Shown: positions 1 to 64,000 of the stretch, in pieces
Layout: the number at the start of each line of letters is the position of its first letter
Position numbering within the stretch: the first letter of the stretch is position 1
From: an uncultured Actinomycetota bacterium
GTDB taxonomy: Bacteria > Actinomycetota > Actinomycetes > Propionibacteriales > Nocardioidaceae
DNA: 64,000 nt
Reading direction: 5' to 3'
Assembly: GCA_963811945.1 (NCBI GenBank)
Contig: CAWETD010000001.1
Span: 1,500,428-1,564,427, forward strand
The notes under the pieces: model-generated
The model's input: the letters and a program-made list of their open reading frames with translations, nothing else
Told to the model about the DNA's origin: nothing
Databases searched by the model: none
Made by a program: the position numbers and the translations under genes

Positions 1-3000
1 CAGCGCCATGTCCACGATCCGCGCGTTGGGCAGTCCTTCGTTGAAGGGCACCCAGGACGTGCCCGCGTCGCCGGAGCGGAAGACGCCGGCCTCGGTGGCC
101 GCGTACACGACGTCCGGCGCGTCCGGGTCGACCTCGAGGCCGTTCACCCCGACGAACCGGCCGGCACCGTCGCGCAGCCCGGCCTCCCGCGGCAGCCACG
201 TGACCCCACCGTCGGCGCTGCGCCACAGCGTGCCGCCCGCCCGGTCCCGTGCGCCGGTGTCGCGGTGCCCGAGGTAGACGATGCGCGGGTCCTCCGGGTG
301 CACGGCGACCGCGCCCACCCGGCGCCCCGACCGTGTCAGTGCTCGGAGCTGGTCCGGGGGCGGGGCCGCCCAGGTGGCGCCGCTGTCCCGGGACGCGAAC
401 ACCGCGCCCGAGGTGCTCCCGACCCAGAGCGTGTCGGGGTCGCTCGGCGCGGGGTGCAGGTCGACCGCCTGGCCTCGACGGAACAGCAGGTCGGTGACGT
501 CCGAGCGGACCCGGCGCACGCCGGCGCCGTAGCGCGCCCGGAGCCGGGCGGCGATCACCCGGCGGAGCTCCTCCACCGTGACCGTCGCCAGGTCCGGCAC
601 GTCGGCCGGGGTGTTGACGCGGACGACGATCGCCGCCCCGACACCGTCGTCGATGCGCAGCACGAGGGCCGTCGCTCCGGGTGGGCGCAGGTCGAAGGTC
701 TCGCCGTTGGGCGGGAACAGGTGCCGTTCCCGGCGGCGCCCTGTGCCCGCCGCTGCCCCGAGCCGCGGGAGCATGGTGCCCGCCAGGGTCATTCCGGCCC
801 CGGCCACCAGGAACGTGAGCTTGACCTGGCGGGTCCGGGACAGCTCGGTCACCTCGACGGCGGCCGGGTCGAGGACCGCCCGCAGCGCCGTGGCCAGCTC
901 GCCGGCCGTCGGTTCGGACGGGTCCGCGCACGTCGTCGCGTCCAGCCGCGCGTTGACCGCCGGGTCGGCGCCGACGGCGACGCCGACGGTGCGGTCCCCG
1001 GCCGGGCTGGGGTTGGTGCTGGCGCGGGTGTACGGCACCAGCGTCACGCTGGCGGGAAGGTCGGCCTCACCCGCGTACGTCCGGGCGCTGGCGCCCAGCG
1101 CCGCCACCGGCGAGCCGCCGGTCGTCAGCACGGTGAAGGCATTTCCGGACAGGGTCAGCCGGGTGGCAGCGCCGACGGCGCGGGTGGCGATGCGCACCGC
1201 GCCGGCGGGGCGCTCGAAGCACAGCCGCGCGTCCAGGTGCGGCGCCTGCGTCGCACGCAGGTAGGCCGCGAGCTGGGCGGGTGTGGTGCGCGCCAGGTCG
1301 GGGATGGTCGGGTGCGCCGCGATCGGCACCCGCCGAACCGTCCCGTCGAGCACCAGCACGAGCTCGTCGCCGCCGACGAGCGCGAACGGGCCGGGCTGCG
1401 CGCACACCACGCGCGCCGTCGCGCGTTCCTGCGGCTCGTCGTCGAAGGCCGCGCGCCGGGTGACGACGGTGTCGGTGGCCAGCTGGGGCGCAAGCCCGAG
1501 CACCCCTGCCGCACGGCTCGGCCGCACCTCGAGCGTCGCGCGCACGCCGATCGGCCGCACGTGCAGGATCTCCAACCGGTCCCCCACGTCCAGCGGCACC
1601 CACGTCTCCCCGGACGTGTCGGTGCCGTACAGCCGGCCCTCGCGGGTGTGGTAGGCGCGGCCCTTGTCCCTCGGGTGGTGGGCGGTGTCCGCCACGAAGG
1701 CGGCCGGATCGGTGCGCAGGAACCCGGTCGTGAGGGCGCGGGAGGCCAGCGGCACCGGTCGGTGCGCCTGGGCGGTGAGCACGTCGTCGACCATGCCGGG
1801 GAAGGACAGGCGGCTCACGTCGTTCTGCGAGGTGACGAGCATGCCGTACGCGTCGTCCGGCGCGAAGGCGACGAAGCCACCGTCACCGCCGCCGATCGAC
1901 GCCCACGACCGGCCGCCCGTCGTCACCCAGCAGCCGTTGTCCTGCAGCCCCACGGCCAGCGTGCCCGGGACGAACGGGTGCTGCGACATCGAGTACATCA
2001 TCGTCGCGTCGATGCCGTGCCCGCGCTTGCGCCAGGCGGCCGCCGTGTCCGGCACCTCGTCGTCGTCGGTGATCGCGATCCGGGTGACGCCGGCGATCAC
2101 GTCGTCGAGGTCCGCCAGTGGTCGCCACTCCTTGTCCGCGGGCGTCTGCGGCGCCACCGGGTGCCAGTCCAGCGACCGGCTGATGCCACCGTCGTTGGCC
2201 ACCCACAGCGCACCGCGCGGGTTGCCCGGGTCGTCCCGGAACAGTGCCGCGTGCTGGTCGGCATGATGAGCGCGGTCACGCTGGTTGTGGTCCCAGGCCA
2301 TGATCCGGATGAAGCCTGCCGCCACCGTCGGCGGTGCACCGGCGGCTGCCCGGTCGGCGTCGTAGGACAGGTGCAGCTCGGTCAGCCCGGTGAGCACCGT
2401 TCCCGGCTCGTGCGGGTGCACCGCGATGCACAGGTTGTACGACGCCTGGCCCGCCGTCGGCCAGTGCGGGTGGTCGCGCACCCGGTCCCAGCGGGTGCCG
2501 GCGGGCTCCGGCAGCGCCCGGGTGGCGAGCAGCGTGCGGAACAGCCCGAGGTGTCGCTCGCCGTCGGCGCGGGTCACCCGAAGGTAGGCGACCTCCGGGT
2601 GGTCGGCGCAGATCGCCAGCTTGGCCCGCGCGGGCCGGTCGCCGGCCGCGACGTCGGCGCCCGCGGGCGGCTGCACCTGCATGCGGTTGCCGGCCGCCGC
2701 CAGCCCGGCGTTGACGTCGGCGACCGAGGCCCGGGGAGGCAGCTCGAGGCGGATGATGCGGATCGAGCCGCGGGCGTTGCGATCGTCCGGCACCAGGTAG
2801 AGCAGCCGGTCGCCGGCGCCGCCCGCTGCCGGTGAGTAGACGACGTCGGTGAACCGCTGTCCGGCCAGGTGCTGGGACCATGCGCCACCGCCGTCGACGG
2901 TGCGGAACACACCGGTGGCGCCGACCGCCCAGCAGACCTCGCCGTCGTCGGGGTGCACGGCCAGCGCCTCGAACCGCAGCCCCAGGTTCGGCGCGACCCC

Positions 3001-3687
3001 GGGCGGGGTGGGCGCCCCGGCGACGTCCCAGGTGTCGCCGCCGTCCCTGCTGACGTGGATGCCGTCGCCCACGTACAGCCGCTCCTCGCTCTCCGGCTCG
3101 CCGGTGGCGGCGTAGACGATGCTGGCCGCGCCGACCCGTCCGACCGCGAGCGCGCCGATGGCGAGGCTGCGCTGGTCGTGCCAGAGCGACTCCCAGGTCT
3201 CACCGCGGTTGCGCGTCCGGTAGACGCCGCCAGCGGCAGCCCCGGCGTAGAGCGTGTCCGCGTCGACCGGGTCGCCGACCAGGGCCCGCACCCGGCCACC
3301 GACGTTGCGAGGTCCGGTGGGGACCCAGTTGTGCCGGGCCCAGATCGGCTCCGCGCCCGTGGTGGCGACCGGCCGGGCAGCCCGGCTGCCCGCGGCCACC
3401 GGTGGGGTGCCGCGGGGCACGGCGACCACGGGCGGCAGCTGCGTCGGGGGGTCGGCCTGCACGTCGTCGGGACCGGTCTCGTCGACGGGCGTGGGGGGCA
3501 GCGGCGACGGCGGGTCCTCGGGCGCCTCGTCACCCGGCTCCGGCTCGGCCGGCTCCGCCGCCTGCCCGCGCACGGCGGGCACCGACGGCCGGTCCAGGAA
3601 CCACTCGGCCTTGCTGGCCAGGTCGGCGTCGATGCGCCCGCCGATGACCGAACGGGTGGTCACGACCTCGGGGATCGGGTCGGTCAT
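1..3687 (-). CDS. BNR/Asp-box repeat beta-propeller protein (sortilin/GH74-like). The first 1229 codons are in the window and the 3' end runs off the left edge. It is the last visible gene of the tail operon.
   Basis: Absent from the ORF track because there is no stop in the window. My own minus-strand translation from ATG 3687 (ATGA overlap with the upstream stop) gives [13 protein letters not shown]... It contains Asp-box-like motifs YRTRNRGETW, HVSRDGGDTW, FRTVDGGGAW and FRSGDAGTSW, plus GLQDNGCW. The same frame is found at 3687, about 3240, about 2040 and 147. Confidence 0.8.
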   Translation of the reverse strand, partial: MTDPIPEVVTTRSVIGGRIDADLASKAEWFLDRPSVPAVRGQAAEPAEPEPGDEAPEDPPSPLPPTPVDETGPDDVQADPPTQLPPVVAVPRGTPPVAAGSRAARPVATTGAEPIWARHNWVPTGPRNVGGRVRALVGDPVDADTLYAGAAAGGVYRTRNRGETWESLWHDQRSLAIGALAVGRVGAASIVYAATGEPESEERLYVGDGIHVSRDGGDTWDVAGAPTPPGVAPNLGLRFEALAVHPDDGEVCWAVGATGVFRTVDGGGAWSQHLAGQRFTDVVYSPAAGGAGDRLLYLVPDDRNARGSIRIIRLELPPRASVADVNAGLAAAGNRMQVQPPAGADVAAGDRPARAKLAICADHPEVAYLRVTRADGERHLGLFRTLLATRALPEPAGTRWDRVRDHPHWPTAGQASYNLCIAVHPHEPGTVLTGLTELHLSYDADRAAAGAPPTVAAGFIRIMAWDHNQRDRAHHADQHAALFRDDPGNPRGALWVANDGGISRSLDWHPVAPQTPADKEWRPLADLDDVIAGVTRIAITDDDEVPDTAAAWRKRGHGIDATMMYSMSQHPFVPGTLAVGLQDNGCWVTTGGRSWASIGGGDGGFVAFAPDDAYGMLVTSQNDVSRLSFPGMVDDVLTAQAHRPVPLASRALTTGFLRTDPAAFVADTAHHPRDKGRAYHTREGRLYGTDTSGETWVPLDVGDRLEILHVRPIGVRATLEVRPSRAAGVLGLAPQLATDTVVTRRAAFDDEPQERATARVVCAQPGPFALVGGDELVLVLDGTVRRVPIAAHPTIPDLARTTPAQLAAYLRATQAPHLDARLCFERPAGAVRIATRAVGAATRLTLSGNAFTVLTTGGSPVAALGASARTYAGEADLPASVTLVPYTRASTNPSPAGDRTVGVAVGADPAVNARLDATTCADPSEPTAGELATALRAVLDPAAVEVTELSRTRQVKLTFLVAGAGMTLAGTMLPRLGAAAGTGRRRERHLFPPNGETFDLRPPGATALVLRIDDGVGAAIVVRVNTPADVPDLATVTVEELRRVIAARLRARYGAGVRRVRSDVTDLLFRRGQAVDLHPAPSDPDTLWVGSTSGAVFASRDSGATWAAPPPDQLRALTRSGRRVGAVAVHPEDPRIVYLGHRDTGARDRAGGTLWRSADGGVTWLPREAGLRDGAGRFVGVNGLEVDPDAPDVVYAATEAGVFRSGDAGTSWVPFNEGLPNARIVDMAL

Positions 3688-6227
3688 GGCACCAGGTCCA
3701 GCAGGAAGCGCACGGCGTCGGACAGCTCCCGGTTGGTGGGGGCGGCCGCACCGGCGCCCCCAGGGGGCAGCGGGGTGTACGGCATGCTCGTCGGGGCGTT
3801 GGTGTCCGCGGTGAGGTCGGCCGCCATCCGGCTCCACGCCCGGAAGGCGCCGACCCACCCGAGGCTGTCGGCAACCCTGGCCCCTCCCGGGGCGGGGCTC
3901 GCGTACCCCACCGGTGTCGGGATCATCGTGGGGTCGCGGTCGGCTGGCGCACCGCCCTTCTCGCTCGCGGCGCCCCCACCGACCAGCATCTGCCACTCCC
4001 CCAGGCGCCGGGTGTCGAGGTTCCACTGCCGGAACACCTGGTGCACGCGGCGCAGCGCCGGGTCGGGAGGCAGTGGCTGACCCGGCACCGGCGCGACCGC
4101 CAGCGGCGCGTCCGACAGGTGGCTTGCCGCACCCATGCACAGCAGGGCGGCGAGGTCCGAGGCCAGGCCGACGCCCGTGTCGTCGAGCTCGCCGAGCGCC
4201 ACCTCGGGCACCAGGGGGAAGCCCGCCAGCGTGGACGCGGCCGGTCCGCCTACTCCTACCGTCGTCGTCCAGCCCACCCGGGGCGCGTGCCGGAGCAGCG
4301 CTGCCCCCTCGGAGTCGTGCCCGAGCGGGATCACGTCGGCGGCGTGCGCGTCGTGCTCGGCGTTGGTCGGCCGCAGGTCACCAGGGTCGGCGAAGGTCGC
4401 CGGCCACGGCAGCCGGTACGCCGGGTCGGTGGCGCCCGTCGACTCCACGTGCAGCCCGGCGACGCCCGCTCCGGCGAGCAGGGTCACCACCTCGGCGACC
4501 GTCGAGCCGGCGGGGGGCAGCCGCACATCGACCGTGCTGCCGTCCCCGCGGGTGAAGGTCACGGTGTCGCCGTGCCCGGCCACCGCGAGTGCGACGCCGT
4601 CGTCCGACCACAGCCGGACCAGGGGCCGGGCGCCCGACGGGTAGCGGGCGTCGGCGAGGGTCGGCGCGGCCACCGCCGGGTCGTTCCAGAGGGTGGCCTC
4701 GTCGAAGACGCGGGCCAGTGCGGTGAGGCCGCCGACACCCGTACCCAGGCTGTCGGCCGGTGGCAGTGCGTCGGTGAACAGCCGGTCGATGGTGAACGAG
4801 TGCTGCAACCGCAGCGCCAGCACCACGGCCCCGATCAGCGACCCCACGGTGAGCAGGACGATCACGATCCACCAGACGGCGTCCTCGTCGATCAGCTTGA
4901 GCAGAGTGTCCAGCACGAGGTCCAGCAGGGCGGTCGCGAACGGCAGCAGCTGGAGCAGCATCACGAAGCCGTCGCCGCGGCGCCCGTCGCGGTAGGCCAG
5001 CCCCGCCTTGATCCCGGCGAAGGCGTCGGTGCCGAACTGCCCGAGCAGGAGCAGCCAGCGCAACAACGGGTGGTCGTCGTCCTCGGCGCGCAGCAGCGTG
5101 GTGACGGTCAGGCCCATCCGCGCCAGGAACAGGACCAGCGCGGTCACGAACAGCCCGGTGTGCTCGGGCACCTGGGACCACAGGTACATCGACCAGGCGA
5201 ACGGGGCGATCGACGCGACCCCGGCGGTGACCGAGAGCAGCTCCGACACCGAGCGCTCGGTGATGCTCGCACCGGAGGTGGTGAAGGCACCCGACGAGGG
5301 GAGCAGCCGGGCCACCAGCAGTCCGCCGGCGGGCGCGAGCGCCGCGGGGGACAGGACCAGCGCCCAGATCGGCCAGCTCCAGTCGGCCACGGCGGCTCCC
5401 GCAGCGACGGTCTCCTGGGCCGCGCGCAGTCGCTCCTCGGTGAGCTCGCCCTCCTCGCCCAGGCTCGCCTCGAACGCGGCGAACCCGTGCGGCCGGTTCG
5501 CGTCCGGACCGAACACCTGGGTGTACGCGGCCGCGTAGCCGGCGAGCAGGGCGGGTGGCACCTCGGCGGCCGTGGGTGCCCACGACCCCCACCGCGCGTC
5601 GCCACCCGGCCCGAGCAGCAGCCGCAGCAGGTGCGTACGCGCCAACCCGACCTCGACCGACGGGTCGCCCGGGCCGGGCTCGCGCCGGGTGCGGCGGGCC
5701 TGCAGGTCGCGGCGCAGCGGTCCGGTCACCACCTCGCCGGCTGCCGTGCTGAGCATCCCCAGGGTGTAGGCCCGGATCCGCGCCCGCTGGTCCGGGTCGG
5801 CGGTGCGGCTGAGCCCCTGCTGTCCGACGGCGAGGGCGAACTGCATGGCCCGGGTGACCACCGGCGACAGGTCCGGGTCGGGGCCGCCGGTGCGCAGCAG
5901 CGTGCTGCGCCACGCGGGCCCGGAACGGCCTTGCGCGAGCCCGGCCAGGTCGAACCCCGTGGTGCCGAGCACGGCGAAGCGCCCCAACGACGGGCGCAGC
6001 GCCGGCCCGGGCCGCAGGGTGACCGGGACCCCGCCACGGAGCATGTCGCGAGCGGCGGTCGCGAGCGCCAGCACCCGTCGCTCCGTCGCCCGCACCGTGA
6101 CCGTGCCGCCGCCGGCGTCGCTGGAGAACGACCGGGCGCGGACCTTGCGCTCGAGCTGGTCGACGAGGTCGGAGAGGCGCTCGTGGGTGAGCAGCAGGAC
6201 GGGCGGACCGAGCAGTGGTGGCGTCAC
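3684..6227 (-). CDS. Polytopic membrane protein of unknown function (847 aa) inside the tail operon
   Basis: Long ORF with normal actinobacterial composition. ATGA overlaps on both sides. A central block of hydrophobic helices (e.g. [70 protein letters not shown]) is flanked by soluble N- and C-terminal regions of about 300 aa each. Confidence 0.75.
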
Positions 6228-9200
6228 GGCAGCGCCTCCTGCAGCTCGGACAGGGCGTCGCCGGTACGTACCAGGCCGTCGTCGAGCTGCGCCGCGATGC
6301 TGTCGAGGGCGGCCAGCACCGGTTCCAGCACCCGTCCGACATCGACCGCGGCGACGGCGGCGACCACCTCGTCGTACGCGAGCAGGGCGGGGCGGGCCAC
6401 GACGGTCGGGCGGAACTGCTCGGCGACCCGGGCCACGGCGTCGCGCATCGTCACGAGAACCGGCTCGACGCTGGTCAGCGGGTCGAGAGTGCGCACCGTC
6501 TCCACCAGCGCGTCGAGCTGGGCGATGGTGGGCTCCAGCAGGGTCGCCGGCCGCAGCTCCACCACCGTGGACCGGATGTCGGCCCAGACCGGCTCGATCT
6601 CGTCCACCACGAACGAGACGTCCAGCGCGTCGAGAACACCGGCGACGTCGTCCAGGGCGACCTGCAACGGCGCGAGCAGGCCCTCGCGGACGGCACGCAC
6701 GACCTGGTCGCGAAGGCCGGCGACGACGGGGATGAGCGGGGCGAGCACGCGCTCCGGCGGCGACGCGGCCAGCAGGTCCGCCACCGCGTCGCGCAGGTCC
6801 GTGCCGACCTCCACGCCCAGGCCCGCCAACAGGTCACGCAGCCGCTGCGGCACCACCGTGAGCGGTCGAAGCGCGTCGCGCAGCCCACGGGACACGGCGG
6901 CGAGCTCGCTGCGGCCGTCCGCGGTCATCCCGGCGACCAGGTCGGCGACCTGTCGCAGCAGCGTCAGGTAGCGCTCGCGGCCCGCGACCAGGGTGCCCAG
7001 GGTCTCCCGCGGGTCAGCACCCGCCAGCTCCTCGAGCACCCGTCCGCGCAGCACGCTGTCCTCCGGCAGGTCCGCGGCAGCGGCGGTCACCGCGTCGTAC
7101 GCCGTGGTGAGCGCGACCGTCAACGGCACCGGGTCGAGCCCGTCCACGACCTCGACCGCACGACCCAGCGCACCGGCCGCCTCCGCGATCCGGTCATGGA
7201 CGTCGGCCGCCGCGTCCACCGCTCCCCCCACCCAGCCGCGAACGGTGTCGAACGCCTCCGGACGGACCACGAGCGGCGTGGACTGCAGCAGCCCGCTGAC
7301 CAGCACGCCGACCCCGCTCGGGCGGTTGGGCTCCGGGCTGCGCACCGTGGCCACCAGGTCGTCCCACAGGCCGGCGAGCAGCGCGGCGAGCGGGGTGAGG
7401 TCGACCCGCGCGGCCAGCGAGTCGATGACGCCGTCGGCCGCGTCGAGACGTTCCTGCCAGGTGTCGAGGGCGAGTGTCTCGCGCACGGAGCCGACGGTCT
7501 CCGACACCTCGCCGAGCACGGGCTGCAGCAGCACCGACGGCTGCAGTGCGTCGACGACGTCGAGCACGGAGTCGAACGCCGCGTCGACGGGAGCGAGGAG
7601 CTCGCGCAGGTCGACGGTGCCGAGTGCGGCAGCGGCCTCGGCGAGCAGGTCGTGCACCGGCGCCAACGCTTCGGCCGGGTCAAGCGCGCGCACCTGTGCG
7701 AGGAACGGGTCGAAGACCTCCGCCTCGAACGTGACCAGGGCCCCCTCCGGATCGTGCTCCTCGAGGAACGCGACCACCTCCTGCTGGGCCAGCCGTACGC
7801 CCTCGAGCACCGCGACGTCGACTCCGGCACGGATCTCGTCCAGCTGGGCCAGCAGCGGCACCACCACCTCGGCGTCGAAGTCGATCGCCTTGACCGGGGC
7901 GGTCGCCTCGCTCAGGTCGGCTCGCACGTCGTCGGGCAGCAGGTCGACCGGGACCGCGGCGACGACGTCGGCCGTCGTCTCCATCACGTCGACGGCGGTG
8001 TCGAAGTACGGCGAGAGCTCGGCCGACTGCAGCGCCGCCACGACCGGGTCGAGCGCGGCCTGGATCTCGGCGCCCAGCTCGGCGAGGTGCAGGCCGGCCA
8101 CGAACCCGCGGACCCGCTCGAACGCGGCGGCGACGTCACCGGCGGCGTCACCGATGTGTGCCTCCACGTCGGCCATCTGCGCGGTGATCGTCTCGGCGAC
8201 GGTGCGTACCGCCGCCTCCGCAGCGCCCACGACCTCCTCGACGGAGCGGATCGCCGCCTCGACCGGGTCCAGCACCAGCCGGATCGCGTCGACGACCGCC
8301 GTGGCGTCGAGCGCCGACGCCGCCTCCAGCACGGTGTCCAGCGCCGCCCGCACGACGGCCACGACCTCCCTCGCGCGCGTCTCGATCTCCCCCAGCGCGC
8401 CGAGCCCGGCGCGGACCTGTGCCGTCACCGGCTCGAACAGTGCCGCCGGGTCGAGGTCGTCGACAGCGTCCGCCAGCCGGCCCGCGACCGCGGCGACCTC
8501 GTCCCACAGCAGGTCGGGGCTGGGCGCGCGGACCGGCACCTCGAAGGCCAGCACCGGGGCCAGCCAGCCGGACAGCGTGCGCGCGAGGTCGGCGACCGCC
8601 GGCACGTCGTCCTCGACCACCTGCTCGGTGGCTGCCCGCAGCCGCGCGTCGAGCGTGGGTACGTCGACGGCGACCAGCGCCGCCTCCCCGAACCCGAGGC
8701 CCGTACGCAGCAGGTCGACCGTCGCCTCGATGGTGCCCCGGACCTCGCGCGCCATGGTCGCGATCCGGTCGGCCTCGACGGCGTCATGAGGGTCGGCGGC
8801 ACCGATGGCGGCGACCACGACCGAGCCGTTGGCCAGGGCTGCGACCCGGGCCCGCGCGGCGTCGACCCGGTCCTGGTCGAGCAGCCGCTCGACGCCGGAC
8901 CCGAGCACGGACAGCTCGCGCACCGCGCTCTCCGCCGCCATCAGGGCACCGACCAGGCGGACCAGCGCGGCCAGGCCGGGGGCCGGGCCGCGCACCAGGT
9001 CGAGCACGTTCTGCAGCGACAGCCCCGGGACCAGGCCGGTCAGGGCGTCCACGCTCGAGGCCACCTCGGGCTCGGCGAGGACGGCCTGCAGCCGCCCGAA
9101 CGCAGCAGTCAGGGACCCGAGCCCGGTCGCGGGCGGGCCGGCGGCTCCCGTCGTCGCCATCCGGTCGAGCAGGCCGCGCGAGCCGGGGTCGAGCAGCAGC

Positions 9201-9493
9201 CGCACCGGCACCAGCAGGTCTGCCAGCGGACCGAGCAGCTCGCCGGTTGCCGGCAGCCGGGCGAGCGTGCCGGCGGAGTCCTGCGTGGCTCGGGACACCG
9301 CGCCCAGCAGGCCGGTCGTGTCCAGCTCGCCGAGACCGTCGAGACCGGCGGTGACCTCGCCGAGGTCGAGCGCCGTGCCCGGCAGCTCGATGTCTGTGAC
9401 CTCGGTGCCCACGTCGGCGACCACCGAGGCGAGGTCGAACCCGTCCTCTCCCAGCAGGGTGCCGAGCCGCTCGCCCAGCGGCGTCGCTGTCAT
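6224..9493 (-). CDS. Large Ala/Leu/Val/Asp-rich, predicted alpha-helical degenerate-repeat protein (1089 aa), function unknown
   Basis: Start reassigned to ATG 9493 ([11 protein letters not shown]...), which forms an ATGA overlap with the stop of the upstream gene. The 86-aa Arg-rich N-terminal extension in the ORF track looks spurious. Recurrent L-x-P-V/L...LD...V motifs occur ([46 protein letters not shown]). Confidence 0.75.
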
Positions 9494-10818
9494 CCGGCAC
9501 GCACCTCCAGCCACAGCCGGAGGATGCCGCCCGGCCTGGCGGGCGGCTCGTCGACGTCGGGGAGCAGGAAGGCGGCGCTGCCGGACACCGGGCGGCCGTC
9601 GGTTCCGACCAGCAGGTCGGCGCACACCTCCACCCAGATGACGCCACCGGTCTCCGCCACCAGGCTGCCCAGCAGCTTGCGGTCGTCGGTTCGGATCGTC
9701 CAGTTCAGCGTCGGACCGGGTTCGGGCACGACCTGCCCGTGCAGCGCGCACACCGGGGCCAGCGTCCCCTCGGGGGCGCAGCTGACCCGGACCAGCCCGG
9801 TGAGCACCGGTCGGGCCCGGTCCAGGGCCAGCTCGCCGTCGAAGTCGATCGCCAGCCGGCTGAGCTGGGCCAGCGCGTCGGCGAGGACCAGCGGCTCCCT
9901 CGGCTCCCAGCTCAGCCGTCGCGCCCGGATCAGGTCCAGCCGCCCGCCCTCACCGGGAGGTCCCTGCACCCCCTGCGGTCCCCGCTCCCCGCGCGGCCCG
10001 GCCTCGCCCGGCGGGCCCGGCTCGCCCTGCGTCCCCGATGCACCCGGTGCACCCGGTGCACCTTGCGTGCCCGGCTCACCGTTGGCGCCGGCGGCGCCCG
10101 TCTCTCCCCGCGGACCCGGCTCGCCCTGCGGCCCCGATGGCCCCGGCTCGCCGGGGTCGCCCGGCTCGCCGGCGGGTCCTGGCGGACCGGTCTCGCCGAC
10201 AGTCCCCGGCTCACCCGGAGGCCCGGCCGGACCGGCCGGACCCGCGGGTCCCTCCGGCCCCGGATCGGTCGCGCTCGCGACCAGCGGGCCGTCGTAGCGC
10301 CAGGTGCCGGCCGCGTCCTGGAAGTGCTCGCCGGTGTGACCGTGCTCGGCCGGCGTCAGGTAGTGCACCCCGTCGTAGCCGGGGCTCACGCCGCCGTCGT
10401 CCCGGGTCAGGACGGCGACGGTGAGGGTGTCGGCGTCGTCGGGTGGGTCCCCGGGCAGCACCTCCACCGCCGTGTCGAGGTAGACGATCGTCGGCTGGTC
10501 CCCCATCCGGGCGGCGGGGTCGTCGTGGTTGGTCGCGCGCAGCACGACGCTGAACGGCCCGGCACCGTCCGGCACGGTGAGCGCTGCGCCCTCCTCGACC
10601 CGCAGCGGGCGGCCGCCCGAGGTCACCGCGAGGCCGGGCGACAACGAGACCGTGGCGTCGGCCCCCACCTCGATCCGCAGCCCGTACGCGACCGCACCAG
10701 TGCCGGCCGTCCGCCGCAGGTCGTCCGCGGCCTGCTCGGCCGTGGCCTGCGGGTGCTCCAGGTGTGCGGCCGTGACCAGGAGACCGTCCAGGAACCGGGT
10801 GCGCTGCGGGTCGCTCAT
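9490..10818 (-). CDS. Collagen triple-helix-repeat protein, tail-fibre-like (442 aa)
   Basis: 35 uninterrupted G-X-Y triplets (residues 187-291, [19 protein letters not shown]...GPPGEG) sit between globular N- and C-terminal domains. It lies distal to the baseplate genes and has ATGA overlaps at both ends. Confidence 0.85.
9946..10260 (-). repeat. In-frame collagen-like (GXY)x35 coding repeat
   Basis: Direct count of Gly at every third residue over 105 residues of the 442-aa ORF. Confidence 0.9.
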
Positions 10819-12428
10819 GCGCCGGCCTCCTCATAGACGAGCCGCACGGTCTGCACGCCGTACGTAGCGGGCGCCGCGACCCGAAGGGTCAGCGTCAGCG
10901 ACGCCCCGGCTACGGGCGTGACCGGGGTCGCCGGGCTGAGGGTGACCGGGGTTCCGGGGACGACGTCGGCGGCGGCGTCCGCACCGAGCAGCAGCCGCGC
11001 CGGAGGCACCGGCGCCTGCTCGGGAGGCGTCCCCACGAGCCGTACCGAACCCAGCGGCGGTGGCGCTGCGCGCGCGTGCGACAGCGCCACCACGACACCG
11101 GTGGGGTCGAGCCGGAAGACGGACGCGTCGTCGGCAGCGGAGGCACCGGGTGCCGCCACCGCGAGGTCGACGGTGCCGCGGGCGACCTGCAGCGACAGCC
11201 ACAGCACGTCGTCGTCGGTCGGGGTCGGTACCGGCTTCGCCAGCGCGAGGGTCACCCACTCCGGCGGGCCGGGCGGCGCCAGCCGCTGGGGCGCGGGCAG
11301 GATCAGCGGCGCGAGCACCCCGCCGTCGAGGGGAGCGCCCGGGGCCAGGGACGGGTCGCCGGTGAGCAGGACACCGGCCAGCTCGGCACCGTCCGCGCCG
11401 GCCAGCACGGGGACCCGGACACCGCAGAGCACGCCGAGACGGCGCAGTGGCGCGGCGGCGAGCCGGACCAGGAGCGGGTTGCCGGGTGCCAGGGTGAGGG
11501 CGTACGTGTCCGACCGCGGCGGTCCCACCTCCGGCAGCACCCGCTCGTCCGGCGGGTCGGCGTCGATGCCCGCGATCACGTGGTGCACCCGCCAGCTGCC
11601 GGCGGCCGCGGGCAGGGTCAGCGTGACGTCGTGGTCGCCCTCCTCGTCGGCCACCACCGACGGCGGGACGACACCGAGGTCGACGTCGTGGGTGAGCAGC
11701 AGCGGCGCCTCCACCCGCACCGAGATGACCGCCGGCTGGTCCACCTGGAGGCCGACCGGCACCACCCGGTCGGCGGCACCGATGGCGGCGCGCAGGAACG
11801 TGGTGATGTCGACGTCCGCGCCGGCCTCTGCCGAGCCCTTGGCGAGGATCAGCGCCGGGTCGGCGCGCCAGACGGTCGCACCGTCGACGGTCAGACTCAT
11901 CCCGGTCGGCACGGCAGGCAGCGACGCGAACCCCTCGTTCTGCACCGTGGCCGGACTGGCCGCCCGGTCCAGGTTGACCAGCAGCTTGGTGGTCATCACC
12001 TCGCCCGCGAACGCCGCCTGCCCGCCGCTGATGCTGACTCCGGTCAGGGCGGCGAAGGCCGCGCCGGTCCACGTCAGCACGGACGAGACGCCGACCGGCA
12101 GGTCGAGCCCGGACAGGGTGGCGAAGCCGCCGAAGTCCAGGACCAGGCTGTTGGCGGACGCGGCCGGGTCGTCCCCGGTCGAGCGGACCTGGGCGATGCC
12201 GGACAGCGGGGTGCGGCCCGGCGCCCGGGCCGACACCGTCGCCGTCGCCGCGTCGACCAGCGCCTGCGCGGGCAGCGTCACCGACACCTCGGCCGTGCGC
12301 CCGCTGGGCTCCGCCGGCGACGTGTCGGCGGTCCGGGCGCTGCGGTACAGCCCCCTGTCCACCTCGAACGTGGCACCGGAGATCTCGACCGTGAAGAAGT
12401 CGGCGTCGGCAACCCTGGTCGCGACCAT
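10815..12428 (-). CDS. Hypothetical protein (537 aa), probably beta-rich, in the distal tail module
   Basis: Long ORF with typical composition. ATGA overlap downstream and a 3-nt gap upstream. I recognised no motif. Confidence 0.7.
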
Positions 12429-12431
12429 GAC

Positions 12432-13019
12432 TCAGGCGTTGAACGTCTGGGCGGCCTGCAGCGCGAGGAAAGCGTTGCGCACCCCCGCGCCGGTCGCGGT
12501 CTCGTCGATGTCGATGTGCTGTTCGGTGAACGCGGCCTGGATCACCGACTGGTCCGCCTGGCTGAGAGTCTCCGGGCTGATGTTGCGTGCCAGCACCGCC
12601 CGCACGTCGTCGCGGTCCCGGACGAAGTCGCGGAACACCGTCTCCAGGGGTATCTCGCGCAGCGCCACGTGTGCGTCGGGGACGATCCGCGTCGGCAGGT
12701 CCAGCGGCGATGCCAGCACCACCTCGATCGTCGTGCCCTGGGGGATGCGGGTCCCCGCCGGCACGCTCTGCGCCACCACCCGCGGCTGCAGCAGCGGGAT
12801 GATCGGCACGACCTGGTCGATGACCGAGAAGTCGATAGGCACCACCGGCACCGCGACGCCGTCGCGGGCGATGTTGGCCTGCTTCTCGGCCTCGCCCAGG
12901 TTGACGAAGATCGTGGTCGGGCCGGTTGCCCGCGGCATGTTGAACGCGGTGACGGCGTCCTCGGACAGCGAGATCCGCCTCGGGACCGCCTCCCGGCCGA
13001 TCTCCTCACGACCTGCCAT
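12432..13019 (-). CDS. Hypothetical protein (195 aa) with a PASTA-like segment
   Basis: The ORF is tightly packed in the operon. The segment VVPIIPLLQPRVVAQSVPAGTRIPQGTTIEVVLA resembles the C-terminal half of a PASTA domain. Confidence 0.6.
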   Translation of the reverse strand: MAGREEIGREAVPRRISLSEDAVTAFNMPRATGPTTIFVNLGEAEKQANIARDGVAVPVVPIDFSVIDQVVPIIPLLQPRVVAQSVPAGTRIPQGTTIEVVLASPLDLPTRIVPDAHVALREIPLETVFRDFVRDRDDVRAVLARNISPETLSQADQSVIQAAFTEQHIDIDETATGAGVRNAFLALQAAQTFNA

Positions 13020-13034
13020 GACGTCCTCCTGCTC

Positions 13035-13769
13035 TCACGCGCTGCCGCGCTGTCGGGTGGTCGTCCGTCCGACCACGAGCTCCAGGCGGTTGAGCACGCT
13101 CACGACCTCGTCGTACGTGAGCCCGACCAGGCTGGGCATCGTGACCGTCGCCTCGGACTGGAGCGCTGCCGCCAGCACCAGGCGCACCTCGTCGACGGCC
13201 GGGTCGGCGGCGGAGCCGGCCGCCGGCGTCTGCACGAGCACGGGAGAGTTCTGGTTCGCGCTGGGCATGTTGGTCCGGGCGATCTCCTGCCCGGTGATGT
13301 CGAGGATCTGGTCGACCTGCAGCCCCGCGGCGGTGAGCCGGTTGACGGCCTCCTCGGCACCCACACCGAACAGGTCAGGCACCAGCACCCGGTTGCGCGT
13401 CATCTGCACGAGGACCGGGCCGCTGACCGGCACCGTGACGTCTCGCGCCTCGTTGCCGAACCCGGCCGCCTCCACGTGCACCCGCCAGGGCCCCGGCGTG
13501 ACGCCGGCGACGACGAAGTCGGCCGACCCGGCGAACGGCGCGATGCCCTCGACCGGCCGCCCGACGTCGCTCAGCGGCATGGCGACCACCCGGGCACCGG
13601 GAATGGCACTGCCGTCGGCGCCGCTGACCGACACCGCGACGACCGCGCCGCCGAGCTCGGCGACGACGTCGTACAGGTTGTCGAGCCCGGCGAGGATGGC
13701 GTTCCACGCCTGCGCGGTCAGCGGGCGACCCGGCTGCGCCTGGGTGAGCGCTGGCTTCTCGAGCGGCAT
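13035..13769 (-). CDS. CarboxypepD_reg-like Ig domain plus PASTA-domain protein (244 aa), a candidate receptor-binding protein
   Basis: VAVSVSGADGSAIPGARVV...VTPGPWRVHVEAAGF resembles a carboxypeptidase-regulatory fold. VPDLFGVGAEEAVNRLTAAGLQV...VLVQTPAAGS...VRLVLA and MPSLVGLTYDEVVSVLNRLELVVG match the PASTA pattern. It lies immediately downstream of the baseplate genes. Confidence 0.65.
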   Translation of the reverse strand: MPLEKPALTQAQPGRPLTAQAWNAILAGLDNLYDVVAELGGAVVAVSVSGADGSAIPGARVVAMPLSDVGRPVEGIAPFAGSADFVVAGVTPGPWRVHVEAAGFGNEARDVTVPVSGPVLVQMTRNRVLVPDLFGVGAEEAVNRLTAAGLQVDQILDITGQEIARTNMPSANQNSPVLVQTPAAGSAADPAVDEVRLVLAAALQSEATVTMPSLVGLTYDEVVSVLNRLELVVGRTTTRQRGSA

Positions 13770-13784
13770 CGCTACTCCTCGTGC

Positions 13785-15386
13785 CTACGGGATGGGGGTG
13801 GGGTCGGGCTGGGCGACGGCCGGCCACAGTCGGGTACCGAGCACCAGGCCGCCGACGGGCTCGGTCGAGCCGGGCTCGCGCACGACGCCCTCGCCGAGCG
13901 TCCACCGGTCGTCGGCGTGCTCGACGTAGACGTGCACTCCGCCCGCGCGGTGCCGGTCGAGCAGCCGTCGGAGCCGGTCGCGGAGCACCGGTTGGGCCGG
14001 CGCGGCACCCTCGGCAGCGTCGAGCCCCAGCAGCCGCTGCGGCAGCCAGAGGCGCACGGCGTACGGCTCGCGCTCCTGCCAGTCGAAGCCGACCTCGGCA
14101 GCGGCGGGCAGCGGCGCGCCCGCCTCGTCGGCGAACACCGAGGCCCGGCCCGCCGGGTCCGCGCCGTCTCCTCCGGCGAACGCCGACCTGTCGGCAGGGA
14201 TGGCGAAGCCGCTCGGTGCGGACCCGAACGCCGCCTCGCCCACGAACAGCACCCAGGTCGACTCACCGACCCGCATCGGCAGCGCCTCCACCAGCCCACC
14301 GGCGTGCGGGAACACCGCGCCGGGGTCGAAGGCGTCGGTCAGCGGACGGGTCACGACGAAGGTCGCCACCCGGTCGGCCGGCGCCGGTTGGTCGTCGTCG
14401 GTGCTGCCGAACACGAAGTCGCCGCGGCGCGGGTCCTCGCTGGCGAACACGCCGCCGGAGAAGGAGTAGCCGCGGCGGGTGACGTTGGCGCCGGCCAGCG
14501 TGATCCGGCCGTCGCTCTCGAAGCGCAGCTCCTGCCCGTCCGGGACCGTGCCGGTGTAGGCAACGCCCTTGCCCGCCCCCGTGTTGACCACCTGCGGCGC
14601 CACGGTGCGGTCCTCGATCCCGCGCACGCGGACCGACACCTGCACCTCGTCGAACCCGCCGCGCAGCTGGCGGAAGACCTCGCCCGGACGACGTGGCACC
14701 GGGTCGACCACCTGCAGCCGGAACGGGTTCTCCTCCAGCGCCAGCAGGTCCTCGTCGGGCTCGACCGTCGCGGAGCCGGCGTCGCCGTCCCGGGTCAGGC
14801 GGAGCAGGTCCAGGCACCGCGCCACGTGCCAGGAGCGGTCGTCGAGATGCGTGATCTCCACGACCTCCAGGGCGAGGAAGGCGGCCGCCGCGCGGAGCAG
14901 CGCCGACACCGTGCCGTTGCCGTCGCGGTGCACCCGGACCAACCGGGTCATGCAGCCGCGCACGGTGGCCAGCACCGCGGCGTACGCCACCAGCCGGTGC
15001 AGTGCCCCGGCCAGCTGAGCGGGATCGTCGAACGCCGACGCCTGGACGCCGAACAGCTCCGGCAGCGTCGCGAGGGCGGCGTCGACGGCCTCGGCCGGCG
15101 CTGCCGGGTCGTCGAGCAGCACGGCGAGGTCGGCGGCGCGGGCCAGCCTGCCCCGAACCAGCTCGAAGGTCTCCGGCCCGAGCCCGTGCAGACCGGCGAG
15201 CAGCAGCAGGTCGGCCTCCTCGTCCAGGCTGTCCAGCCGGTGCGACGCCCGGATCCGGCCCACCTGGGAGGTCTGCACGTCCAGGGCCGTCACCAGCCCG
15301 CCGACCGTCTCGTCCAGGACGGTGCCCGGCCGGTCCGCCCGCAGGTGCGCGGGGAAGCGGGAGAGCACCGTCGCGGTCCTGGTCAT
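13785..15386 (-). CDS. Baseplate wedge protein, gpI/Afp12-like (533 aa)
   Basis: Start reassigned to ATG 15386 (MTRTATVLSRF...), an ATGA overlap with the Baseplate_J gene. Its position directly after the J-like gene matches P2/Mu/eCIS order. No diagnostic motif beyond position and size. Confidence 0.6.
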   Translation of the reverse strand: MTRTATVLSRFPAHLRADRPGTVLDETVGGLVTALDVQTSQVGRIRASHRLDSLDEEADLLLLAGLHGLGPETFELVRGRLARAADLAVLLDDPAAPAEAVDAALATLPELFGVQASAFDDPAQLAGALHRLVAYAAVLATVRGCMTRLVRVHRDGNGTVSALLRAAAAFLALEVVEITHLDDRSWHVARCLDLLRLTRDGDAGSATVEPDEDLLALEENPFRLQVVDPVPRRPGEVFRQLRGGFDEVQVSVRVRGIEDRTVAPQVVNTGAGKGVAYTGTVPDGQELRFESDGRITLAGANVTRRGYSFSGGVFASEDPRRGDFVFGSTDDDQPAPADRVATFVVTRPLTDAFDPGAVFPHAGGLVEALPMRVGESTWVLFVGEAAFGSAPSGFAIPADRSAFAGGDGADPAGRASVFADEAGAPLPAAAEVGFDWQEREPYAVRLWLPQRLLGLDAAEGAAPAQPVLRDRLRRLLDRHRAGGVHVYVEHADDRWTLGEGVVREPGSTEPVGGLVLGTRLWPAVAQPDPTPIP

Positions 15387-17185
15387 GACGGGATGCTCGC
15401 CGTCGTGCTGGTCGGGACGGTGACGGAGCGGATCCAGACCAGCTGATCGGCTGCCACCGCCACCTCGGCGTCGGCGGTGGTGACCGTCAGCCCCTCCTGG
15501 ACGAACTCCACGCGGTAACCGAGGCTGTCCGGCACGATCCGGTAGGTCTCGGTCTCCGGCAGGGCACCGCGGATGGTCGACATGCTGATCACGTCGCTGG
15601 TCAGGAACGCGTCGTGCAGCCGCTGCCCGATGTCGCGTCGCGCCTCGGCCCGGGCCACGTCGACCGGGACGAGCGTGGACAGCCCGAGCATCTCGACGTC
15701 GACCTCCACGTCGACGGCGACCAGTGACCCGCGGACGGTGACCGACAGGTGGCGGCCCCGGTCGTCGTCCAGCAGCCGCACCCGCCGGTCGGCCGGCGGG
15801 TAGACGTTGGACGTCGCGGCGAGGGTCACGGCGGGAAAGATCTGCACCAGCGTGTCGGCCACTCCCTCGACGCCCATCACGGCGCGTACCAGCGCGGCCT
15901 GGACCACCGGCATCCCGACGCCGAGCTCCTCGACCTGGGCGCGCACCGCGTCCGCGACGGTGGTCGCCAGCCCGGCCTGCTGCTCGGCCGGCAGGTTCGC
16001 CGCCGCCGGCAGCACGGTCACCTGCACGGCCACGTCGAACCATCGGCCCTCGGGCGCCGCCCCCAGGCCGCCCGGTTCCGGGGCCGGGGTGCCGCCGGGC
16101 GGCGGGATGGGCGGGAGTCCCGCGTCGGGCGGGACCGGCAGGTCGTGCACGAGCCGGATCCCCGCCGGGCGGGTGGCCTCCAGCCCTGCGAGCGCACGCA
16201 GCGCCTCGGCCTCCTGCAGGTCGGCGGCCACCGAAACGGTCAGGACGCCCGGGCGGGAGACGTGGTCCTCGGCCACCTGGACGTCCCGCTCGCGAATGCC
16301 CTCGACGGCGGTGAGCGCCCCGATCATCGCCGAGACGGTCGCGGCACCCGACGTCTCCAGGGCCCGGCGGACCCGCCGGCGCAGCGCCTCGTCGGTCTCG
16401 TCCTCGCCGCCGATCCGCAGCGGCTGGGCGTTCACGGCGGTGTCGACGCCGAGGATCGGCCGGCGGATCACGGTGAGCGCTCCCGCCGGCGCGATGCCTG
16501 CCGGCCCGTCCACCACGGCGCGGACCGGTACGGCCACCGACAACGTGCCGACACGCAGCCGGGCCTCCTCGGTCGTCTCCGCGGTCACCGCCGGTGCCTG
16601 GGAGCTGCTGACCTGGGTGCCGGCGGGCACGGTCACGTCGGCGGGCGCGGGCGTCGCGCGCGAGAACACGACCTCGCCGGAGGCGAACAGCCGGGTCCGC
16701 CGCTCGACGCCCAGCAGCGCCGCGACCTGGTCGAGGTCGCTGCCCTCGGCGGTGTCGAGGAACGCCGAGCGGTAGACCAGCTCCAGCTGCCGGGACAGCA
16801 CGGCGTACTCCCGGGCCAGGCTCTCGGCGAGGGTGCGCACGACGCTGCCGACGTTGCGGTCGGTCAGCCGCGGCGGCGCACCGGCGCCCGGCCGGGTCTC
16901 GTAGCTGGCGTAGAACCGGCTGCCCGGCTCCGGCTGCGCAGCGCCGAGCCAGCCGAGCTGTCCGTCCGCGTCGACGGTGTAGTCGACACCGAGCTGGAAC
17001 CGGGTGAACGCGCCGGCGGCGACGCCGTGCACCCGCACGGTGGGCACCAGGACGTCCGCCCCGGCATCCAGCCGGAACGGCTCCTGCTCCGGGAGGAACA
17101 CGAACTGCTCGCGCACCGACCCCCCGGTCAGCCCGGAGACCAGGTCGTCGACGAACACGCCGTACGGCTCGGCGGCGAAGCTCAT
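15383..17185 (-). CDS. Baseplate J-like protein (gp6/gpJ/Afp11 family, 600 aa)
   Basis: Start at ATG 17185 (MSFAAEPYGVF...), an ATGA overlap with the gp25 gene. Baseplate_J-like block: LDQVAALLGVERRTRLFASGEVVF...VPAGTQV...GGEDETDEALRRRVRRAL. Confidence 0.8.
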   Translation of the reverse strand: MSFAAEPYGVFVDDLVSGLTGGSVREQFVFLPEQEPFRLDAGADVLVPTVRVHGVAAGAFTRFQLGVDYTVDADGQLGWLGAAQPEPGSRFYASYETRPGAGAPPRLTDRNVGSVVRTLAESLAREYAVLSRQLELVYRSAFLDTAEGSDLDQVAALLGVERRTRLFASGEVVFSRATPAPADVTVPAGTQVSSSQAPAVTAETTEEARLRVGTLSVAVPVRAVVDGPAGIAPAGALTVIRRPILGVDTAVNAQPLRIGGEDETDEALRRRVRRALETSGAATVSAMIGALTAVEGIRERDVQVAEDHVSRPGVLTVSVAADLQEAEALRALAGLEATRPAGIRLVHDLPVPPDAGLPPIPPPGGTPAPEPGGLGAAPEGRWFDVAVQVTVLPAAANLPAEQQAGLATTVADAVRAQVEELGVGMPVVQAALVRAVMGVEGVADTLVQIFPAVTLAATSNVYPPADRRVRLLDDDRGRHLSVTVRGSLVAVDVEVDVEMLGLSTLVPVDVARAEARRDIGQRLHDAFLTSDVISMSTIRGALPETETYRIVPDSLGYRVEFVQEGLTVTTADAEVAVAADQLVWIRSVTVPTSTTASIPS

Positions 17186-17670
17186 GTCACCTCCCCCAGC
17201 GCGAACGGGACGACCAGGTTGAGCGGCTCCTCGTGCTCGAGCAGCAGGAGGTCGACCTCGATGCGCACCACGTCGCGTGGCGGGTCGTGGGCGGCACGGA
17301 CGTCGGCGCGGACGACGCGCTCGATGCGCGGTTCCTGCCGGAGTGCCTCGAGGACGAACAGCTTGATCAGGTTCCGGGTGCGCTCGACGTTGGGCTCGCC
17401 GATCAGGTCGTGGTGGCGGGAGCCGTAGTCCGGGTGGCCAAGCGCCGCGAGCTCGCCCCTGCGGGTCATCAGCCGGTTGACGAGCATCTGCACCGCCGCA
17501 TCGACACCGCGCACGGTCGCCAGGTCGCGGGCCGGAGGAACGCCACCGGTCCGGCCGGTCCTCAGGTCGGCGTCCTCCCAGGCGCCGGAGGGTCCCGCAT
17601 AGTCGAGCGCGAGGTCGTCGCCCAGCCGCTGCTCGAGCAGCTTCAAGGCCGCGTCGGACCGCGGGCTCAC
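17182..17670 (-). CDS. GPW/gp25-family baseplate wedge protein (162 aa)
   Basis: GTG 17670 forms a GTGA overlap with the PAAR gene stop. Sequence LLEQRLGDDLALD...VNRLMTRRGELAALGHPDYGSRHHDLIGEPN...LIKLFVLEALRQEPRIERV is typical of gp25. Confidence 0.85.
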   Translation of the reverse strand: MSPRSDAALKLLEQRLGDDLALDYAGPSGAWEDADLRTGRTGGVPPARDLATVRGVDAAVQMLVNRLMTRRGELAALGHPDYGSRHHDLIGEPNVERTRNLIKLFVLEALRQEPRIERVVRADVRAAHDPPRDVVRIEVDLLLLEHEEPLNLVVPFALGEVT

Positions 17671-18002
17671 GGCGCGGTCCCGTCGCTGATGAACGGCGCG
17701 GACGGCGGCCCGAGCACGGTGAGGATGCCCGGCCCCGACGGAATCTGGTCGCCCACGCGCACCAGCGGCTGGCCGGCCACGGTGACCCCCGTCGACGCGC
17801 CCGGTGTCCCGATCGGCAGCGGGTACGGAACGCCGGACACCGAGTTGACCATCTGGCACAACGAGCCGGCGGTCGCCAACGGCATGCCACCGGCGACCGC
17901 CACCGACTGCAGCACCGCCACGACGACACCACTGTCCGGCGGGCCGGCGGCTCCGGGTGAGAGGAGCACGGAGCAGCCGATGCTGACCGGTGGCCCGGAC
18001 AC
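17667..18002 (-). CDS. PAAR-like (or DUF4280-like) spike-tip protein (111 aa)
   Basis: GTG 18002 is preceded by GGGAGGGGAC. It is a small Gly/Pro/Val-rich beta protein (VSIGCSVLL...VAGGMPLATAGSLCQMVN...VTVAGQPLVRVGDQIP) placed directly after the spike gene. Confidence 0.65.
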   Translation of the reverse strand: MSGPPVSIGCSVLLSPGAAGPPDSGVVVAVLQSVAVAGGMPLATAGSLCQMVNSVSGVPYPLPIGTPGASTGVTVAGQPLVRVGDQIPSGPGILTVLGPPSAPFISDGTAP

Positions 18003-18012
18003 GTCCCCTCCC

Positions 18013-18687
18013 TCAGCTCGCCGAGAAGCTCGTGACGCCGGCGATCGACGTGGTCGCGCCCTTGAGCGTGGCCGCCGCCTGACCCTGGACCGTGGCATTG
18101 ACGCCCTTGACGGTGGCGTCCGAGCCGGCCTCGACCGTGACCGCCTTGCCGGCCTTGAGCCCGAGGTCGCCGCCCGCCTCGATCAGCACGTCACCGGCCG
18201 CCTTGAGCCGGATGTCGCCGTCCCCCTCGACCAGCACGGTCGTACCGCCCATCGTGACGGTGACCGCCTCGTCGTCGATGGTCACCGTGCTGCCGTTGGG
18301 CAGCTCGACGTGCAGCCGGCGCGCGCCGCTCTCCTCGTCGTCGGGCACCTCGTAGACCATCTCGGTGGGCGACGCCTTCGGTGGGTGCGTCTGCTCGTCG
18401 TAGAGGAACCCGAGCACCACGCCACCGTTGAGGTCCTGCCCGACGAACGCGACCACGGCGAGGTCGCCCTCGCGGGGCGCGGTGGAGAGGCCGAGCCGAC
18501 CCACGGCGACCGGGACGTGCTGCAGCTCGAGGCTGCTCCCCCTGAGCCGGAGGTCGACCGCGAGGTTGGTGCTGCCGTCGCCCGCCTCGTCGGTGTACGC
18601 CCGGGTGACCACCCCGAGCTCGACACCACGGCTGGCGGAGAGCTCGTCGCGGACGATGGCCTGCAGGACAGGGACCAGGCTGGTCAT
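18013..18687 (-). CDS. gpV/gp5/VgrG-like central spike protein (224 aa)
   Basis: N-terminal OB-like region (GVVTRAYTD...GDLAVVAFVGQDLNGGVVLGFLY) plus a C-terminal beta-helix-like repeat (TVLVEGDGDIRLKAAGDVLIEAGGDLGLKAGKAVTVEAGSDATVKG). Confidence 0.8.
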   Translation of the reverse strand: MTSLVPVLQAIVRDELSASRGVELGVVTRAYTDEAGDGSTNLAVDLRLRGSSLELQHVPVAVGRLGLSTAPREGDLAVVAFVGQDLNGGVVLGFLYDEQTHPPKASPTEMVYEVPDDEESGARRLHVELPNGSTVTIDDEAVTVTMGGTTVLVEGDGDIRLKAAGDVLIEAGGDLGLKAGKAVTVEAGSDATVKGVNATVQGQAAATLKGATTSIAGVTSFSAS

Positions 18688-19652
18688 GCCGTCGCCTCCA
18701 CCCGCAGCCGAGTGACGAACGGCAGGTGCCCGTCCAGGAGGTGCTCGACCTCGGTGACCCGCAGGTTCGACGACCCCGCCCCGGGCAGGTCGCTCAGCTC
18801 GACGACGTCACCGGCCCGCAGGGCGGGCGAGCCGACGGCGACCACGTGACCGGTCGCGGTCCGGCGCTGCCGCGCAGCCGCCAGTGCGTCGCCGAGCGCG
18901 ACGGCCGAGTCCCGGTCGCGCAGCGCCGGGGGCACCAGCGTGGCCACGTCGGGACTCCCGCCGTCGGGCTCGCGCAGCAGCAGGTGCCAGCCCTCGGCGC
19001 CCTTCTCGCTGGCCGCGCCGAAGGGCACCACGTCCAGGTCGGCCTCCGCAGGATCGGCTGACCCGACCGACCAGGCCACCAGCTCCGCGCCGTGCCGGAG
19101 CGTGGCGGCGACGGCTGGCGTCGACCGCGGCGGCCGGACGTTGACCCTGCCGTCCCCGTCGCTGGTCAGCTCACAGCCGGCCAGGCGGGCCAGGTCGCCG
19201 ATGTGCCGCCAGACCGGGCGTCGTTCGTCGACGTGGTAGGCCGCGACGTCGGTGTCGGCGTCGATCTCACCCGGGTCCACGCCGGCCGCCGACAGCAGGT
19301 CGGTGACGACGTCGCCGACCGACGAGCCGACGTACGAGCGCCCGACACGCACCGCCGACGCACGCGCACTCGAACCGACCGCGACGACGGTCATCTCCCC
19401 CACCTCCGACCGCACGCTCGCGACCGTGCCGGTGAAGACGGTCTCGAGGTCGTCGTCGTAGCCGACCTCGACCACGGCGTCCGCACCGGCGGTGACACCG
19501 GCGAACGGCGTGCCCGCGTCCAGCCGGATCACTGCCAGGTCGTGCGCCGCGCCGCTGCTGAGCTCGATGCGCAGCGAGGACAGCGCGGCCTCCGGACCGG
19601 AGAGCGCACGCCCCCCCAGGTCCAGCCGGGCCCGCGGGCGGGGCGGGCTCAC
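18684..19652 (-). CDS. Phage late-control gpD-like baseplate hub protein (322 aa)
   Basis: gpD-like pattern: VEVGYDDDLETVFTGTV...RSYVGSSVGDVVTDLLSAAGV...WRHIGDLARLAGCELTSDGDGRVNV. ATGA overlaps on both sides. Confidence 0.75.
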   Translation of the reverse strand: MSPPRPRARLDLGGRALSGPEAALSSLRIELSSGAAHDLAVIRLDAGTPFAGVTAGADAVVEVGYDDDLETVFTGTVASVRSEVGEMTVVAVGSSARASAVRVGRSYVGSSVGDVVTDLLSAAGVDPGEIDADTDVAAYHVDERRPVWRHIGDLARLAGCELTSDGDGRVNVRPPRSTPAVAATLRHGAELVAWSVGSADPAEADLDVVPFGAASEKGAEGWHLLLREPDGGSPDVATLVPPALRDRDSAVALGDALAAARQRRTATGHVVAVGSPALRAGDVVELSDLPGAGSSNLRVTEVEHLLDGHLPFVTRLRVEATA

Positions 19653-27444: not shown

Positions 27445-28572
27445 ATGCCGCTGAGCAGACGCACGCTCGGCGACGTGGCGCTGGCGGCGGTGGTGCTGGT
27501 CGTCGCCGTGGTCGGCACCCTCGGCGCCGAGCACGCCAGCGGAGCCGACACCGCGATGGACGCCCGCGGCTACGCGCTGCTGGTGCCCGCGGCCGCCGTG
27601 CTGGTCATCCGTCGATGGTCGCCGCTGCTCACCCTCGGCGTCACGACGGCACTGACCACGGCCTACCTGCTGCTGGAGTACCCGTACGGCCCGATCCTGC
27701 TGGCGTTCGCGGTGGCGGTCTACACGGTCGCGCGGCACCTCCCGCTCGTACCGGCGGCGACGGCGTCGCTGGTGGCACTGCTGGTGCTGCTCACCCACCT
27801 GCTGACCAACGACGCCGCCCTGCCGGGTGCGCTCGGCCTGGTCCCCGGGTCGGCCTGGGCGGTCGTGCCGTTCGCGATCGGCGTCACGACCCGGGTCACC
27901 CGCGAGTCCGCCGCCCGGGCCCGCGCCGAGGCGGTACGCCAGCGCGTCGACGACGAGCGGCTGCGGGTGGCTCAGGAGGTCCACGACGTCGTCGGGCACG
28001 GGCTCGCGGCCATCAAGATGCAGGCCGACGTCGCCCTGCACGTGCTGTCGCAGCGTCCGGAACAGGCCGGGACGGCGCTGCAGGCGATCAGCAAGACCAG
28101 TACCGAGGCGCTCACCGAGCTCCGCGCGACCCTCGGTCTCGTGCGTCAGGGTGCGACCGAGGCCACCCGCTCACCCACCCCCGGTCTGAGGCAGCTGGAC
28201 GAGCTGCGCCAGCGGATGGGTTCCGCGGGCGTCCGGGTCGACCTCGAGGAGACCGGCAGCGGCGAGGACCTGTCCCCCGCGGTCGACCTGGCGAGCTACC
28301 GCGTCGTCCAGGAGTCGCTGACCAACGTGCTGCGACACAGCGGCTCCAGCCTTGCCACGGTCCGGATCGCGCACCAGGCTGACGCGGTGCTCATCACCGT
28401 GTCCAACCGGCTGGAGGCGACGGCACCGTCGCCCTCGCCGTCACCCGACGGCATGGGCATCAGCGGCATGCGCCAGCGGGTCACCGCCCTCGGTGGCGAG
28501 CTGACCGCAGGCCCGACCACCGACGGCCGGTTCGAGGTACGGGCCCGGCTGCCCAAGGGCGCCCGCCCGTGA
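27445..28572 (+). CDS. Sensor histidine kinase (HisKA_3/DesK-LiaS type)
   Basis: Membrane-embedded N-terminus, H-box VAQEVHDVVGHGLAAIKMQ, and HATPase region ESLTNVLRHS...GMGISGMRQR. Confidence 0.85.
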   Translation: MPLSRRTLGDVALAAVVLVVAVVGTLGAEHASGADTAMDARGYALLVPAAAVLVIRRWSPLLTLGVTTALTTAYLLLEYPYGPILLAFAVAVYTVARHLPLVPAATASLVALLVLLTHLLTNDAALPGALGLVPGSAWAVVPFAIGVTTRVTRESAARARAEAVRQRVDDERLRVAQEVHDVVGHGLAAIKMQADVALHVLSQRPEQAGTALQAISKTSTEALTELRATLGLVRQGATEATRSPTPGLRQLDELRQRMGSAGVRVDLEETGSGEDLSPAVDLASYRVVQESLTNVLRHSGSSLATVRIAHQADAVLITVSNRLEATAPSPSPSPDGMGISGMRQRVTALGGELTAGPTTDGRFEVRARLPKGARP

Positions 28573-29222
28573 TCGACGTGCTCGTCGTCGACGACCAGGA
28601 CCTCGTCCGGCTCGGCCTGCGGACCCTGGTCGAGAGCGAGGACGACCTCAGCTTCGCGGGCGAGGCGGCCGACGGGCTGGCGGCGGTCGCCGCGGTCCGC
28701 GAACACCGACCGGACGTCGTGCTGATGGACATCCGGATGCCCGGTGTCGACGGCCTGGAGGCCACCCGACGCATCGCCGCCGACCCGGAGCTCACAGCCA
28801 GCAAGGTCATCGTGCTCACGACGTTCGAGCTGGACGAGTACGTCTTCGACGCGCTGCGCTACGGCGCCAGCGGCTTCCTGCTCAAGGACACCTCCCCCGC
28901 GGACCTGCTGCAGGCCATCCGGCTGGTCGCCGGGGGCGAGGCGCTGCTGTCGCCGTCGGTGACCCGGCGGGTGATCCGGGAGTTCGCCGCGCAGCCGGCC
29001 CGACGGCCGAAGCCCCATCCCCGGCTGAGCACCCTGACGCCGCGCGAGCTCGAGATCGTCGCCCTGGTGGCCGAGGGCCTGACCAACGACGAGATCGCCG
29101 ACCGGCTGGTGGTCAGCCCGGCCACCGCGCGTACGCACGTCAGCCGGGCCATGATCAAGCTCGGCGCCCGCGACCGCGCCCAGCTCGTCGTCTTCGCGTA
29201 CCAGTCCGGGCTGGCGAGCTAA
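28569..29222 (+). CDS. LuxR/NarL-family response regulator
   Basis: Receiver domain (VLVVDDQDLVR...DVVLMDIRMPGVDG) plus a LuxR HTH (LTPRELEIVALVAEGLTNDEIADRLVVSPATARTHV). Confidence 0.9.
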   Translation: MIDVLVVDDQDLVRLGLRTLVESEDDLSFAGEAADGLAAVAAVREHRPDVVLMDIRMPGVDGLEATRRIAADPELTASKVIVLTTFELDEYVFDALRYGASGFLLKDTSPADLLQAIRLVAGGEALLSPSVTRRVIREFAAQPARRPKPHPRLSTLTPRELEIVALVAEGLTNDEIADRLVVSPATARTHVSRAMIKLGARDRAQLVVFAYQSGLAS

Positions 29223-29860
29223 CGGACCCCGCGTGGCCGGAACTGCACGCTGATCCGCGGTCCGACCGGGCGGGCGGTCTTGGGCACCGCGTGGTCCCAC
29301 GTGCGCTGGCACGACCCGCCCATGACGAACAGGTCGCCGGGACCGAGTGCGAACCGCAGCGAGGTGCCGCCGCCACGCGGGCGGAGCAACAGGTTCCGGG
29401 GCGCACCGAGCGACACGATCGCGACGAGGGTGTCCCGGTGCCGACTCCGGCCGATCCGGTCGCCGTGCCAGGCGACGCTGTCGCGCCCGTCGCGGTAGTA
29501 GCACAGCCCCGCGGTGCGGAACGGCTCGCCGAGCTCGTCGGCGTAGTGCGCGCTCAGCGCGTCCCGCGCCTCGTCGAGCGCCGCGTCGGGCAGCGGGTCC
29601 TGCTCGCCGTAGAAGCACAGCAGCCGCGGCACGTCGACCTCGCGGTCGTACATCTGGCGTCGCTCGCCGTGCCAGGGCACCGATGTGACCAGCCGCTCGA
29701 ACAGCAGGTCGGCGCCGTGCACCCACGACCGGTGCACGTCGACCCAGGCGCCCTCGGTGAGCGTCGTCCGCTCGGTGTCGCGGCCCAGCGGGCCCAGCGC
29801 CGTCTGTTCCGCGTCGTCGAGCAGGGAGGGCTGCAGGATCGGAGCCATGGCGTCGAGCAT
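29219..29860 (-). CDS. AlkB-like 2OG-Fe(II) dioxygenase
   Basis: AlkB-type motifs are present: YRDGRDSVAWHGDRIG, VSLGAPRNLLLRP, RTWDHAVPK and RISVQFR. Confidence 0.8.
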   Translation of the reverse strand: MLDAMAPILQPSLLDDAEQTALGPLGRDTERTTLTEGAWVDVHRSWVHGADLLFERLVTSVPWHGERRQMYDREVDVPRLLCFYGEQDPLPDAALDEARDALSAHYADELGEPFRTAGLCYYRDGRDSVAWHGDRIGRSRHRDTLVAIVSLGAPRNLLLRPRGGGTSLRFALGPGDLFVMGGSCQRTWDHAVPKTARPVGPRISVQFRPRGVR

Positions 29861-29938
29861 ACCTCGTCAGTCGAACACGCGTTCGATCAGAGGCCGATGT
29901 CGTGCTGCGATTCGCGGCCGACGCGCTGTCCTGATCCG

Positions 29939-30841
29939 CTAGCCCGCCGGGGCGCGGTGCTCGGTCAGCAGCTCGCGAGCGGCCGGCGCCACCTCGCGGC
30001 CGTAGCGCTCCAGCACCGCGGGGTCGTCGCTGGACAGGATGAAGGCGCTGACGCCGTACGTCACCGCCAGCTCGACGATGTCTTGCGCCCACGCTGCCGG
30101 CGGGCCGTGCAGCAGGCCGGCGCGCTCGGCGACGAACTCGCCCGAGACATTGACCAGCCGGCGCACCGCTGACGGGTCCCGACCGGCAGCAGCGGCAGCA
30201 TCGTCGATCGTCCGATTCATCGGCTCGAGTGCCTGCGGGCCACCGAGTCCGTTCAGCGTCGGCAGCCATCCGTCGGCGAGCCGTCCGACCAGGCGCAGCA
30301 TCCGCGGCCCGTACGCACCGACCCAGATCGCCGGCGGGTGCGCCGGCGCCGGGCCGCGCTTGGCGCCGGTGAGCTGGTAGTGCCGCCCGTCCAGCCGGAC
30401 GCCGCCGCGGGTTTCGGTGTCCCAGATCTGCCGGATGACGTCGATCGCCTCCTCCAGCGCCTCCACGGCAGCGCCCGGCGTGCGCCGGGGGCCGCCCATC
30501 GCCTCGATCGCGTCCCAGAAACCGCCGGTGCCGATCCCGAGCTCGACCCTGCCGCCGCTGAGCAGGTCGAGCGAGGCGACGCTGCGGGCAAGCACTGCCG
30601 GCTGCCGCAGCGGGAGGTTGGTCACGTTCGCGCTGAGCCGGATCGTGTCGGTGCGCGCGGCGACGTACGCCATCAGGGTCCAGGTGTCGAGGAACCGCGG
30701 CTGGTACGGATGGTCCTGGAACGTCACCAGGTCGAGCCCCGCGCGCTCGCAGACCCGGGCCAGCTCCACGGTCTCGGCGGGCGCCAGCGCCGAGGGGGTG
30801 AGGAAGGACCCGAACAACAGGTCGTGCCCGTAGTCCGGCAT
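29939..30841 (-). CDS. LLM-class (luciferase-like) F420/flavin-dependent oxidoreductase
   Basis: FGSFLTP...VTFQDHPY...GGRVELGIGTG is typical of the LLM family. Confidence 0.8.
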   Translation of the reverse strand: MPDYGHDLLFGSFLTPSALAPAETVELARVCERAGLDLVTFQDHPYQPRFLDTWTLMAYVAARTDTIRLSANVTNLPLRQPAVLARSVASLDLLSGGRVELGIGTGGFWDAIEAMGGPRRTPGAAVEALEEAIDVIRQIWDTETRGGVRLDGRHYQLTGAKRGPAPAHPPAIWVGAYGPRMLRLVGRLADGWLPTLNGLGGPQALEPMNRTIDDAAAAAGRDPSAVRRLVNVSGEFVAERAGLLHGPPAAWAQDIVELAVTYGVSAFILSSDDPAVLERYGREVAPAARELLTEHRAPAG

Positions 30842-32780
30842 GACGTCCTCCGATCGAGCTCCGCTGCTGACTGACGGATCAGTTTAGGTCTGCGACCATC
30901 ACCGCATGCGGTACGCAGCCATCGGCATTGTCGCCCTCGCGCTGATGGCGTCCACCGTCGGGCATCAGCCTGACCTCGCGGCGGGCACGACACCGGCCGT
31001 GGCGCCGACGGCCGGTGACGACTGCCGGGACGCACCGCGGATCGTGTGCGGGCACGTCACGGTGCCGATGGACCGGCGCGACCCGGCCGAGGGAAGGCTG
31101 GACGTGACGTACCAGGTGCTCCCCGCGCGCGGCGAGAGCCGCGGCACGATCCTGGCGACCGAGGGCGGACCCGGGTACTCGTCCATCGCGAGCACCCGCT
31201 GGTACCGGGACCTGTTCCAGCCGTTGCTCGCGCACCGCGACCTGCTCATCGTCGACCTGCGCGGCACCGGGAGCTCCGGGGCGATCAACTGCCCCCAGCT
31301 GCAGGCGTACGCCGGTGACTACGTCACTGCCGTGGGCCGGTGCGGCCGCCGGCTCGGCAGCACCAGCGACCTCTACGGCTCACGGATGGCGTCGCTCGAC
31401 GTCGCCGCCGTCCTCGACCACCTCGGGATCGACCGCGTCGACCTCTACGGCGACTCCTACGGCACGTTCTTCGCCCAGACGTTCGCGGTGCGGCACCCCG
31501 ACCGGGTGCGCAGCGTGGTGCTCGACTCGGCGTACTTCGTCGACAGCGCAGACCCCTTCTACCCCGACGCCAACCGCGCACTGCGCCAGGCGTTCCGGGT
31601 CGTGTGCCAGCGCGACCGGGAGTGCGCGCGGCACCCGGGTGAGCCGCTGGACCGGATCCGGCGGCTGGTCCACCGGGTACGTCACGATCCCATCGTCGGC
31701 CGCGCGCAGAACGGTGACGGAGTGGTGCGCCGCATCGTGGTCGACGTCAACGGTGTCGTGTCGCTGCTGACGGCCGGCTCCGGCAACCCCAGCACGTACC
31801 GCGAGGTCGACGCCGCGATCCGCGCTGCGCTGCGACCGCGGCCGTACGACCTGCCGCTGCTGCGCCTCGCCCGCGAGTCGCTGTGGGAGGGCGGCGCCGG
31901 GCCGTACGAGACGTACTCGGAGGGCCTGTTCCTCGCCGTCAGCTGCAACGACTACCCGCAGCCGTTCGACATCACCGCGCCGATCGCGGACCGCCCCGCG
32001 CAGTACGAGCAGACGCTGCGGCGGCTGCATCGCAGCACGCCACACGTCTTCCGGCCGTTCACCGTCCGCGAGTGGGCAGGCTCCGACTTCGGCTACTTCG
32101 ACTCCTGCCTGCGCTGGCCGGCGCCGAGCCGGTGGGTGCACCCGGTGCCGCCGCACGCGGTGTACCCGGACGTGCCGGTGCTCGTGCTCGCAGGAGAGCT
32201 CGACTCCAACACGTCGCCGGAAGGGGCACGCGACACCGCGGCGGCGTTCCCCGACTCCACCTACGTCGAGGTGCACAACACCACGCACGTCACGGCGACC
32301 GAGGACTTCGACAGCTGCGCGTCCCTGATCGTGCGCCGGTTCGTCCGCACCCTGGACGCGGGCGACACCTCGTGCGCGGCCGAGCGCCGGCCGCTGCGGC
32401 TGGTGGACCGGTTCGCCCGTACGACCGAGCACCTGCCCTGGCAGGGCCCACGGCACCGCACCGCGCGCGCGGCAGCCTCCACCGTTGCCGACGTGCACGC
32501 GCGCTGGTACGCGATGTTCGGCTACTCGGGCGTGGGGCTCCGCGGCGGCAGCTTCGACCTCGAGGGCGGCTCGTTCACCGCGCGACCGTCGGTGGTGCGC
32601 TGGGAGCTCGACCACGTGCGCTGGGTGCGCGACCTCGCCGTCACCGGCGTCATGAGGTGGAACCGTCGCAGTGGCGCCGTGACCGCGCGGGTGCGGGTCG
32701 ACGGCACAGGTGCGGCGCCGGGGCGGCTGCTGCTGCGGTGGAACGACTCCGAGACCCAGCCGGTAGCCACCGCCACCGGA

Positions 32781-34358
<1,578 letters not shown>

Positions 34359-34387
34359 ACAGAGGGCGAGCCCCCTGTGTCCTGTGG

Positions 34388-34807
34388 TCAGCGGGTCAAG
34401 AAGCCGTCGGCGATGCTCACCTGCCACTGGTGCCCGTCAGGATCGGCGAACACGCCGGCGTAACCCCACTCCTGTTCCCCGGCCTCCATGACCGGCTGGG
34501 CTCCGGCTTCGTGAGCCCGACGCAGCAGGTCGTCGACCTCGGCCGGGGTTGGCAGTCCGATCAGGAACTGGCACTCGTGCGTGCTCTTGGGCGATCGCTT
34601 GCGACCACCGATCACCCAGCCGAAGCCGGTCCGTGGGATCAGCATCAGCCGCAAGCCGCCGCTGATCTGGAACTGCAGTGGCTCGGGCAGGCCGTCGTCG
34701 GCCAGGTCACCGAACGCTGAGAACCCGAGGGCGGTGTAGAACGTGTGTGACACGGAGCGATCCGCGATGGGCAGACAGACCGTGGCTCGGTCGAGCGTCA
34801 CAGCCAA
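34388..34807 (-). CDS. VOC/glyoxalase-bleomycin-resistance family protein
   Basis: 139 aa with a VOC-like fold pattern. The C-terminal YAGVFADPDGHQWQV is typical. Confidence 0.75.
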   Translation of the reverse strand: MAVTLDRATVCLPIADRSVSHTFYTALGFSAFGDLADDGLPEPLQFQISGGLRLMLIPRTGFGWVIGGRKRSPKSTHECQFLIGLPTPAEVDDLLRRAHEAGAQPVMEAGEQEWGYAGVFADPDGHQWQVSIADGFLTR

Positions 34808-34813
34808 ACCTCC

Positions 34814-35179
34814 TCAGGCCTTCACGTAGCCGCGTGCCTCGACGATCCTGCCGTCGCGGATGCGGATGAGGTTCACGCCGCGGACCCGGTCGTGCTCGCC
34901 GTTGCCCCATTGCAGAACCCACGGTGCGACGGCGAGGTCACCGAGGATCTCCGCCGGCTCCGTCGAGAAGCGCAGAGCATGGTTGCCCGCGAGCTCGGAC
35001 CAGCGCGCCAGGCACGCTCGACCGCCCTCATGACGTGCTCCGTCCGGAGCCGGGGTCGTGTCCTCGATGACGCATTCGTCTGCCACCAGATCCTCCAGAA
35101 GAGCCGGATCGTGCACACGGAACGCCCGGTTGTACTGGTCCAGGACCTCACGGGTGGTGCGGGCTGTCGTTGTCATCAT
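34814..35179 (-). CDS. SnoaL-like/NTF2-family protein
   Basis: 121 aa. VLDQYNRAFRVHDPALLEDLVADECVIED...IRIRDGRIVEARGY is typical of SnoaL-like proteins. Confidence 0.75.
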   Translation of the reverse strand: MMTTTARTTREVLDQYNRAFRVHDPALLEDLVADECVIEDTTPAPDGARHEGGRACLARWSELAGNHALRFSTEPAEILGDLAVAPWVLQWGNGEHDRVRGVNLIRIRDGRIVEARGYVKA

Positions 35180-35201
35180 CCGGCGCTCCTCGAATAGCAG
35201 G

Positions 35202-35243
35202 TAGATCGATCGGTCTATCGACGATAATAGAACGGTCGGTCTA
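35202..35243. promoter_or_regulatory. Two 16-bp operator-like half-palindromic repeats: TAGATCGATCGGTCTA (35202-35217) and TAGAACGGTCGGTCTA (35228-35243)
   Basis: Read directly. They lie between the SnoaL start and a tetR-like fragment, in an unusually AT-rich spacer. Confidence 0.35.
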
Positions 35244-35249
35244 CTGTCA

Positions 35250-35493
35250 ATGGCCTGTCCTGCTGCAGCCGACGGTCCGGGGATCGGCGTCGACGCGATC
35301 CTGAAGGAGGCCGGTGTGGCGCGGCGTGTTGCAGGTCCCGCACGACCCGATCTGCAGAGCCCGCGTCAGCGAGGAGTTGGACGTGCCTGCGACGCTGCTG
35401 CGGCTGGACGGCCACGTGGCGTGGATCGACGATGGCCAGCAGGATCTGCCCAGCCAGTTGCGCGCCTGTTCGGTGCGTCCGTCAGCTGAACGC
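35250..35493 (+). pseudogene. Gene debris: a tetR-like HTH fragment fused to a second copy of the rox 3' end
   Basis: GIGVDAILKEAGVARR resembles a TetR N-terminal HTH. Positions 35365-35493 align at about 80% with 34234-34360 ([25 protein letters not shown] versus [25 protein letters not shown]). Confidence 0.5.
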
Positions 35494-35580
35494 AGCTGCT
35501 TGAAACGGATGCTGATTCGCCTTGTGGACAAGGCCATTCGGTGTCGGGGGAGTGTCGGTGGCCGGGTCTAGGTTGGTGTC

Positions 35581-36895
35581 ATGTCCGACCAGCCGATCAG
35601 TCCCGCCGCGCACCCGGTGGCCGAGCTGTGTCGGCGGTTGGGTGCCCGGCTGGACGAGGTGGGCGACCCGGCCCTGTGGTCAGTCGGGGATTCGGAGCTG
35701 GGCGGGCTGGTCCGGAACCTGGACGTGCAGATCCGCCGGTTGCAGGCCTGGCAGACCAAGACCGTGGCCGAGGCGGCCCGGCGGGACTTGGCCAAGACGG
35801 TCGGGGCGACCTCGACGACCGGGTGGTTGGCCGGCACGCTGACCGCCCGCCCGGCCCGGGCCCGCCAGCTCACCACCCTCGCATCGGAGCTTGATCACGG
35901 TTTGGGCGCGACGGTGGCGGCGTTCGGGGCTGGTGGGATCGATGCCGACCAGGCGCGGGTGATCGCCGACGCGGTGCACGCCCTGCCCGCCGAGGTCGGC
36001 GAGCGGGTCCGCCGTGAGGCCGAGGCGTTCCTGCTCAACCAAGCCGAGGTTCATCCCGCCCACGTGCTGGCAGGGCTCGCCGCCCACGTCCTGGACCACA
36101 TCGCCCCTGAGTTCGCCGAAGAGAAGCTGAGCGGAACAGCTCGCCCGCGACGACGCCAGGGATGAGACCCGGGCGAACACGTTCACCGCCCACCCCGACC
36201 ACCGGGGAAGGATGCGGCTGCGCGGCGAGCTCGACCCCGAGTCCTGGGCGTTGGTCTCCGCCGCATTGGAACCGTTCGCCAAACCCAGCTCGAGCGTGCA
36301 ACCAGATGGACGGACCGAAACCGACCGGCGCACCGTCGGGCAACGCCGGGCCGACGCCCTGGTCGAGATCGCCCGCCGCACCCTGGGCTCGGACCAGACG
36401 CCGACCTCGTTCGGGTTCCCCGCCCACCTGGCCGTCACCATCGGCTACCACCAACTCCAAGCAGCGACAGGGGTCGGCACGCTGGACACCGGCACCCCGC
36501 TGTCGGCCGAAGACATCCGCCGGATCGCCTGCGACACCACCATCCTGCCGGTGCTGCTCAACGGCCACGGGGTGCCGCTGGACGTCGGCCGGGCGATCCG
36601 GGTCTTCACCAAGGAACTCCGCCGGGCCGTCGAGATCCGCGACCTCGGCTGCGCGTTCCCCGGCTGCCCGCGTCCTGCCTCGTGGTGCAACGTGCACCAC
36701 ATCGTGCACTGGGCCGACGGCGGACCCACCAGCCTCGACAACGGGGTCCTGCTCTGCGGCACCCACCACCGGGTCATCCACCGCAACCAGTGGACCGTCC
36801 GACTCGGCAACGACCGCCGACCCGAGTTCCTTCCACCCACCTGGATCGACCCCGACCGAACACCCCGCCGCAACACCATGCACCTGCGGCTGTGA
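35581..36895 (+). pseudogene. DUF222 plus HNH endonuclease (REP13E12-like) gene disrupted by a frameshift near 36128-36131
   Basis: ORFs 35581-36165 and 36212-36895 are the two halves. The frame switches between ...EEKL and AEQLARDDARDETRANTF. The C-terminal half carries HNH motifs: CAFPGCPRPASWCNVHHIVHWADGGPTSLDNGVLLCGTHH. Confidence 0.8.
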
Positions 36896-36904
36896 GGCGG
36901 CGTG
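36833..36904 (+). repeat. Direct repeat Y (3' end of the HNH gene); its partner Y' is at 38124-38200
   Basis: The shared core gcaacaccatgcacctgcggctgtga...ggcggcgtg is identical in both copies. The flanking tggatcgaccc region is similar but contains indels. Confidence 0.8.
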
Positions 36905-36926
36905 GGCGCACGCAGCGCTAGCCGGC

Positions 36927-36973
36927 CGGCTGCGTAGCGATCGAGTGCGCTACCGGTTCCCCGCTCGTAAGCG
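36927..36973 (+). repeat. Direct repeat X' (a copy of the hydrolase 3' end)
   Basis: See repeat X. It would translate as ...DRVRYRFPA..., mirroring the hydrolase C-terminus SGDRVRYRFPAP. Confidence 0.85.
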
Positions 36974-37032
36974 GTGAGCGGTGTGGGAATGTTGTCGCGC
37001 TGCCCCGGTGCTGTTCTGAGAGGTGGTCGACC

Positions 37033-38076
37033 GTGAAGCGCCTGGTGATCTGTTGCGATGGCACGTGGAACACACCGACCCAGACCAAGCAGGGCATGGC
37101 GTATCCGACGAATGTCTTCAAGGTGAGCGACGCTGTGCGTGCTGACGCCGCCAACGGCGTTCGCCAGGTCCCGTACTACCACGAGGGCGTAGGAACCAAG
37201 GTCACGGAGCGCATCCGCGGCGGCCTCTTCGGGTTTGGACTGTCACGAGATGTTCAAGCCGCCTATCGGTTCGTCGTGGAGAACTTCGAGGACGGGGACG
37301 AGCTGTTCCTCTTCGGGTTCAGCCGGGGCGCGTACACGGCACGAAGCACAGCCGGGTTGATCCGCAACGCCGGCGTCCTGCGACGAGAGCATGCCGACCG
37401 CATCGCTGAGGCGTATTCGTTGTATCGCGACAGAAGGAGTGCTCCCAGGAGTGCGGAGGCCGAACGGTTCCGGCAGAGATACTCGGACGAGATCACGATC
37501 CGCTTCATCGGGGTCTGGGACACCGTCGGGGCTCTTGGCATCCCCCTCAGCGGCTTGAAGATCGTTGGTCTCGTCAACCGCCGCTGGGCGTTCCACGACA
37601 CCGACCTGAGCAGTCGCGTCGAGTCTGCCTACCAAGCCGTCGCCATCGATGAGCGCCGTTCTGCGTTCCGCCCGACACTGTGGAACCAGCAGGCACATTC
37701 CGAGGGCCAGACGTTGGAGCAGGTCTGGTTCAGCGGGGCCCACTCCGACGTGGGCGGGGGAGAACCCGACGGGCACCTGGGCGACCTCGCCTTGCGGTGG
37801 TTGGCCGGGCGTGCAAGCACACACGGCCTCGAGTTCACGGAGTCCTTCGCGGTAGCCAACGAAGCAGCCTTGGGCCCGCTGCACGACCAGTTTCGAGGCT
37901 TCTTCAGGCTCTTCGGGTCACACGAGCGACCGATCGGGGAGGCCGCGTCAGGCGCTGAGTCTGTTGCCTCAACGGCGGTGGAGCGACTTGAGGCCTTGCC
38001 GTCCTACGATGCCCCGACTCTGGCGTCGTATCTCAAGCAGCCCGAGCCGCGGGTCACTGACGTCAGTCAAGGCTAG
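37033..38076 (+). CDS. DUF2235 alpha/beta hydrolase (T6SS Tle1-type phospholipase family), 347 aa
   Basis: KRLVICCDGTWNTP, YHEGVGT, the LFGFSRGAYTARS nucleophile elbow and GVWDTVGALG are present. GC content is visibly lower than in surrounding genes. Confidence 0.85.
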   Translation: MKRLVICCDGTWNTPTQTKQGMAYPTNVFKVSDAVRADAANGVRQVPYYHEGVGTKVTERIRGGLFGFGLSRDVQAAYRFVVENFEDGDELFLFGFSRGAYTARSTAGLIRNAGVLRREHADRIAEAYSLYRDRRSAPRSAEAERFRQRYSDEITIRFIGVWDTVGALGIPLSGLKIVGLVNRRWAFHDTDLSSRVESAYQAVAIDERRSAFRPTLWNQQAHSEGQTLEQVWFSGAHSDVGGGEPDGHLGDLALRWLAGRASTHGLEFTESFAVANEAALGPLHDQFRGFFRLFGSHERPIGEAASGAESVASTAVERLEALPSYDAPTLASYLKQPEPRVTDVSQG

Positions 38077-38077
38077 A

Positions 38078-38123
38078 CCGAGGCGTGCCGGCCAAGCGTG
38101 CGGTCTGCCCACCCGAGTGGCGT
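38078..38123 (+). repeat. Direct repeat Z; its partner Z' is at 41108-41153
   Basis: accgaggcgtgccggccaagcgtgcggtctgcccacccgagtggcg versus acggacgcgtgccggccaatcgtgcggcccgcccacccggtgccgg. 39 of 46 positions are identical. Confidence 0.8.
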
Positions 38124-38200
38124 CCCACCGGTCTGGATGGATCGACCCACTGACAACCCCGACGCAACACCATGCACCTGCGGCTGTGACGGGCGGCGTG
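38124..38200 (+). repeat. Direct repeat Y' (an orphan HNH-gene 3'-end remnant)
   Basis: See repeat Y. There is no HNH ORF upstream of this copy. Confidence 0.8.
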
Positions 38201-38213
38201 CTCGGTATCGCCA

Positions 38214-41036
38214 CTATCGGTTCCGGTCGACGAAGAGACGGAAGAAGCGTGCCAACCAGTGTCGAATACGGCCAACGAGCCCCTGCAGCTCGGCGGCCGG
38301 GGTCCCAGAGTGAGGCGGGTTCCTCGTACTCGCGGGAGTGCCGGTCCCCGGACCACGCAGGCCAAGCAGCTCCTCGCGATATTGCTCGGTCCGCGGGTAG
38401 TTGCCGTGGGTGAGCACTTCGACCAGGTAACTGGTCATGTCGATCTCCCGCGCCGTGCGGTCGACGCGGTTGTCGCTCCTGGCGAAGGACCACACCGGGA
38501 ACCCGAGGTAGTCCGTCGGCCGCCAGAGGTTGCGCCACCGGGCCTGGGCCCCCGCGTCGTCCGGCGTCACCGCGAGTAGGCGGGACACCGAACCGTCCGG
38601 GGCCACGGCCGCCGGCTCAGCCCTGCTGGCCGATCCCCACGGATCGCCGGCCCAGAGGCTGGCCGAGCGGACGGCGGGCACACCAAGGACATGCGGCCCG
38701 AGCAGCTCCGGGAAGATGCGACTGAAGTACGCGCGTAGCTGTGAGCCATAAGTCAGCAATGAGACATGCCGGAGCCTTGCACTGCCACCCGCGTCCATTC
38801 GCAGAATGCCGGCCACGGCCAACACACCGCCGAGACTGTGCGCCGACAGGACGACAGCATCGCCACGACGGCGGCTGTCCCCTACCACCGCCGGCACGGC
38901 GCCGGTCTTTTCGTCGGGCGTCGTGTCAAGCCACCACTCGATACGGTCAGTGAGCTCGGGGACCGCGCGCTCGGCATAGCACGGAGGTCCGAACGGGTGC
39001 GCTGCTCGGGGGAGGAAGCACACCAGGTCCCAGATGAGTCCGAGGGGCCGCTTCTTGCCGCTGCCTGCTCCCTTGGCCAGGGCGCTCACCAGTGCCGCAG
39101 CCATCAGCGCGAGCCCGACGGTGCCGAGATCGACGACCCGCTGCCAGGCGACCGCGCCGCCTCGGGAGTCGGCGTACTCGAGGCGTCCCGACGCCGACAG
39201 CGCCACGGCTGCGACGGTGAGAGCCAGGCCCATCAGGACGAGCAGGCCGAAGAGTTTCTCGGCCCGGTGCGCCGCCCGGGCGAAGCGCCGACTCCGTCGC
39301 ACGCCGTGCGCCCCCGGCTCCCCGGCAGGGGGTACGTGCCGCCCCACGACGTACGCGGTGAGCAGTGCGAGGACGACGACGACGAGCGCGACCAGGGTGG
39401 CGATCCCCAGCAGCACGTAAGGCAGGGGCACGGTGAGCAACGGGTCTGGGGCAGGGCACGGGTTGCCGCACACGTCCAGCAGATCCGGTGCGACTGGCGT
39501 CGCGTCTGCCTTGGGGAGCAGCGTGCGTGCGCCCTTCGTCCCGTTCAGCCAGTCGCCCAGGCCGAGCACCAGCAGCGATGACAACAACCCTGCGGCGACG
39601 ACGGCAGCACCGAGGAACATGCCCGGTGCGGTCCCTGCCCACGCCTGGTACGTGGTCTCGCGCCCTCCCACGAGCCGCCGCAGGCAGACGACCGCGGCTA
39701 CGACCGCCAACGCCACGCATGCACCCAGCCACGCAAACTCGGACCACTGCGTCAGTAGCACCGACGCAGCCAGCAGCAGACCCGCGCCGGCACCCAGCCA
39801 GGACAGGCCCGACCCCAGTCGGAGCAGCATCGCCCAGAGCACCAGACCCAGCAGCACGGCCAGCACGGCGGTGGGCAAGGTGCTGACACCCAGCAGCGCG
39901 GACTGCCCGGACTGCAAGGGCTCCACCACCCCTTCTCCGGTCTCCAGCACCGGACGGACCGACACCATTGCCACGCCGGTCCCAAGCAGCACTAGCACCG
40001 CGGTGCCGAGCAGCAACGACGTTCCCCTTCTGGGGCGGTCCGGCAAATCGGGCGCGTCGGTGGCCCGGCGGACGGTGACGAACAACGCCAGGAGAAGGAC
40101 GGCCACTGATCCGATCACGCAAGCGCCGATGATCCAGGATTCGGTACCGCGCCCCCATGCCTGGTCCCGGCACTCGGCCGTCGCCAACACATCGACACTT
40201 GCGCAGTCGGGGCCGGTGCCGAACAGGGCCGGCCAGCCGAGGGCGAGCGCCACGACACCGAAGCCGGTCGCCAGGTGACAGTGCGCAAGCGCGCCGACCA
40301 TCCGGTCACCGGCCCAGAAGCTCGGACCTTGCAGGGGTGACCCGACGACGGCCGCAGGTGACTGCCGAACCTGATAATTGCCGACGACCCGTTCGTAACG
40401 CGCCCGGGTGACGACCGACAGGTACCAGAGGCCGCACAGGACGACGACCGGCACGAGCGACAACGCGGCCAGGCGCACCGCCAGGGAGTGGGCGGCGAGG
40501 CTGTCGAACCAACCGGGCAGCCGACCGCACACCCGCTCGCCCTCGTCGTAGCACTGCGTCGCCACGAGGTCGAGGCTCAGCTCACACAGCGCGACGACCA
40601 TGAACGCGGTCAGCACCAGGCCTGCGACACGCAGCGTCCACGCGCCGCTCCGTACGGGCCTGTCCTCGACCCGCCGCGACCAGTACGCGACGTTGGCCAA
40701 GCCGAACGGAAGCAGCAGGGTCCAGCCGATCGTGCTCAGTACGCCGATCGCCTTGCCGAGCGCGCCCACGTCACCACCCGGCGTCATGCGTGCGAGGCCA
40801 CCCCATGAGTACGCCTCCCGGGTGATCCCGGGCGGGACCCGGCCGCGGTCTTCCTCGCCGGGCGCACCGCGCGGATCCTTCGGCCGCCAGAACCCGGCGT
40901 ACGTGTCGCCGAGCACCTCGTCAACCTTGTCGGGGTCGAGGTCCAGCATCGCCGCCGGCGTCGTGTTGTTGACACCGTGGATGCGCAGCTCGAGGACGAC
41001 GTCCTCGTTCGTTGGTGCACCCCTGTCGTCGACCAT
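38214..41036 (-). CDS. Polytopic (about 13 TM) membrane protein with lipase-like alpha/beta-hydrolase motifs split between the N- and C-termini (about 940 aa; alternative start at 41066)
   Basis: N-terminal LELRIHGVNN...REAYSWGG, then about 13 hydrophobic helices. The C-terminal part carries VLSAHSLGG (GxSxG), WRPTDYLGFP and VLTHGNY, a candidate Ser/Asp/His triad. Confidence 0.75.
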   Translation of the reverse strand: MVDDRGAPTNEDVVLELRIHGVNNTTPAAMLDLDPDKVDEVLGDTYAGFWRPKDPRGAPGEEDRGRVPPGITREAYSWGGLARMTPGGDVGALGKAIGVLSTIGWTLLLPFGLANVAYWSRRVEDRPVRSGAWTLRVAGLVLTAFMVVALCELSLDLVATQCYDEGERVCGRLPGWFDSLAAHSLAVRLAALSLVPVVVLCGLWYLSVVTRARYERVVGNYQVRQSPAAVVGSPLQGPSFWAGDRMVGALAHCHLATGFGVVALALGWPALFGTGPDCASVDVLATAECRDQAWGRGTESWIIGACVIGSVAVLLLALFVTVRRATDAPDLPDRPRRGTSLLLGTAVLVLLGTGVAMVSVRPVLETGEGVVEPLQSGQSALLGVSTLPTAVLAVLLGLVLWAMLLRLGSGLSWLGAGAGLLLAASVLLTQWSEFAWLGACVALAVVAAVVCLRRLVGGRETTYQAWAGTAPGMFLGAAVVAAGLLSSLLVLGLGDWLNGTKGARTLLPKADATPVAPDLLDVCGNPCPAPDPLLTVPLPYVLLGIATLVALVVVVLALLTAYVVGRHVPPAGEPGAHGVRRSRRFARAAHRAEKLFGLLVLMGLALTVAAVALSASGRLEYADSRGGAVAWQRVVDLGTVGLALMAAALVSALAKGAGSGKKRPLGLIWDLVCFLPRAAHPFGPPCYAERAVPELTDRIEWWLDTTPDEKTGAVPAVVGDSRRRGDAVVLSAHSLGGVLAVAGILRMDAGGSARLRHVSLLTYGSQLRAYFSRIFPELLGPHVLGVPAVRSASLWAGDPWGSASRAEPAAVAPDGSVSRLLAVTPDDAGAQARWRNLWRPTDYLGFPVWSFARSDNRVDRTAREIDMTSYLVEVLTHGNYPRTEQYREELLGLRGPGTGTPASTRNPPHSGTPAAELQGLVGRIRHWLARFFRLFVDRNR

Positions 41037-41096
41037 CGGCACCCCCGCGCACTGTGGTGCCGCCATCCAACACCCGGCGGAAACGACCAGGGAGCG

Positions 41097-43250
41097 TTAT
41101 GGCGAAACGGACGCGTGCCGGCCAATCGTGCGGCCCGCCCACCCGGTGCCGGGGCGGCCGAGCAGGAAGCCCTGCGCACAGCCGATGCCGAGGGTGCGCA
41201 GGTGGTCGAGGTCTTCCTGCTTCTCGACGCCCTCCGCGCACACCAGCACACCGAGGATGTCGGCGTACGCGACCAGCGCGCTGATGACCGCGCTCCGGCC
41301 GGTGTCGCGTGCGCAGCCGTCCACCAGGCCACGGTCGATCTTGATGATGTCGGGACGCAGCCGCGCGAGCCGGTTGAGCTCGGCGGCTCCCGAGCCGAGG
41401 TCGTCCAGTGCGATGCGGGCACCGCGGCTTCGGGCCCGGTCGACGATGGTGACGAGCGCGTCGGCGGTGAGCGAGTCGGGTTCCTCAGACAGCTCGACCA
41501 CGATGCCGCGCAGGTCGCGCGGCGCCGCTGCCCAGAAGCGTTCGGAGCGCAGCGCGGTCGCGGAGGCGTTCACGAACAGCTCACCCTCGGCCGGCCGGCC
41601 CGGTAGCGCTACCGCGGCCCGGATGGCCGCGGCCTCGAGCAGGTCGCCGTACCCGCGCTCGTGCGCGACCCGGAACACCTGGGACACGTCGGTGCCCGCG
41701 TTGGCGAACCGGCACAGCGCCTCGTGGCCGATGACCGCTCCGGTGTGCATGTCGACGAGCGGCTGCACGACGATCCGGAAGGGGGGCATCTCCGCGCCGG
41801 CCAGCGGGTCCTCGATGCCGCCGCGGTGCACGACCACCCGGTCGCGGCCGTTGCGCTTGGCGGTGTAGAGGGCGTCGTCGGCGCGTGCAACCGCCTGACC
41901 GGGGTCGAGGTCGGGGTCCCATGCGGCGACGCCGGCGGAGAAGGTCTGCCCCTGCGGGGTCACGGCCCGCAACCCATCGAGGACCAGCGCCGCTTCCTCG
42001 ATCGTGTGACCGGGCAGCAGCACGGTGAACTCCTCGCCGCCGTAACGGGCGAGCATGCCCCGGTCGCCGAGGGCGTCGGTCCACGCGGCGACCGACTCGC
42101 GCAGCACCAGGTCGCCTGCCTGGTGACCGTGCGCGTCGTTGAACAGCTTGAAGTGGTCCAGGTCGAGGATGGCGACGCACAGTGGTTCGTCGTCGTCGCG
42201 GCTGGTGCGGCAGGCCCGCGACAGCTCGTGGTCCCAGGTACGCCGGTTGGGCGCACCGGTGAGCGCGTCCGACCGGGCCAGAGCCGCGAGCTGGATCGCC
42301 TGCACCTGCACGACGTCGAGCAGACCTGACATCCGCATCACGACGAGGACCGACAGCGCGACGGCACCGACGCTGACCACCGGCCACGCGATCCCCTGAC
42401 CGTTGATCCCGTCTATCACCAGCGCGACGCCGGGCAGCACGAGTCCGGCGGAGAGCGTGACCAGGCGGCGGCGCGGCGCGACCACCTGTTCACGGTCGGG
42501 AGTGGGCTCGCCCAGCGTGCGCATCGACGACACCGAGGCAGACGCGGCGACGATCACGTACACGAGCAGCCACAGGCCGTCCATCCATCGCGGTGGCGCG
42601 ATGGCGAGCAGCGACGTCACGGTGAACGCGATGTCTCCTGCCAGCGCGGAGCCGAGCGCCAGCGCCAGCAGCCGGTACGACGTCGTGGCGGCGCCGTGTG
42701 ATGACCACAGCCGGGCGGCCATCGCGAGCAGCAGCACGTCGGCGATCGGGTACGCCGATCCGGCGATCTTGGCCAGCATGTTCTGCGTCGAGTCGAAGGC
42801 CAGCGGCTCGATCACGGTGACGACCGCCAGCACGGCAGCACCCGTCGCGACGATCGAGGCGTCGAGCAGGGTCGTCCGGTCGGTCGAGCCGCGTCGGGTA
42901 CGGACCATGAGCAGCAGCCCAGCGGCCAGCAGCACGTAGCCGGAGAGGTAGACGGCGTCGGAGGGTGCCGGGAACAACGCGAGTCCCAGCAGGTGGTTCT
43001 CGACCGTCCACACCAGCTCGCCCAGCACCCAGCAGGCGAACCCGCTCACGATGAGCAGCCAGCCGGCCCGGCGGTAGGGGCGGTGCTTGATGATCCCGGC
43101 GTAGGCGACGGCGATCGAGCCGACGGCGACGATGTCGTACAAGATGGTGAGGTCGCGGCTGTCCCAGGGCAGCACCAGATAGGCCAGCGCCGCGAGCAGC
43201 AGCACGCCCAGAACGGCACACTGTGCCCGGGTCAGTTCACGCACCGCCAC
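41097..43250 (-). CDS. Membrane-anchored GGDEF-EAL protein (diguanylate cyclase/phosphodiesterase), paralog 1
   Basis: GTG 43250 (VAVRELTRAQ...). It has an N-terminal multi-TM domain, the GGDEF-domain motif RYGGEEF, and the EAL-domain motifs GHEALCRF and ALDDLGSG. Confidence 0.9.
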   Translation of the reverse strand: MAVRELTRAQCAVLGVLLLAALAYLVLPWDSRDLTILYDIVAVGSIAVAYAGIIKHRPYRRAGWLLIVSGFACWVLGELVWTVENHLLGLALFPAPSDAVYLSGYVLLAAGLLLMVRTRRGSTDRTTLLDASIVATGAAVLAVVTVIEPLAFDSTQNMLAKIAGSAYPIADVLLLAMAARLWSSHGAATTSYRLLALALGSALAGDIAFTVTSLLAIAPPRWMDGLWLLVYVIVAASASVSSMRTLGEPTPDREQVVAPRRRLVTLSAGLVLPGVALVIDGINGQGIAWPVVSVGAVALSVLVVMRMSGLLDVVQVQAIQLAALARSDALTGAPNRRTWDHELSRACRTSRDDDEPLCVAILDLDHFKLFNDAHGHQAGDLVLRESVAAWTDALGDRGMLARYGGEEFTVLLPGHTIEEAALVLDGLRAVTPQGQTFSAGVAAWDPDLDPGQAVARADDALYTAKRNGRDRVVVHRGGIEDPLAGAEMPPFRIVVQPLVDMHTGAVIGHEALCRFANAGTDVSQVFRVAHERGYGDLLEAAAIRAAVALPGRPAEGELFVNASATALRSERFWAAAPRDLRGIVVELSEEPDSLTADALVTIVDRARSRGARIALDDLGSGAAELNRLARLRPDIIKIDRGLVDGCARDTGRSAVISALVAYADILGVLVCAEGVEKQEDLDHLRTLGIGCAQGFLLGRPGTGWAGRTIGRHASVSP
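41108..41153 (+). repeat. Direct repeat Z' (it forms the last ~16 codons of GGDEF-EAL paralog 1)
   Basis: See repeat Z. Confidence 0.8.
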
Positions 43251-43347
43251 AGCGTACGAGCGGCCCGATGGAACACCCGCCGTTTCGCACGAGGACTGGG
43301 CCGAACGGCCCGCGATCGAACCTGTCCGTCGGATGTCGCCTGTCCGG

Positions 43348-44529
43348 TCAGACCAGCGACAACGTGCGCAGCACGACCCGAGCCGCCTCGCCGCCCTCGG
43401 CCTCGGCCACGTCGAGCGCACCGGGCACGTCGAGGTCGTCCAGCAGTCGCTCGGCGGCCGCCGACGTCGCAGCCGTCGTCGACGACGAGCGACCGGCGGC
43501 GGCGTACAACCGTTCGAGCCGCGCCCCCGCCGCGGTCACGTCGTCGTACCGGTACTCCCACCGCGCCGACCAGGGCCGGTCGAGCAGCAGCAGCCGGACG
43601 GCCGCGGGCGGGTGGTCGGCGAGCAGGTCGCTCACGAGGGTGAGGTTGCCGGTCGACTTCGCCATCTTGGCGCCGTCCTGGTGCACCGCACCCACGTGCA
43701 TCTGCCGACGGGCGAACGGCTCGCCAGCGGTGGCGGCCGCCACCATGGCGCTCTGGTACGCATGGTGCGGGAACGTGAGGTCGTCGCCGCCGACGAGCAC
43801 GTCGACGCGGCCACCGAGCACGGCGAGTCCCATCGCCGCGCACTCGGCGTGCCATCCCGGCCGGCCCCAGCCCCACGGGCTCGGCCACGCCGGGTCGAAC
43901 TCGTCGGAGGGCCGCCACACGGCCACGTCGAACGGGTCGTCCTTCGCGTCGTCGTCGGGCGCGTCGCCGTACTCGCGGGACAGCGTAAGCGCCTGCTCCC
44001 TGTCGAGTCCCGACCCCGCGACGGCGTCGGCGCCGCGGAACCACACGTAGCCGTCCCGTGCGTACGCGTGCCCTGACGCCAACAGGGCCGCACCGAGCTG
44101 CAGCACGTGGCCGACGTGGTGGCGGGCCCGCGGCTCGTGGTCGGGCCGGCGGACCGCGAGCTGTCCCATGTGCTGGGTGAACAGGTACTCCTGGCCGAGC
44201 GCGAACTCGTCGTAGTGCCGCCCGCGCGTCTCGGCGGCGCGGGTGAGGACGTCGTCGACGTCGGTGATGTTGCGGCACACCTCCGGCTCGACGCCGGTCG
44301 TGCGGATCACCGAGGCGAGGGTGTCGGCCCAGACGAACGTCGCCGCGTGACCGAGGTGGGTGACGTCGTAGGGCGTGATGCCGCAGACGTACAGCCGGGC
44401 CGTGCCGACCAGCGGCAGCGGTGCCCCGGCGAGCCGCAGCTCGGCTGACCGGATCTGGGTGTCGTCGGGCCCGCCCAGCCGGCCCTCGAGACCGACGACC
44501 CCGGACGGTGGTGCGACATAGCGGCTCAC
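43348..44529 (-). CDS. mshC: L-cysteine:1D-myo-inositol 2-amino-2-deoxy-alpha-D-glucopyranoside ligase (mycothiol ligase)
   Basis: Class-I aaRS-like features are present: YVCGITPYDVTHLGHAATF (HIGH-type), KMAKSTGN (KMSKS-type) and GWHAECAAM. Overall it resembles MshC rather than CysS. Confidence 0.8.
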   Translation of the reverse strand: MSRYVAPPSGVVGLEGRLGGPDDTQIRSAELRLAGAPLPLVGTARLYVCGITPYDVTHLGHAATFVWADTLASVIRTTGVEPEVCRNITDVDDVLTRAAETRGRHYDEFALGQEYLFTQHMGQLAVRRPDHEPRARHHVGHVLQLGAALLASGHAYARDGYVWFRGADAVAGSGLDREQALTLSREYGDAPDDDAKDDPFDVAVWRPSDEFDPAWPSPWGWGRPGWHAECAAMGLAVLGGRVDVLVGGDDLTFPHHAYQSAMVAAATAGEPFARRQMHVGAVHQDGAKMAKSTGNLTLVSDLLADHPPAAVRLLLLDRPWSARWEYRYDDVTAAGARLERLYAAAGRSSSTTAATSAAAERLLDDLDVPGALDVAEAEGGEAARVVLRTLSLV

Positions 44530-45683
44530 CCCGCCGATGATGCCAGGGTGAGGTCGAGGGTGCGGCGGACCAGCCGACCCACCTCGTCGGTCTCGATCAG
44601 GAAGCCGTCATGCCCGTACGGCGACTTCACCACCTCGAGCCCGGAGCACCCGGGGAGCGCCTGTGCGAGCAGGGCCTGCTGCTCCAGCGGGTAGAGCCGG
44701 TCGGAGTCGATGCCCGCGACCACGGCGGGCACCGCGCAGCCGGCCAGCACCGCGGCGACGTCTCCGCGCCCGCGGCCCACGTCGTGGGTGTCCATCGCCT
44801 CCGTCAGCGCGACGTACGTGCCGGCATCGAAGCGATGGGCCAGCTTGTCGGCGTGGTGGTCGAGGTAGGACTGCACCGCGAACCGGCCGCCGCGCAGCGG
44901 GTCCTCGCCCGGCTGTGGCTGGTGCCCGAACCGCTCCTCCAGCTCGAAGCCGGAGCGGTACGTCAGGTGCGCGATCCGCCTGGCGACGCCCATGCCGACG
45001 ACAGGTCCCACGTCGTCCTCGTGGTAGTCGCCGCCGAACCAGCGCGGGTCGGCGCGGATGGCGCTCACCTGCGCGTGCTGGGTGCCCAGCTGGTCGGCGC
45101 TGGTCACCGCCGTCGCCGCCAGCACCAGCATCGACGCGAGTCGCCCGGGGTACGTCAACGCCCACTCGAGCGCCCGCATGCCGCCCATGGACCCACCCAG
45201 CACCGAGGCGAACCGTTCGATGCCGAGGTGGTCGGCCACCCGCCGCTCGACCTCGACCTGGTCGCGCACGGTGATCGGGCCGAACCGGGACCCGAGTGGT
45301 CGGCCGTCGGCGCCGGGTGACGCCGGCCCGGTCGTGCCCTGGCAGCCGCCGAGCACGTTGGTCGCGACCGCGAACCACCGGTCGGTGTCGAGCCCGCGGC
45401 CCGGTCCCACCAACCCGTCCCACCAGCCCGGCGAGGGCTGGCCCGGGCCTGCCGGTCCGGCCACGTGCGCGTCACCGGTCAGCGCGTGCTCCACCAGCAC
45501 GGCGTTGGTGATCGCGCCGTGACGACGTACGGGCTCGCCCCAGGTCTCGTACGCGACCCGCACCTGCTCGACCGAGCCGCCGAGCTCCAGGTCGAGCCGG
45601 CCCACGTCGACGAACCGGCGACCCGCGACCGGGTCGCCCTCGCGCCACGCCCCCGACACCGGGGGCGTGGTCCCGTCAGGCAC
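44526..45683 (-). CDS. metX: Homoserine O-acetyltransferase
   Basis: NAVLVEHALTGDAHV, VATNVLGGCQGTTGP and the VLGGSMGGMRALEW nucleophile elbow. Confidence 0.9.
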   Translation of the reverse strand: MPDGTTPPVSGAWREGDPVAGRRFVDVGRLDLELGGSVEQVRVAYETWGEPVRRHGAITNAVLVEHALTGDAHVAGPAGPGQPSPGWWDGLVGPGRGLDTDRWFAVATNVLGGCQGTTGPASPGADGRPLGSRFGPITVRDQVEVERRVADHLGIERFASVLGGSMGGMRALEWALTYPGRLASMLVLAATAVTSADQLGTQHAQVSAIRADPRWFGGDYHEDDVGPVVGMGVARRIAHLTYRSGFELEERFGHQPQPGEDPLRGGRFAVQSYLDHHADKLAHRFDAGTYVALTEAMDTHDVGRGRGDVAAVLAGCAVPAVVAGIDSDRLYPLEQQALLAQALPGCSGLEVVKSPYGHDGFLIETDEVGRLVRRTLDLTLASSAG

Positions 45684-46992
45684 CCTTCGCCGCGCGGAAG
45701 CCCGCCTCCAGGTCGGCCAGGATGTCGTCGATGCCCTCCAGCCCCACCGCGAGGCGCACCAGCCCCGGCGTCACGCCGGTGCTGATCTGCTCCTCGGGCG
45801 ACAGCTGGGAGTGCGTCGTCGACGCGGGGTGGATGACCAGGCTGCGCACGTCACCGATGTTCGCCACGTGGCTGTGCAGCTCCAGCGCTTCGACGAACCG
45901 CTTGCCGGCGTCGAGGCCGCCCGCGATCTCGAAGGCCAGCACGCCTCCGGCGCCGAGCGGCACGTACTTGTCGGCGCGCGCCTTCCACGGGCTGCTGGCG
46001 AGGCCCGCGTAGTTGACGCTCTCGACCTCGGCACGCCCCTCGAGCCACTCGGCCACGCGCAGCGCACTGTCGCTGTGCCGCTGCACCCGCAGGCTCAGCG
46101 TCTCGAGGCCCTGGGAGAGCAGGAACGCATTGAACGGCGCGATCGCCGGGCCGATGTCGCGCAGCAGCTGCACCCGCGCCTTGAGGATGAACGACAGGTT
46201 GGCACCCAGCGGGGAGCCGACCCCGAGGTCACGCGCGTAGACCAGACCGTTGTAGCTCGGGTCGGGCTGGTTGAAGCCGGGGAACTTCTCCGGGTCGGCC
46301 GCGTAGTCGAAGCGGCCGGCGTCGACGATCACGCCGCCGATCGCCGTGCCGTGCCCGCCGAGGTACTTCGTCGCCGAGTGCACGATGATGTCGGCACCCC
46401 ACTCGATCGGGCGGGAGAGGTACGGGCTCGGCACGGTGTTGTCGACGACCAGCGGAACTCCCGCGTCGTGCGCGACCCTGGCGACGGCCTCGATGTCGAG
46501 CACGTCGATCTGCGGGTTGGAGATGGTCTCGGCGAACAACGCCTTGGTGTTCGGCCGCACCGCCGAACGCCACGCGTCGAGGTCGTCAGGGTCGTCGACG
46601 AAGCTGACGTCGATGCCCAGCTTGGGGAACGTGTAGTGGAACAAGTTGTACGTGCCGCCGTAGAGCCGTGCGCTGGAGATGAGGTGGTCGCCGGCCTGGG
46701 CCAGGTTGAGCAGTGCCAGCGTCTCGGCGGACTGTCCGCTGGCGGTGAGCAGCGCCCCGACACCGCCCTCCAGGGACGCGAGCCGGTCCTCGACCGTGGC
46801 CGTGGTCGGGTTCATGATCCGGGTGTAGATGTTGCCGAACTCCTTCAGCGCGAAGAGGTCGGCGGCGTGGTCGGTGCTGTCGAACGTGTACGACGTGGTC
46901 TGGTAGATCGGCAGGGCACGCGCGTTGGTCTGGGCGTCGGGCGCCTGCCCGGCGTGGATCTGGCGGGTCTCGAAGGACCAGGCATCGTTCAT
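45676..46992 (-). CDS. metY: O-acetylhomoserine sulfhydrylase (aminocarboxypropyltransferase)
   Basis: FETRQIHAGQ...PIYQTTSYTF...NIYTRIMNPT, plus the PLP site HSATKYLGGHG. Confidence 0.9.
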   Translation of the reverse strand: MNDAWSFETRQIHAGQAPDAQTNARALPIYQTTSYTFDSTDHAADLFALKEFGNIYTRIMNPTTATVEDRLASLEGGVGALLTASGQSAETLALLNLAQAGDHLISSARLYGGTYNLFHYTFPKLGIDVSFVDDPDDLDAWRSAVRPNTKALFAETISNPQIDVLDIEAVARVAHDAGVPLVVDNTVPSPYLSRPIEWGADIIVHSATKYLGGHGTAIGGVIVDAGRFDYAADPEKFPGFNQPDPSYNGLVYARDLGVGSPLGANLSFILKARVQLLRDIGPAIAPFNAFLLSQGLETLSLRVQRHSDSALRVAEWLEGRAEVESVNYAGLASSPWKARADKYVPLGAGGVLAFEIAGGLDAGKRFVEALELHSHVANIGDVRSLVIHPASTTHSQLSPEEQISTGVTPGLVRLAVGLEGIDDILADLEAGFRAAKGA

Positions 46993-47083
46993 CGGTCGAG
47001 GCTCCTTCTCGCAGCAGTTCAGTGCACATTAGCCAGATGGCGGCTGTTGAGGGCAGTCCTCCGGCATGTGGGACGAGGCTGCT

Positions 47084-47151
47084 GGTTTCGCAAGTGCCCT
47101 TGCGAAAGCCGCGCTTCCCCCCGGTTATTGCCCGGGGGAACTGCGGCTTTT
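47084..47151. repeat. Two-hairpin repeat element, copy A (between the Clp_N gene and metY)
   Basis: Hairpin 1 is GGTTTCGCAAG-TGCC-CTTGCGAAAGCC and hairpin 2 is CCCCCGG-TTATTGC-CCGGGGG. AAAGCCGC and GCGGCTTT could form an outer stem. Confidence 0.8.
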
Positions 47152-47183
47152 GCGGGGCGGCGGCCGTGGAACGGCGCGATCGC

Positions 47184-47672
47184 TCAGGCCGCGCCGGCCT
47201 CTCCGGCGTCGAGGCGACCGCGTACGTCGTCCGGGTCGACCCCGAGCCGGCCCAGCACCTCGAGCGCCGGGTCCGGCCGCTGGCCGGACAGGACCGCCCG
47301 CAGCAGGTCGTTCGGCTCGATCCGGCGGCCCTTCGTCGCCACCACAGCGGTGGCGGTGCGCTCCAGCACGGCCTTCGCGCCCGACGTGAACGACCGGTGC
47401 CGCTTCTCGCGCACCACGGCCAGCGGCCGGAAGTCACCGGTGTCGACGCCGACGGCCAGCAGTGCCTCGACGTCGAGCACGTGCAGCGCGTCCCGCGTCG
47501 CCGCGAGGTCGACACCGAGGGCGGCGGCCGGTCCGGCCGCCGGGTCGTGCAGGAGCCCGAGCAGCAGGTGCTCGGTCCCGATCCGGCGGTCGCCGCGCAG
47601 CGCGGACTCCTCGACCGCGTGCTGCACGGCCAGCGCGCTGGCCCTGGCGAAGCGACGGTTGAACACGCTCAT
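47184..47672 (-). CDS. Clp_N (Clp amino-terminal) double-repeat domain protein
   Basis: ATG 47672 is preceded by GGAGGA. Motifs: IGTEHLLLGLLHD... and NDLLRAVLSG... Confidence 0.8.
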   Translation of the reverse strand: MSVFNRRFARASALAVQHAVEESALRGDRRIGTEHLLLGLLHDPAAGPAAALGVDLAATRDALHVLDVEALLAVGVDTGDFRPLAVVREKRHRSFTSGAKAVLERTATAVVATKGRRIEPNDLLRAVLSGQRPDPALEVLGRLGVDPDDVRGRLDAGEAGAA

Positions 47673-47881
47673 CCTCCGTACCTCTTGTGCACGGCCTGCC
47701 GGCTCACTCCGAGCGCGTCGCCGATCTGGTCCCAGGACCACCCGTGCCGGCGCGCCGAGGCCACCTGAGCCGACTCCACCTGGTCGGCGAGACGACGCAT
47801 GGCGACCACCGCCCGCAGGCCCACCGCCGGGTCGTCCGACCCGATGCCGGTCGACAGCTGCTGCACGTCCATGGCTGTCAA
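47669..47881 (-). CDS. Small helix-turn-helix protein (70 aa)
   Basis: GWSWDQIGDALGVSRQAVHKRY is an HTH. ATGA overlap with the Clp_N gene. Confidence 0.7.
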   Translation of the reverse strand: MTAMDVQQLSTGIGSDDPAVGLRAVVAMRRLADQVESAQVASARRHGWSWDQIGDALGVSRQAVHKRYGG

Positions 47882-47938
47882 TCTACGTTGACAGACACTG
47901 CGGTGTCAACCTGTGTTGACACCACTCCGACCGCCGGG

Positions 47939-50089
47939 TCAGGAAGCGGGCAGCGCCGCGAGCGGCGCGTACGTGAACCACGCGGGGCCAGGCTCGGCGA
48001 CCAGGAAACCCTGCACGCAGCTGATGCCCAGTGCGCGCACCCGGTCGAGGTCCTCGACCCGCTCGAGGCCCTCCGCGCACACCAGCACGCCGAGGATGTC
48101 GGCGTAGGCCACCAGGGCGCTGATCACGGCCTGCCGACCCGGGTCCTCTGCGCAGCCGTGCACCAGGCCGCGGTCGATCTTGATGACGTCCGGCCCGAGC
48201 CGGGCGAGCCGGGTCAGGTCGGATGCGCCGGCACCGAGGTCGTCGAGCGCGATACGCGCGCCCCGGGCGCGGGCCCGGCCGACGACGTTCACCAGCTCGG
48301 GCTCGCTGAGCGGGCCGTCCTCCTCGTTCAGCTCCACGACGATGCCGCGCAGGTCCTTCGGCAGCAGCGCCCAGAAGCGGTCGGAGTCGAGTGCGGTCAC
48401 CGACGCGTTCACGAACAGCTCGGTGCCCTCCGGGCGCCCGGGCAGCTCCATGGCGGTACGGATGGCGACGGCCTCGAGCAGGTCGCCCCACCCGCGCTCG
48501 TGCGCCACCCGGAAGGCCGACACCGGGTCGACCCCAGCCTTGACGAAGCGGCACAGCGCCTCGTGGCCGAGCACCCGGCCGGTGACGACGTCGACCAGCG
48601 GCTGCACGACGATGGTGAACGCCGGCAGGTCGGTCTCGTCCACGGGATCCACGCCGCCGCCGGGGTGCACGACGACGCGGTCCCGGCCGTTGCGCTTCGC
48701 GACGTACATCGCCTCGTCCGCCCTCGCGACCGCCTGGCCGGGCTCGATGGCGGGGTCCCATCCGGCGATGCCGGCCGAGAACGTCTGTCCGATCGGCGTC
48801 ACCTTCCGCAGCGACTGGATGACCGTCATCGCCTGTTCGAGAGTGTGACCGGGCAGCAGCACGGTGAACTCCTCGCCGCCGTAGCGGGCGAGCATGCCGC
48901 TCCCGTTCAGCGCGGTCGTCCAGGCGGCGACCGACTCGCGGAGCACCAGGTCGCCGGCGGGGTGGCCACGGCGGTCGTTGAACTGCTTGAAGTGGTCGAG
49001 GTCGAGGATCGCCACGCACAGCGGGACGTCGGTGTCGCGGCTCTCACGACAGGCTCGCGACAGCTCGTGGTCCCAGGTCCGCCGGTTCGGGGCACCGGTG
49101 AGCGAGTCGGAGCTGGCCAGCGCGGCGAGCTGGACCGCCTGGACCTGCACGACCTCGAGCAGCCCCGACATCCGCAGCACGACGAGCACGCACATCACGA
49201 GCGCGCCACCGCCGACGATCGCCCAGGCGGTGCTCCCGCCGTTGAGGCCGTCGATGATCGTGGCGACGCCGGGGAGCATCAGTCCTGCGGTGAGTGCCAC
49301 CAGTCGTCGCCCGGTGCCGGCCGCGAGCTCGCGCTCGGGCACGGGCTCGCCGAGGGTACGCATCGACGACACCGACGCCGCCGCAGCGACGGTCACGTAG
49401 CCGGCCAGCCACAGGGAGTCCACCCAGTGCGGAGCGGTGATGCCGGCCAGCTGGTAGGTGTTGAAGCCGAGGTCCGCGGCAAGGATGAATCCGAGCGAGG
49501 CGGTCAGCAGCCGGTGTGAGGCGCTGGTCCTGCCGGACGTCGACCACAGCCGCGCCGCCATGGCCAGCAGCAGCACGTCCCCGATCGGGTAGGCGGAGCC
49601 GACGAGCTTGGCGAACACGCTTGCCGACGAGTCCGCGGCGAGGGGCTGGATCACGGTCACCACTGCCAGCACGGCTGCACCGGTCGCGATGATGCACGCG
49701 TCCAGCAGTGCGGTGCGGTCGCGTGTCCCTTGCCGGCTCCGCACCATGTAGAGCAGGCCGAAGGCCAGCAGGACGTAGGCGGTGATGTAGAGGGCGTCGG
49801 ACGGGGCCGGGAACCAGCCGAGCCCGAGGACGCTGTTCTCGACGGTCCAGACGAGGTCTGCGACCACCCAGGTGCTGAAGCCGCCGGCCACCAGCAGCCA
49901 GCCCAGGCGCTGCGGGGGACGGTGCCGGGCGATGCCCCACCAGATCACCAGGCTCGCGACGACGGCGATCGCGTTGTACCAGGGGTAGGACAGGGACGTC
50001 GGCATCGACGCCGGGACGAACGCATACGCCAGCGCGGCGAGCGCCAGCCCGCCGAGTACGACGCGCTGGACGCGACTCAGTTCATCCAC
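47939..50089 (-). CDS. Membrane-anchored GGDEF-EAL protein, paralog 2
   Basis: GTG 50089 (VDELSRVQRVV...). Same architecture as 41097-43250, with long stretches of near-identical sequence (RRTWDHELSRACR...LCVAILDLDHFK...RYGGEEFTVLLPGHT). Confidence 0.9.
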   Translation of the reverse strand: MDELSRVQRVVLGGLALAALAYAFVPASMPTSLSYPWYNAIAVVASLVIWWGIARHRPPQRLGWLLVAGGFSTWVVADLVWTVENSVLGLGWFPAPSDALYITAYVLLAFGLLYMVRSRQGTRDRTALLDACIIATGAAVLAVVTVIQPLAADSSASVFAKLVGSAYPIGDVLLLAMAARLWSTSGRTSASHRLLTASLGFILAADLGFNTYQLAGITAPHWVDSLWLAGYVTVAAAASVSSMRTLGEPVPERELAAGTGRRLVALTAGLMLPGVATIIDGLNGGSTAWAIVGGGALVMCVLVVLRMSGLLEVVQVQAVQLAALASSDSLTGAPNRRTWDHELSRACRESRDTDVPLCVAILDLDHFKQFNDRRGHPAGDLVLRESVAAWTTALNGSGMLARYGGEEFTVLLPGHTLEQAMTVIQSLRKVTPIGQTFSAGIAGWDPAIEPGQAVARADEAMYVAKRNGRDRVVVHPGGGVDPVDETDLPAFTIVVQPLVDVVTGRVLGHEALCRFVKAGVDPVSAFRVAHERGWGDLLEAVAIRTAMELPGRPEGTELFVNASVTALDSDRFWALLPKDLRGIVVELNEEDGPLSEPELVNVVGRARARGARIALDDLGAGASDLTRLARLGPDVIKIDRGLVHGCAEDPGRQAVISALVAYADILGVLVCAEGLERVEDLDRVRALGISCVQGFLVAEPGPAWFTYAPLAALPAS

Positions 50090-50258
50090 CTTCGCAACGT
50101 AGGAGACGACGCGCGCCCGACCACCACTCCGGAGGCCAACCCGGGCCGAACGGCGGCAGATGTCAACCGTGCGAGGACCGGGTCGTATGCCCCATCGGGC
50201 ACCGTCACCGGGCGTCCTCGCCACTGTGGGCCCGCCTCGGCCGACGTACGCTCGGCTG

Positions 50259-51374
50259 ATGACCGCCGCCCGCCGCTGGTGCCTCGTCGCCCTCGGCGTG
50301 GCGCTGCTGCTGGGGACGCCGCTGGCGGTACGGGCGCTCCCCGCGGACGACACCGACATCACCGCCACCGAGCTGCTCACGCTCATCCAGGGATCCGACT
50401 CGGTGCCGTACTCGGGTCTCGTGGAGTCCATCGGCACCCTGCAGCTGCCGGTGGCCGACGAGTTCAGCGAGATCGCCGACCTGCTCGGGGAGCGCACCCG
50501 GCTGCGGGTGTGGTGGCAGGACGAGCACGTCTGGCGGGTCGACGCGATCGAGCCTGCCGGTGAGACCGACCTGTTCCACGACAGCTCACTGATCACCAGC
50601 TGGGACTACGAGTCGGAACGCGCGACGACCACGGCCGAGCCCCGCGTGCGACTGCCACGCGCCTCCGACCTGCTGCCGCCGCAGCTCGGCCTGCTGGCAC
50701 TGCGCGACGCCCGCCCCGACGAGGTCAGCCGGTTGCCGGCAGCGCGCATCGCCGGCATCGACGCTCCCGGGCTGCGGCTCGTGCCGACGGAGGAGCAGTC
50801 GACGATCGGTCACGTCGACGTCTGGGCCGACCCGGAGACCGGACTGCCGTTACGGGTCGAGGCGTTCGCCGACGGTGCGGAGCTGGCCGCGGCGGCGACC
50901 AGCTTCGTCGACGTGTCCTTCGCGGCGCCGCCCGACGACGTGGTCAGGTTCACGCCGCCACCGGGCGCCGACCTCGACGTCGAGGACGCGTTCGACGTGG
51001 CAGCCGGCGCCGACCAGTTCTCGCCGCTGATCTCGCCTCCCCGCCTGGCGGGCCTGGACAGCAGGCCCGGCGCGGTCAACCGGGTCAGCGCGGTCGGCGA
51101 CTACGGCCGCGGGGTGACCAGGATGCTGGCCGTGCCGCTGTGGGAGCAGTCCGCGGACCCGCTGCGCGAGCAGCTCGAGTCGACGCCCGGGGTGATGGGG
51201 CACAGCTACGGACTCGCCCTGACGGTGGGGCCGCTCAACCTGCTGCTCACCCCCGACACGTTCGAGGACGACCGCAGCTACCTGCTGGCCGGCACCGTCA
51301 CCGAGGACACCCTGCAGGACGCCGCCGGCGAGCTGCTGTCCGGCAACTACCTGGTGCGGGTGCAGGGTCGGTGA
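50259..51374 (+). CDS. Secreted protein, possibly with a LolA/RseB-like fold, first gene of the ABC operon
   Basis: The signal-like MTAARRWCLVALGVALLLGTPLAVRA is present. The gene has a GTGA overlap with the ABC ATPase gene. The fold assignment is tentative. Confidence 0.55.
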   Translation: MTAARRWCLVALGVALLLGTPLAVRALPADDTDITATELLTLIQGSDSVPYSGLVESIGTLQLPVADEFSEIADLLGERTRLRVWWQDEHVWRVDAIEPAGETDLFHDSSLITSWDYESERATTTAEPRVRLPRASDLLPPQLGLLALRDARPDEVSRLPAARIAGIDAPGLRLVPTEEQSTIGHVDVWADPETGLPLRVEAFADGAELAAAATSFVDVSFAAPPDDVVRFTPPPGADLDVEDAFDVAAGADQFSPLISPPRLAGLDSRPGAVNRVSAVGDYGRGVTRMLAVPLWEQSADPLREQLESTPGVMGHSYGLALTVGPLNLLLTPDTFEDDRSYLLAGTVTEDTLQDAAGELLSGNYLVRVQGR

Positions 51375-52273
51375 TCACCACCAGCGGGCTCACCAAGCGG
51401 TACGGGCCGGTCCTCGCCGTCGACGACCTCGGTCTGGACGTGCGCGAGGGCGACATCTACGGCTTCCTCGGTGCGAACGGGTCCGGCAAGACGACGACGG
51501 TGCGGATGCTGCTCGGGCTGGTGCTCGCCACCTCCGGAACGATCGAGCTGCTCGGGCGGCCGATGCCGCGCGACGGCCGGCACGTGCTGCCGCAGGTCGG
51601 CGCGCTGGTCGAGGGACCTGCGGCGTACGGCCACCTGTCCGGACGGTCCAACCTCCGGCTGCTGGACGCGGCCGGACCAGGCGCCGCGCGGCGCACCCGG
51701 CGCGCGCGGGTCGACTCGGCGCTCGAACAAGTCGGACTGGCCCGGGTGGCCCGCCGCAAGGTGCGCGCCTACTCGCTCGGGATGCGGCAGCGGCTCGGGC
51801 TCGCGGCCGCGCTGCTGCGTACTCCCCGGCTGCTGGTGCTCGACGAGCCGACCAACGGCCTCGACCCGCAGGGCATCCACGAGATCCGCGAGCTGCTGCT
51901 CGAGCTGCACCGGCAGGGCACGACGGTCTTCCTGTCCAGCCACCTGCTGGCCGAGGTCGAGCAGCTGTGCACCCGGGTGGGCGTGCTCGACCGGGGACGG
52001 CTGGTGCTGCAGGACCAGCTGGCGACCCTGCAGCAACCGACCGGTCGCACCGTCGTGCGCACCCCCGACGCCGACCGTGCGCACGCCCTGCTCGACGGCC
52101 GGGTGGAGCACCGTGAGGGCGACCGGCTGCTGGTGAGCCGCAGCGACACCTCGGCGCTCAACAGCCTGCTGGTCAACCAGGGCGTGCGGGTGACGGAGAT
52201 CGGGCCGGAGCGGCGCAGCCTCGAGCAGGTGGTGCTCGACGCGACCACCGCCAGCCCGGAGGTGGCGCCGTGA
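51371..52273 (+). CDS. ABC transporter ATP-binding protein
   Basis: Walker A GANGSGKTT, signature YSLGMRQRLGLA and Walker B LLVLDEPTNGLD. Confidence 0.9.
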   Translation: MITTSGLTKRYGPVLAVDDLGLDVREGDIYGFLGANGSGKTTTVRMLLGLVLATSGTIELLGRPMPRDGRHVLPQVGALVEGPAAYGHLSGRSNLRLLDAAGPGAARRTRRARVDSALEQVGLARVARRKVRAYSLGMRQRLGLAAALLRTPRLLVLDEPTNGLDPQGIHEIRELLLELHRQGTTVFLSSHLLAEVEQLCTRVGVLDRGRLVLQDQLATLQQPTGRTVVRTPDADRAHALLDGRVEHREGDRLLVSRSDTSALNSLLVNQGVRVTEIGPERRSLEQVVLDATTASPEVAP

Positions 52274-53076
52274 TCGCCGTCGAGCTGCGCAAGCTCGTCA
52301 CGCGGCCGCGCACCTGGATCACCATCGGGCTCATCGACGCGCTGCCGACCCTCGTCGCCGTGCTGCTGGCGCTCACCGACCTCGGCCCGCGACCGGGCAC
52401 CGGCCCGGCGTTCCTGTCCGCGGTGCTGTCCGACGGAACGCTGTTTCCCCTTGCTGCGTTGGCGATGGTGCTCCCACTGTTCCTACCGGTGGCTGTCGCG
52501 CTGGTCGCTGGTGACGCGATCGCCGGAGAGGCGCAGACGGGGACCCTGCGCTACCTGCTGGTCCGGCCGGTCGGCCGCACCAGGCTGCTGGTCGCCAAGC
52601 TGGTGAGCGTGGTCGTGTTCGTGCTGCTCACCGTGCTCGTCGTCGCCGGGACCGCGTTCGTCACCGGGGCGCTGCTGCTCGGCGACGCGCCGCTGTCGTC
52701 CAGCGTCTCGGGCACCTCGCTCACGCAGCAGGAGCTCGCCTGGCGCACGGCGATGGCGCTCGGCTACGCCGTGCTCGCCATGCTCGGCGTAGCGGCGATC
52801 GCGCTGTTCATGTCGACGGTGACCGACTCGCCACAGGGCGCGGCGATGGGCGCTCTTGCCTTCCTGATCTCGTCCACCCTGCTGCTCACCCTGGACGCCG
52901 CCAACGGGCTCGACCCGTACCTGCCCACCCGCTACTGGCTCGCCTTCGTCGACCTGTTCCGGGACCCGATCCTGTGGCGCGACGTCGTCCGCGGCCTGCT
53001 GCAGCAGGGCATCTACGTCGGCGTGTTCCTCGCGGCCGCGTGGGCCAACTTCACCACCCGCGACATCACCTCTTGA
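52270..53076 (+). CDS. ABC-2 family permease
   Basis: Multiple TM segments. 4-nt overlap with the ATPase gene. Confidence 0.8.
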   Translation: MIAVELRKLVTRPRTWITIGLIDALPTLVAVLLALTDLGPRPGTGPAFLSAVLSDGTLFPLAALAMVLPLFLPVAVALVAGDAIAGEAQTGTLRYLLVRPVGRTRLLVAKLVSVVVFVLLTVLVVAGTAFVTGALLLGDAPLSSSVSGTSLTQQELAWRTAMALGYAVLAMLGVAAIALFMSTVTDSPQGAAMGALAFLISSTLLLTLDAANGLDPYLPTRYWLAFVDLFRDPILWRDVVRGLLQQGIYVGVFLAAAWANFTTRDITS

Positions 53077-53083
53077 CGCCGCG

Positions 53084-54265
53084 TCAGGCGGGGCCGCGCA
53101 GCAGCACGGTGTAGCCGCGCCCGCCACGCATCTGGCGTGCGTCGGTGATGGCACTCAGCTGCACGGGCGTGAGCCGGTTGGCGGTGCCGCCGGTGCCCGT
53201 CTGACCGAAGTCGTTGAAGCCCCAGATCCACACCCGGCCGGCGGCGTTGATCGCCGTCGTGTGGTCGCGACCGCAGTGCACGTGCACGATCCCGCTCAGC
53301 GCCGTGACCCGGGTCGGGACGCGCCGCGTGGTCGTGTTGCCCAGTCCGAGCTGCCCGCGGTAGCCACGACCCCAGACCCACACCGTCCCGTCCGACTTCA
53401 GCGCCACCGAGTGGTCCGCTCCCGCCGCCAGCGCGACCACGCCGCTCAGCCCGGGGACGGCGACCGGGATGGTGCGCCGGGTGGTGGTGCCGTCGCCGAT
53501 CGTCCCGTACGTGTTCAGTCCCCAGGCCCGGACGCTGCCGCTGGACAGCAACGCGAGGGCGTGGTTGCGCCCCGACGCCATGTGGGTCACGCCGCTGAGC
53601 CCGGACACCGTGACCGGCGACGTCTGCCGCACCGTCGTGGTGCCGTTGCCGAGCTCGCCGTTGGCGCCACCACCCCAGGCGCGCACCGTGCCGTTGCCGA
53701 GGACTGCGTACGTCATGTCCCGGCCGGCCGAGATCATCGCGACACCCGAGACGCCGGGCACGACGACGGGGGCCAGCCGCCGGGTGAGGGTGCCGTCGCC
53801 GAGCTGGCCGAACTGGTTGAAGCCCCAGATCCGCAGCGTGCCGTCGCCGAGCCGGGCGACGGAGTGGTAGTGGCCGGTGGTGATCTCCGCGACGCCGCTG
53901 AGGGTGGTGATCCGCGTCGGCGTGCTGCGGTCGGCCGTGGAGCCGAGCCCCACGGCGCCCTTGGAGCCGTCGCCCCACGACCAGACCTGTCCGCCGACCA
54001 GCGCCAGCACGTGCTCGCGGCCGCCACCGATCTGCTGCACGTCGGTGAGCGTGTTGACCGGGCCGAACGCCGACCGGTTCCCGGTGGAGCCGTGCCCGAG
54101 CTGGCCGTCCGAGCCGAGGCCGACACTGGACAGGTACCCGGCGGCGGCGGCGGAGGCCGGTGCGATCGCCAGCCCGATCCCGGGCACGACGGCAGCGGCC
54201 CCCAGCACCAGGGCCGAGCGGCCCAGCCCTCGGCGGGTCAGCTCGTACGGTCGCGGCTCGGTCAT
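53084..54265 (-). CDS. Secreted RCC1-repeat beta-propeller protein (Tat-type signal)
   Basis: TRRGLGRSALVLGAAAV is a twin-arginine-like signal. The RCC1-like units are GSDGQLGHG, WGDGSKGAVGLG, GFNQFGQLGDG, WGGGANGELGNG, GLNTYGTIGDG, WGRGYRGQLGLG and GFNDFGQTGTG. Confidence 0.85.
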   Translation of the reverse strand: MTEPRPYELTRRGLGRSALVLGAAAVVPGIGLAIAPASAAAAGYLSSVGLGSDGQLGHGSTGNRSAFGPVNTLTDVQQIGGGREHVLALVGGQVWSWGDGSKGAVGLGSTADRSTPTRITTLSGVAEITTGHYHSVARLGDGTLRIWGFNQFGQLGDGTLTRRLAPVVVPGVSGVAMISAGRDMTYAVLGNGTVRAWGGGANGELGNGTTTVRQTSPVTVSGLSGVTHMASGRNHALALLSSGSVRAWGLNTYGTIGDGTTTRRTIPVAVPGLSGVVALAAGADHSVALKSDGTVWVWGRGYRGQLGLGNTTTRRVPTRVTALSGIVHVHCGRDHTTAINAAGRVWIWGFNDFGQTGTGGTANRLTPVQLSAITDARQMRGGRGYTVLLRGPA

Positions 54266-54363
54266 CGTCGACCACCCCCTCTCGGCGGCAAGTCTGTCCC
54301 GGGTGGGCGCCCCGGGTCCCCGTCTTCACCGGACCGGCACGCACGATCACGCGCAGCGACGAG

Positions 54364-55161
54364 TCATCCCCGGAGCGCGGTGCAGTCGTCCGCCGTCGGC
54401 GCGGCTGCCTCGTCCGTGCCGAGCTCGAGCTCCACGATCGACTGGACCACCGGGTCGTCGGGCAGGTCGCCGTGCGACACCTCGGCGTCGGCGCAGACGC
54501 TCTGCACGGTCAGGTTGACCGCACCGTCGAGCTCGGCGGAGTCGGGCGGCGTCACCGTCTCGTCGTCGGTGGTCCACACCGAGACGAACACCGGCCCCTC
54601 GGGCGTCTCGTCGCCGGCGTTGAGCGCGCGCAGCAGGTCGCTGTCCGGCGCCAGCTGCTCGCAGGCCACCGGGCAGCCGAGGGTCCCGCCCGCGAGGTCG
54701 GCGAGGTCGGTGCCGTGGTGGGGTGAGCCGAGCGTCACCACCCGCCGCGCCTGGGCGTCGCCGCCGAGGTCACGGACCCACAGCCGGGTGATCACCCCGC
54801 CGGCGGAGTAGCCGACCACGTCGACCGACCCCGCGCCCGTACGCTCCAAGGCGTCGTCGGCCGCGACCTCGAGGGCCTCGGCCTGCTCGACCAGGTCGCC
54901 CCTCCCGTCGCCGACCGGCTGCACGATGGTCGCGTCGCGCCCGGCATCGCGCAGCGCGGCGGCGAGCCCCTCCAGCGAGTCGGTGCTGCCGCCGTAGCCC
55001 GGCACCAGCAGCACCGGACCCTGCTCGTCCTGCGCGACCGGGTCGACCCCGCCGGTGACCCGCAGCACGACCACGACGGCAGCCACCACCACCCCGACGG
55101 CCGCCAGTGCGGCGAGCGCCAGCACGAGCCGCCGACGCGCGGGGGCGAGGGTGTCCAGCAC
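54364..55161 (-). CDS. Membrane-anchored/secreted lipase (class 2, EstA/LipA-like alpha/beta hydrolase)
   Basis: GTG 55161 (VLDTLAPARRR...), followed by a TM segment. Motifs: LLVPGYGGS, VVGYSAGGV (GxSxG) and TLGSPHHGT. Confidence 0.8.
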   Translation of the reverse strand: MLDTLAPARRRLVLALAALAAVGVVVAAVVVVLRVTGGVDPVAQDEQGPVLLVPGYGGSTDSLEGLAAALRDAGRDATIVQPVGDGRGDLVEQAEALEVAADDALERTGAGSVDVVGYSAGGVITRLWVRDLGGDAQARRVVTLGSPHHGTDLADLAGGTLGCPVACEQLAPDSDLLRALNAGDETPEGPVFVSVWTTDDETVTPPDSAELDGAVNLTVQSVCADAEVSHGDLPDDPVVQSIVELELGTDEAAAPTADDCTALRG

Positions 55162-55184
55162 CCCCCCATGGTGCGTCGTGCCGC

Positions 55185-55247
55185 GGTTTCGCAAGGGCAC
55201 TTGCGAAACCCGCACTCCCTCAGCGCAATAACACGGGGGAAGTGCGG
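55185..55247. repeat. Two-hairpin repeat element, copy B
   Basis: GGTTTCGCAAG-GGCA-CTTGCGAAACC, then CCGCAC / TCCCTC-agcgcaataacac-GGGGGA / GTGCGG. Confidence 0.8.
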
Positions 55248-55386
55248 ACGACACGGTGGCAGTGAGCGCCTATCCGGCGTCGGGACACCGCCGACGTCAT
55301 CCACAGCCCGCGCCCGTTGCCACCACTGTGCACAGCGGGAGCAGGCGCATCCGCCGCCAACTCGGCCGCGAGCCCACGCTGCCGAC

Positions 55387-56358
55387 ATGGACGAGGACGC
55401 CCTTCGCGAGCTGGCACGAGGCCAGAGCAACCTGTTCTCCACCGCCGACGCGCGGGGTTTCGGCTACGACGACCGGGCCATCACGTCGATGGTGCGGCGC
55501 CGGTTGTGGGTGCGCGTACGGCGCGGATACTTCGTGCCTGCCGACATCTGGGCGGTGGCTGACGAAGTGGAGCGCTACCTGTGGGTGGCGCGCGCGGTGG
55601 TGCGATCGAGCAAGCATCCTCTGGCAGTCAGTCACGTGACCGGCTCACTTGCGCTCAAGGTCTCGGCCTGGCAGCCGCGGCTGAACACCGTCCACGTTGC
55701 CCGGCTCGACGGCCGGCACGGTCGCACCGAGCACGGCGTCACCCACCACGAGCGCAAGTTCAGCATCGACGACTGCCTGCGTGTCGATGACGACTTCCTT
55801 GTCCCCCCGATCCCGTACACGATCTTCGGCGCGATGTCCCAGCACGATGTGGACAAGGCCGTCACGATCGGTGACTCAGCGCTCAACATGGGGATGCTGA
55901 CGGACGAGGAGTTGTGGAAGGAAGCGCAGGACTCGAGCTTTACGCCGTACACGCGCGGAGCCCGCTTCGCCGTTCGGCTCCTCGATGGCGGTGCGGCGAG
56001 TCCCGGTGAATCCCTCGCCCGGATGCTGTTCTGGCGGCAGGGACTGCCGAGACCGACGTTGCAGCACCCGATCACGCTGCCCGGTCAGGTCGCCTTCCTC
56101 GACTTCATGTGGGAGGACGCGGGGGTCGGTGGCGAGTTCGATGGCAAGCAGAAGTACATGCGCAGCGCACAGGCCGGCGAGGACCCAGGCGAGGTGGTCT
56201 TCCGCGAGAAGCGGCGCGAGGACGCGCTGCTCGAGGAGGGCACTGTCAGGATCATGCGGCGAATGATCTGGGCAGACCTCTCCAGGCCGCAGCAGACCGC
56301 GGCCCGGTTCCGCGACGCCATCGCCCGCGGTAGTCGCCGTCAGGCCGTCCTCGCCTGA
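55387..56358 (+). CDS. AbiEi_4-like N-terminal domain plus DUF559/Vsr-like endonuclease-fold protein (323 aa)
   Basis: LARGQSNLFSTADARGFGYDDRAITSMVRRRLWVRVRRGYF is AbiEi-like. The C-terminal PGESLARMLFWRQGLP...FLDFMWEDAGVGGEFDGKQKY is DUF559-like. GC content is lower than in the flanks. Confidence 0.7.
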   Translation: MDEDALRELARGQSNLFSTADARGFGYDDRAITSMVRRRLWVRVRRGYFVPADIWAVADEVERYLWVARAVVRSSKHPLAVSHVTGSLALKVSAWQPRLNTVHVARLDGRHGRTEHGVTHHERKFSIDDCLRVDDDFLVPPIPYTIFGAMSQHDVDKAVTIGDSALNMGMLTDEELWKEAQDSSFTPYTRGARFAVRLLDGGAASPGESLARMLFWRQGLPRPTLQHPITLPGQVAFLDFMWEDAGVGGEFDGKQKYMRSAQAGEDPGEVVFREKRREDALLEEGTVRIMRRMIWADLSRPQQTAARFRDAIARGSRRQAVLA

Positions 56359-56384
56359 CCGCCTTCCCCGCGTCGCCCGCAGCT

Positions 56385-56439
56385 CCCCCCTGTTATTGCG
56401 CGGGGGTGGCGCCGGTTTCGCAAGGGCACTTGCGAAACC
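56385..56439. repeat. Two-hairpin repeat element, copy C (hairpin order inverted relative to copy B)
   Basis: CCCCCC-tgttattgcgc-GGGGG, then GGTTTCGCAAG-GGCA-CTTGCGAAACC. Confidence 0.8.
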
Positions 56440-56458
56440 CACACCCGGGGGCCAGGAC

Positions 56459-64000: not shown

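Follow-up and report, generated by a model that had tools for sequence, protein, structure and literature searches.

A conserved seven-gene module, possibly including a membrane-docking complex, in a divergent contractile tail operon of an uncultured Actinomycetota bacterium

In tailocins of the R-pyocin type, which contain a holin/lysin cassette and are near kin of known phages, gpI is followed by a chaperone gene and one or two genes for fibres. In Afp/PVC operons, the fibre gene is followed by the gene for Afp14/Cis14, and toxins are encoded at the 3' end. Canonical T6SS have a recycling ATPase.

The T6SS-like CIS of haloarchaea are encoded by phage-tail-like clusters, in which one conserved cluster-associated protein correlates with the mode of action, and a conserved six-helix putative anchor, Hbor_38620, marks these systems (PMC11566945, Sci Adv 2024). 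In Anabaena, baseplate/fibre-like extensions tie the baseplate of a thylakoid-anchored CIS to an internal membrane, so that "fibre" genes can act as anchors (PMC8894136, Nat Microbiol 2022). The CIS of Streptomyces coelicolor is an actinobacterial, cytoplasmic system with the cluster-encoded membrane protein CisA, which is required for contraction and cell death in Streptomyces (PMC12237407, eLife 2025). Fibres of the eBAP3 type, described for eCIS, consist of an N-terminal attachment domain of ~200 aa, a triple-helical shaft resembling collagen and a small domain at the C-terminus. These fibres, which are common in Actinobacteriota, also include beta-propeller lectins (PMC12923769, Nat Commun 2026). 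By the criteria of one survey, a cluster lacking head genes and ATPase would be placed as phage/R-type bacteriocin-like (PMC12210884).

Here we analyzed a window of 64,000 nucleotides from an uncultured Actinomycetota bacterium, which has a G+C content of 75%. It encodes an operon of tail genes that ends in a module of seven genes, named D1 to D7. The features are given in operon order:

23997-24671, minus strand: U2, conserved, function unassigned
23170-24000, minus strand: U1, conserved, function unassigned
21764-23173, minus strand: sheath, Pfam Phage_sheath_1C 8.4e-9
21260-21760, minus strand: tube, Pfam Phage_tube_2 3.9e-6
20707-21258, minus strand: chaperone-position protein
19649-20815, minus strand: tape-measure-position protein, 388 aa, disordered, with a conserved C-terminus in comparison with a related locus (L012)
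18684-19652, minus strand: gpD-like hub
18013-18687, minus strand: gpV/VgrG-like spike
17667-18098, minus strand: PAAR-position small protein
17182-17667, minus strand: gp25-like sheath initiator, start codon uncertain; the Desulfopila orthologue matches Sheath_initiator and GPW_gp25
15383-17188, minus strand: Baseplate J-like wedge, 601 aa, Pfam Baseplate_J 3.2e-16
13785-15386, minus strand: gpI-like baseplate-position protein, 533 aa, anchor gene for finding related loci
13035-13769, minus strand: D1, 244 aa
12432-13019, minus strand: D2, 195 aa
10815-12428, minus strand: D3, 537 aa
9490-10818, minus strand: D4, 442 aa
6224-9493, minus strand: D5, 1089 aa
3684-6227, minus strand: D6, 847 aa, GTG start
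1-3687, minus strand: D7, more than 1229 aa, open at the window edge

The genes upstream of D1 encode the core of a contractile tail, as sheath, tube, spike/hub, gp25-like initiator and Baseplate_J wedge are found together. The genes between positions 17667 and 20815 were weakly matched by Pfam and NCBIfam models of the Phage_base_V, P2 V, GPD and VgrG-related families. All core proteins scored below every NCBIfam curated cut-off, none matched a CIS-named model, and no PDB entry is related to the sheath at the level of sequence. The chaperone-position gene, tube, sheath, U1 and U2 are all kept in related loci. The gene in front of D1 had been called gpI-like. This name fits its position after Baseplate_J but is not backed by any sequence or structure match: none of its 143 homologues carries a Pfam domain, Pfam, PDB sequences and Foldseek gave no support, and the AlphaFold2 model (pLDDT 76.6) is unmatched in the PDB. 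In eBAP3 loci, by contrast, the gene preceding the fibre matches Tail_P2_I.

No capsid, portal or terminase gene was found in the 39 kb upstream within the window, which encode an amidase, an ABC transporter, a two-component system, oxidoreductases, GGDEF-EAL proteins and a tRNA-synthetase-like gene. An AAA+ domain was detected neither in the operon proteins nor among the called genes of three related loci (L057, L061, L062). At the sequence level, no match to a Pvc16-type cap (Pvc16_N/DUF4255) was obtained, and neither U1 nor U2 was matched by a Pfam or NCBIfam model. Among the T6SS structural families, including the TssJLM-type membrane complex and ClpV, only a weak TssI/VgrG similarity of the spike was seen.

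The first-pass annotation had set the operon beside Afp/PVC systems, a parallel that holds only loosely. The overall order is indeed shared with these eCIS, with sheath/tube, spike, baseplate and fibre followed by large genes. However, there is no AAA+ ATPase, no Pvc16_N-type cap match, no identifiable toxin and no spike plug, the Pfam sheath matches are weak, and a chaperone-position gene and a phage-type tape-measure-position gene are present. R-type tailocins are likewise chromosomal and head-less, lack an AAA+ ATPase, and possess a chaperone and a tape-measure-position gene as well as a fibre after the baseplate. In contrast to tailocins, a further 16 kb of conserved genes lie behind those of the baseplate here, with a polytopic membrane protein among their products, and no phage relative was found in the collections searched. 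The Anabaena CIS has a standard Cis1-16 core with ATPase and cap, unlike the window operon, in which neither an AAA+ gene nor a Pvc16-type match was found. Cis15 and Cis16 are retained in the haloarchaeal clusters and in the Streptomyces CIS, the latter having no fibres. The catalogue of eBAP3-type fibres demanded markers such as Pvc16_N and CIS_tube, neither of which is matched by the window cluster.

All seven ORFs of the module are present on the minus strand with the lengths given in the first-pass annotation, and they make up 56% of the operon within the window, in agreement with its estimate of more than half. The frames of D1 to D5 and D7 show third-position GC values of 0.88-0.94 and second-position values of 0.44-0.61, a coding signal which exceeds that of chance ORFs. 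The frame of D6 failed this GC3/GC2 filter, and its gene call therefore rests on homologues (233 representatives). According to the coordinates, the junctions from the gpI-like gene to D3 have gaps of 15, 15 and 3 nt, and those from D3 to D7 comprise four 4-nt start/stop overlaps. On inspection of the translations, no N-terminus was Sec- or Tat-like, as had been proposed. The expected PASTA, collagen and BNR domains were also recovered, along with a CarboxypepD_reg match below the Pfam cut-off, and the polytopic membrane protein is D6, with six predicted hydrophobic helices.

Module and tail core occur together in the genomes of 29 species, among them Actinomycetota, Desulfobulbales and Sorangium, and at about 30 metagenome loci. 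At the 29 loci found with the gpI-like gene as seed, which cover at least four phyla, D1 (29/29), D3 (27/29) and D4 (26/29) are kept in constant order, and the full order D1-D7 is present in L057 and L062. When metagenome loci were seeded with D5, 22 of 24 contained further module or tail genes wherever a flank exists. The search for module homologues living apart from tail genes therefore gave no sign of a chance fusion of operons. D1, D3, the N-domain of D4, D5 and D6 had no match in 50,697 phage genomes, the gpI-like protein had no relative in IMG/VR, and no similar module genes were found in the plasmids searched. For the sheath, ten phage records gave matches, which were all partial and at 25-35% identity. 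Known myophage fibre or chaperone families were not matched either, the PHROG matches of D4 being confined to the collagen repeat. The seven genes belong together as a genuine part of the tail operon. A fortuitous juxtaposition of a tail operon with unrelated surface and membrane genes was rejected and is practically excluded: apart from the unusual mix of domains nothing points to it, while the same genes recur with the core at about 60 independent loci, which represent several phyla, whether seeded from tail or from module, and the window junctions contain the four overlaps. In the literature searched, no description of this combination was found for a tail system, consistent with the novelty claimed for it.

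D1 consists of a conserved N-terminal motif (PGxPITAQxWNxI), a CarboxypepD_reg-like beta-sandwich (Pfam 6.8e-6) and two PASTA domains (Pfam PASTA E=1e-10). A profile built from 18 D1 homologues finds the PASTA structures of PknB. Its gene directly follows the gpI-like gene in all 29 genome loci. D2 is a small protein with one weak PASTA-like domain (Pfam PASTA 3.9e-4, below cut-off). It was recovered by tblastn in 20 genome loci, and its positional equivalent in Desulfopila likewise has a weak PASTA match. D3 is invariably located between D2 and D4 in 27 genome loci. Pfam, PHROGs, NCBIfam and the phage genomes gave no match to it, nor did a profile search against the PDB, and it is a conserved protein without detectable relatives beyond its own lineage. 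D4 matches Pfam Collagen (4.7e-17). In the alignment of its homologues both ends are conserved and the length of the collagen shaft varies several-fold, giving D4 a fibre architecture with conserved N-domain, variable shaft and conserved head, comparable by description to the eBAP3-type fibres. The N-terminus of D4 weakly resembles NCBIfam CIS13_fam (E=3.8e-5, 23 bits, cut-off 370), which is matched by 1 of 20 D4 homologues. The module had been thought to replace the usual fibre genes. This idea has to be given up, as D4 itself is fibre-shaped and fibres uniting collagen shafts and beta-propeller lectins are catalogued for eCIS (PMC12923769). Receptor binding or a fibre function is the best-supported role for D4 and possibly for D1-D3. 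D1-D4 may belong to the baseplate, where gene order alone places D1-D3. D4 would form a trimeric fibre, with its N-domain bound to the baseplate, a collagen shaft and a distal head, and the PASTA-type proteins D1 and D2 as well as D3 would be additional peripheral structural or binding proteins.

D5 is acidic, rich in Ala, Leu, Val and Asp, and presumably helical. Its length is 1076-1103 aa across 13 actinobacterial loci, and no family, PDB or phage matches were found. The stop codon of D5 overlaps the start of D6. In most loci D5 adjoins D6 or a propeller-D6 fusion, which is encoded by the gene after D5 in ten genome loci; elsewhere it lies upstream of the sheath genes. D7 is built from a Pro-rich linker, a BNR/Sortilin-type beta-propeller, a middle region without domain assignment and a second propeller. 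From full-length homologues (1834-1914 aa), ~750 further residues are expected past the window start, and the full length is probably ~1850-1950 aa. Matches were obtained to Pfam Sortilin-Vps10/BNR (1.8e-9), to the NCBIfam F510_1955 glycosylhydrolase family (2.5e-28, below the family cut-off) and, in the PDB, to GH74 xyloglucanase propellers. Propellers of the D7 type are often fused to D6, resulting in proteins of ~1900 aa and ~2800 aa.

The three genes D5-D6-D7 follow D4 in most Actinomycetota, and the operon ends with D7 in L028 and L044. They are located between U2 and U1 in L043 and L045, and upstream of U2, before the sheath genes, in L061, which carries a duplication of the D6-D7 pair. 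D5 is directly upstream of U1 in the loci of the Desulfobulbales and of Sorangium. By a crude measure, similarity to the window copy co-varies between D5 and the gpI-like protein (rho 0.74, n=18) and between D5 and D6 (rho 0.70, n=13). Across phyla, the block keeps its partners and an identity of 25-40%. D5, D6 and D7 thus behave as one unit, which moves together and can be duplicated, and we infer that they form a physical complex. It was considered whether D5 might instead be the tape-measure protein, equivalent to Afp14/Cis14, which appears very unlikely. In favour of this are the place of D5 right behind the fibre-like D4, a composition that points to a long helical protein, and the narrow range of its length. 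However, the phage-type slot is already occupied by the 388-aa protein after the chaperone-position gene, D5 is translationally coupled to D6 and co-varies with it, and neither a phage genome nor a PDB chain was matched.

D6 comprises an N-terminal helical domain, six long hydrophobic helices (residues 285-477, within a span of ~283-477) and a C-terminal alpha/beta domain. The confident AlphaFold2 model (pLDDT 89.9, pTM 0.89) found no Foldseek neighbour in the PDB or in the viral BFVD. Lys and Arg are enriched at the N-flank, in loop 4 and at the C-flank, which fits an N-in/C-in topology, and D6 is predicted to be an integral membrane protein encoded within the cluster. A signal peptide is absent from D6 and from the large N-terminal fusions, so the soluble parts should stay cytoplasmic. 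The mean hydrophobicity of the helices across the D6 family is moderate, an observation which speaks against docking at a membrane. Hbor_38620 has a cytoplasmic domain of ~150 residues; by description, D6 differs from it by soluble domains of ~280 and ~370 residues and by its likely phospholipase C ancestry, and partners corresponding to D5 and D7 are missing from the haloarchaeal clusters. CisA spans the membrane once and has a periplasmic domain, in contrast to the six predicted helices of D6. The Anabaena CIS is anchored differently, through a transmembrane helix in the fibre-like Cis13 itself and a Cis12 extension.

The Zn_dep_PLPC model (PF00882) does not match D6 of the window. It does match 9 of the 36 homologues in the alignment, as well as 4 of 6 proteins from a more distant subfamily, two of them above the gathering score. 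Following the family alignment, the N-domain of the window D6 would be a degenerate zinc-phospholipase-C-like domain. The seven metal-ligand positions read HDHHHDH in 23 of 77 relatives and GDRMTEG in the window D6. As the metal ligands are lost, the conserved role in this clade cannot be a catalytic one. Most D6 relatives retain an apparently intact phospholipase-C-type site, and some bear tyrosinase or sialidase-like N-terminal domains. With respect to docking, these features are more in keeping with an enzyme or effector than with a passive anchor.

D5-D7 could also be regarded as a conserved payload of delivered effectors, with D6 as a membrane-inserting phospholipase-type toxin, D5 as its chaperone or loader and D7 as a glycan-targeting partner. 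We consider this improbable, and cargo is the least supported among the three proposed functions. The 3'-terminal position in most Actinomycetota, the PF00882 matches and fused enzyme domains of D6 relatives, and the duplicated D6-D7 cassette in L061, which is common for effector genes, are in line with it. However, the block is conserved across phyla like structural genes, unlike the variable 3' toxins of Afp/PVC systems and other eCIS, and lies upstream of the sheath in other loci. Furthermore, the catalytic ligands are lost in the window clade although D6 stays full length. Judging from general lumen size, the folded propellers of 1000-2000 residues fused to D6 would be too big for a tail tube. 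No loading ATPase is encoded, and no adjacent small immunity-like gene was seen in the window.

We prefer, with slightly less than even confidence, an explanation in which D1-D4 form the baseplate periphery and fibre, and D5-D7 a cytoplasmic-membrane docking complex built on D6. Membrane anchoring is the best-supported function for D5-D7. The seven genes would represent an outer module that is specific to this lineage and belongs to a deeply divergent contractile machine without a head, a CIS or tailocin relative lacking an AAA+ ATPase gene. D6 would sit in the cytoplasmic membrane of the producer, with both large soluble domains on the cytoplasmic side. Its N-domain, derived from zinc phospholipase C, would now be a structural membrane-surface domain instead of an enzyme, since the metal ligands are gone. 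The long helical D5 and the giant two-propeller D7 would attach to D6, and the three proteins may dock the baseplate onto the inner membrane face and fix the site, and possibly the timing, of tail firing. Such a role would parallel that of unrelated proteins of T6SS, the Anabaena CIS, the haloarchaeal T6SS-like CIS and Streptomyces (CisA). The absence of a recycling ATPase speaks against docking.

It is possible, though rather unlikely, that the operon encodes a released tailocin- or eCIS-like particle, which is freed by lysis and hits other cells. D1-D4 and D7 would then form an elaborate receptor-binding apparatus, with PASTA domains directed to peptidoglycan, D4 as collagen fibre and the propellers directed to surface glycans. 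D6 together with D5 would serve assembly or release in the membrane of the producer and would not be a permanent anchor. PASTA domains, collagen and BNR propellers are typically extracellular and suit a released wall-binding particle at least equally well as docking. The fibre architecture of D4 with its variable shaft length, as for target recognition, and the catalogued eCIS fibres with collagen shafts and beta-propeller lectins (PMC12923769) agree with release. The missing head genes and ATPase would lead to a phage/R-type bacteriocin-like assignment by the survey mentioned above (PMC12210884), and many D6 relatives keep an intact phospholipase-C-like site, by which the membrane of the producer could be broken. 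An Amidase_2 gene (24745-25620) adjoins the operon 74 nt upstream on the same strand. This gene hints at lytic release and thus speaks against docking, but it is not conserved at other checkable loci, and no holin was identified. In addition, six helices and N-terminally fused propellers without a signal peptide are hard to fit on a soluble particle.

Receptor-binding genes usually differ among close relatives through cassette swapping. D1, D3, D5, D6 and D7 are in contrast conserved across phyla in fixed order, which likewise argues against the released particle.

The docking model can be extended to a new CIS mode common to Gram-positive and Gram-negative bacteria, to which we assign a low probability. 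The tail would assemble at the cytoplasmic face of the membrane on a D6 platform, with D5 as giant helical strut and the D7 propellers. The PASTA proteins D1 and D2, remaining in the cytoplasm, would sense cell-wall precursors such as lipid II, and envelope stress would set off either firing through the membrane of the producer itself or lysis of that membrane. If this holds true, the machine would be a self-contained altruistic death or release device.

A single operon runs on the minus strand from approximately position 24671 to the start of the window, whose G+C content is 75%. ORF calls returned the seven ORFs that lie 3' of the baseplate genes, here named D1 to D7 (244, 195, 537, 442, 1089, 847 and more than 1229 aa), with exactly the sizes claimed in the first-pass annotation. 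Spacing is tight from the gpI-like baseplate gene through D7, with gaps of 15, 15 and 3 nt followed by four 4-nt overlaps. The frames holding D1-D5 and D7 show a third-position GC of 0.88-0.94 and a second-position GC of 0.44-0.61, and by this reading-frame composition the operon genes are real. The D6 frame failed the GC filter, so that D6 as a gene rests on its homologues. The domains reported earlier were recovered with Pfam and NCBIfam: PASTA and a sub-threshold CarboxypepD_reg match in D1, a weak PASTA match in D2, collagen in D4 and Sortilin/BNR propellers in D7. As had also been stated, none of the seven ORFs has a signal peptide-like N-terminus.

The tail core preceding this module belongs to the contractile tail superfamily. 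Its sheath protein matches Pfam Phage_sheath_1C (8.4e-9) and its wedge protein matches Pfam Baseplate_J (3.2e-16). The gene order is as follows, U1 and U2 being two conserved unknowns:

Tail core, first half, minus strand: U2, U1, sheath, tube, chaperone-position protein, disordered 388-aa protein
Tail core, second half, minus strand: gpD-like hub, gpV/VgrG-like spike, small PAAR-position protein, gp25-like initiator, Baseplate_J, 533-aa gpI-position protein
20707-21258, minus strand: chaperone-position gene
19649-20815, minus strand: gene of the 388-aa protein, at the tape-measure position
13785-15386, minus strand: gene of the gpI-like 533-aa protein

The 388-aa protein, whose gene precedes that of the gpD-like hub, is largely disordered and rich in Pro, Ala and Gly; its C-terminus (...RRHGI..E) is conserved and is the only part that recurs in the Desulfopila equivalent (L012:4468-5682). 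The start annotated for its gene lies ~110 nt inside the 3' end of the chaperone-position gene, in another frame, a layout reminiscent of the chaperone pairs that phage tails make by programmed frameshift.

Relatives of these proteins were sought among phages, plasmids and solved structures. Neither IMG/VR nor plasmids yielded a relative of the gpI-like protein, and tblastn of D1, D3, the D4 N-domain, D5 and D6 gave no match in 50,697 phage genomes. For D3, no relative outside the lineage was detectable in Pfam, PHROGs, NCBIfam, PDB profiles or phage genomes. The sheath gave only partial matches (25-35% identity) to ten phage records and has no sequence relative in the PDB, and PDB-sequence profile searches with D5, D3, the gpI-like protein and D6 found no match. 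Profile-profile comparison revealed no internal paralogy for the pairs D3-D4, D1-D4 and D3-gpI-like. The AlphaFold2 model of the gpI-like protein is reasonably confident (pLDDT 76.6) and shows an N-terminal helical bundle and a beta-sandwich, for which Foldseek found no match to any solved baseplate protein. The name gpI-like refers only to its position after Baseplate_J.

For identification of related loci the gpI-like protein was used as seed. It has 143 homologues in an index of 5.8 billion proteins, none of them with a Pfam domain, and the alignment of 36 homologues led to 29 loci in the species-representative genome set. The carriers are Actinomycetota metagenome-assembled genomes, Ilumatobacteraceae, Streptomyces sp. 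SID13031, Kribbella, Nocardioides and Marmoricola, as well as Desulfobulbus, Desulfopila, Sorangium cellulosum So0157-2, one Rhodobacteraceae genome and one Burkholderiales genome. By tblastn with all window proteins, every locus shows the identical order U2, U1, sheath, tube, chaperone-position, hub, spike, baseplate and D1-D4. All 29 loci contain D1, 27 contain D3 and 26 contain D4; the gaps are due to contigs that stop short, apart from one locus in which D4 was not detected. The reverse test, with D5 as seed in metagenome contigs, yielded 24 loci, and all 22 strong ones carry further module or tail genes wherever a flank exists. The full order D1-D7 is present in L057 and L062, two of these related loci, where an unrelated TauE-family gene or a GH16 gene lies downstream of D7; in L028 and L044, D7 is the last operon gene. 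The same tail core thus stands beside the module in loci seeded either way, and the seven genes are, as had been proposed, a genuine part of the tail operon. A chance neighbourhood of module and tail is ruled out by the synteny in the 29 gpI-seeded and 22 strong D5-seeded loci.

D1 is strongly conserved (mean column identity 54% in the homologue alignment) and consists of an N-terminal motif, a beta-sandwich and PASTA repeats resembling those of PknB. D4 homologues have three parts, an N-terminal domain of ~180 aa that contains invariant residues, a Gly-X-Y collagen region differing several-fold in length between loci, and a C-terminal domain of ~140 aa that is conserved. To judge from the sequences, this is the predicted architecture of a fibre, with conserved ends and a collagen shaft of variable length, and the proposal that the module replaces the usual fibre genes does not hold. 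PHROG "tail fibre" matches of D4 are confined to the collagen repeat. The N-terminus of the window D4 matches NCBIfam CIS13_fam, the fibre family of extracellular contractile injection systems (eCIS), weakly (3.8e-5); only 1 of 20 D4 homologues matches it, so that membership is unproven. A 2026 catalogue of eCIS fibres describes eBAP3, an N-terminal attachment domain of ~200 aa, which often occurs together with collagen shafts and with lectins of the beta-propeller type, and which is common among Actinobacteriota (PMC12923769). D4 may belong to these eBAP3-type fibres.

In two D4 homologues (L030:14405-15937 and L019:14702-15871) the collagen region is out of frame for a stretch (RRVSRV, Arg/Ala-rich runs), which probably reflects assembly or frameshift errors within Gly-X-Y repeat DNA. 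In Sorangium cellulosum So0157-2, D4 and D6 are separated by an inserted 579-aa protein (L021:15790-17529). Its N-terminus is of the lipoprotein type (…AASMAGC…), it contains six or seven FG-GAP/VCBS-like repeats, and it is the only module-associated protein seen with an export signal.

D5, D6 and D7 form a linked sub-block. It comes after D4 in most Actinomycetota, between U2 and U1 in L043 and L045, and upstream of U2 in L061, where a second D6-D7 pair lies ahead of the block; in Desulfobulbales and Sorangium loci, D5 is directly upstream of U1. In L061 (1-18800, on an 8.4-Mb contig whose G+C is 75%), D5 is flanked by two tandem D6-D7 pairs, and all of these genes lie upstream of U2, U1 and the sheath. 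Between them and U2 is the gene of a 333-aa protein that faintly matches a PQQ-like propeller, and the D6 copy of this locus has an intact phospholipase-C-type motif. The length of D5 is held at 1076-1103 aa, and its similarity to the window copy covaries, by a crude measure, with that of the gpI-like protein (rho 0.74, n=18) and of D6 (rho 0.70, n=13). That D5 is the tape measure is very improbable, as the tape-measure slot is already occupied and D5 is coupled to D6.

An exhaustive HMMER search with D6 as query recovered 233 representative homologues (119 with E<=1e-30), against only two proteins in a word-indexed search. Many homologues are fusions in which D6 forms the C-terminal 850 residues, preceded by one D7-type propeller region (~1900 aa) or two (~2800 aa), a sialidase-like domain (as in P0129) or a tyrosinase domain. 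The tyrosinase form (L057:10001-13399 and L058:4056-7454) represents one actinobacterial-type locus, with a 68-aa ORF before D6 and a TauE-family membrane protein after D7. A restriction of D6 to a subset of loci was considered and overturned: in ten genome loci seemingly lacking it, D5 is followed by an orthologue of a propeller-D6 fusion (41-52% identity to the homologue P0140), the D6 part lying beyond the fetched flank. This makes it probable that every member of the lineage has D6. The sole D6 case for which no tail linkage was shown is L059:1275-9734, where two propellers and D6 are fused into a protein of 2819 aa; unrelated genes lie downstream, and the 1.2 kb available upstream holds just two small ORFs of 141 and 88 aa.

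The AlphaFold2 model of D6, built with 36 homologues, is confident (pLDDT 89.9, pTM 0.89) and has three parts:

Residues 7-281: N-terminal helical domain
Residues 285-477: six long helices
C-terminal part: alpha/beta domain

Foldseek at E<=0.001 found no neighbour of the model in PDB or BFVD. The N-domain matches Pfam Zn_dep_PLPC in 9 of 36 aligned homologues and in 4 of 6 members of a more distant D6 subfamily, two of these above the gathering score. The His/Asp pattern HDHHHDH is present in 23 of 77 relatives and its central H..H...D is kept in ~57 of 77. The window D6 has GDRMTEG at these positions, and its N-domain is therefore a predicted pseudo-enzyme in this clade. The hydrophobic helices fall within residues 283 to 477. 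Positive residues (Lys and Arg) are concentrated in the N-flank, in loop 4 and in the C-flank; the character of loops 3 and 5 is acidic. No signal peptide is present in D6 or in its relatives with N-terminal fusions. D6 probably spans the membrane six times, with both its large domains on the cytoplasmic side together with any propellers fused to it. As modelled, the D6 family would be a new family of membrane-protein folds whose head resembles phospholipase C.

That D5-D7 are a conserved payload is a less likely and altogether improbable explanation: the block is conserved like structural genes, it stands upstream of the sheath in some loci, catalysis is lost in the window copy, and the folded propellers are too large for the tube. 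The functional statements made here rest by inference on sequence, synteny and a single predicted structure. Tentatively, we favour a division of the module in which D1-D4 would be peripheral baseplate proteins and a collagen-shaft fibre, and D5, D6 and D7 would assemble, at the inner face of the producer's membrane, into a complex for docking whose membrane-embedded base is D6. Functional, not homologous, precedents are the conserved six-helix putative anchor of the haloarchaeal T6SS-like contractile injection system (CIS) (PMC11566945), the Cis12 and Cis13 extensions of the Anabaena CIS (PMC8894136) and Streptomyces CisA (PMC12237407). A carboxypeptidase-regulatory domain in CisA was considered and refuted, the protein being described as having a domain like a periplasmic substrate-binding protein (PMC12237407).

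The main rival is a released tailocin-like particle, in which PASTA, collagen and propellers would bind target envelopes and D6 and D5 would act in assembly or release. We regard it as somewhat unlikely; the phospholipase-type site intact in many D6 relatives speaks for it, as does an amidase gene neighbouring the operon. The surroundings of the operon contain the following features:

24745-25620, minus strand: Amidase_2 (N-acetylmuramoyl-L-alanine amidase) gene, 74 nt upstream of the first tail-operon gene
38214-41066, minus strand: 950-aa ORF with no Pfam match
41097-43421 and 47939-50596, minus strand: two paralogous GGDEF-EAL signalling proteins, <7 kb apart
53084-54265: six-repeat RCC1-like propeller protein, near the GGDEF-EAL pair

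The Amidase_2 product could be a lysin for particle release; the gene was not found at the related loci that could be checked. The protein has a C-terminal extension of ~100 aa. Beyond its gene lie ordinary chromosomal genes (ABC transporter, two-component system, oxidoreductases, GGDEF-EAL proteins, a class-I tRNA-synthetase-like gene and a cyclopropane synthase). G+C drops to 0.68-0.70 across 34000-41066, a stretch that includes the 950-aa ORF. Head, portal and terminase genes are absent from the window, and the cluster is a stand-alone tail-like cluster and not a prophage. Neither an AAA+ ATPase nor a Pvc16-type cap match was found within the window.

Unlike Afp/PVC-type eCIS, the cluster has no ATPase, cap match or variable toxins, and what defines canonical T6SS and prophages is missing as well. 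With R-type tailocins it shares the lack of head genes and of an ATPase, but it differs from them in having 16 kb of extra genes that are conserved and no known phage relative. One metagenome survey drops ATPase-less clusters as phage or R-type bacteriocin-like (PMC12210884), and by its criteria the window cluster, lacking the ATPase Cis15, would be discarded. Such discarding may explain the absence of the lineage from CIS catalogues; it is invisible to current surveys because ATPase or cap markers are required.

The mode of membrane attachment of a contractile tail sets its biology, and it may be a toxin syringe that is released, a weapon dependent on contact or a suicide device. The anchoring solutions described so far, in T6SS, Anabaena, haloarchaea and Streptomyces, use different proteins each. 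Since the carriers include cultured isolates (Kribbella, Streptomyces, Nocardioides, Desulfopila and Sorangium), the question is directly testable. If the favoured reading is true, the lineage would add another anchoring solution, with unusually large and conserved parts, found in both monoderm and diderm phyla.

Follow-up and report, generated by a model that had tools for sequence, protein, structure and literature searches.

A predicted six-helix membrane protein in a conserved cassette of an actinobacterial contractile-tail cluster

On the available data MEM, an 847-residue protein encoded in the window (the whole stretch of 64,000 nucleotides of actinobacterial DNA that was analysed), belongs to a phage-tail-like cluster as a true membrane protein specific to that system, and its family occurs almost exclusively next to this tail lineage. 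Because the family almost always stands beside one widespread type of headless-tail cluster, MEM is probably the membrane component of that machine itself and not a lysis protein. The best explanation, to which we give a little less than an even chance, is that MEM serves as the membrane-embedded part of an adaptor that, on the cytoplasmic face, couples the tail-like particle to the membrane of its producer. The first-pass annotation had proposed either a membrane anchor or firing trigger, or a large holin-like factor. The former proposal stands in so far as MEM is a system-specific predicted membrane protein, but the holin alternative does not. The conserved three-gene cassette around MEM, its degenerate phospholipase C-like N-domain, and the departure of the cluster from the Afp/PVC-type extracellular contractile injection systems (eCIS) had no place in that reading.

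The MEM gene and the tail operon

The MEM gene is real and not a stray insertion. The 847-residue ORF described earlier is found on the minus strand, beginning with GTG at 6227-6225, seven nucleotides downstream of a GGAGG ribosome site, and ending with TGA at 3686-3684. Its codon-position GC (GC3 0.91-1.0, GC2 0.36-0.6) has the pattern expected of a genuine gene in a genome of 75% GC, a homologue (P0002) is 73% identical, and the gene recurs in the same cassette across dozens of genomes, which is more than chance would produce. ATGA overlaps had been reported with both neighbours. This is correct for the MEM stop and the start of the downstream gene, but the MEM start, being GTG, overlaps the stop of the upstream gene as GTGA. 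The gene, its domains, and its partners are as follows.

3684..6227, minus strand: MEM gene, 847-residue predicted membrane protein (ORF list, frame-specific GC, translation, both junctions, homologue P0002)
5379..6227, minus strand: N-terminal all-helical domain of MEM, residues 1-283 (PF00882 matches in relatives, alignment, AlphaFold2)
4794..5378, minus strand: central hydrophobic bundle of MEM with six predicted transmembrane helices, residues 284-478 (hydropathy, family profile, AlphaFold2)
3687..4793, minus strand: C-terminal alpha/beta domain of MEM, residues 479-847 (invariant columns, AlphaFold2)
6224..9493, minus strand: upstream coiled-coil partner, all-helical, tape-measure-like, 1089 residues (sequence, 31-homologue alignment, profile matches)
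1..3687, minus strand: downstream giant BNR/Sortilin-type beta-propeller partner, running off the window (Pfam Sortilin-Vps10, NCBIfam F510_1955 glycosylhydrolase-like)
9490..25620, minus strand: remaining headless contractile-tail operon (Pfam, PHROGs, and NCBIfam scans; frame plot)

As had been claimed, the gene lies inside a tail operon. This operon is long and co-directional, encodes sheath, tube, a gpD-like hub, a gpV-like spike, a gp25-like wedge, and Baseplate_J, and belongs to a headless cluster. Its gene order, which recurs in independent loci, is given here from the first transcribed gene onwards.

24745-25620, minus strand: Amidase_2, first in transcription order
23997-24671, minus strand: unk224
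23170-24000, minus strand: unk276
21764-23173, minus strand: sheath
21260-21760, minus strand: tube
20707-21258, minus strand: unk183
19649-20815, minus strand: P/A/G-rich ORF
18684-19652, minus strand: gpD-like hub
18013-18687, minus strand: gpV-like spike
~17670-18010, minus strand: small ORF in PAAR-like slot (PAAR identified in relative L043)
~17185-17650, minus strand: gp25-like wedge (gp25 identified in relative L043)
~15383-17200, minus strand: Baseplate_J
13785-~15390, minus strand: gpI-position protein
13035-13769 and 12432-13019, minus strand: two PASTA proteins
10815-12428, minus strand: unk537
9490-10818, minus strand: collagen-like fibre, last before the cassette

Because Pfam and PHROGs scans found no AAA ATPase in the cluster, and because no solved sheath in the PDB matches its sheath in sequence, the cluster is, judged by sequence, not a classical Afp/PVC-type eCIS. 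The amidase at the operon head is the sole lysin-like gene and is 18.5 kb away from MEM. Neither 57 related loci nor five more reached via the sheath contain a homologue of it. A canonical holin was not seen in the cluster in the Pfam and PHROGs scans, and Pfam, PHROGs, and NCBIfam detected no DUF4157 or chaperone-like partner. A weak CIS13-like signal is present in the cluster, located in the collagen-like protein and not in MEM.

The cassette and its linkage to one tail lineage

MEM is the middle gene of a cassette that moves as a unit, in which a coiled-coil gene of about 1090 codons precedes it and the giant BNR beta-propeller gene follows. Of 47 testable loci, 45 have the coiled-coil gene upstream of MEM. 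In the window this gene probably starts with the ATG at 9493, in an ATGA overlap with the stop codon of the collagen-like gene. All profile matches of its product are coiled-coil proteins, among them a phage tape measure chain (E=4.6e-4), and 23 of its 31 homologues match Baculo_PEP_C. The BNR gene, whose relatives encode 1250-1960 residues, lies directly 3' of MEM in 35 of 49 loci, and in eight loci, as well as in P0009, P0028, and P0037, the BNR protein is fused to the N-terminus of MEM. The BNR partners of Gram-positive and Gram-negative hosts have acidic N-termini and no signal peptides. Both the fusions and the missing signal peptides argue for a physical association of BNR protein and MEM on the cytoplasmic side. 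In the window and other actinobacteria the cassette is placed at the 3' end of the operon; other phyla have it at the 5' end, ahead of the sheath. In one locus (L056) it is divergently transcribed.

An exhaustive search yielded 245 representatives of the MEM family, and none of the libraries searched (Pfam, NCBIfam, PHROGs) provides a name for the window protein. Homologues of the tail genes of this window accompany MEM in 48 of 57 loci from at least six phyla, the other nine being short contigs or lacking the upstream flank. In addition, a locus reached independently via the sheath (L061) also carries the cassette; in the sheath-reached loci of window-type gene order the flanks are too short to cover it. 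Members of the family were not found in IMG/VR or in 50,697 phage genomes. The divergence of MEM follows that of the sheath (r=0.76), for which the value between tube and sheath (r=0.86) serves as comparison, and its pairwise identities track those of the coiled-coil partner (r=0.93). MEM co-occurs and co-diverges with the structural genes across genomes, as a core component would. Linkage, co-divergence, and absence from phages fit the idea of a membrane anchor or trigger.

Domain architecture of MEM

Soluble regions of roughly 300 residues around a hydrophobic centre had been described, and such regions are present with about 283 residues at the N-terminus and about 370 at the C-terminus. 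The protein is also predicted to be polytopic as claimed, but with six helices, according to family hydropathy and AlphaFold2, instead of seven to nine.

In the AlphaFold2 model residues 1-283 consist of helices only. The zinc-dependent phospholipase C model PF00882 is matched by 10 of 43 family members, with matches covering ~2/28-128 of the 167 profile positions; of ten relatives tested, five (27.9-31.2 bits) exceed the curated Pfam cut-off of 26.8 bits. One relative has been named by NCBI as a zinc-dependent phospholipase C. The window protein has no Pfam match at E<=0.01. Because homologous relatives match the model, the N-domain is related by descent to PF00882, while the window protein taken alone is not recognisable as a member. 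Intact relatives contain the zinc-ligand motifs GHLCHxAxDVxSHP and HKGxPD. The conserved His and Asp residues are missing from the window protein, which in the alignment has MTEG in place of HHDH and LRTGGPD in place of HKGxPD. The ligands have been lost in every actinobacterial relative with a readable motif and also in L012, L018, and L021, whereas HHDH is intact in most non-actinobacterial members, namely in most of those from Gemmatimonadota, Burkholderiales, Alphaproteobacteria, and Myxococcota. The N-domain of the window protein is, as far as its motifs tell, catalytically dead. That the gene has been kept after the loss of the ligands points to a structural core role. Among the 50 matches listed by the Foldseek search with the MEM model, all with E>=0.058, there was no structure of a phospholipase C or P1 nuclease.

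The central region is modelled with confidence (pLDDT 90.4 and pTM 0.90 for the whole protein) as helices 285-308, 324-352, 354-382, 387-413, 417-446, and 449-477, each 24-30 residues long and connected by loops of 2-12 residues. Hydropathy averaged over the family has six peaks, and this pattern is kept across phyla although the central region is the least conserved sequence of the family. Three segments contain no charged residue over 23-25 positions while the rest of the window protein is charge-rich. Reading of the sequences and the consensus shows an aspartate in helix 4 (D401) that is conserved in most family members. HMMER profile matches of the central region to the PDB are weak and comprise polytopic transporters and channels only. 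On a stricter hydrophobicity scale, good scores in the window protein are confined to helix 6 (-3.0) and helix 3 (+1.0), its other four helices being marginal, and in two family members every helix is at +2 or above. The even number of helices places the N- and C-domains on the same side, the N-domain contains no signal peptide in its 283 residues, and the K+R counts (6.7 versus 4.1) lean to an N-in/C-in orientation. From this we infer that MEM inserts into the membrane with both termini in the cytoplasm.

Conservation within the family is strongest in the C-domain. It contains the motif VFRxWNLDxRRxNEW at residues 731-745, and V731, R733, W735, L737, R740, E744, W745, and G790 are invariant. 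The domain is modelled with pLDDT mostly above 90, and Foldseek searches against the PDB and BFVD gave no structural match at E<0.04.

A proposed membrane adaptor and its alternatives

As an adaptor subunit, MEM would be an integral protein of the cytoplasmic membrane, in which the bundle of six transmembrane helices bears two large domains facing the cytoplasm. Translational coupling would provide the three cassette products in a fixed ratio, and the coiled-coil, MEM, and BNR proteins would assemble on the inner face of the producer's membrane with MEM as the embedded subunit. We infer that such a complex forms and has a tethering role, by which it would tether, position, or gate the tail-like particle at the membrane. 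The marginal scores of four of the six helices on the stricter scale count against the adaptor, and so do the BNR-type beta-propellers, as such domains are usually extracellular binding modules. In addition, the peptidoglycan-binding PASTA proteins, the collagen-like fibre, and the amidase of the window would suit a released, extracellular tailocin no less than an anchored machine, and those non-actinobacterial members that keep HHDH may act enzymatically on lipids and not as a passive anchor. A precedent for the adaptor is that CIS can depend on dedicated membrane proteins, namely CisA (PMC12237407) and Cis13 (PMC8894136). A bolder proposal, which we regard as rather unlikely, is that the cassette is the membrane complex of an unrecognised cell-attached class of contractile injection machines, apart from the T6SS and the Afp/PVC-type eCIS, whose ancestral phospholipase domain would open the producer's membrane locally at firing. 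If this were true, the class would be common to Actinomycetota, Acidobacteriota, Gemmatimonadota, Myxococcota, and Proteobacteria, and the actinobacteria would keep a catalytically dead, purely structural phospholipase domain.

The phospholipase C ancestry of the N-domain, documented by the relatives above the Pfam cut-off and the NCBI-named relative, could instead mean that MEM is a release or breaching factor, which damages or remodels the producer's membrane when triggered so that particles exit or fire through the envelope. In the lineages with intact HHDH this would happen by phospholipase C-type hydrolysis, and MEM would then do the work of a holin or lipid-directed lysis enzyme without belonging to either family. 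That the scans showed no canonical holin, and that an amidase stands at the operon head in the window, agree with such a role. However, the gene is still conserved where the ligands have been lost, the amidase is not conserved alongside MEM, and it is the C-domain and not the enzyme domain that has changed least. A protein of 847 residues with three domains and a tight pairing with two giant proteins is also unlike any lysis factor, and a role in release is therefore unlikely. The large holin acting with the upstream amidase, as originally suggested, was rejected on the size and architecture of MEM and on the distant, non-conserved amidase.

The tape-measure-like composition of the coiled-coil partner, together with its weak tape measure and Baculo_PEP_C matches, would be compatible with a delivered cargo or translocon. 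The coiled-coil protein and MEM would then travel on or inside the particle and enter the membrane of the target cell at firing, in the manner of tape-measure-related CIS effectors with membrane hairpins or of T6SS effectors that contain transmembrane domains. Streptomyces CIS do have tape-measure-related effectors that carry a transmembrane hairpin (PMC13277306), and Het-C domains of the PLC superfamily have been predicted as PVC-type toxins (PMC3482391). On the stricter scale the very hydrophobic helix 6 among milder ones loosely resembles the insertion domains of pore-forming toxins, and the 3' end of the operon, where the window has its cassette, is the usual site of eCIS cargo genes. However, cargo genes vary among loci, while MEM is near-universal in its lineage and co-diverges with the sheath, and other phyla have the cassette at the 5' end. 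The compact three-domain model (pTM 0.90) would fit poorly into a tube lumen, the scans revealed neither a DUF4157 nor a chaperone-like partner, and a toxin would not be expected to stay so conserved after losing its catalytic residues. We consider delivery decidedly unlikely.

The frequent adjacency and fusion of BNR protein and MEM, in a fibre-like context of collagen-like and PASTA proteins and in a cluster whose features fit an extracellular particle, could also reflect a membrane-bound assembly platform. MEM would nucleate or chaperone the BNR proteins, as candidate receptor-binding fibres, and the coiled-coil proteins before a free tailocin is released; folding and attachment would occur at the membrane, and MEM would remain outside the finished machine. 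However, a fibre covalently fused to a six-helix membrane domain could not leave with a soluble particle, and we know of no tail-fibre assembly factor that is a polytopic membrane protein, so that we give this explanation little credence. Least probable of all, and in our view very improbable, is that MEM is a large soluble helical protein with the six helices as its buried core: the marginal scores on the stricter scale and the compact fold, in which the bundle is packed between two domains, would allow it, but the charge-free stretches, the six hydropathy peaks kept despite poor sequence conservation, the lengths of helices and loops, and HMMER matches to polytopic membrane proteins only speak against it.

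Comparison with known systems

For the adaptor role of MEM the best functional analogy would be CisA (SCO4242), a bitopic protein of 468 residues that is required for firing of the cytoplasmic CIS of Streptomyces coelicolor (PMC12237407). Its N-region is disordered, its C-domain is periplasmic and solute-binding-like, and it belongs to type IId eCIS loci with cis1-16 (PMC12237407). Like CisA, MEM is an actinobacterial membrane protein that is specific to a CIS lineage, lies in a contractile-tail-like cluster 3' of the baseplate genes, and has a cytoplasmic N-terminal region of about 285 residues ahead of the membrane segment. However, MEM has 847 residues, six predicted helices instead of a bitopic topology, an N-domain that is folded and PLC-like, and both soluble domains predicted on one side of the membrane. 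Among the matches listed by Foldseek for the MEM model there was no solute-binding protein that would indicate an extracytoplasmic C-domain of the CisA type. The position 3' of baseplate and fibre genes holds in the window, but other phyla put the cassette before the sheath, and the lack of a detected AAA ATPase and of a sheath matching solved sheaths in sequence does not agree with a type IId eCIS cluster. Judged by its described architecture, with one helix, 468 residues, and a periplasmic solute-binding-like domain, CisA was rejected as a relative of MEM.

Cis13 and TssJLM, each embedded in a membrane and dedicated to attaching a contractile machine to it, would be counterparts of MEM as an adaptor subunit. 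The T6SS is anchored by the TssJLM complex, whose TssL and TssM subunits have one and three helices, respectively, and both possess periplasmic domains. Apart from BNR-type repeats, MEM and its partners have no match to Pfam or NCBIfam models, those of the T6SS included, that would identify a TssL, TssM, or TssJ. Cis13, a tail-fibre-like trimer with one C-terminal helix, is the membrane anchor of the thylakoid-anchored CIS (tCIS) (PMC8894136); owing to this single helix it was rejected as a relative of MEM. Unlike MEM, none of Cis13, TssL, TssM, and TssJ has a PLC-like domain or six helices.

Sle1 and Sle2 are tape-measure-related CIS effectors of Streptomyces lividans (PMC13277306). Sle1 is a single protein in which an N-terminal coiled coil is followed by a globular end that bears a two-helix hairpin; a DUF4157 protein is its partner, and its gene lies upstream in reverse direction (PMC13277306). 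The cassette shares with it a coiled-coil, tape-measure-like protein and hydrophobic helices accompanying an actinobacterial CIS. However, coiled coil and membrane domain are separate large proteins in the cassette, as the AlphaFold2 model of MEM has no coiled-coil region and the 1089-residue partner provides it, DUF4157 is missing, and the genes belong to a conserved core and not to variable cargo.

Holins have roughly 60-150 residues and one to four helices and are encoded adjacent to the endolysin. MEM resembles holins and the lysis cassettes of R-type tailocins in being a membrane protein of a tail cluster that, in the window, has a peptidoglycan amidase. However, it is far larger, with six helices and two folded domains (~283 and ~370 residues), and the PHROGs scan gave no PHROG match to MEM. 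The MEM family has an N-domain homologous to the zinc-dependent phospholipases C of the phospholipase C / P1 nuclease superfamily, with His/Asp motifs recognisable in the alignment, but no secreted PLC toxin that carries a six-helix bundle is known to us.

The MEM gene and its operon

The membrane protein MEM is the product of a real, translationally coupled gene, consists of three parts including a phospholipase C (PLC)-like domain that is dead as judged from its sequence, and is absent from the phage collections searched. The window has a GC content of about 75%, and a frame plot along the MEM ORF gives, in its own frame and strand, a third-position GC of 0.91-1.0 and a second-position GC of 0.36-0.6. 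The start codon is a GTG with a GGAGG 7 nt 5' of it, and it is well placed because the aligned relatives conserve the N-terminus from about residue 2. The start shares GTGA with the stop of the upstream gene, and the MEM stop shares ATGA with the ATG of the downstream gene. The first-pass annotation described the locus essentially correctly but has to be amended in three points. It gave an ATGA overlap on both sides, while the junction sequence upstream is GTGA. It counted roughly seven to nine helices, for which family-averaged hydropathy and AlphaFold2 give six, and it associated MEM with an upstream amidase that is, by its coordinates, 18.5 kb distant and not adjacent.

From 25620 to the window edge, all genes point the same way, and the gaps between them are small or absent. 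The following features belong to this operon, those listed without coordinates having been assigned by Pfam, PHROGs, and NCBIfam scans:

3684-6227, minus strand: MEM gene, 847 codons, from the ORF list
6224-9493 (longest ORF to 9751), minus strand: upstream coiled-coil gene, ATG at 9493, [11 protein letters not shown]
12432-13769, minus strand: two PASTA-domain proteins, among the baseplate and fibre genes
21764-23173, minus strand: tail sheath, phrog_279 over the full length, E=3e-42
Same operon, minus strand: tail tube
Same operon, minus strand: gpD-like hub and gpV-like spike
Same operon, minus strand: gp25-like wedge and Baseplate_J
Same operon, minus strand: collagen-like fibre protein

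The same scans found no head genes in the tail operon, and an ABC transporter and a two-component system are located beyond its head. Simple promoter and terminator scans over window positions 1-20000 returned nothing, which carries little weight at 75% GC, and the MEM gene was not found in the public sequencing runs searched. Further away, the region 34000-41000 has a lower GC content (0.68-0.70) and contains a DUF222-HNH (13E12-type) gene at 36131-36895; this stretch is possibly mobile or of recent acquisition. Two paralogous GGDEF-EAL proteins with near-identical domain boundaries (41097-43535 and 47939-50605) flank an MshC-like gene of the Cys-tRNA-synthetase family and a Cys/Met PLP enzyme gene.

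Anatomy and topology of MEM

Hydropathy and charge-free stretches place the hydrophobic centre of MEM at residues 284-478, and the average over 43 family members has six hydropathy peaks at about residues 298, 342, 370, 401, 435, and 464. The AlphaFold2 model based on the 43-member alignment (mean pLDDT 90.4, pTM 0.90) contains helices at 285-308, 324-352, 354-382, 387-413, 417-446, and 449-477, which are connected by short loops. Residues 1-283 are modelled as all-helical and residues 500-847 as mixed alpha/beta. A stricter biological hydrophobicity scale, applied with equal weight for all positions, predicts good insertion alone for just two helices of the window protein, helix 6 (-3.0) and helix 3 (+1.0), and some relatives do not have any helix below +2. 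Therefore, membrane insertion of the predicted helices is graded, as a prediction, as very likely. Both large domains should be cytoplasmic, since MEM lacks a signal peptide and its helices are even in number; the Lys+Arg counts (6.7 versus 4.1) lean towards the same N-in/C-in orientation.

Predicted helix 4 starts with a conserved Arg-Trp, followed by D401 (window about 5025-5027) in an xDxY/F motif that most family members share. Such a charge inside the bundle hints at a role beyond anchoring, for example in ion or headgroup binding. In Foldseek searches, no PDB or BFVD entry matched the full model at E<0.04, and as these searches are local, domain-level matches would have shown in the same runs. 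A profile search against the PDB gave just weak, composition-type matches of residues 294-491 to polytopic transporters and Kv channels, and homology to these proteins was thus not accepted.

The MEM family and its phospholipase C ancestry

The window MEM does not match any entry of Pfam, PHROGs, NCBIfam, or PADLOC. A word-indexed homologue search, performed with the single sequence and with the 43-sequence profile alike, retrieved one relative with 73% identity on a 4-kb metagenome contig, and an exhaustive HMMER search retrieved 245 cluster representatives at E<=0.001, 136 of which are found at E<=1e-30. Many members have about 850 residues, others about 950-1200 with an insertion inside the C-domain, and several reach 1850-2850 residues with BNR-repeat propellers fused in front. 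The sole Pfam family matched is Zn_dep_PLPC (PF00882), found in 10 of the 43 family members, and five of ten individually tested relatives (27.9-31.2 bits) exceed its curated cut-off of 26.8 bits. One relative is named "zinc dependent phospholipase C family protein" at NCBI, the other named ones "hypothetical protein".

In the alignment, the members matching PF00882 carry the motifs MPxxLTH, GPD, HKGxPD, and GHLCHxAxDVxSHP, and at these positions the window MEM reads [18 protein letters not shown] and [14 protein letters not shown]. Among the genome loci, the H-H-D-H zinc ligands are intact in most Gemmatimonadota, Burkholderiales, and Rhodospirillales, and also in some Myxococcota and Acidobacteriota. 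Other residues take their place in all actinobacterial members with a readable motif and in three further loci (L012, L018, and L021). To judge from its sequence, MEM has its ancestry in the zinc-dependent phospholipase C family, although it lies outside that family by both sequence match and ligands; with H-H-D-H replaced, the window protein is a catalytically dead descendant. The most conserved stretch of the MEM family is located in the C-domain (VFRxWNLDxRRxNEW, with invariant V731, R733, W735, L737, R740, E744, and W745). IMG/VR and the INPHARED phage genome collection (50,697 genomes) do not contain relatives of the family.

The cassette in other genomes

An earlier genome scan with a two-sequence MEM alignment had not found any loci; with the 43-sequence alignment and one genome per species, 56 MEM loci were obtained. 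The actinobacterial hosts are Gaiellaceae, Ilumatobacteraceae, Acidimicrobiia, Kribbella, Nocardioides, Microlunatus, Marmoricola, and "Streptomyces sp. SID13031". The other hosts belong to the Acidobacteriota, Gemmatimonadota, Burkholderiales and Rhodocyclaceae, Myxococcota (Sorangium cellulosum So0157-2, Hyalangium), and Rhodospirillales (Rhodospira trueperi). When 57 loci were searched with every protein of the window's operon, 48 had at least one homologue of the tail-cluster genes, and sheath, tube, hub, spike, or Baseplate_J were present at 35; the nine loci lacking a tail homologue are short contigs or miss the upstream flank. A homologue of the coiled-coil gene is located within 4.5 kb upstream of MEM in 45 of the 47 loci with enough upstream sequence, and a BNR-propeller gene directly 3' of MEM in 35 of the 49 with enough downstream sequence. 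Eight loci encode a fusion of the BNR protein to the MEM N-terminus.

Two gene orders were found. In one, shared by the window, other actinobacteria, and a single Sorangium locus, Baseplate_J, the gpI-position protein, two PASTA genes, unk537, and the collagen-like gene are followed by coiled-coil, MEM, and BNR genes. In the other phyla, the order is mostly unk224, coiled-coil, MEM, (BNR), unk276, sheath, tube, and unk183, continuing to hub, spike, PAAR, gp25, and Baseplate_J (unk numbers denote unnamed proteins of the window's operon). Because both orders exist and the cassette of locus L056 is divergently transcribed relative to the tail genes, the three genes move as a unit. A Gemmatimonadales chromosome (OY970303.1, about 1-18000; L026) has the MEM/BNR cassette twice in tandem, with MEM copies of 830 and 1045 residues ahead of unk224, sheath, and tube.

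Pairwise identities of MEM correlate with those of the sheath (r=0.76, 23 loci) and of the coiled-coil partner (r=0.93, 36 loci), as do those of tube and sheath (r=0.86, 24 loci), all three values being partly due to shared host phylogeny. Thus, across six or more phyla the cassette is tied to a single tail lineage, and MEM co-diverges with the machine.

In its longest form, the ORF of the coiled-coil gene extends by 86 Arg-rich codons across the collagen-like gene. The true start is most likely at 9493, with an ATG that shares ATGA with the stop of the collagen-like gene; the resulting product has 1089 residues, and most relatives have 1087-1121. This partner is all-helical, acidic, and tape-measure-like. 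All matches to its profile are coiled-coil proteins, one of them a phage tape measure chain (E=4.6e-4), and 23 of 31 homologues matched Baculo_PEP_C. The downstream partner carries Sortilin/BNR-type repeats according to the Pfam and NCBIfam scans, and its N-termini are acidic and without signal peptide in the window as well as in Gram-positive and Gram-negative relatives.

The tail lineage

More than 1,600 relatives of the sheath (clusters at 90% identity) are found at E<=1e-20, the best 120 of which are 58-83% identical. The sheath is unusually conserved, with 58-65% identity across Actinomycetota, Acidobacteriota, Myxococcota, and Proteobacteria. PDB sequences gave no match to it, and the 50,697 phage genomes only partial matches with 25-35% identity. 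Five loci found through the sheath alone (L058-L062) repeat the window's gene order. In L061 the cassette is located between unk224 and unk276; in the other four its expected position is past the retrieved 10-kb flank. Such sampling can reveal the cassette only where it is upstream of the sheath, the window-type order placing it more than 10 kb past the sheath.

Neither an AAA ATPase nor head genes were found in these five loci, and MEM is absent from the phage and virus collections. Thus, the system is a domesticated, headless contractile tail, distinct from Afp/PVC-type eCIS. PASTA proteins, one of which also has a carboxypeptidase-regulatory-like domain in the window, occur as conserved components in clusters of actinobacteria, Sorangium, and others (L058-L062), which suggests that the particle binds peptidoglycan. 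The Amidase_2 gene at the operon head (24745-25620) has no homologue in any related locus, and BTAD/SARP regulators take its position in L058, L059, and L062. Between the chaperone-like unk183 and the gpD-like hub, where a tape-measure gene is usually located, there is a P/A/G/R-rich ORF with weak frame signal (19649-20815), for which tblastn found no homologue across the 57 loci; relatives have an ORF of 330-450 residues in this place. This ORF and the 1089-residue coiled-coil protein are candidates for setting the tail length.

Possible role of MEM

MEM would be inserted in the cytoplasmic membrane of the producer with both large domains inside, and may there form a complex with its two giant partners, which is supported by the translational coupling, the natural fusions, and the correlation with the coiled-coil partner. 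This complex could couple the tail-like particle to the membrane, by analogy with CisA, Cis13, or TssJLM elsewhere. The common role of the family is probably structural because the gene persists where the metal ligands have been lost, and because the conserved core is the C-domain and not the enzyme domain. We favour such an anchor or adaptor role tentatively and give it somewhat less than an even chance, mainly because PASTA proteins, collagen-like fibre, and amidase would suit a released tailocin.

The zinc ligands that are intact in other lineages would fit a release or breaching factor, which damages the membrane and acts enzymatically where the ligands are present. However, the window version seems dead, the amidase is not conserved, and the MEM architecture does not agree, so that this function is unlikely. 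A delivered cargo or translocon is rather improbable as well: the coiled-coil partner is tape-measure-like and tape-measure-related effectors are known (PMC13277306), but MEM is near-universal in the lineage, co-diverges with the sheath, is compact, and has a 5' position in other phyla. It is very unlikely that MEM is a membrane-bound assembly platform for the BNR fibres, and still more so that it is not a membrane protein at all.

Comparison with known systems

The literature searched, with incomplete coverage, did not contain a description of the MEM family or the cassette. The tail lineage marked by MEM has no annotation in the family libraries searched and is common in soil and water bacteria. 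The family merits its own family model, its genes now being called "hypothetical protein" or occasionally "zinc dependent phospholipase C family protein". Because there are cultured carriers (Rhodospira trueperi, Sorangium cellulosum So0157-2, Rubrivivax sp. A210, Kribbella, and Nocardioides jejuensis), localisation and function of MEM are directly testable, and the ligand-intact versus ligand-dead PLC domains offer a natural contrast between an enzymatic and a structural role.

To our knowledge, contact between a CIS and a membrane is known in a few lineages only, namely through TssJLM in T6SS, Cis13 in cyanobacteria, and CisA in Streptomyces. CisA, which couples the CIS to the membrane in Streptomyces (PMC12237407), has one helix and a periplasmic solute-binding-like domain; MEM has neither, and its identification as CisA was rejected because helix number and C-domain differ. 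Cis13, which has this function in cyanobacteria (PMC8894136), is fibre-like with one helix, features that are not found in MEM and on which this assignment was rejected, too. TssL, TssM, and TssJ were dismissed for want of sequence membership, and a holin because holins are small and paired with a lysin, neither of which applies to MEM. Sle1-type effectors are single proteins with a coiled coil, a hairpin, and a DUF4157 partner; MEM does not share these features, and the single-protein build and the DUF4157 partner led us to reject this type. MEM is a membrane protein associated with a CIS but related neither in sequence nor in build to those already known, and a different, much larger, polytopic candidate for CIS-membrane contact, with two giant partners.

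What the first reader, a model, noticed from the sequence alone, without database searches (positions are those of the whole stretch)
12432..13769. PASTA-like peptidoglycan-binding modules in the receptor-binding position of a contractile tail
The 244-aa ORF directly after the baseplate genes has a CarboxypepD_reg-like Ig region followed by one full PASTA-like unit (VPDLFGVGAEEAVNRLTAAGLQV...VLVQTPAAGS...VRLVLA) and one truncated unit. The next 195-aa ORF has a further PASTA-like half-unit. PASTA domains are known from PBP2x-type transpeptidases and PknB-type kinases, where they bind muropeptide or lipid II. Placed on a tail baseplate, they would suggest targeting of exposed Gram-positive peptidoglycan. 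That recognition logic is unusual for a tailocin or CIS.
Basis: inference. Interest (0 to 1): 0.7.

Follow-up and report, generated by a model that had tools for sequence, protein, structure and literature searches.

The report
PASTA-bearing baseplate pair of a headless tail
Two adjacent small genes next to the baseplate genes of a head-less phage-tail-like machine really do carry PASTA domains, but they form a conserved structural pair found in Gram-positive and Gram-negative bacteria alike, so cell-wall binding is possible but unproven.

Summary
ORF A (13035-13769, minus strand, 244 aa) has a transthyretin-like beta-sandwich, one complete PASTA unit and the N-terminal half of a second. ORF B (12432-13019, 195 aa) has only the C-terminal half of a PASTA unit, plus a helical domain with no known relative. 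Both follow Baseplate-J and a second wedge-position gene in a sheath/tube/spike cluster with no head genes in the window.

The A-then-B pair, in the same order, occurs in 54 non-redundant loci. Hosts include Actinomycetota, Alpha/Betaproteobacteria, Myxococcota, Desulfobacterota, Acidobacteriota and Gemmatimonadota. A is uniform in length (232-256 aa) and as conserved as the wedge and hub proteins. The length-variable gene is the collagen-like fibre two genes downstream.

Best reading: A and B are structural subunits of the baseplate periphery, possibly joined by one PASTA fold split between the two chains.

A relative carries seven or more PASTA repeats beside a PG_binding_1 protein.

No paper in the searched library places PASTA domains in tails. 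No phage or IMG/VR homologue was found.

The parts
13035..13769 (-). Gene A, 244 aa: N-terminal motif and helix, beta-sandwich, PASTA unit 1, N-terminal half of PASTA unit 2
   Evidence: ORF list; Pfam; 75 homologues of 234-250 aa; AlphaFold model with mean pLDDT 85
13653..13736 (-). A residues 12-39: invariant motif PGxPxTAQxWN followed by a helix (residues 19-39). A role as baseplate-docking element is inferred only.
   Evidence: Invariant G14, P16, T18, W22, N23 in 74 sequences; helix in the model; no significant similarity to the fibre N-terminus (hhalign P = 0.11)
13404..13646 (-). A residues 42-122: transthyretin-like (CarboxypepD_reg) beta-sandwich
   Evidence: PF13620 at 26.8 bits here, 35-38 bits in orthologues; Foldseek matches carboxypeptidase D/N at 1e-4; the same fold occurs in phage tail-collar, Baseplate-J-like and wedge proteins of BFVD
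13170..13391 (-). A residues 127-200: complete PASTA unit 1, with a roughly 20-residue insertion holding invariant D157 and G160
   Evidence: Pfam; profile search of PDB finds PknB and Stk1; Foldseek matches 2kuf, 3m9g, 5e12
13038..13151 (-). A residues 207-244: N-terminal half (beta1-alpha-beta2) of a second PASTA unit, after which the protein ends
   Evidence: Matches Pfam profile positions 1-28 or 1-29 only. In 53 of 53 loci A ends 25-48 residues after the last PSLxGL motif. pLDDT is lower here and no strands form in the monomer model.
13024..13030 (-). Shine-Dalgarno AGGAGGA, 4 nt upstream of the ATG of B. The TGA stop of A lies at 13035-13037, in frame with B in this window.
   Evidence: Sequence. 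The frame relation is not conserved: 20 loci in frame, 34 not.
12432..13019 (-). Gene B, 195 aa: low-confidence N-terminus, C-terminal half of a PASTA unit, helical C-terminal domain
   Evidence: ORF list; Pfam; homologues; present directly after A in every locus that extends far enough; model
12708..12788 (-). B residues 78-104: C-terminal half of a PASTA unit (beta-hairpin, RVVAQSVPAGTRIPQGTTIEVVLA)
   Evidence: Matches Pfam profile positions 40-63, 24.6 bits when excised; invariant Q84, S85, G89, G95; strands 80-84 and 100-103 in the model
12435..12692 (-). B residues 110-195: confident four-helix domain with no known relative
   Evidence: pLDDT 93-97; no Foldseek PDB match with E below 1; no PHROG, NCBIfam or PDB sequence match
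13785..15386 (-). 533-aa gene in the position of P2 gpI / Cis12 (second wedge protein). No family match.
   Evidence: Conserved synteny in 58 loci; no Pfam, PHROG, NCBIfam or PDB hit; start mapped
15383..17185 (-). Baseplate_J wedge protein, 600 aa
   Evidence: PF04865 at 58 bits; start mapped
10815..12428 (-). 537-aa conserved gene of unknown role, directly after B
   Evidence: Synteny in 52 loci; no family or PDB match
9490..10818 (-). Collagen-repeat fibre, 442 aa. This is the candidate receptor-binding fibre: conserved N-terminus and variable remainder.
   Evidence: Collagen PF01391; tail-fibre PHROGs; residues 5-86 weakly match CIS13_fam; family lengths 345-981 aa
17667..23173 (-). Upstream tail genes: sheath 21764-23173, tube 21260-21760, 183-aa and 388-aa genes, gpD-like hub 18684-19652, gpV-like spike 18013-18687, PAAR-like gene from about 17667 to 18000. 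The gp25-like gene lies just beyond, at about 17182-17670.
   Evidence: Pfam; PHROG; NCBIfam; orthologue annotations; ORF map
24745..25620 (-). Amidase_2 (N-acetylmuramoyl-L-alanine amidase) at the upstream end of the cluster. The next gene is an ABC transporter on the other strand.
   Evidence: Pfam

Best explanation
A and B are two conserved structural subunits at the periphery of the baseplate of a contractile phage-tail-like particle. No head genes are in the window. This kind of cluster is not represented among catalogued phages.

Shown:
- A consists of a short invariant N-terminal motif and helix, a transthyretin-like beta-sandwich, one complete PASTA unit, and the first half (beta1-alpha-beta2) of a second PASTA unit.
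- B carries the missing second half (a beta-hairpin) and a four-helix domain with no known relative.
- The two genes are always adjacent, always separate, and always in this order.

Inferred:
- The N-terminal motif of A docks on the wedge.
- The sandwich and PASTA unit 1 project outwards.
- The half-unit at the end of A and the half-unit of B fold together into one PASTA domain. This fastens B to A, and the helical domain of B then contacts the next conserved protein (537 aa) or the fibre.
- Target choice is made mainly by the variable collagen-like fibre downstream.

On this reading the PASTA fold serves chiefly as a compact building block and joint. Whether it also binds a cell-wall ligand is open.
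For: Domains:
- Pfam, PDB profile search, the AlphaFold model and Foldseek all agree.

Conserved module:
- The order sheath, tube, hub, spike, gp25-like, Baseplate_J, ~530-aa gene, A, B, ~550-aa gene, fibre is kept in 58 genome loci from at least six phyla.
- B lies 10-150 nt after A in all 54 non-redundant loci that extend far enough.

Structural rather than diversifying behaviour:
- A is 232-256 aa everywhere.
- Its median identity is 36% over 96% of its length, like the 533-aa gene (39%) and the hub (37%).
- The fibre family aligns over only 64% of its length and ranges from 345 to 981 aa.

Split fold:
- A ends in the half-unit in 53 of 53 loci.
- The halves cover profile positions 1-29 and 40-63.
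- Joining the tail of A to the half-unit of B in silico gives one hit over profile positions 1-63 of 64, at 41-60 bits, in 6 of 6 distant loci.
- B's own upstream segment adds about 0 bits in the window and in Rubrivivax.
- In the Gemmatimonadota-type group B starts about 35 residues before the hairpin and has no N-half of its own.
- In the monomer models the half-unit of A forms no strands. The hairpin of B is of middling confidence and its N-terminus is disordered.
- One natural A-B fusion exists (P0143).

Not a phage part:
- No hit for A in 50,697 phage genomes, in IMG/VR or in PHROGs.
Against:
- The chimera score is additive by construction. It shows that the halves are complementary, not that they assemble.
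- hhalign aligns B residues 61-107 with beta2, the insertion and the hairpin of A's PASTA unit 1 (E 0.002, probability 14%). B's own N-segment adds score in Rhodospira. Window-type B may therefore be a degenerate complete unit.
- One variant (P0122) has two tandem N-halves.
- The natural fusion rests on a single 1.6-kb contig, and no close relative of it was found.
- Location on the particle and the docking role of the N-terminal motif are inferred from gene order only.
- High conservation would also be expected of a module that binds a ligand as invariant as peptidoglycan.
Confidence: 0.55

Rival explanations
1. The A-B pair is a short side fibre whose PASTA units bind peptidoglycan, muropeptide or lipid II on the target. 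It would give generic adhesion to an exposed Gram-positive wall, or a wall-sensing trigger for contraction.
For: - The PASTA units are real.
- From established knowledge, some PASTA domains of PknB/PrkC-type kinases bind muropeptides or lipid II.
- The window host looks actinobacterial: 73-76% GC, and the closest named relatives of A are Actinomycetota.
- P0230 keeps the A-type N-terminus and sandwich, carries seven or more complete PASTA repeats, and sits right after Baseplate_J and a 351-aa gene. The next gene has PG_binding_1 at 36.6 bits, above its cut-off of 23.
- P0190 has about 9 PASTA repeats near a Phage_tail_fib gene.
- An Amidase_2 gene heads the cluster.
- A binder of an invariant ligand would be conserved, as A is.
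Against: - The same 1.5 + 0.5 PASTA layout is kept in diderm isolates (Sorangium, Rhodospira, Neoroseomonas, Rubrivivax) and in many diderm MAGs. There the target wall would be hidden under an outer membrane if the targets are kin.
- From established knowledge, not all PASTA domains bind wall fragments, and no sequence signature predicts binding.
- Two of the three PASTA pieces are halves.
- A variable fibre, more typical of a receptor binder, lies downstream.
Confidence: 0.25
2. A and B are both baseplate or fibre components, but there is no split fold. B holds its own degenerate complete PASTA-like unit. The terminal half-unit of A is an orphan beta-alpha-beta element that docks elsewhere, for example by strand addition to the 533-aa or 537-aa protein or within an A oligomer.
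For: - hhalign of B against A's PASTA unit 1 extends upstream of the hairpin.
- B keeps invariant G42, I50, R52 and G54, spaced like the glycine-helix-glycine of a PASTA N-half.
- B's own N-segment raises the score in Rhodospira.
- P0122 has two tandem N-halves.
Against: - The N-segment adds no score in the window or in Rubrivivax.
- It is absent from the Gemmatimonadota-type B proteins, while the hairpin is kept.
- AlphaFold leaves it disordered, although that alignment had only 21 sequences.
Confidence: 0.3
3. The two ORFs are one gene broken by a nonsense mutation or a sequencing error, or one gene read through the in-frame TGA.
For: In this window A and B are in the same frame, separated by TGA and five codons.
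Against: - B has its own AGGAGGA and ATG.
- A homologues are all 232-256 aa and B is a separate ORF in all 54 non-redundant loci.
- The frame relation is mixed: 20 loci in frame, 34 not.
- The exact pair is also seen on an independent Logan contig.
Confidence: 0.02
4. A and/or B are assembly factors (fibre chaperones or scaffolds) that are absent from the finished particle.
For: They are small genes next to fibre genes, and B has no recognisable structural-protein fold.
Against: - They lie upstream of the fibre, not downstream as the fibre chaperones of P2 and Mu do (established knowledge).
- The sandwich domain of A is common in virion tail proteins.
- Relatives of A extend into long PASTA strings or IPT/TIG domains, as fibres do.
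Confidence: 0.08

Closest known systems
PASTA domains (PF03793) of PknB/PrkC/Stk1 Ser/Thr kinases and PBP2x-type transpeptidases
   Same: The sequence family and fold are the same. A scores above the Pfam cut-off, solved PknB and Stk1 PASTA domains are the best PDB matches to the A profile, and Foldseek agrees.
   Different: - There is no kinase or transpeptidase, no signal peptide or membrane anchor evident in the sequence, and the context is a tail cluster.
- Unit 1 has a conserved insertion.
- The second unit is cut in half, with the other half on the next protein.
- Ligand binding is untested.
Cis13/Afp13/Pvc13 tail fibres of extracellular contractile injection systems
   Same: The gene position is downstream of the Baseplate_J and second-wedge genes, with a conserved N-terminus followed by outward-facing modules.
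   Different: A does not match CIS13_fam. The collagen-like protein two genes downstream does, though only weakly (23 bits against a cut-off of 370). A is short, uniform and conserved, not variable.
Peripheral baseplate adaptors of phage T4 (gp9, gp10, gp11, which hold the fibres); a functional analogy from established knowledge
   Same: These are small conserved multi-domain proteins at the rim of the baseplate that connect the wedge to the fibres.
   Different: No sequence or fold match was found. The analogy rests on gene order and domain logic only.
R-type tailocins and diffocin-like phage-tail-like particles
   Same: A sheath-tube-hub-spike-wedge-fibre cluster without head genes in the window, embedded among ordinary chromosomal genes, with a wall amidase at one end.
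   Different: Most proteins match no curated family. The sheath has only two weak phage hits. The A-B-537 module is not known from described tailocins. Killing activity is untested.
LysM-type wall-binding modules in baseplate hub proteins of P2-like phages and eCIS (established knowledge)
   Same: They set a precedent for a domain type otherwise known from wall-binding proteins being a conserved part of a contractile tail in hosts of any envelope type.
   Different: It is a different fold and a different location (central hub, not rim). The function of the LysM modules is not settled either.

Membership tests
PASTA domain (Pfam PF03793) | Whole-protein score at or above the gathering cut-off of 23.2 bits | tested here: met
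   A scores 41.9 bits, E 1e-10. Orthologues from diderm hosts score 34-46 bits.
PASTA domain (Pfam PF03793) | The same cut-off applied to protein B | tested here: inconclusive
   Whole B scores 20.7 bits, below 23.2. The excised segment scores 24.6 bits, above it. Four B homologues carry a precomputed PF03793 hit. Only profile positions 40-63 are covered.
PASTA domain (Pfam PF03793) | Alpha/beta fold of about 65-70 residues: one helix packed on a small sheet | tested here: met
   This applies to unit 1 of A. The model has pLDDT 90-97 over this region, and Foldseek matches 2kuf, 3m9g and 5e12 with probability 0.99-1.0. The second unit is incomplete on either chain alone.
PASTA domain (Pfam PF03793) | Binding of muropeptide, lipid II or beta-lactam (shown for some family members only) | not testable with these tools
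   No sequence signature predicts binding. It needs a binding assay.
CarboxypepD_reg-like domain (Pfam PF13620) | Score at or above 32.3 bits, and a transthyretin-like seven-strand sandwich | tested here: inconclusive
   The window protein scores 26.8 bits, below the cut-off. Orthologues score 35.3, 37.6 and 35.6 bits. Carboxypeptidase D/N domains are the top Foldseek matches at 1e-4. The fold is met; the score is not met by this sequence.
CIS13 family (NCBIfam NF053767), the tail fibre of contractile injection systems | A match to the family model | tested here: not met
   A and B have no hit. The collagen-like protein has a weak N-terminal hit of 23 bits against a cut-off of 370.
Extracellular contractile injection system (Afp/PVC type) | Afp-type core set, including the AAA+ ATPase (Cis15) and cap (Cis16), as well as sheath, tube, spike and wedge | tested here: inconclusive
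   Sheath, tube, hub, spike, gp25-like and Baseplate_J are present. No ATPase domain was found in any cluster ORF scanned. The operon runs off the window at coordinate 1.
R-type tailocin | A contractile tail cluster without head or packaging genes, released by lysis, that kills related strains | tested here: inconclusive
   No head genes within 38 kb on one side or 12 kb on the other, and an amidase is present. Release and killing cannot be tested here.
Bacteriophage tail or baseplate protein families (PHROGs, phage genomes, IMG/VR) | A homologue in a catalogued virus | tested here: not met
   A, B, the 537-aa protein and the 533-aa protein have no PHROG. A has no tblastn hit in 50,697 phage genomes and no relative in 2.9 million IMG/VR contigs.

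The most novel reading that the evidence does not exclude
A single PASTA domain is assembled from two polypeptides (the C-terminus of A and the hairpin of B) as the joint of a new baseplate arm. The resulting PASTA array is a conserved cell-wall (peptidoglycan or lipid II) sensor that helps trigger or position firing in a widespread, undescribed lineage of head-less contractile tails.
Probability: 0.15. Interest if true: 0.8.

Novelty: new variant of a known kind. Interest (0 to 1): 0.55.

Why it matters
The searched library holds no paper that places PASTA domains in a phage tail, tailocin or contractile injection system.

This work defines a two-gene module that is conserved across at least six phyla. 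It belongs to a contractile-tail lineage that curated protein-family and phage databases barely cover.

If the split-fold joint is real, it is a simple natural example of one small domain being shared between two chains to fasten subunits together. That could be reused when re-engineering tailocins or injection systems.

If the PASTA units do bind wall material, they would give a receptor-independent way for such particles to hold on to, or sense, bacterial walls. Both ideas can now be tested directly with two small proteins.

Tried and rejected
- **Read-through or broken gene:** rejected. B has its own ribosome-binding site, the genes are separate in 54 non-redundant loci, and the frames are mixed.
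- **Single-sequence PDB searches of A and B:** only chance-level hits. The B profile against PDB and the B model against PDB also gave nothing.
- **Shared docking motif between A and the fibre:** hhalign puts the two motifs in register, but P = 0.11, so this is not supported.
- **PHROGs and NCBIfam:** nothing useful for A, B, the 537-aa or the 533-aa protein. PDB sequence searches of the 533-aa and 537-aa proteins found nothing.
- **Natural A-B fusions:**
  - P0133 is a frameshift artefact.
  - P0143 looks genuine but rests on one 1.6-kb contig, and a metagenome scan found no close relative.
  - Longer A-like representatives (264-309 aa) still end in the half-unit or in low-complexity tails. 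None has a complete second unit.
- **Exhaustive profile search with A:** swamped by giant multi-repeat PASTA and sandwich proteins, so its hit counts are not a family size.
- **Naming the organism:** not possible. The cluster look-up gave no names.
Full report
**Observation**

The window is 70-77% G+C. On the minus strand it carries a contractile-tail gene cluster:
- Amidase_2, 24745-25620
- two unassigned genes
- sheath, 21764-23173
- tube, 21260-21760
- a 183-aa and a 388-aa gene
- gpD-like hub, 18684-19652
- gpV-like spike, 18013-18687
- a PAAR-like gene
- a gp25-like gene
- Baseplate_J, 15383-17185
- a 533-aa gene in the second-wedge position, 13785-15386

The two ORFs of the finding follow directly. 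A is 13035-13769 (244 aa) and B is 12432-13019 (195 aa). Each has its own Shine-Dalgarno sequence and ATG.

- A scores 41.9 bits on PASTA (cut-off 23.2), in two stretches. The second stretch covers only profile positions 1-28.
- A scores 26.8 bits on CarboxypepD_reg (cut-off 32.3).
- B scores 20.7 bits on PASTA, covering only profile positions 40-63.

A profile built from 74 homologues of A finds the solved PASTA domains of M. tuberculosis PknB and S. aureus Stk1 as its best PDB matches.

The AlphaFold model of A has mean pLDDT 85. It shows a helix (residues 19-39), a beta-sandwich (42-122) and a PASTA unit (about 127-200). After these comes a less confident tail with one helix. Foldseek matches the sandwich to the transthyretin-like domain of carboxypeptidases D and N, and the PASTA unit to PknB and Stk1.

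**What it is**

A belongs to a tight family. The first search found 75 clusters, all of 234-250 aa. In two long contigs, and then in 58 loci from species-representative genomes, the gene order is the same throughout: sheath, tube, a ~160-180-aa gene (183 aa in the window), [tape-measure position], hub, spike, small gene, gp25-like, Baseplate_J, ~530-690-aa gene, A, B, ~550-aa gene, fibre.

B lies 10-150 nt after A in all 54 non-redundant loci that extend far enough. It is always a separate ORF, and the frame relation is mixed. The in-frame TGA in this window is therefore a coincidence, not a broken gene or a read-through signal.

The hosts fall in both envelope types:
- Monoderm: Actinomycetota, including isolates of Kribbella and Streptomyces.
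- Diderm isolates: Sorangium cellulosum So0157-2, Rhodospira trueperi, Neoroseomonas lacus, Rubrivivax sp. A210.
- Diderm MAGs: many from Burkholderiales, Desulfobacterota, Acidobacteriota and Gemmatimonadota.

Eight of the nine diderm orthologues scanned keep PASTA above the Pfam cut-off (the Gemmatimonadaceae-type L057 does not), and six of those eight show the truncated last unit as their best stretch. Three of the nine also pass the CarboxypepD_reg cut-off.

No relative of A exists in PHROGs, in 50,697 phage genomes or in 2.9 million IMG/VR contigs. The sheath has only two weak phage hits. In the window the cluster is flanked by ordinary chromosomal genes, and no head or packaging genes are present. 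This is a head-less, tailocin- or injection-system-like lineage that curated resources hardly cover.

**Structural part or receptor binder?**

A is uniform in length (232-256 aa). Its conservation matches the 533-aa gene and the hub: median identity is 36% over 96% of its length, against 39% and 37%.

The protein that behaves like a receptor-binding fibre is the collagen-repeat gene two genes downstream (9490-10818). Three things point to it:
- The N-terminus is conserved in all 45 loci where the gene could be extracted.
- Total length ranges from 345 to 981 aa.
- It hits tail-fibre PHROGs, and residues 5-86 weakly match the CIS13 family.

The "receptor-binding position" is thus better assigned to that gene. 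A and B sit between the wedge and the fibre.

**The split PASTA**

Every A ends 25-48 residues after the start of its last PSLxGL motif, which is after beta1-alpha-beta2 of a PASTA unit. Every B carries the matching hairpin (consensus PxVVSQSxPxGTxVxxGTxVxLVL), with invariant Q, S, G and G.

The two pieces cover Pfam profile positions 1-29 and 40-63. When the tail of A is joined in silico to the hairpin of B, the result is a single hit over profile positions 1-63 of 64, at 41-60 bits, in six of six distant loci. The halves alone score 20-26 bits.

B's own upstream segment adds nothing in the window or in Rubrivivax, though it adds some score in Rhodospira. In the Gemmatimonadota-type group B begins only about 35 residues before the hairpin.

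In the monomer models the half-unit of A forms no strands. The hairpin of B has pLDDT 70-79 and its first 50 residues are disordered. Its C-terminal four-helix domain is confident (pLDDT 93-97) but matches nothing known.

One natural fusion of A and B exists (P0143, 400 aa). It rests on a single 1.6-kb contig.

I therefore propose that the two halves fold together and fasten B to A.

Several cautions apply:
- The chimera score is additive by construction.
- hhalign hints that window-type B may retain more of a PASTA unit than the hairpin alone.
- One variant has two tandem N-halves.

I put the split-fold step at about even odds. The broader claim, that A and B are conserved baseplate-periphery subunits, stands higher.

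**Peptidoglycan binding**

This cannot be decided here.

In favour:
- The domain family itself, since some members bind wall fragments.
- The probable actinobacterial host.
- The amidase at the head of the cluster.
- The relatives found by the exhaustive search. P0230 keeps the A-type N-terminus and sandwich and then carries seven or more complete PASTA repeats. It sits directly after spike, PAAR, gp25, Baseplate_J and a 351-aa gene. The gene after it has a PG_binding_1 domain above its cut-off.
- P0190, which has about nine PASTA repeats near a tail-collar fibre gene.

Against, as a family-wide logic:
- The unchanged layout in diderm hosts, where a baseplate sitting on an outer membrane cannot reach the wall.
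- The absence of any diagnostic binding motif.
- The half-unit nature of two of the three PASTA pieces.

Other relatives replace the distal part by IPT/TIG or low-complexity segments. This shows that the N-terminus and sandwich form the constant anchor, and the PASTA part is one of several exchangeable outer modules.

**Comparison and novelty**

The PASTA units are members of PF03793 by score and by fold. Ligand binding is untested. The sandwich is CarboxypepD_reg-like by fold and by orthologue scores.

A is not a CIS13 protein. The cluster cannot be filed as an Afp-type eCIS, because no ATPase was seen and the operon leaves the window. It also cannot be filed as a proven tailocin.

Full-text searches found no paper linking PASTA domains to tailocins, contractile injection systems, baseplates or phage receptor-binding proteins. 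A large eCIS survey does not mention PASTA either.

I rate this a new variant of a known kind of system, with a candidate new assembly device. It is of moderate to good interest, pending the complex model and binding tests listed in the next steps.

Noticed in passing
window 9490-10818 (-): A collagen-triple-helix fibre whose N-terminus (residues 5-86) weakly matches the CIS13 family. Its family keeps the N-terminus but ranges from 345 to 981 aa across loci. It is the likely receptor-binding fibre of the cluster.
   Followed up: partly
window 1-9751 (-): ORFs 6224-9751 (1175 aa), 3684-6227 (847 aa), 1-4377 (over 1459 aa, BNR/Sortilin-like): Three very large genes continue the operon to the window edge. 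The 1175-aa gene is conserved in 12 mostly actinobacterial loci. None has a family assignment. They could be further fibres or cargo.
   Followed up: no
window 24745-25620 (-): An Amidase_2 wall hydrolase sits at the upstream end of the tail cluster, next to an ABC transporter on the other strand. It may be a release lysin. Its conservation in other loci was not checked because the flanks were too short.
   Followed up: no
window about 17667-18000 (-): A small gene between the spike and the gp25-like gene has a weak PAAR-motif match (phrog_281, E 0.0066). The orthologue in L065 has a weak PF05488 hit.
   Followed up: partly
L065 10001-13516: In a related contractile-tail cluster, a protein with the A-type N-terminus carries seven or more complete PASTA repeats (P0230, 717 aa). 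It is followed by a 449-aa protein with PG_binding_1 at 36.6 bits.
   Followed up: partly
L066 459-7544: Two long PASTA-repeat proteins end in helix-hairpin-helix domains (724 aa, and P0190 at 920 aa). They lie next to a Phage_tail_fib N-terminal domain gene, away from any visible sheath or tube genes.
   Followed up: no
P0122 (286 aa), and P0162, P0169, P0170, P0171, P0177: Two kinds of variant A protein were seen. One has two tandem N-terminal half PASTA units. A subgroup replaces the half-unit by a K/D/E-rich tail that ends in a conserved RVFIPxxxRPxVG motif.
   Followed up: no
L064 271-1473: A single natural fusion of A and B (P0143, 400 aa) has a proline-rich linker between the two PASTA halves. 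It was seen on one 1.6-kb contig only.
   Followed up: yes
window 41100-43535 (-) and 47942-50605 (-): Two paralogous GGDEF-EAL signalling proteins lie within 7 kb of each other. Nearby are an RCC1-repeat protein (53087-54325) and a CMAS-type methyltransferase (56462-57787).
   Followed up: no
window 13035-13037: The TGA stop of A is in frame with B (five codons apart) in this window. Across loci the frame relation is 20 in frame against 34 out of frame, so this appears to be chance.
   Followed up: yes
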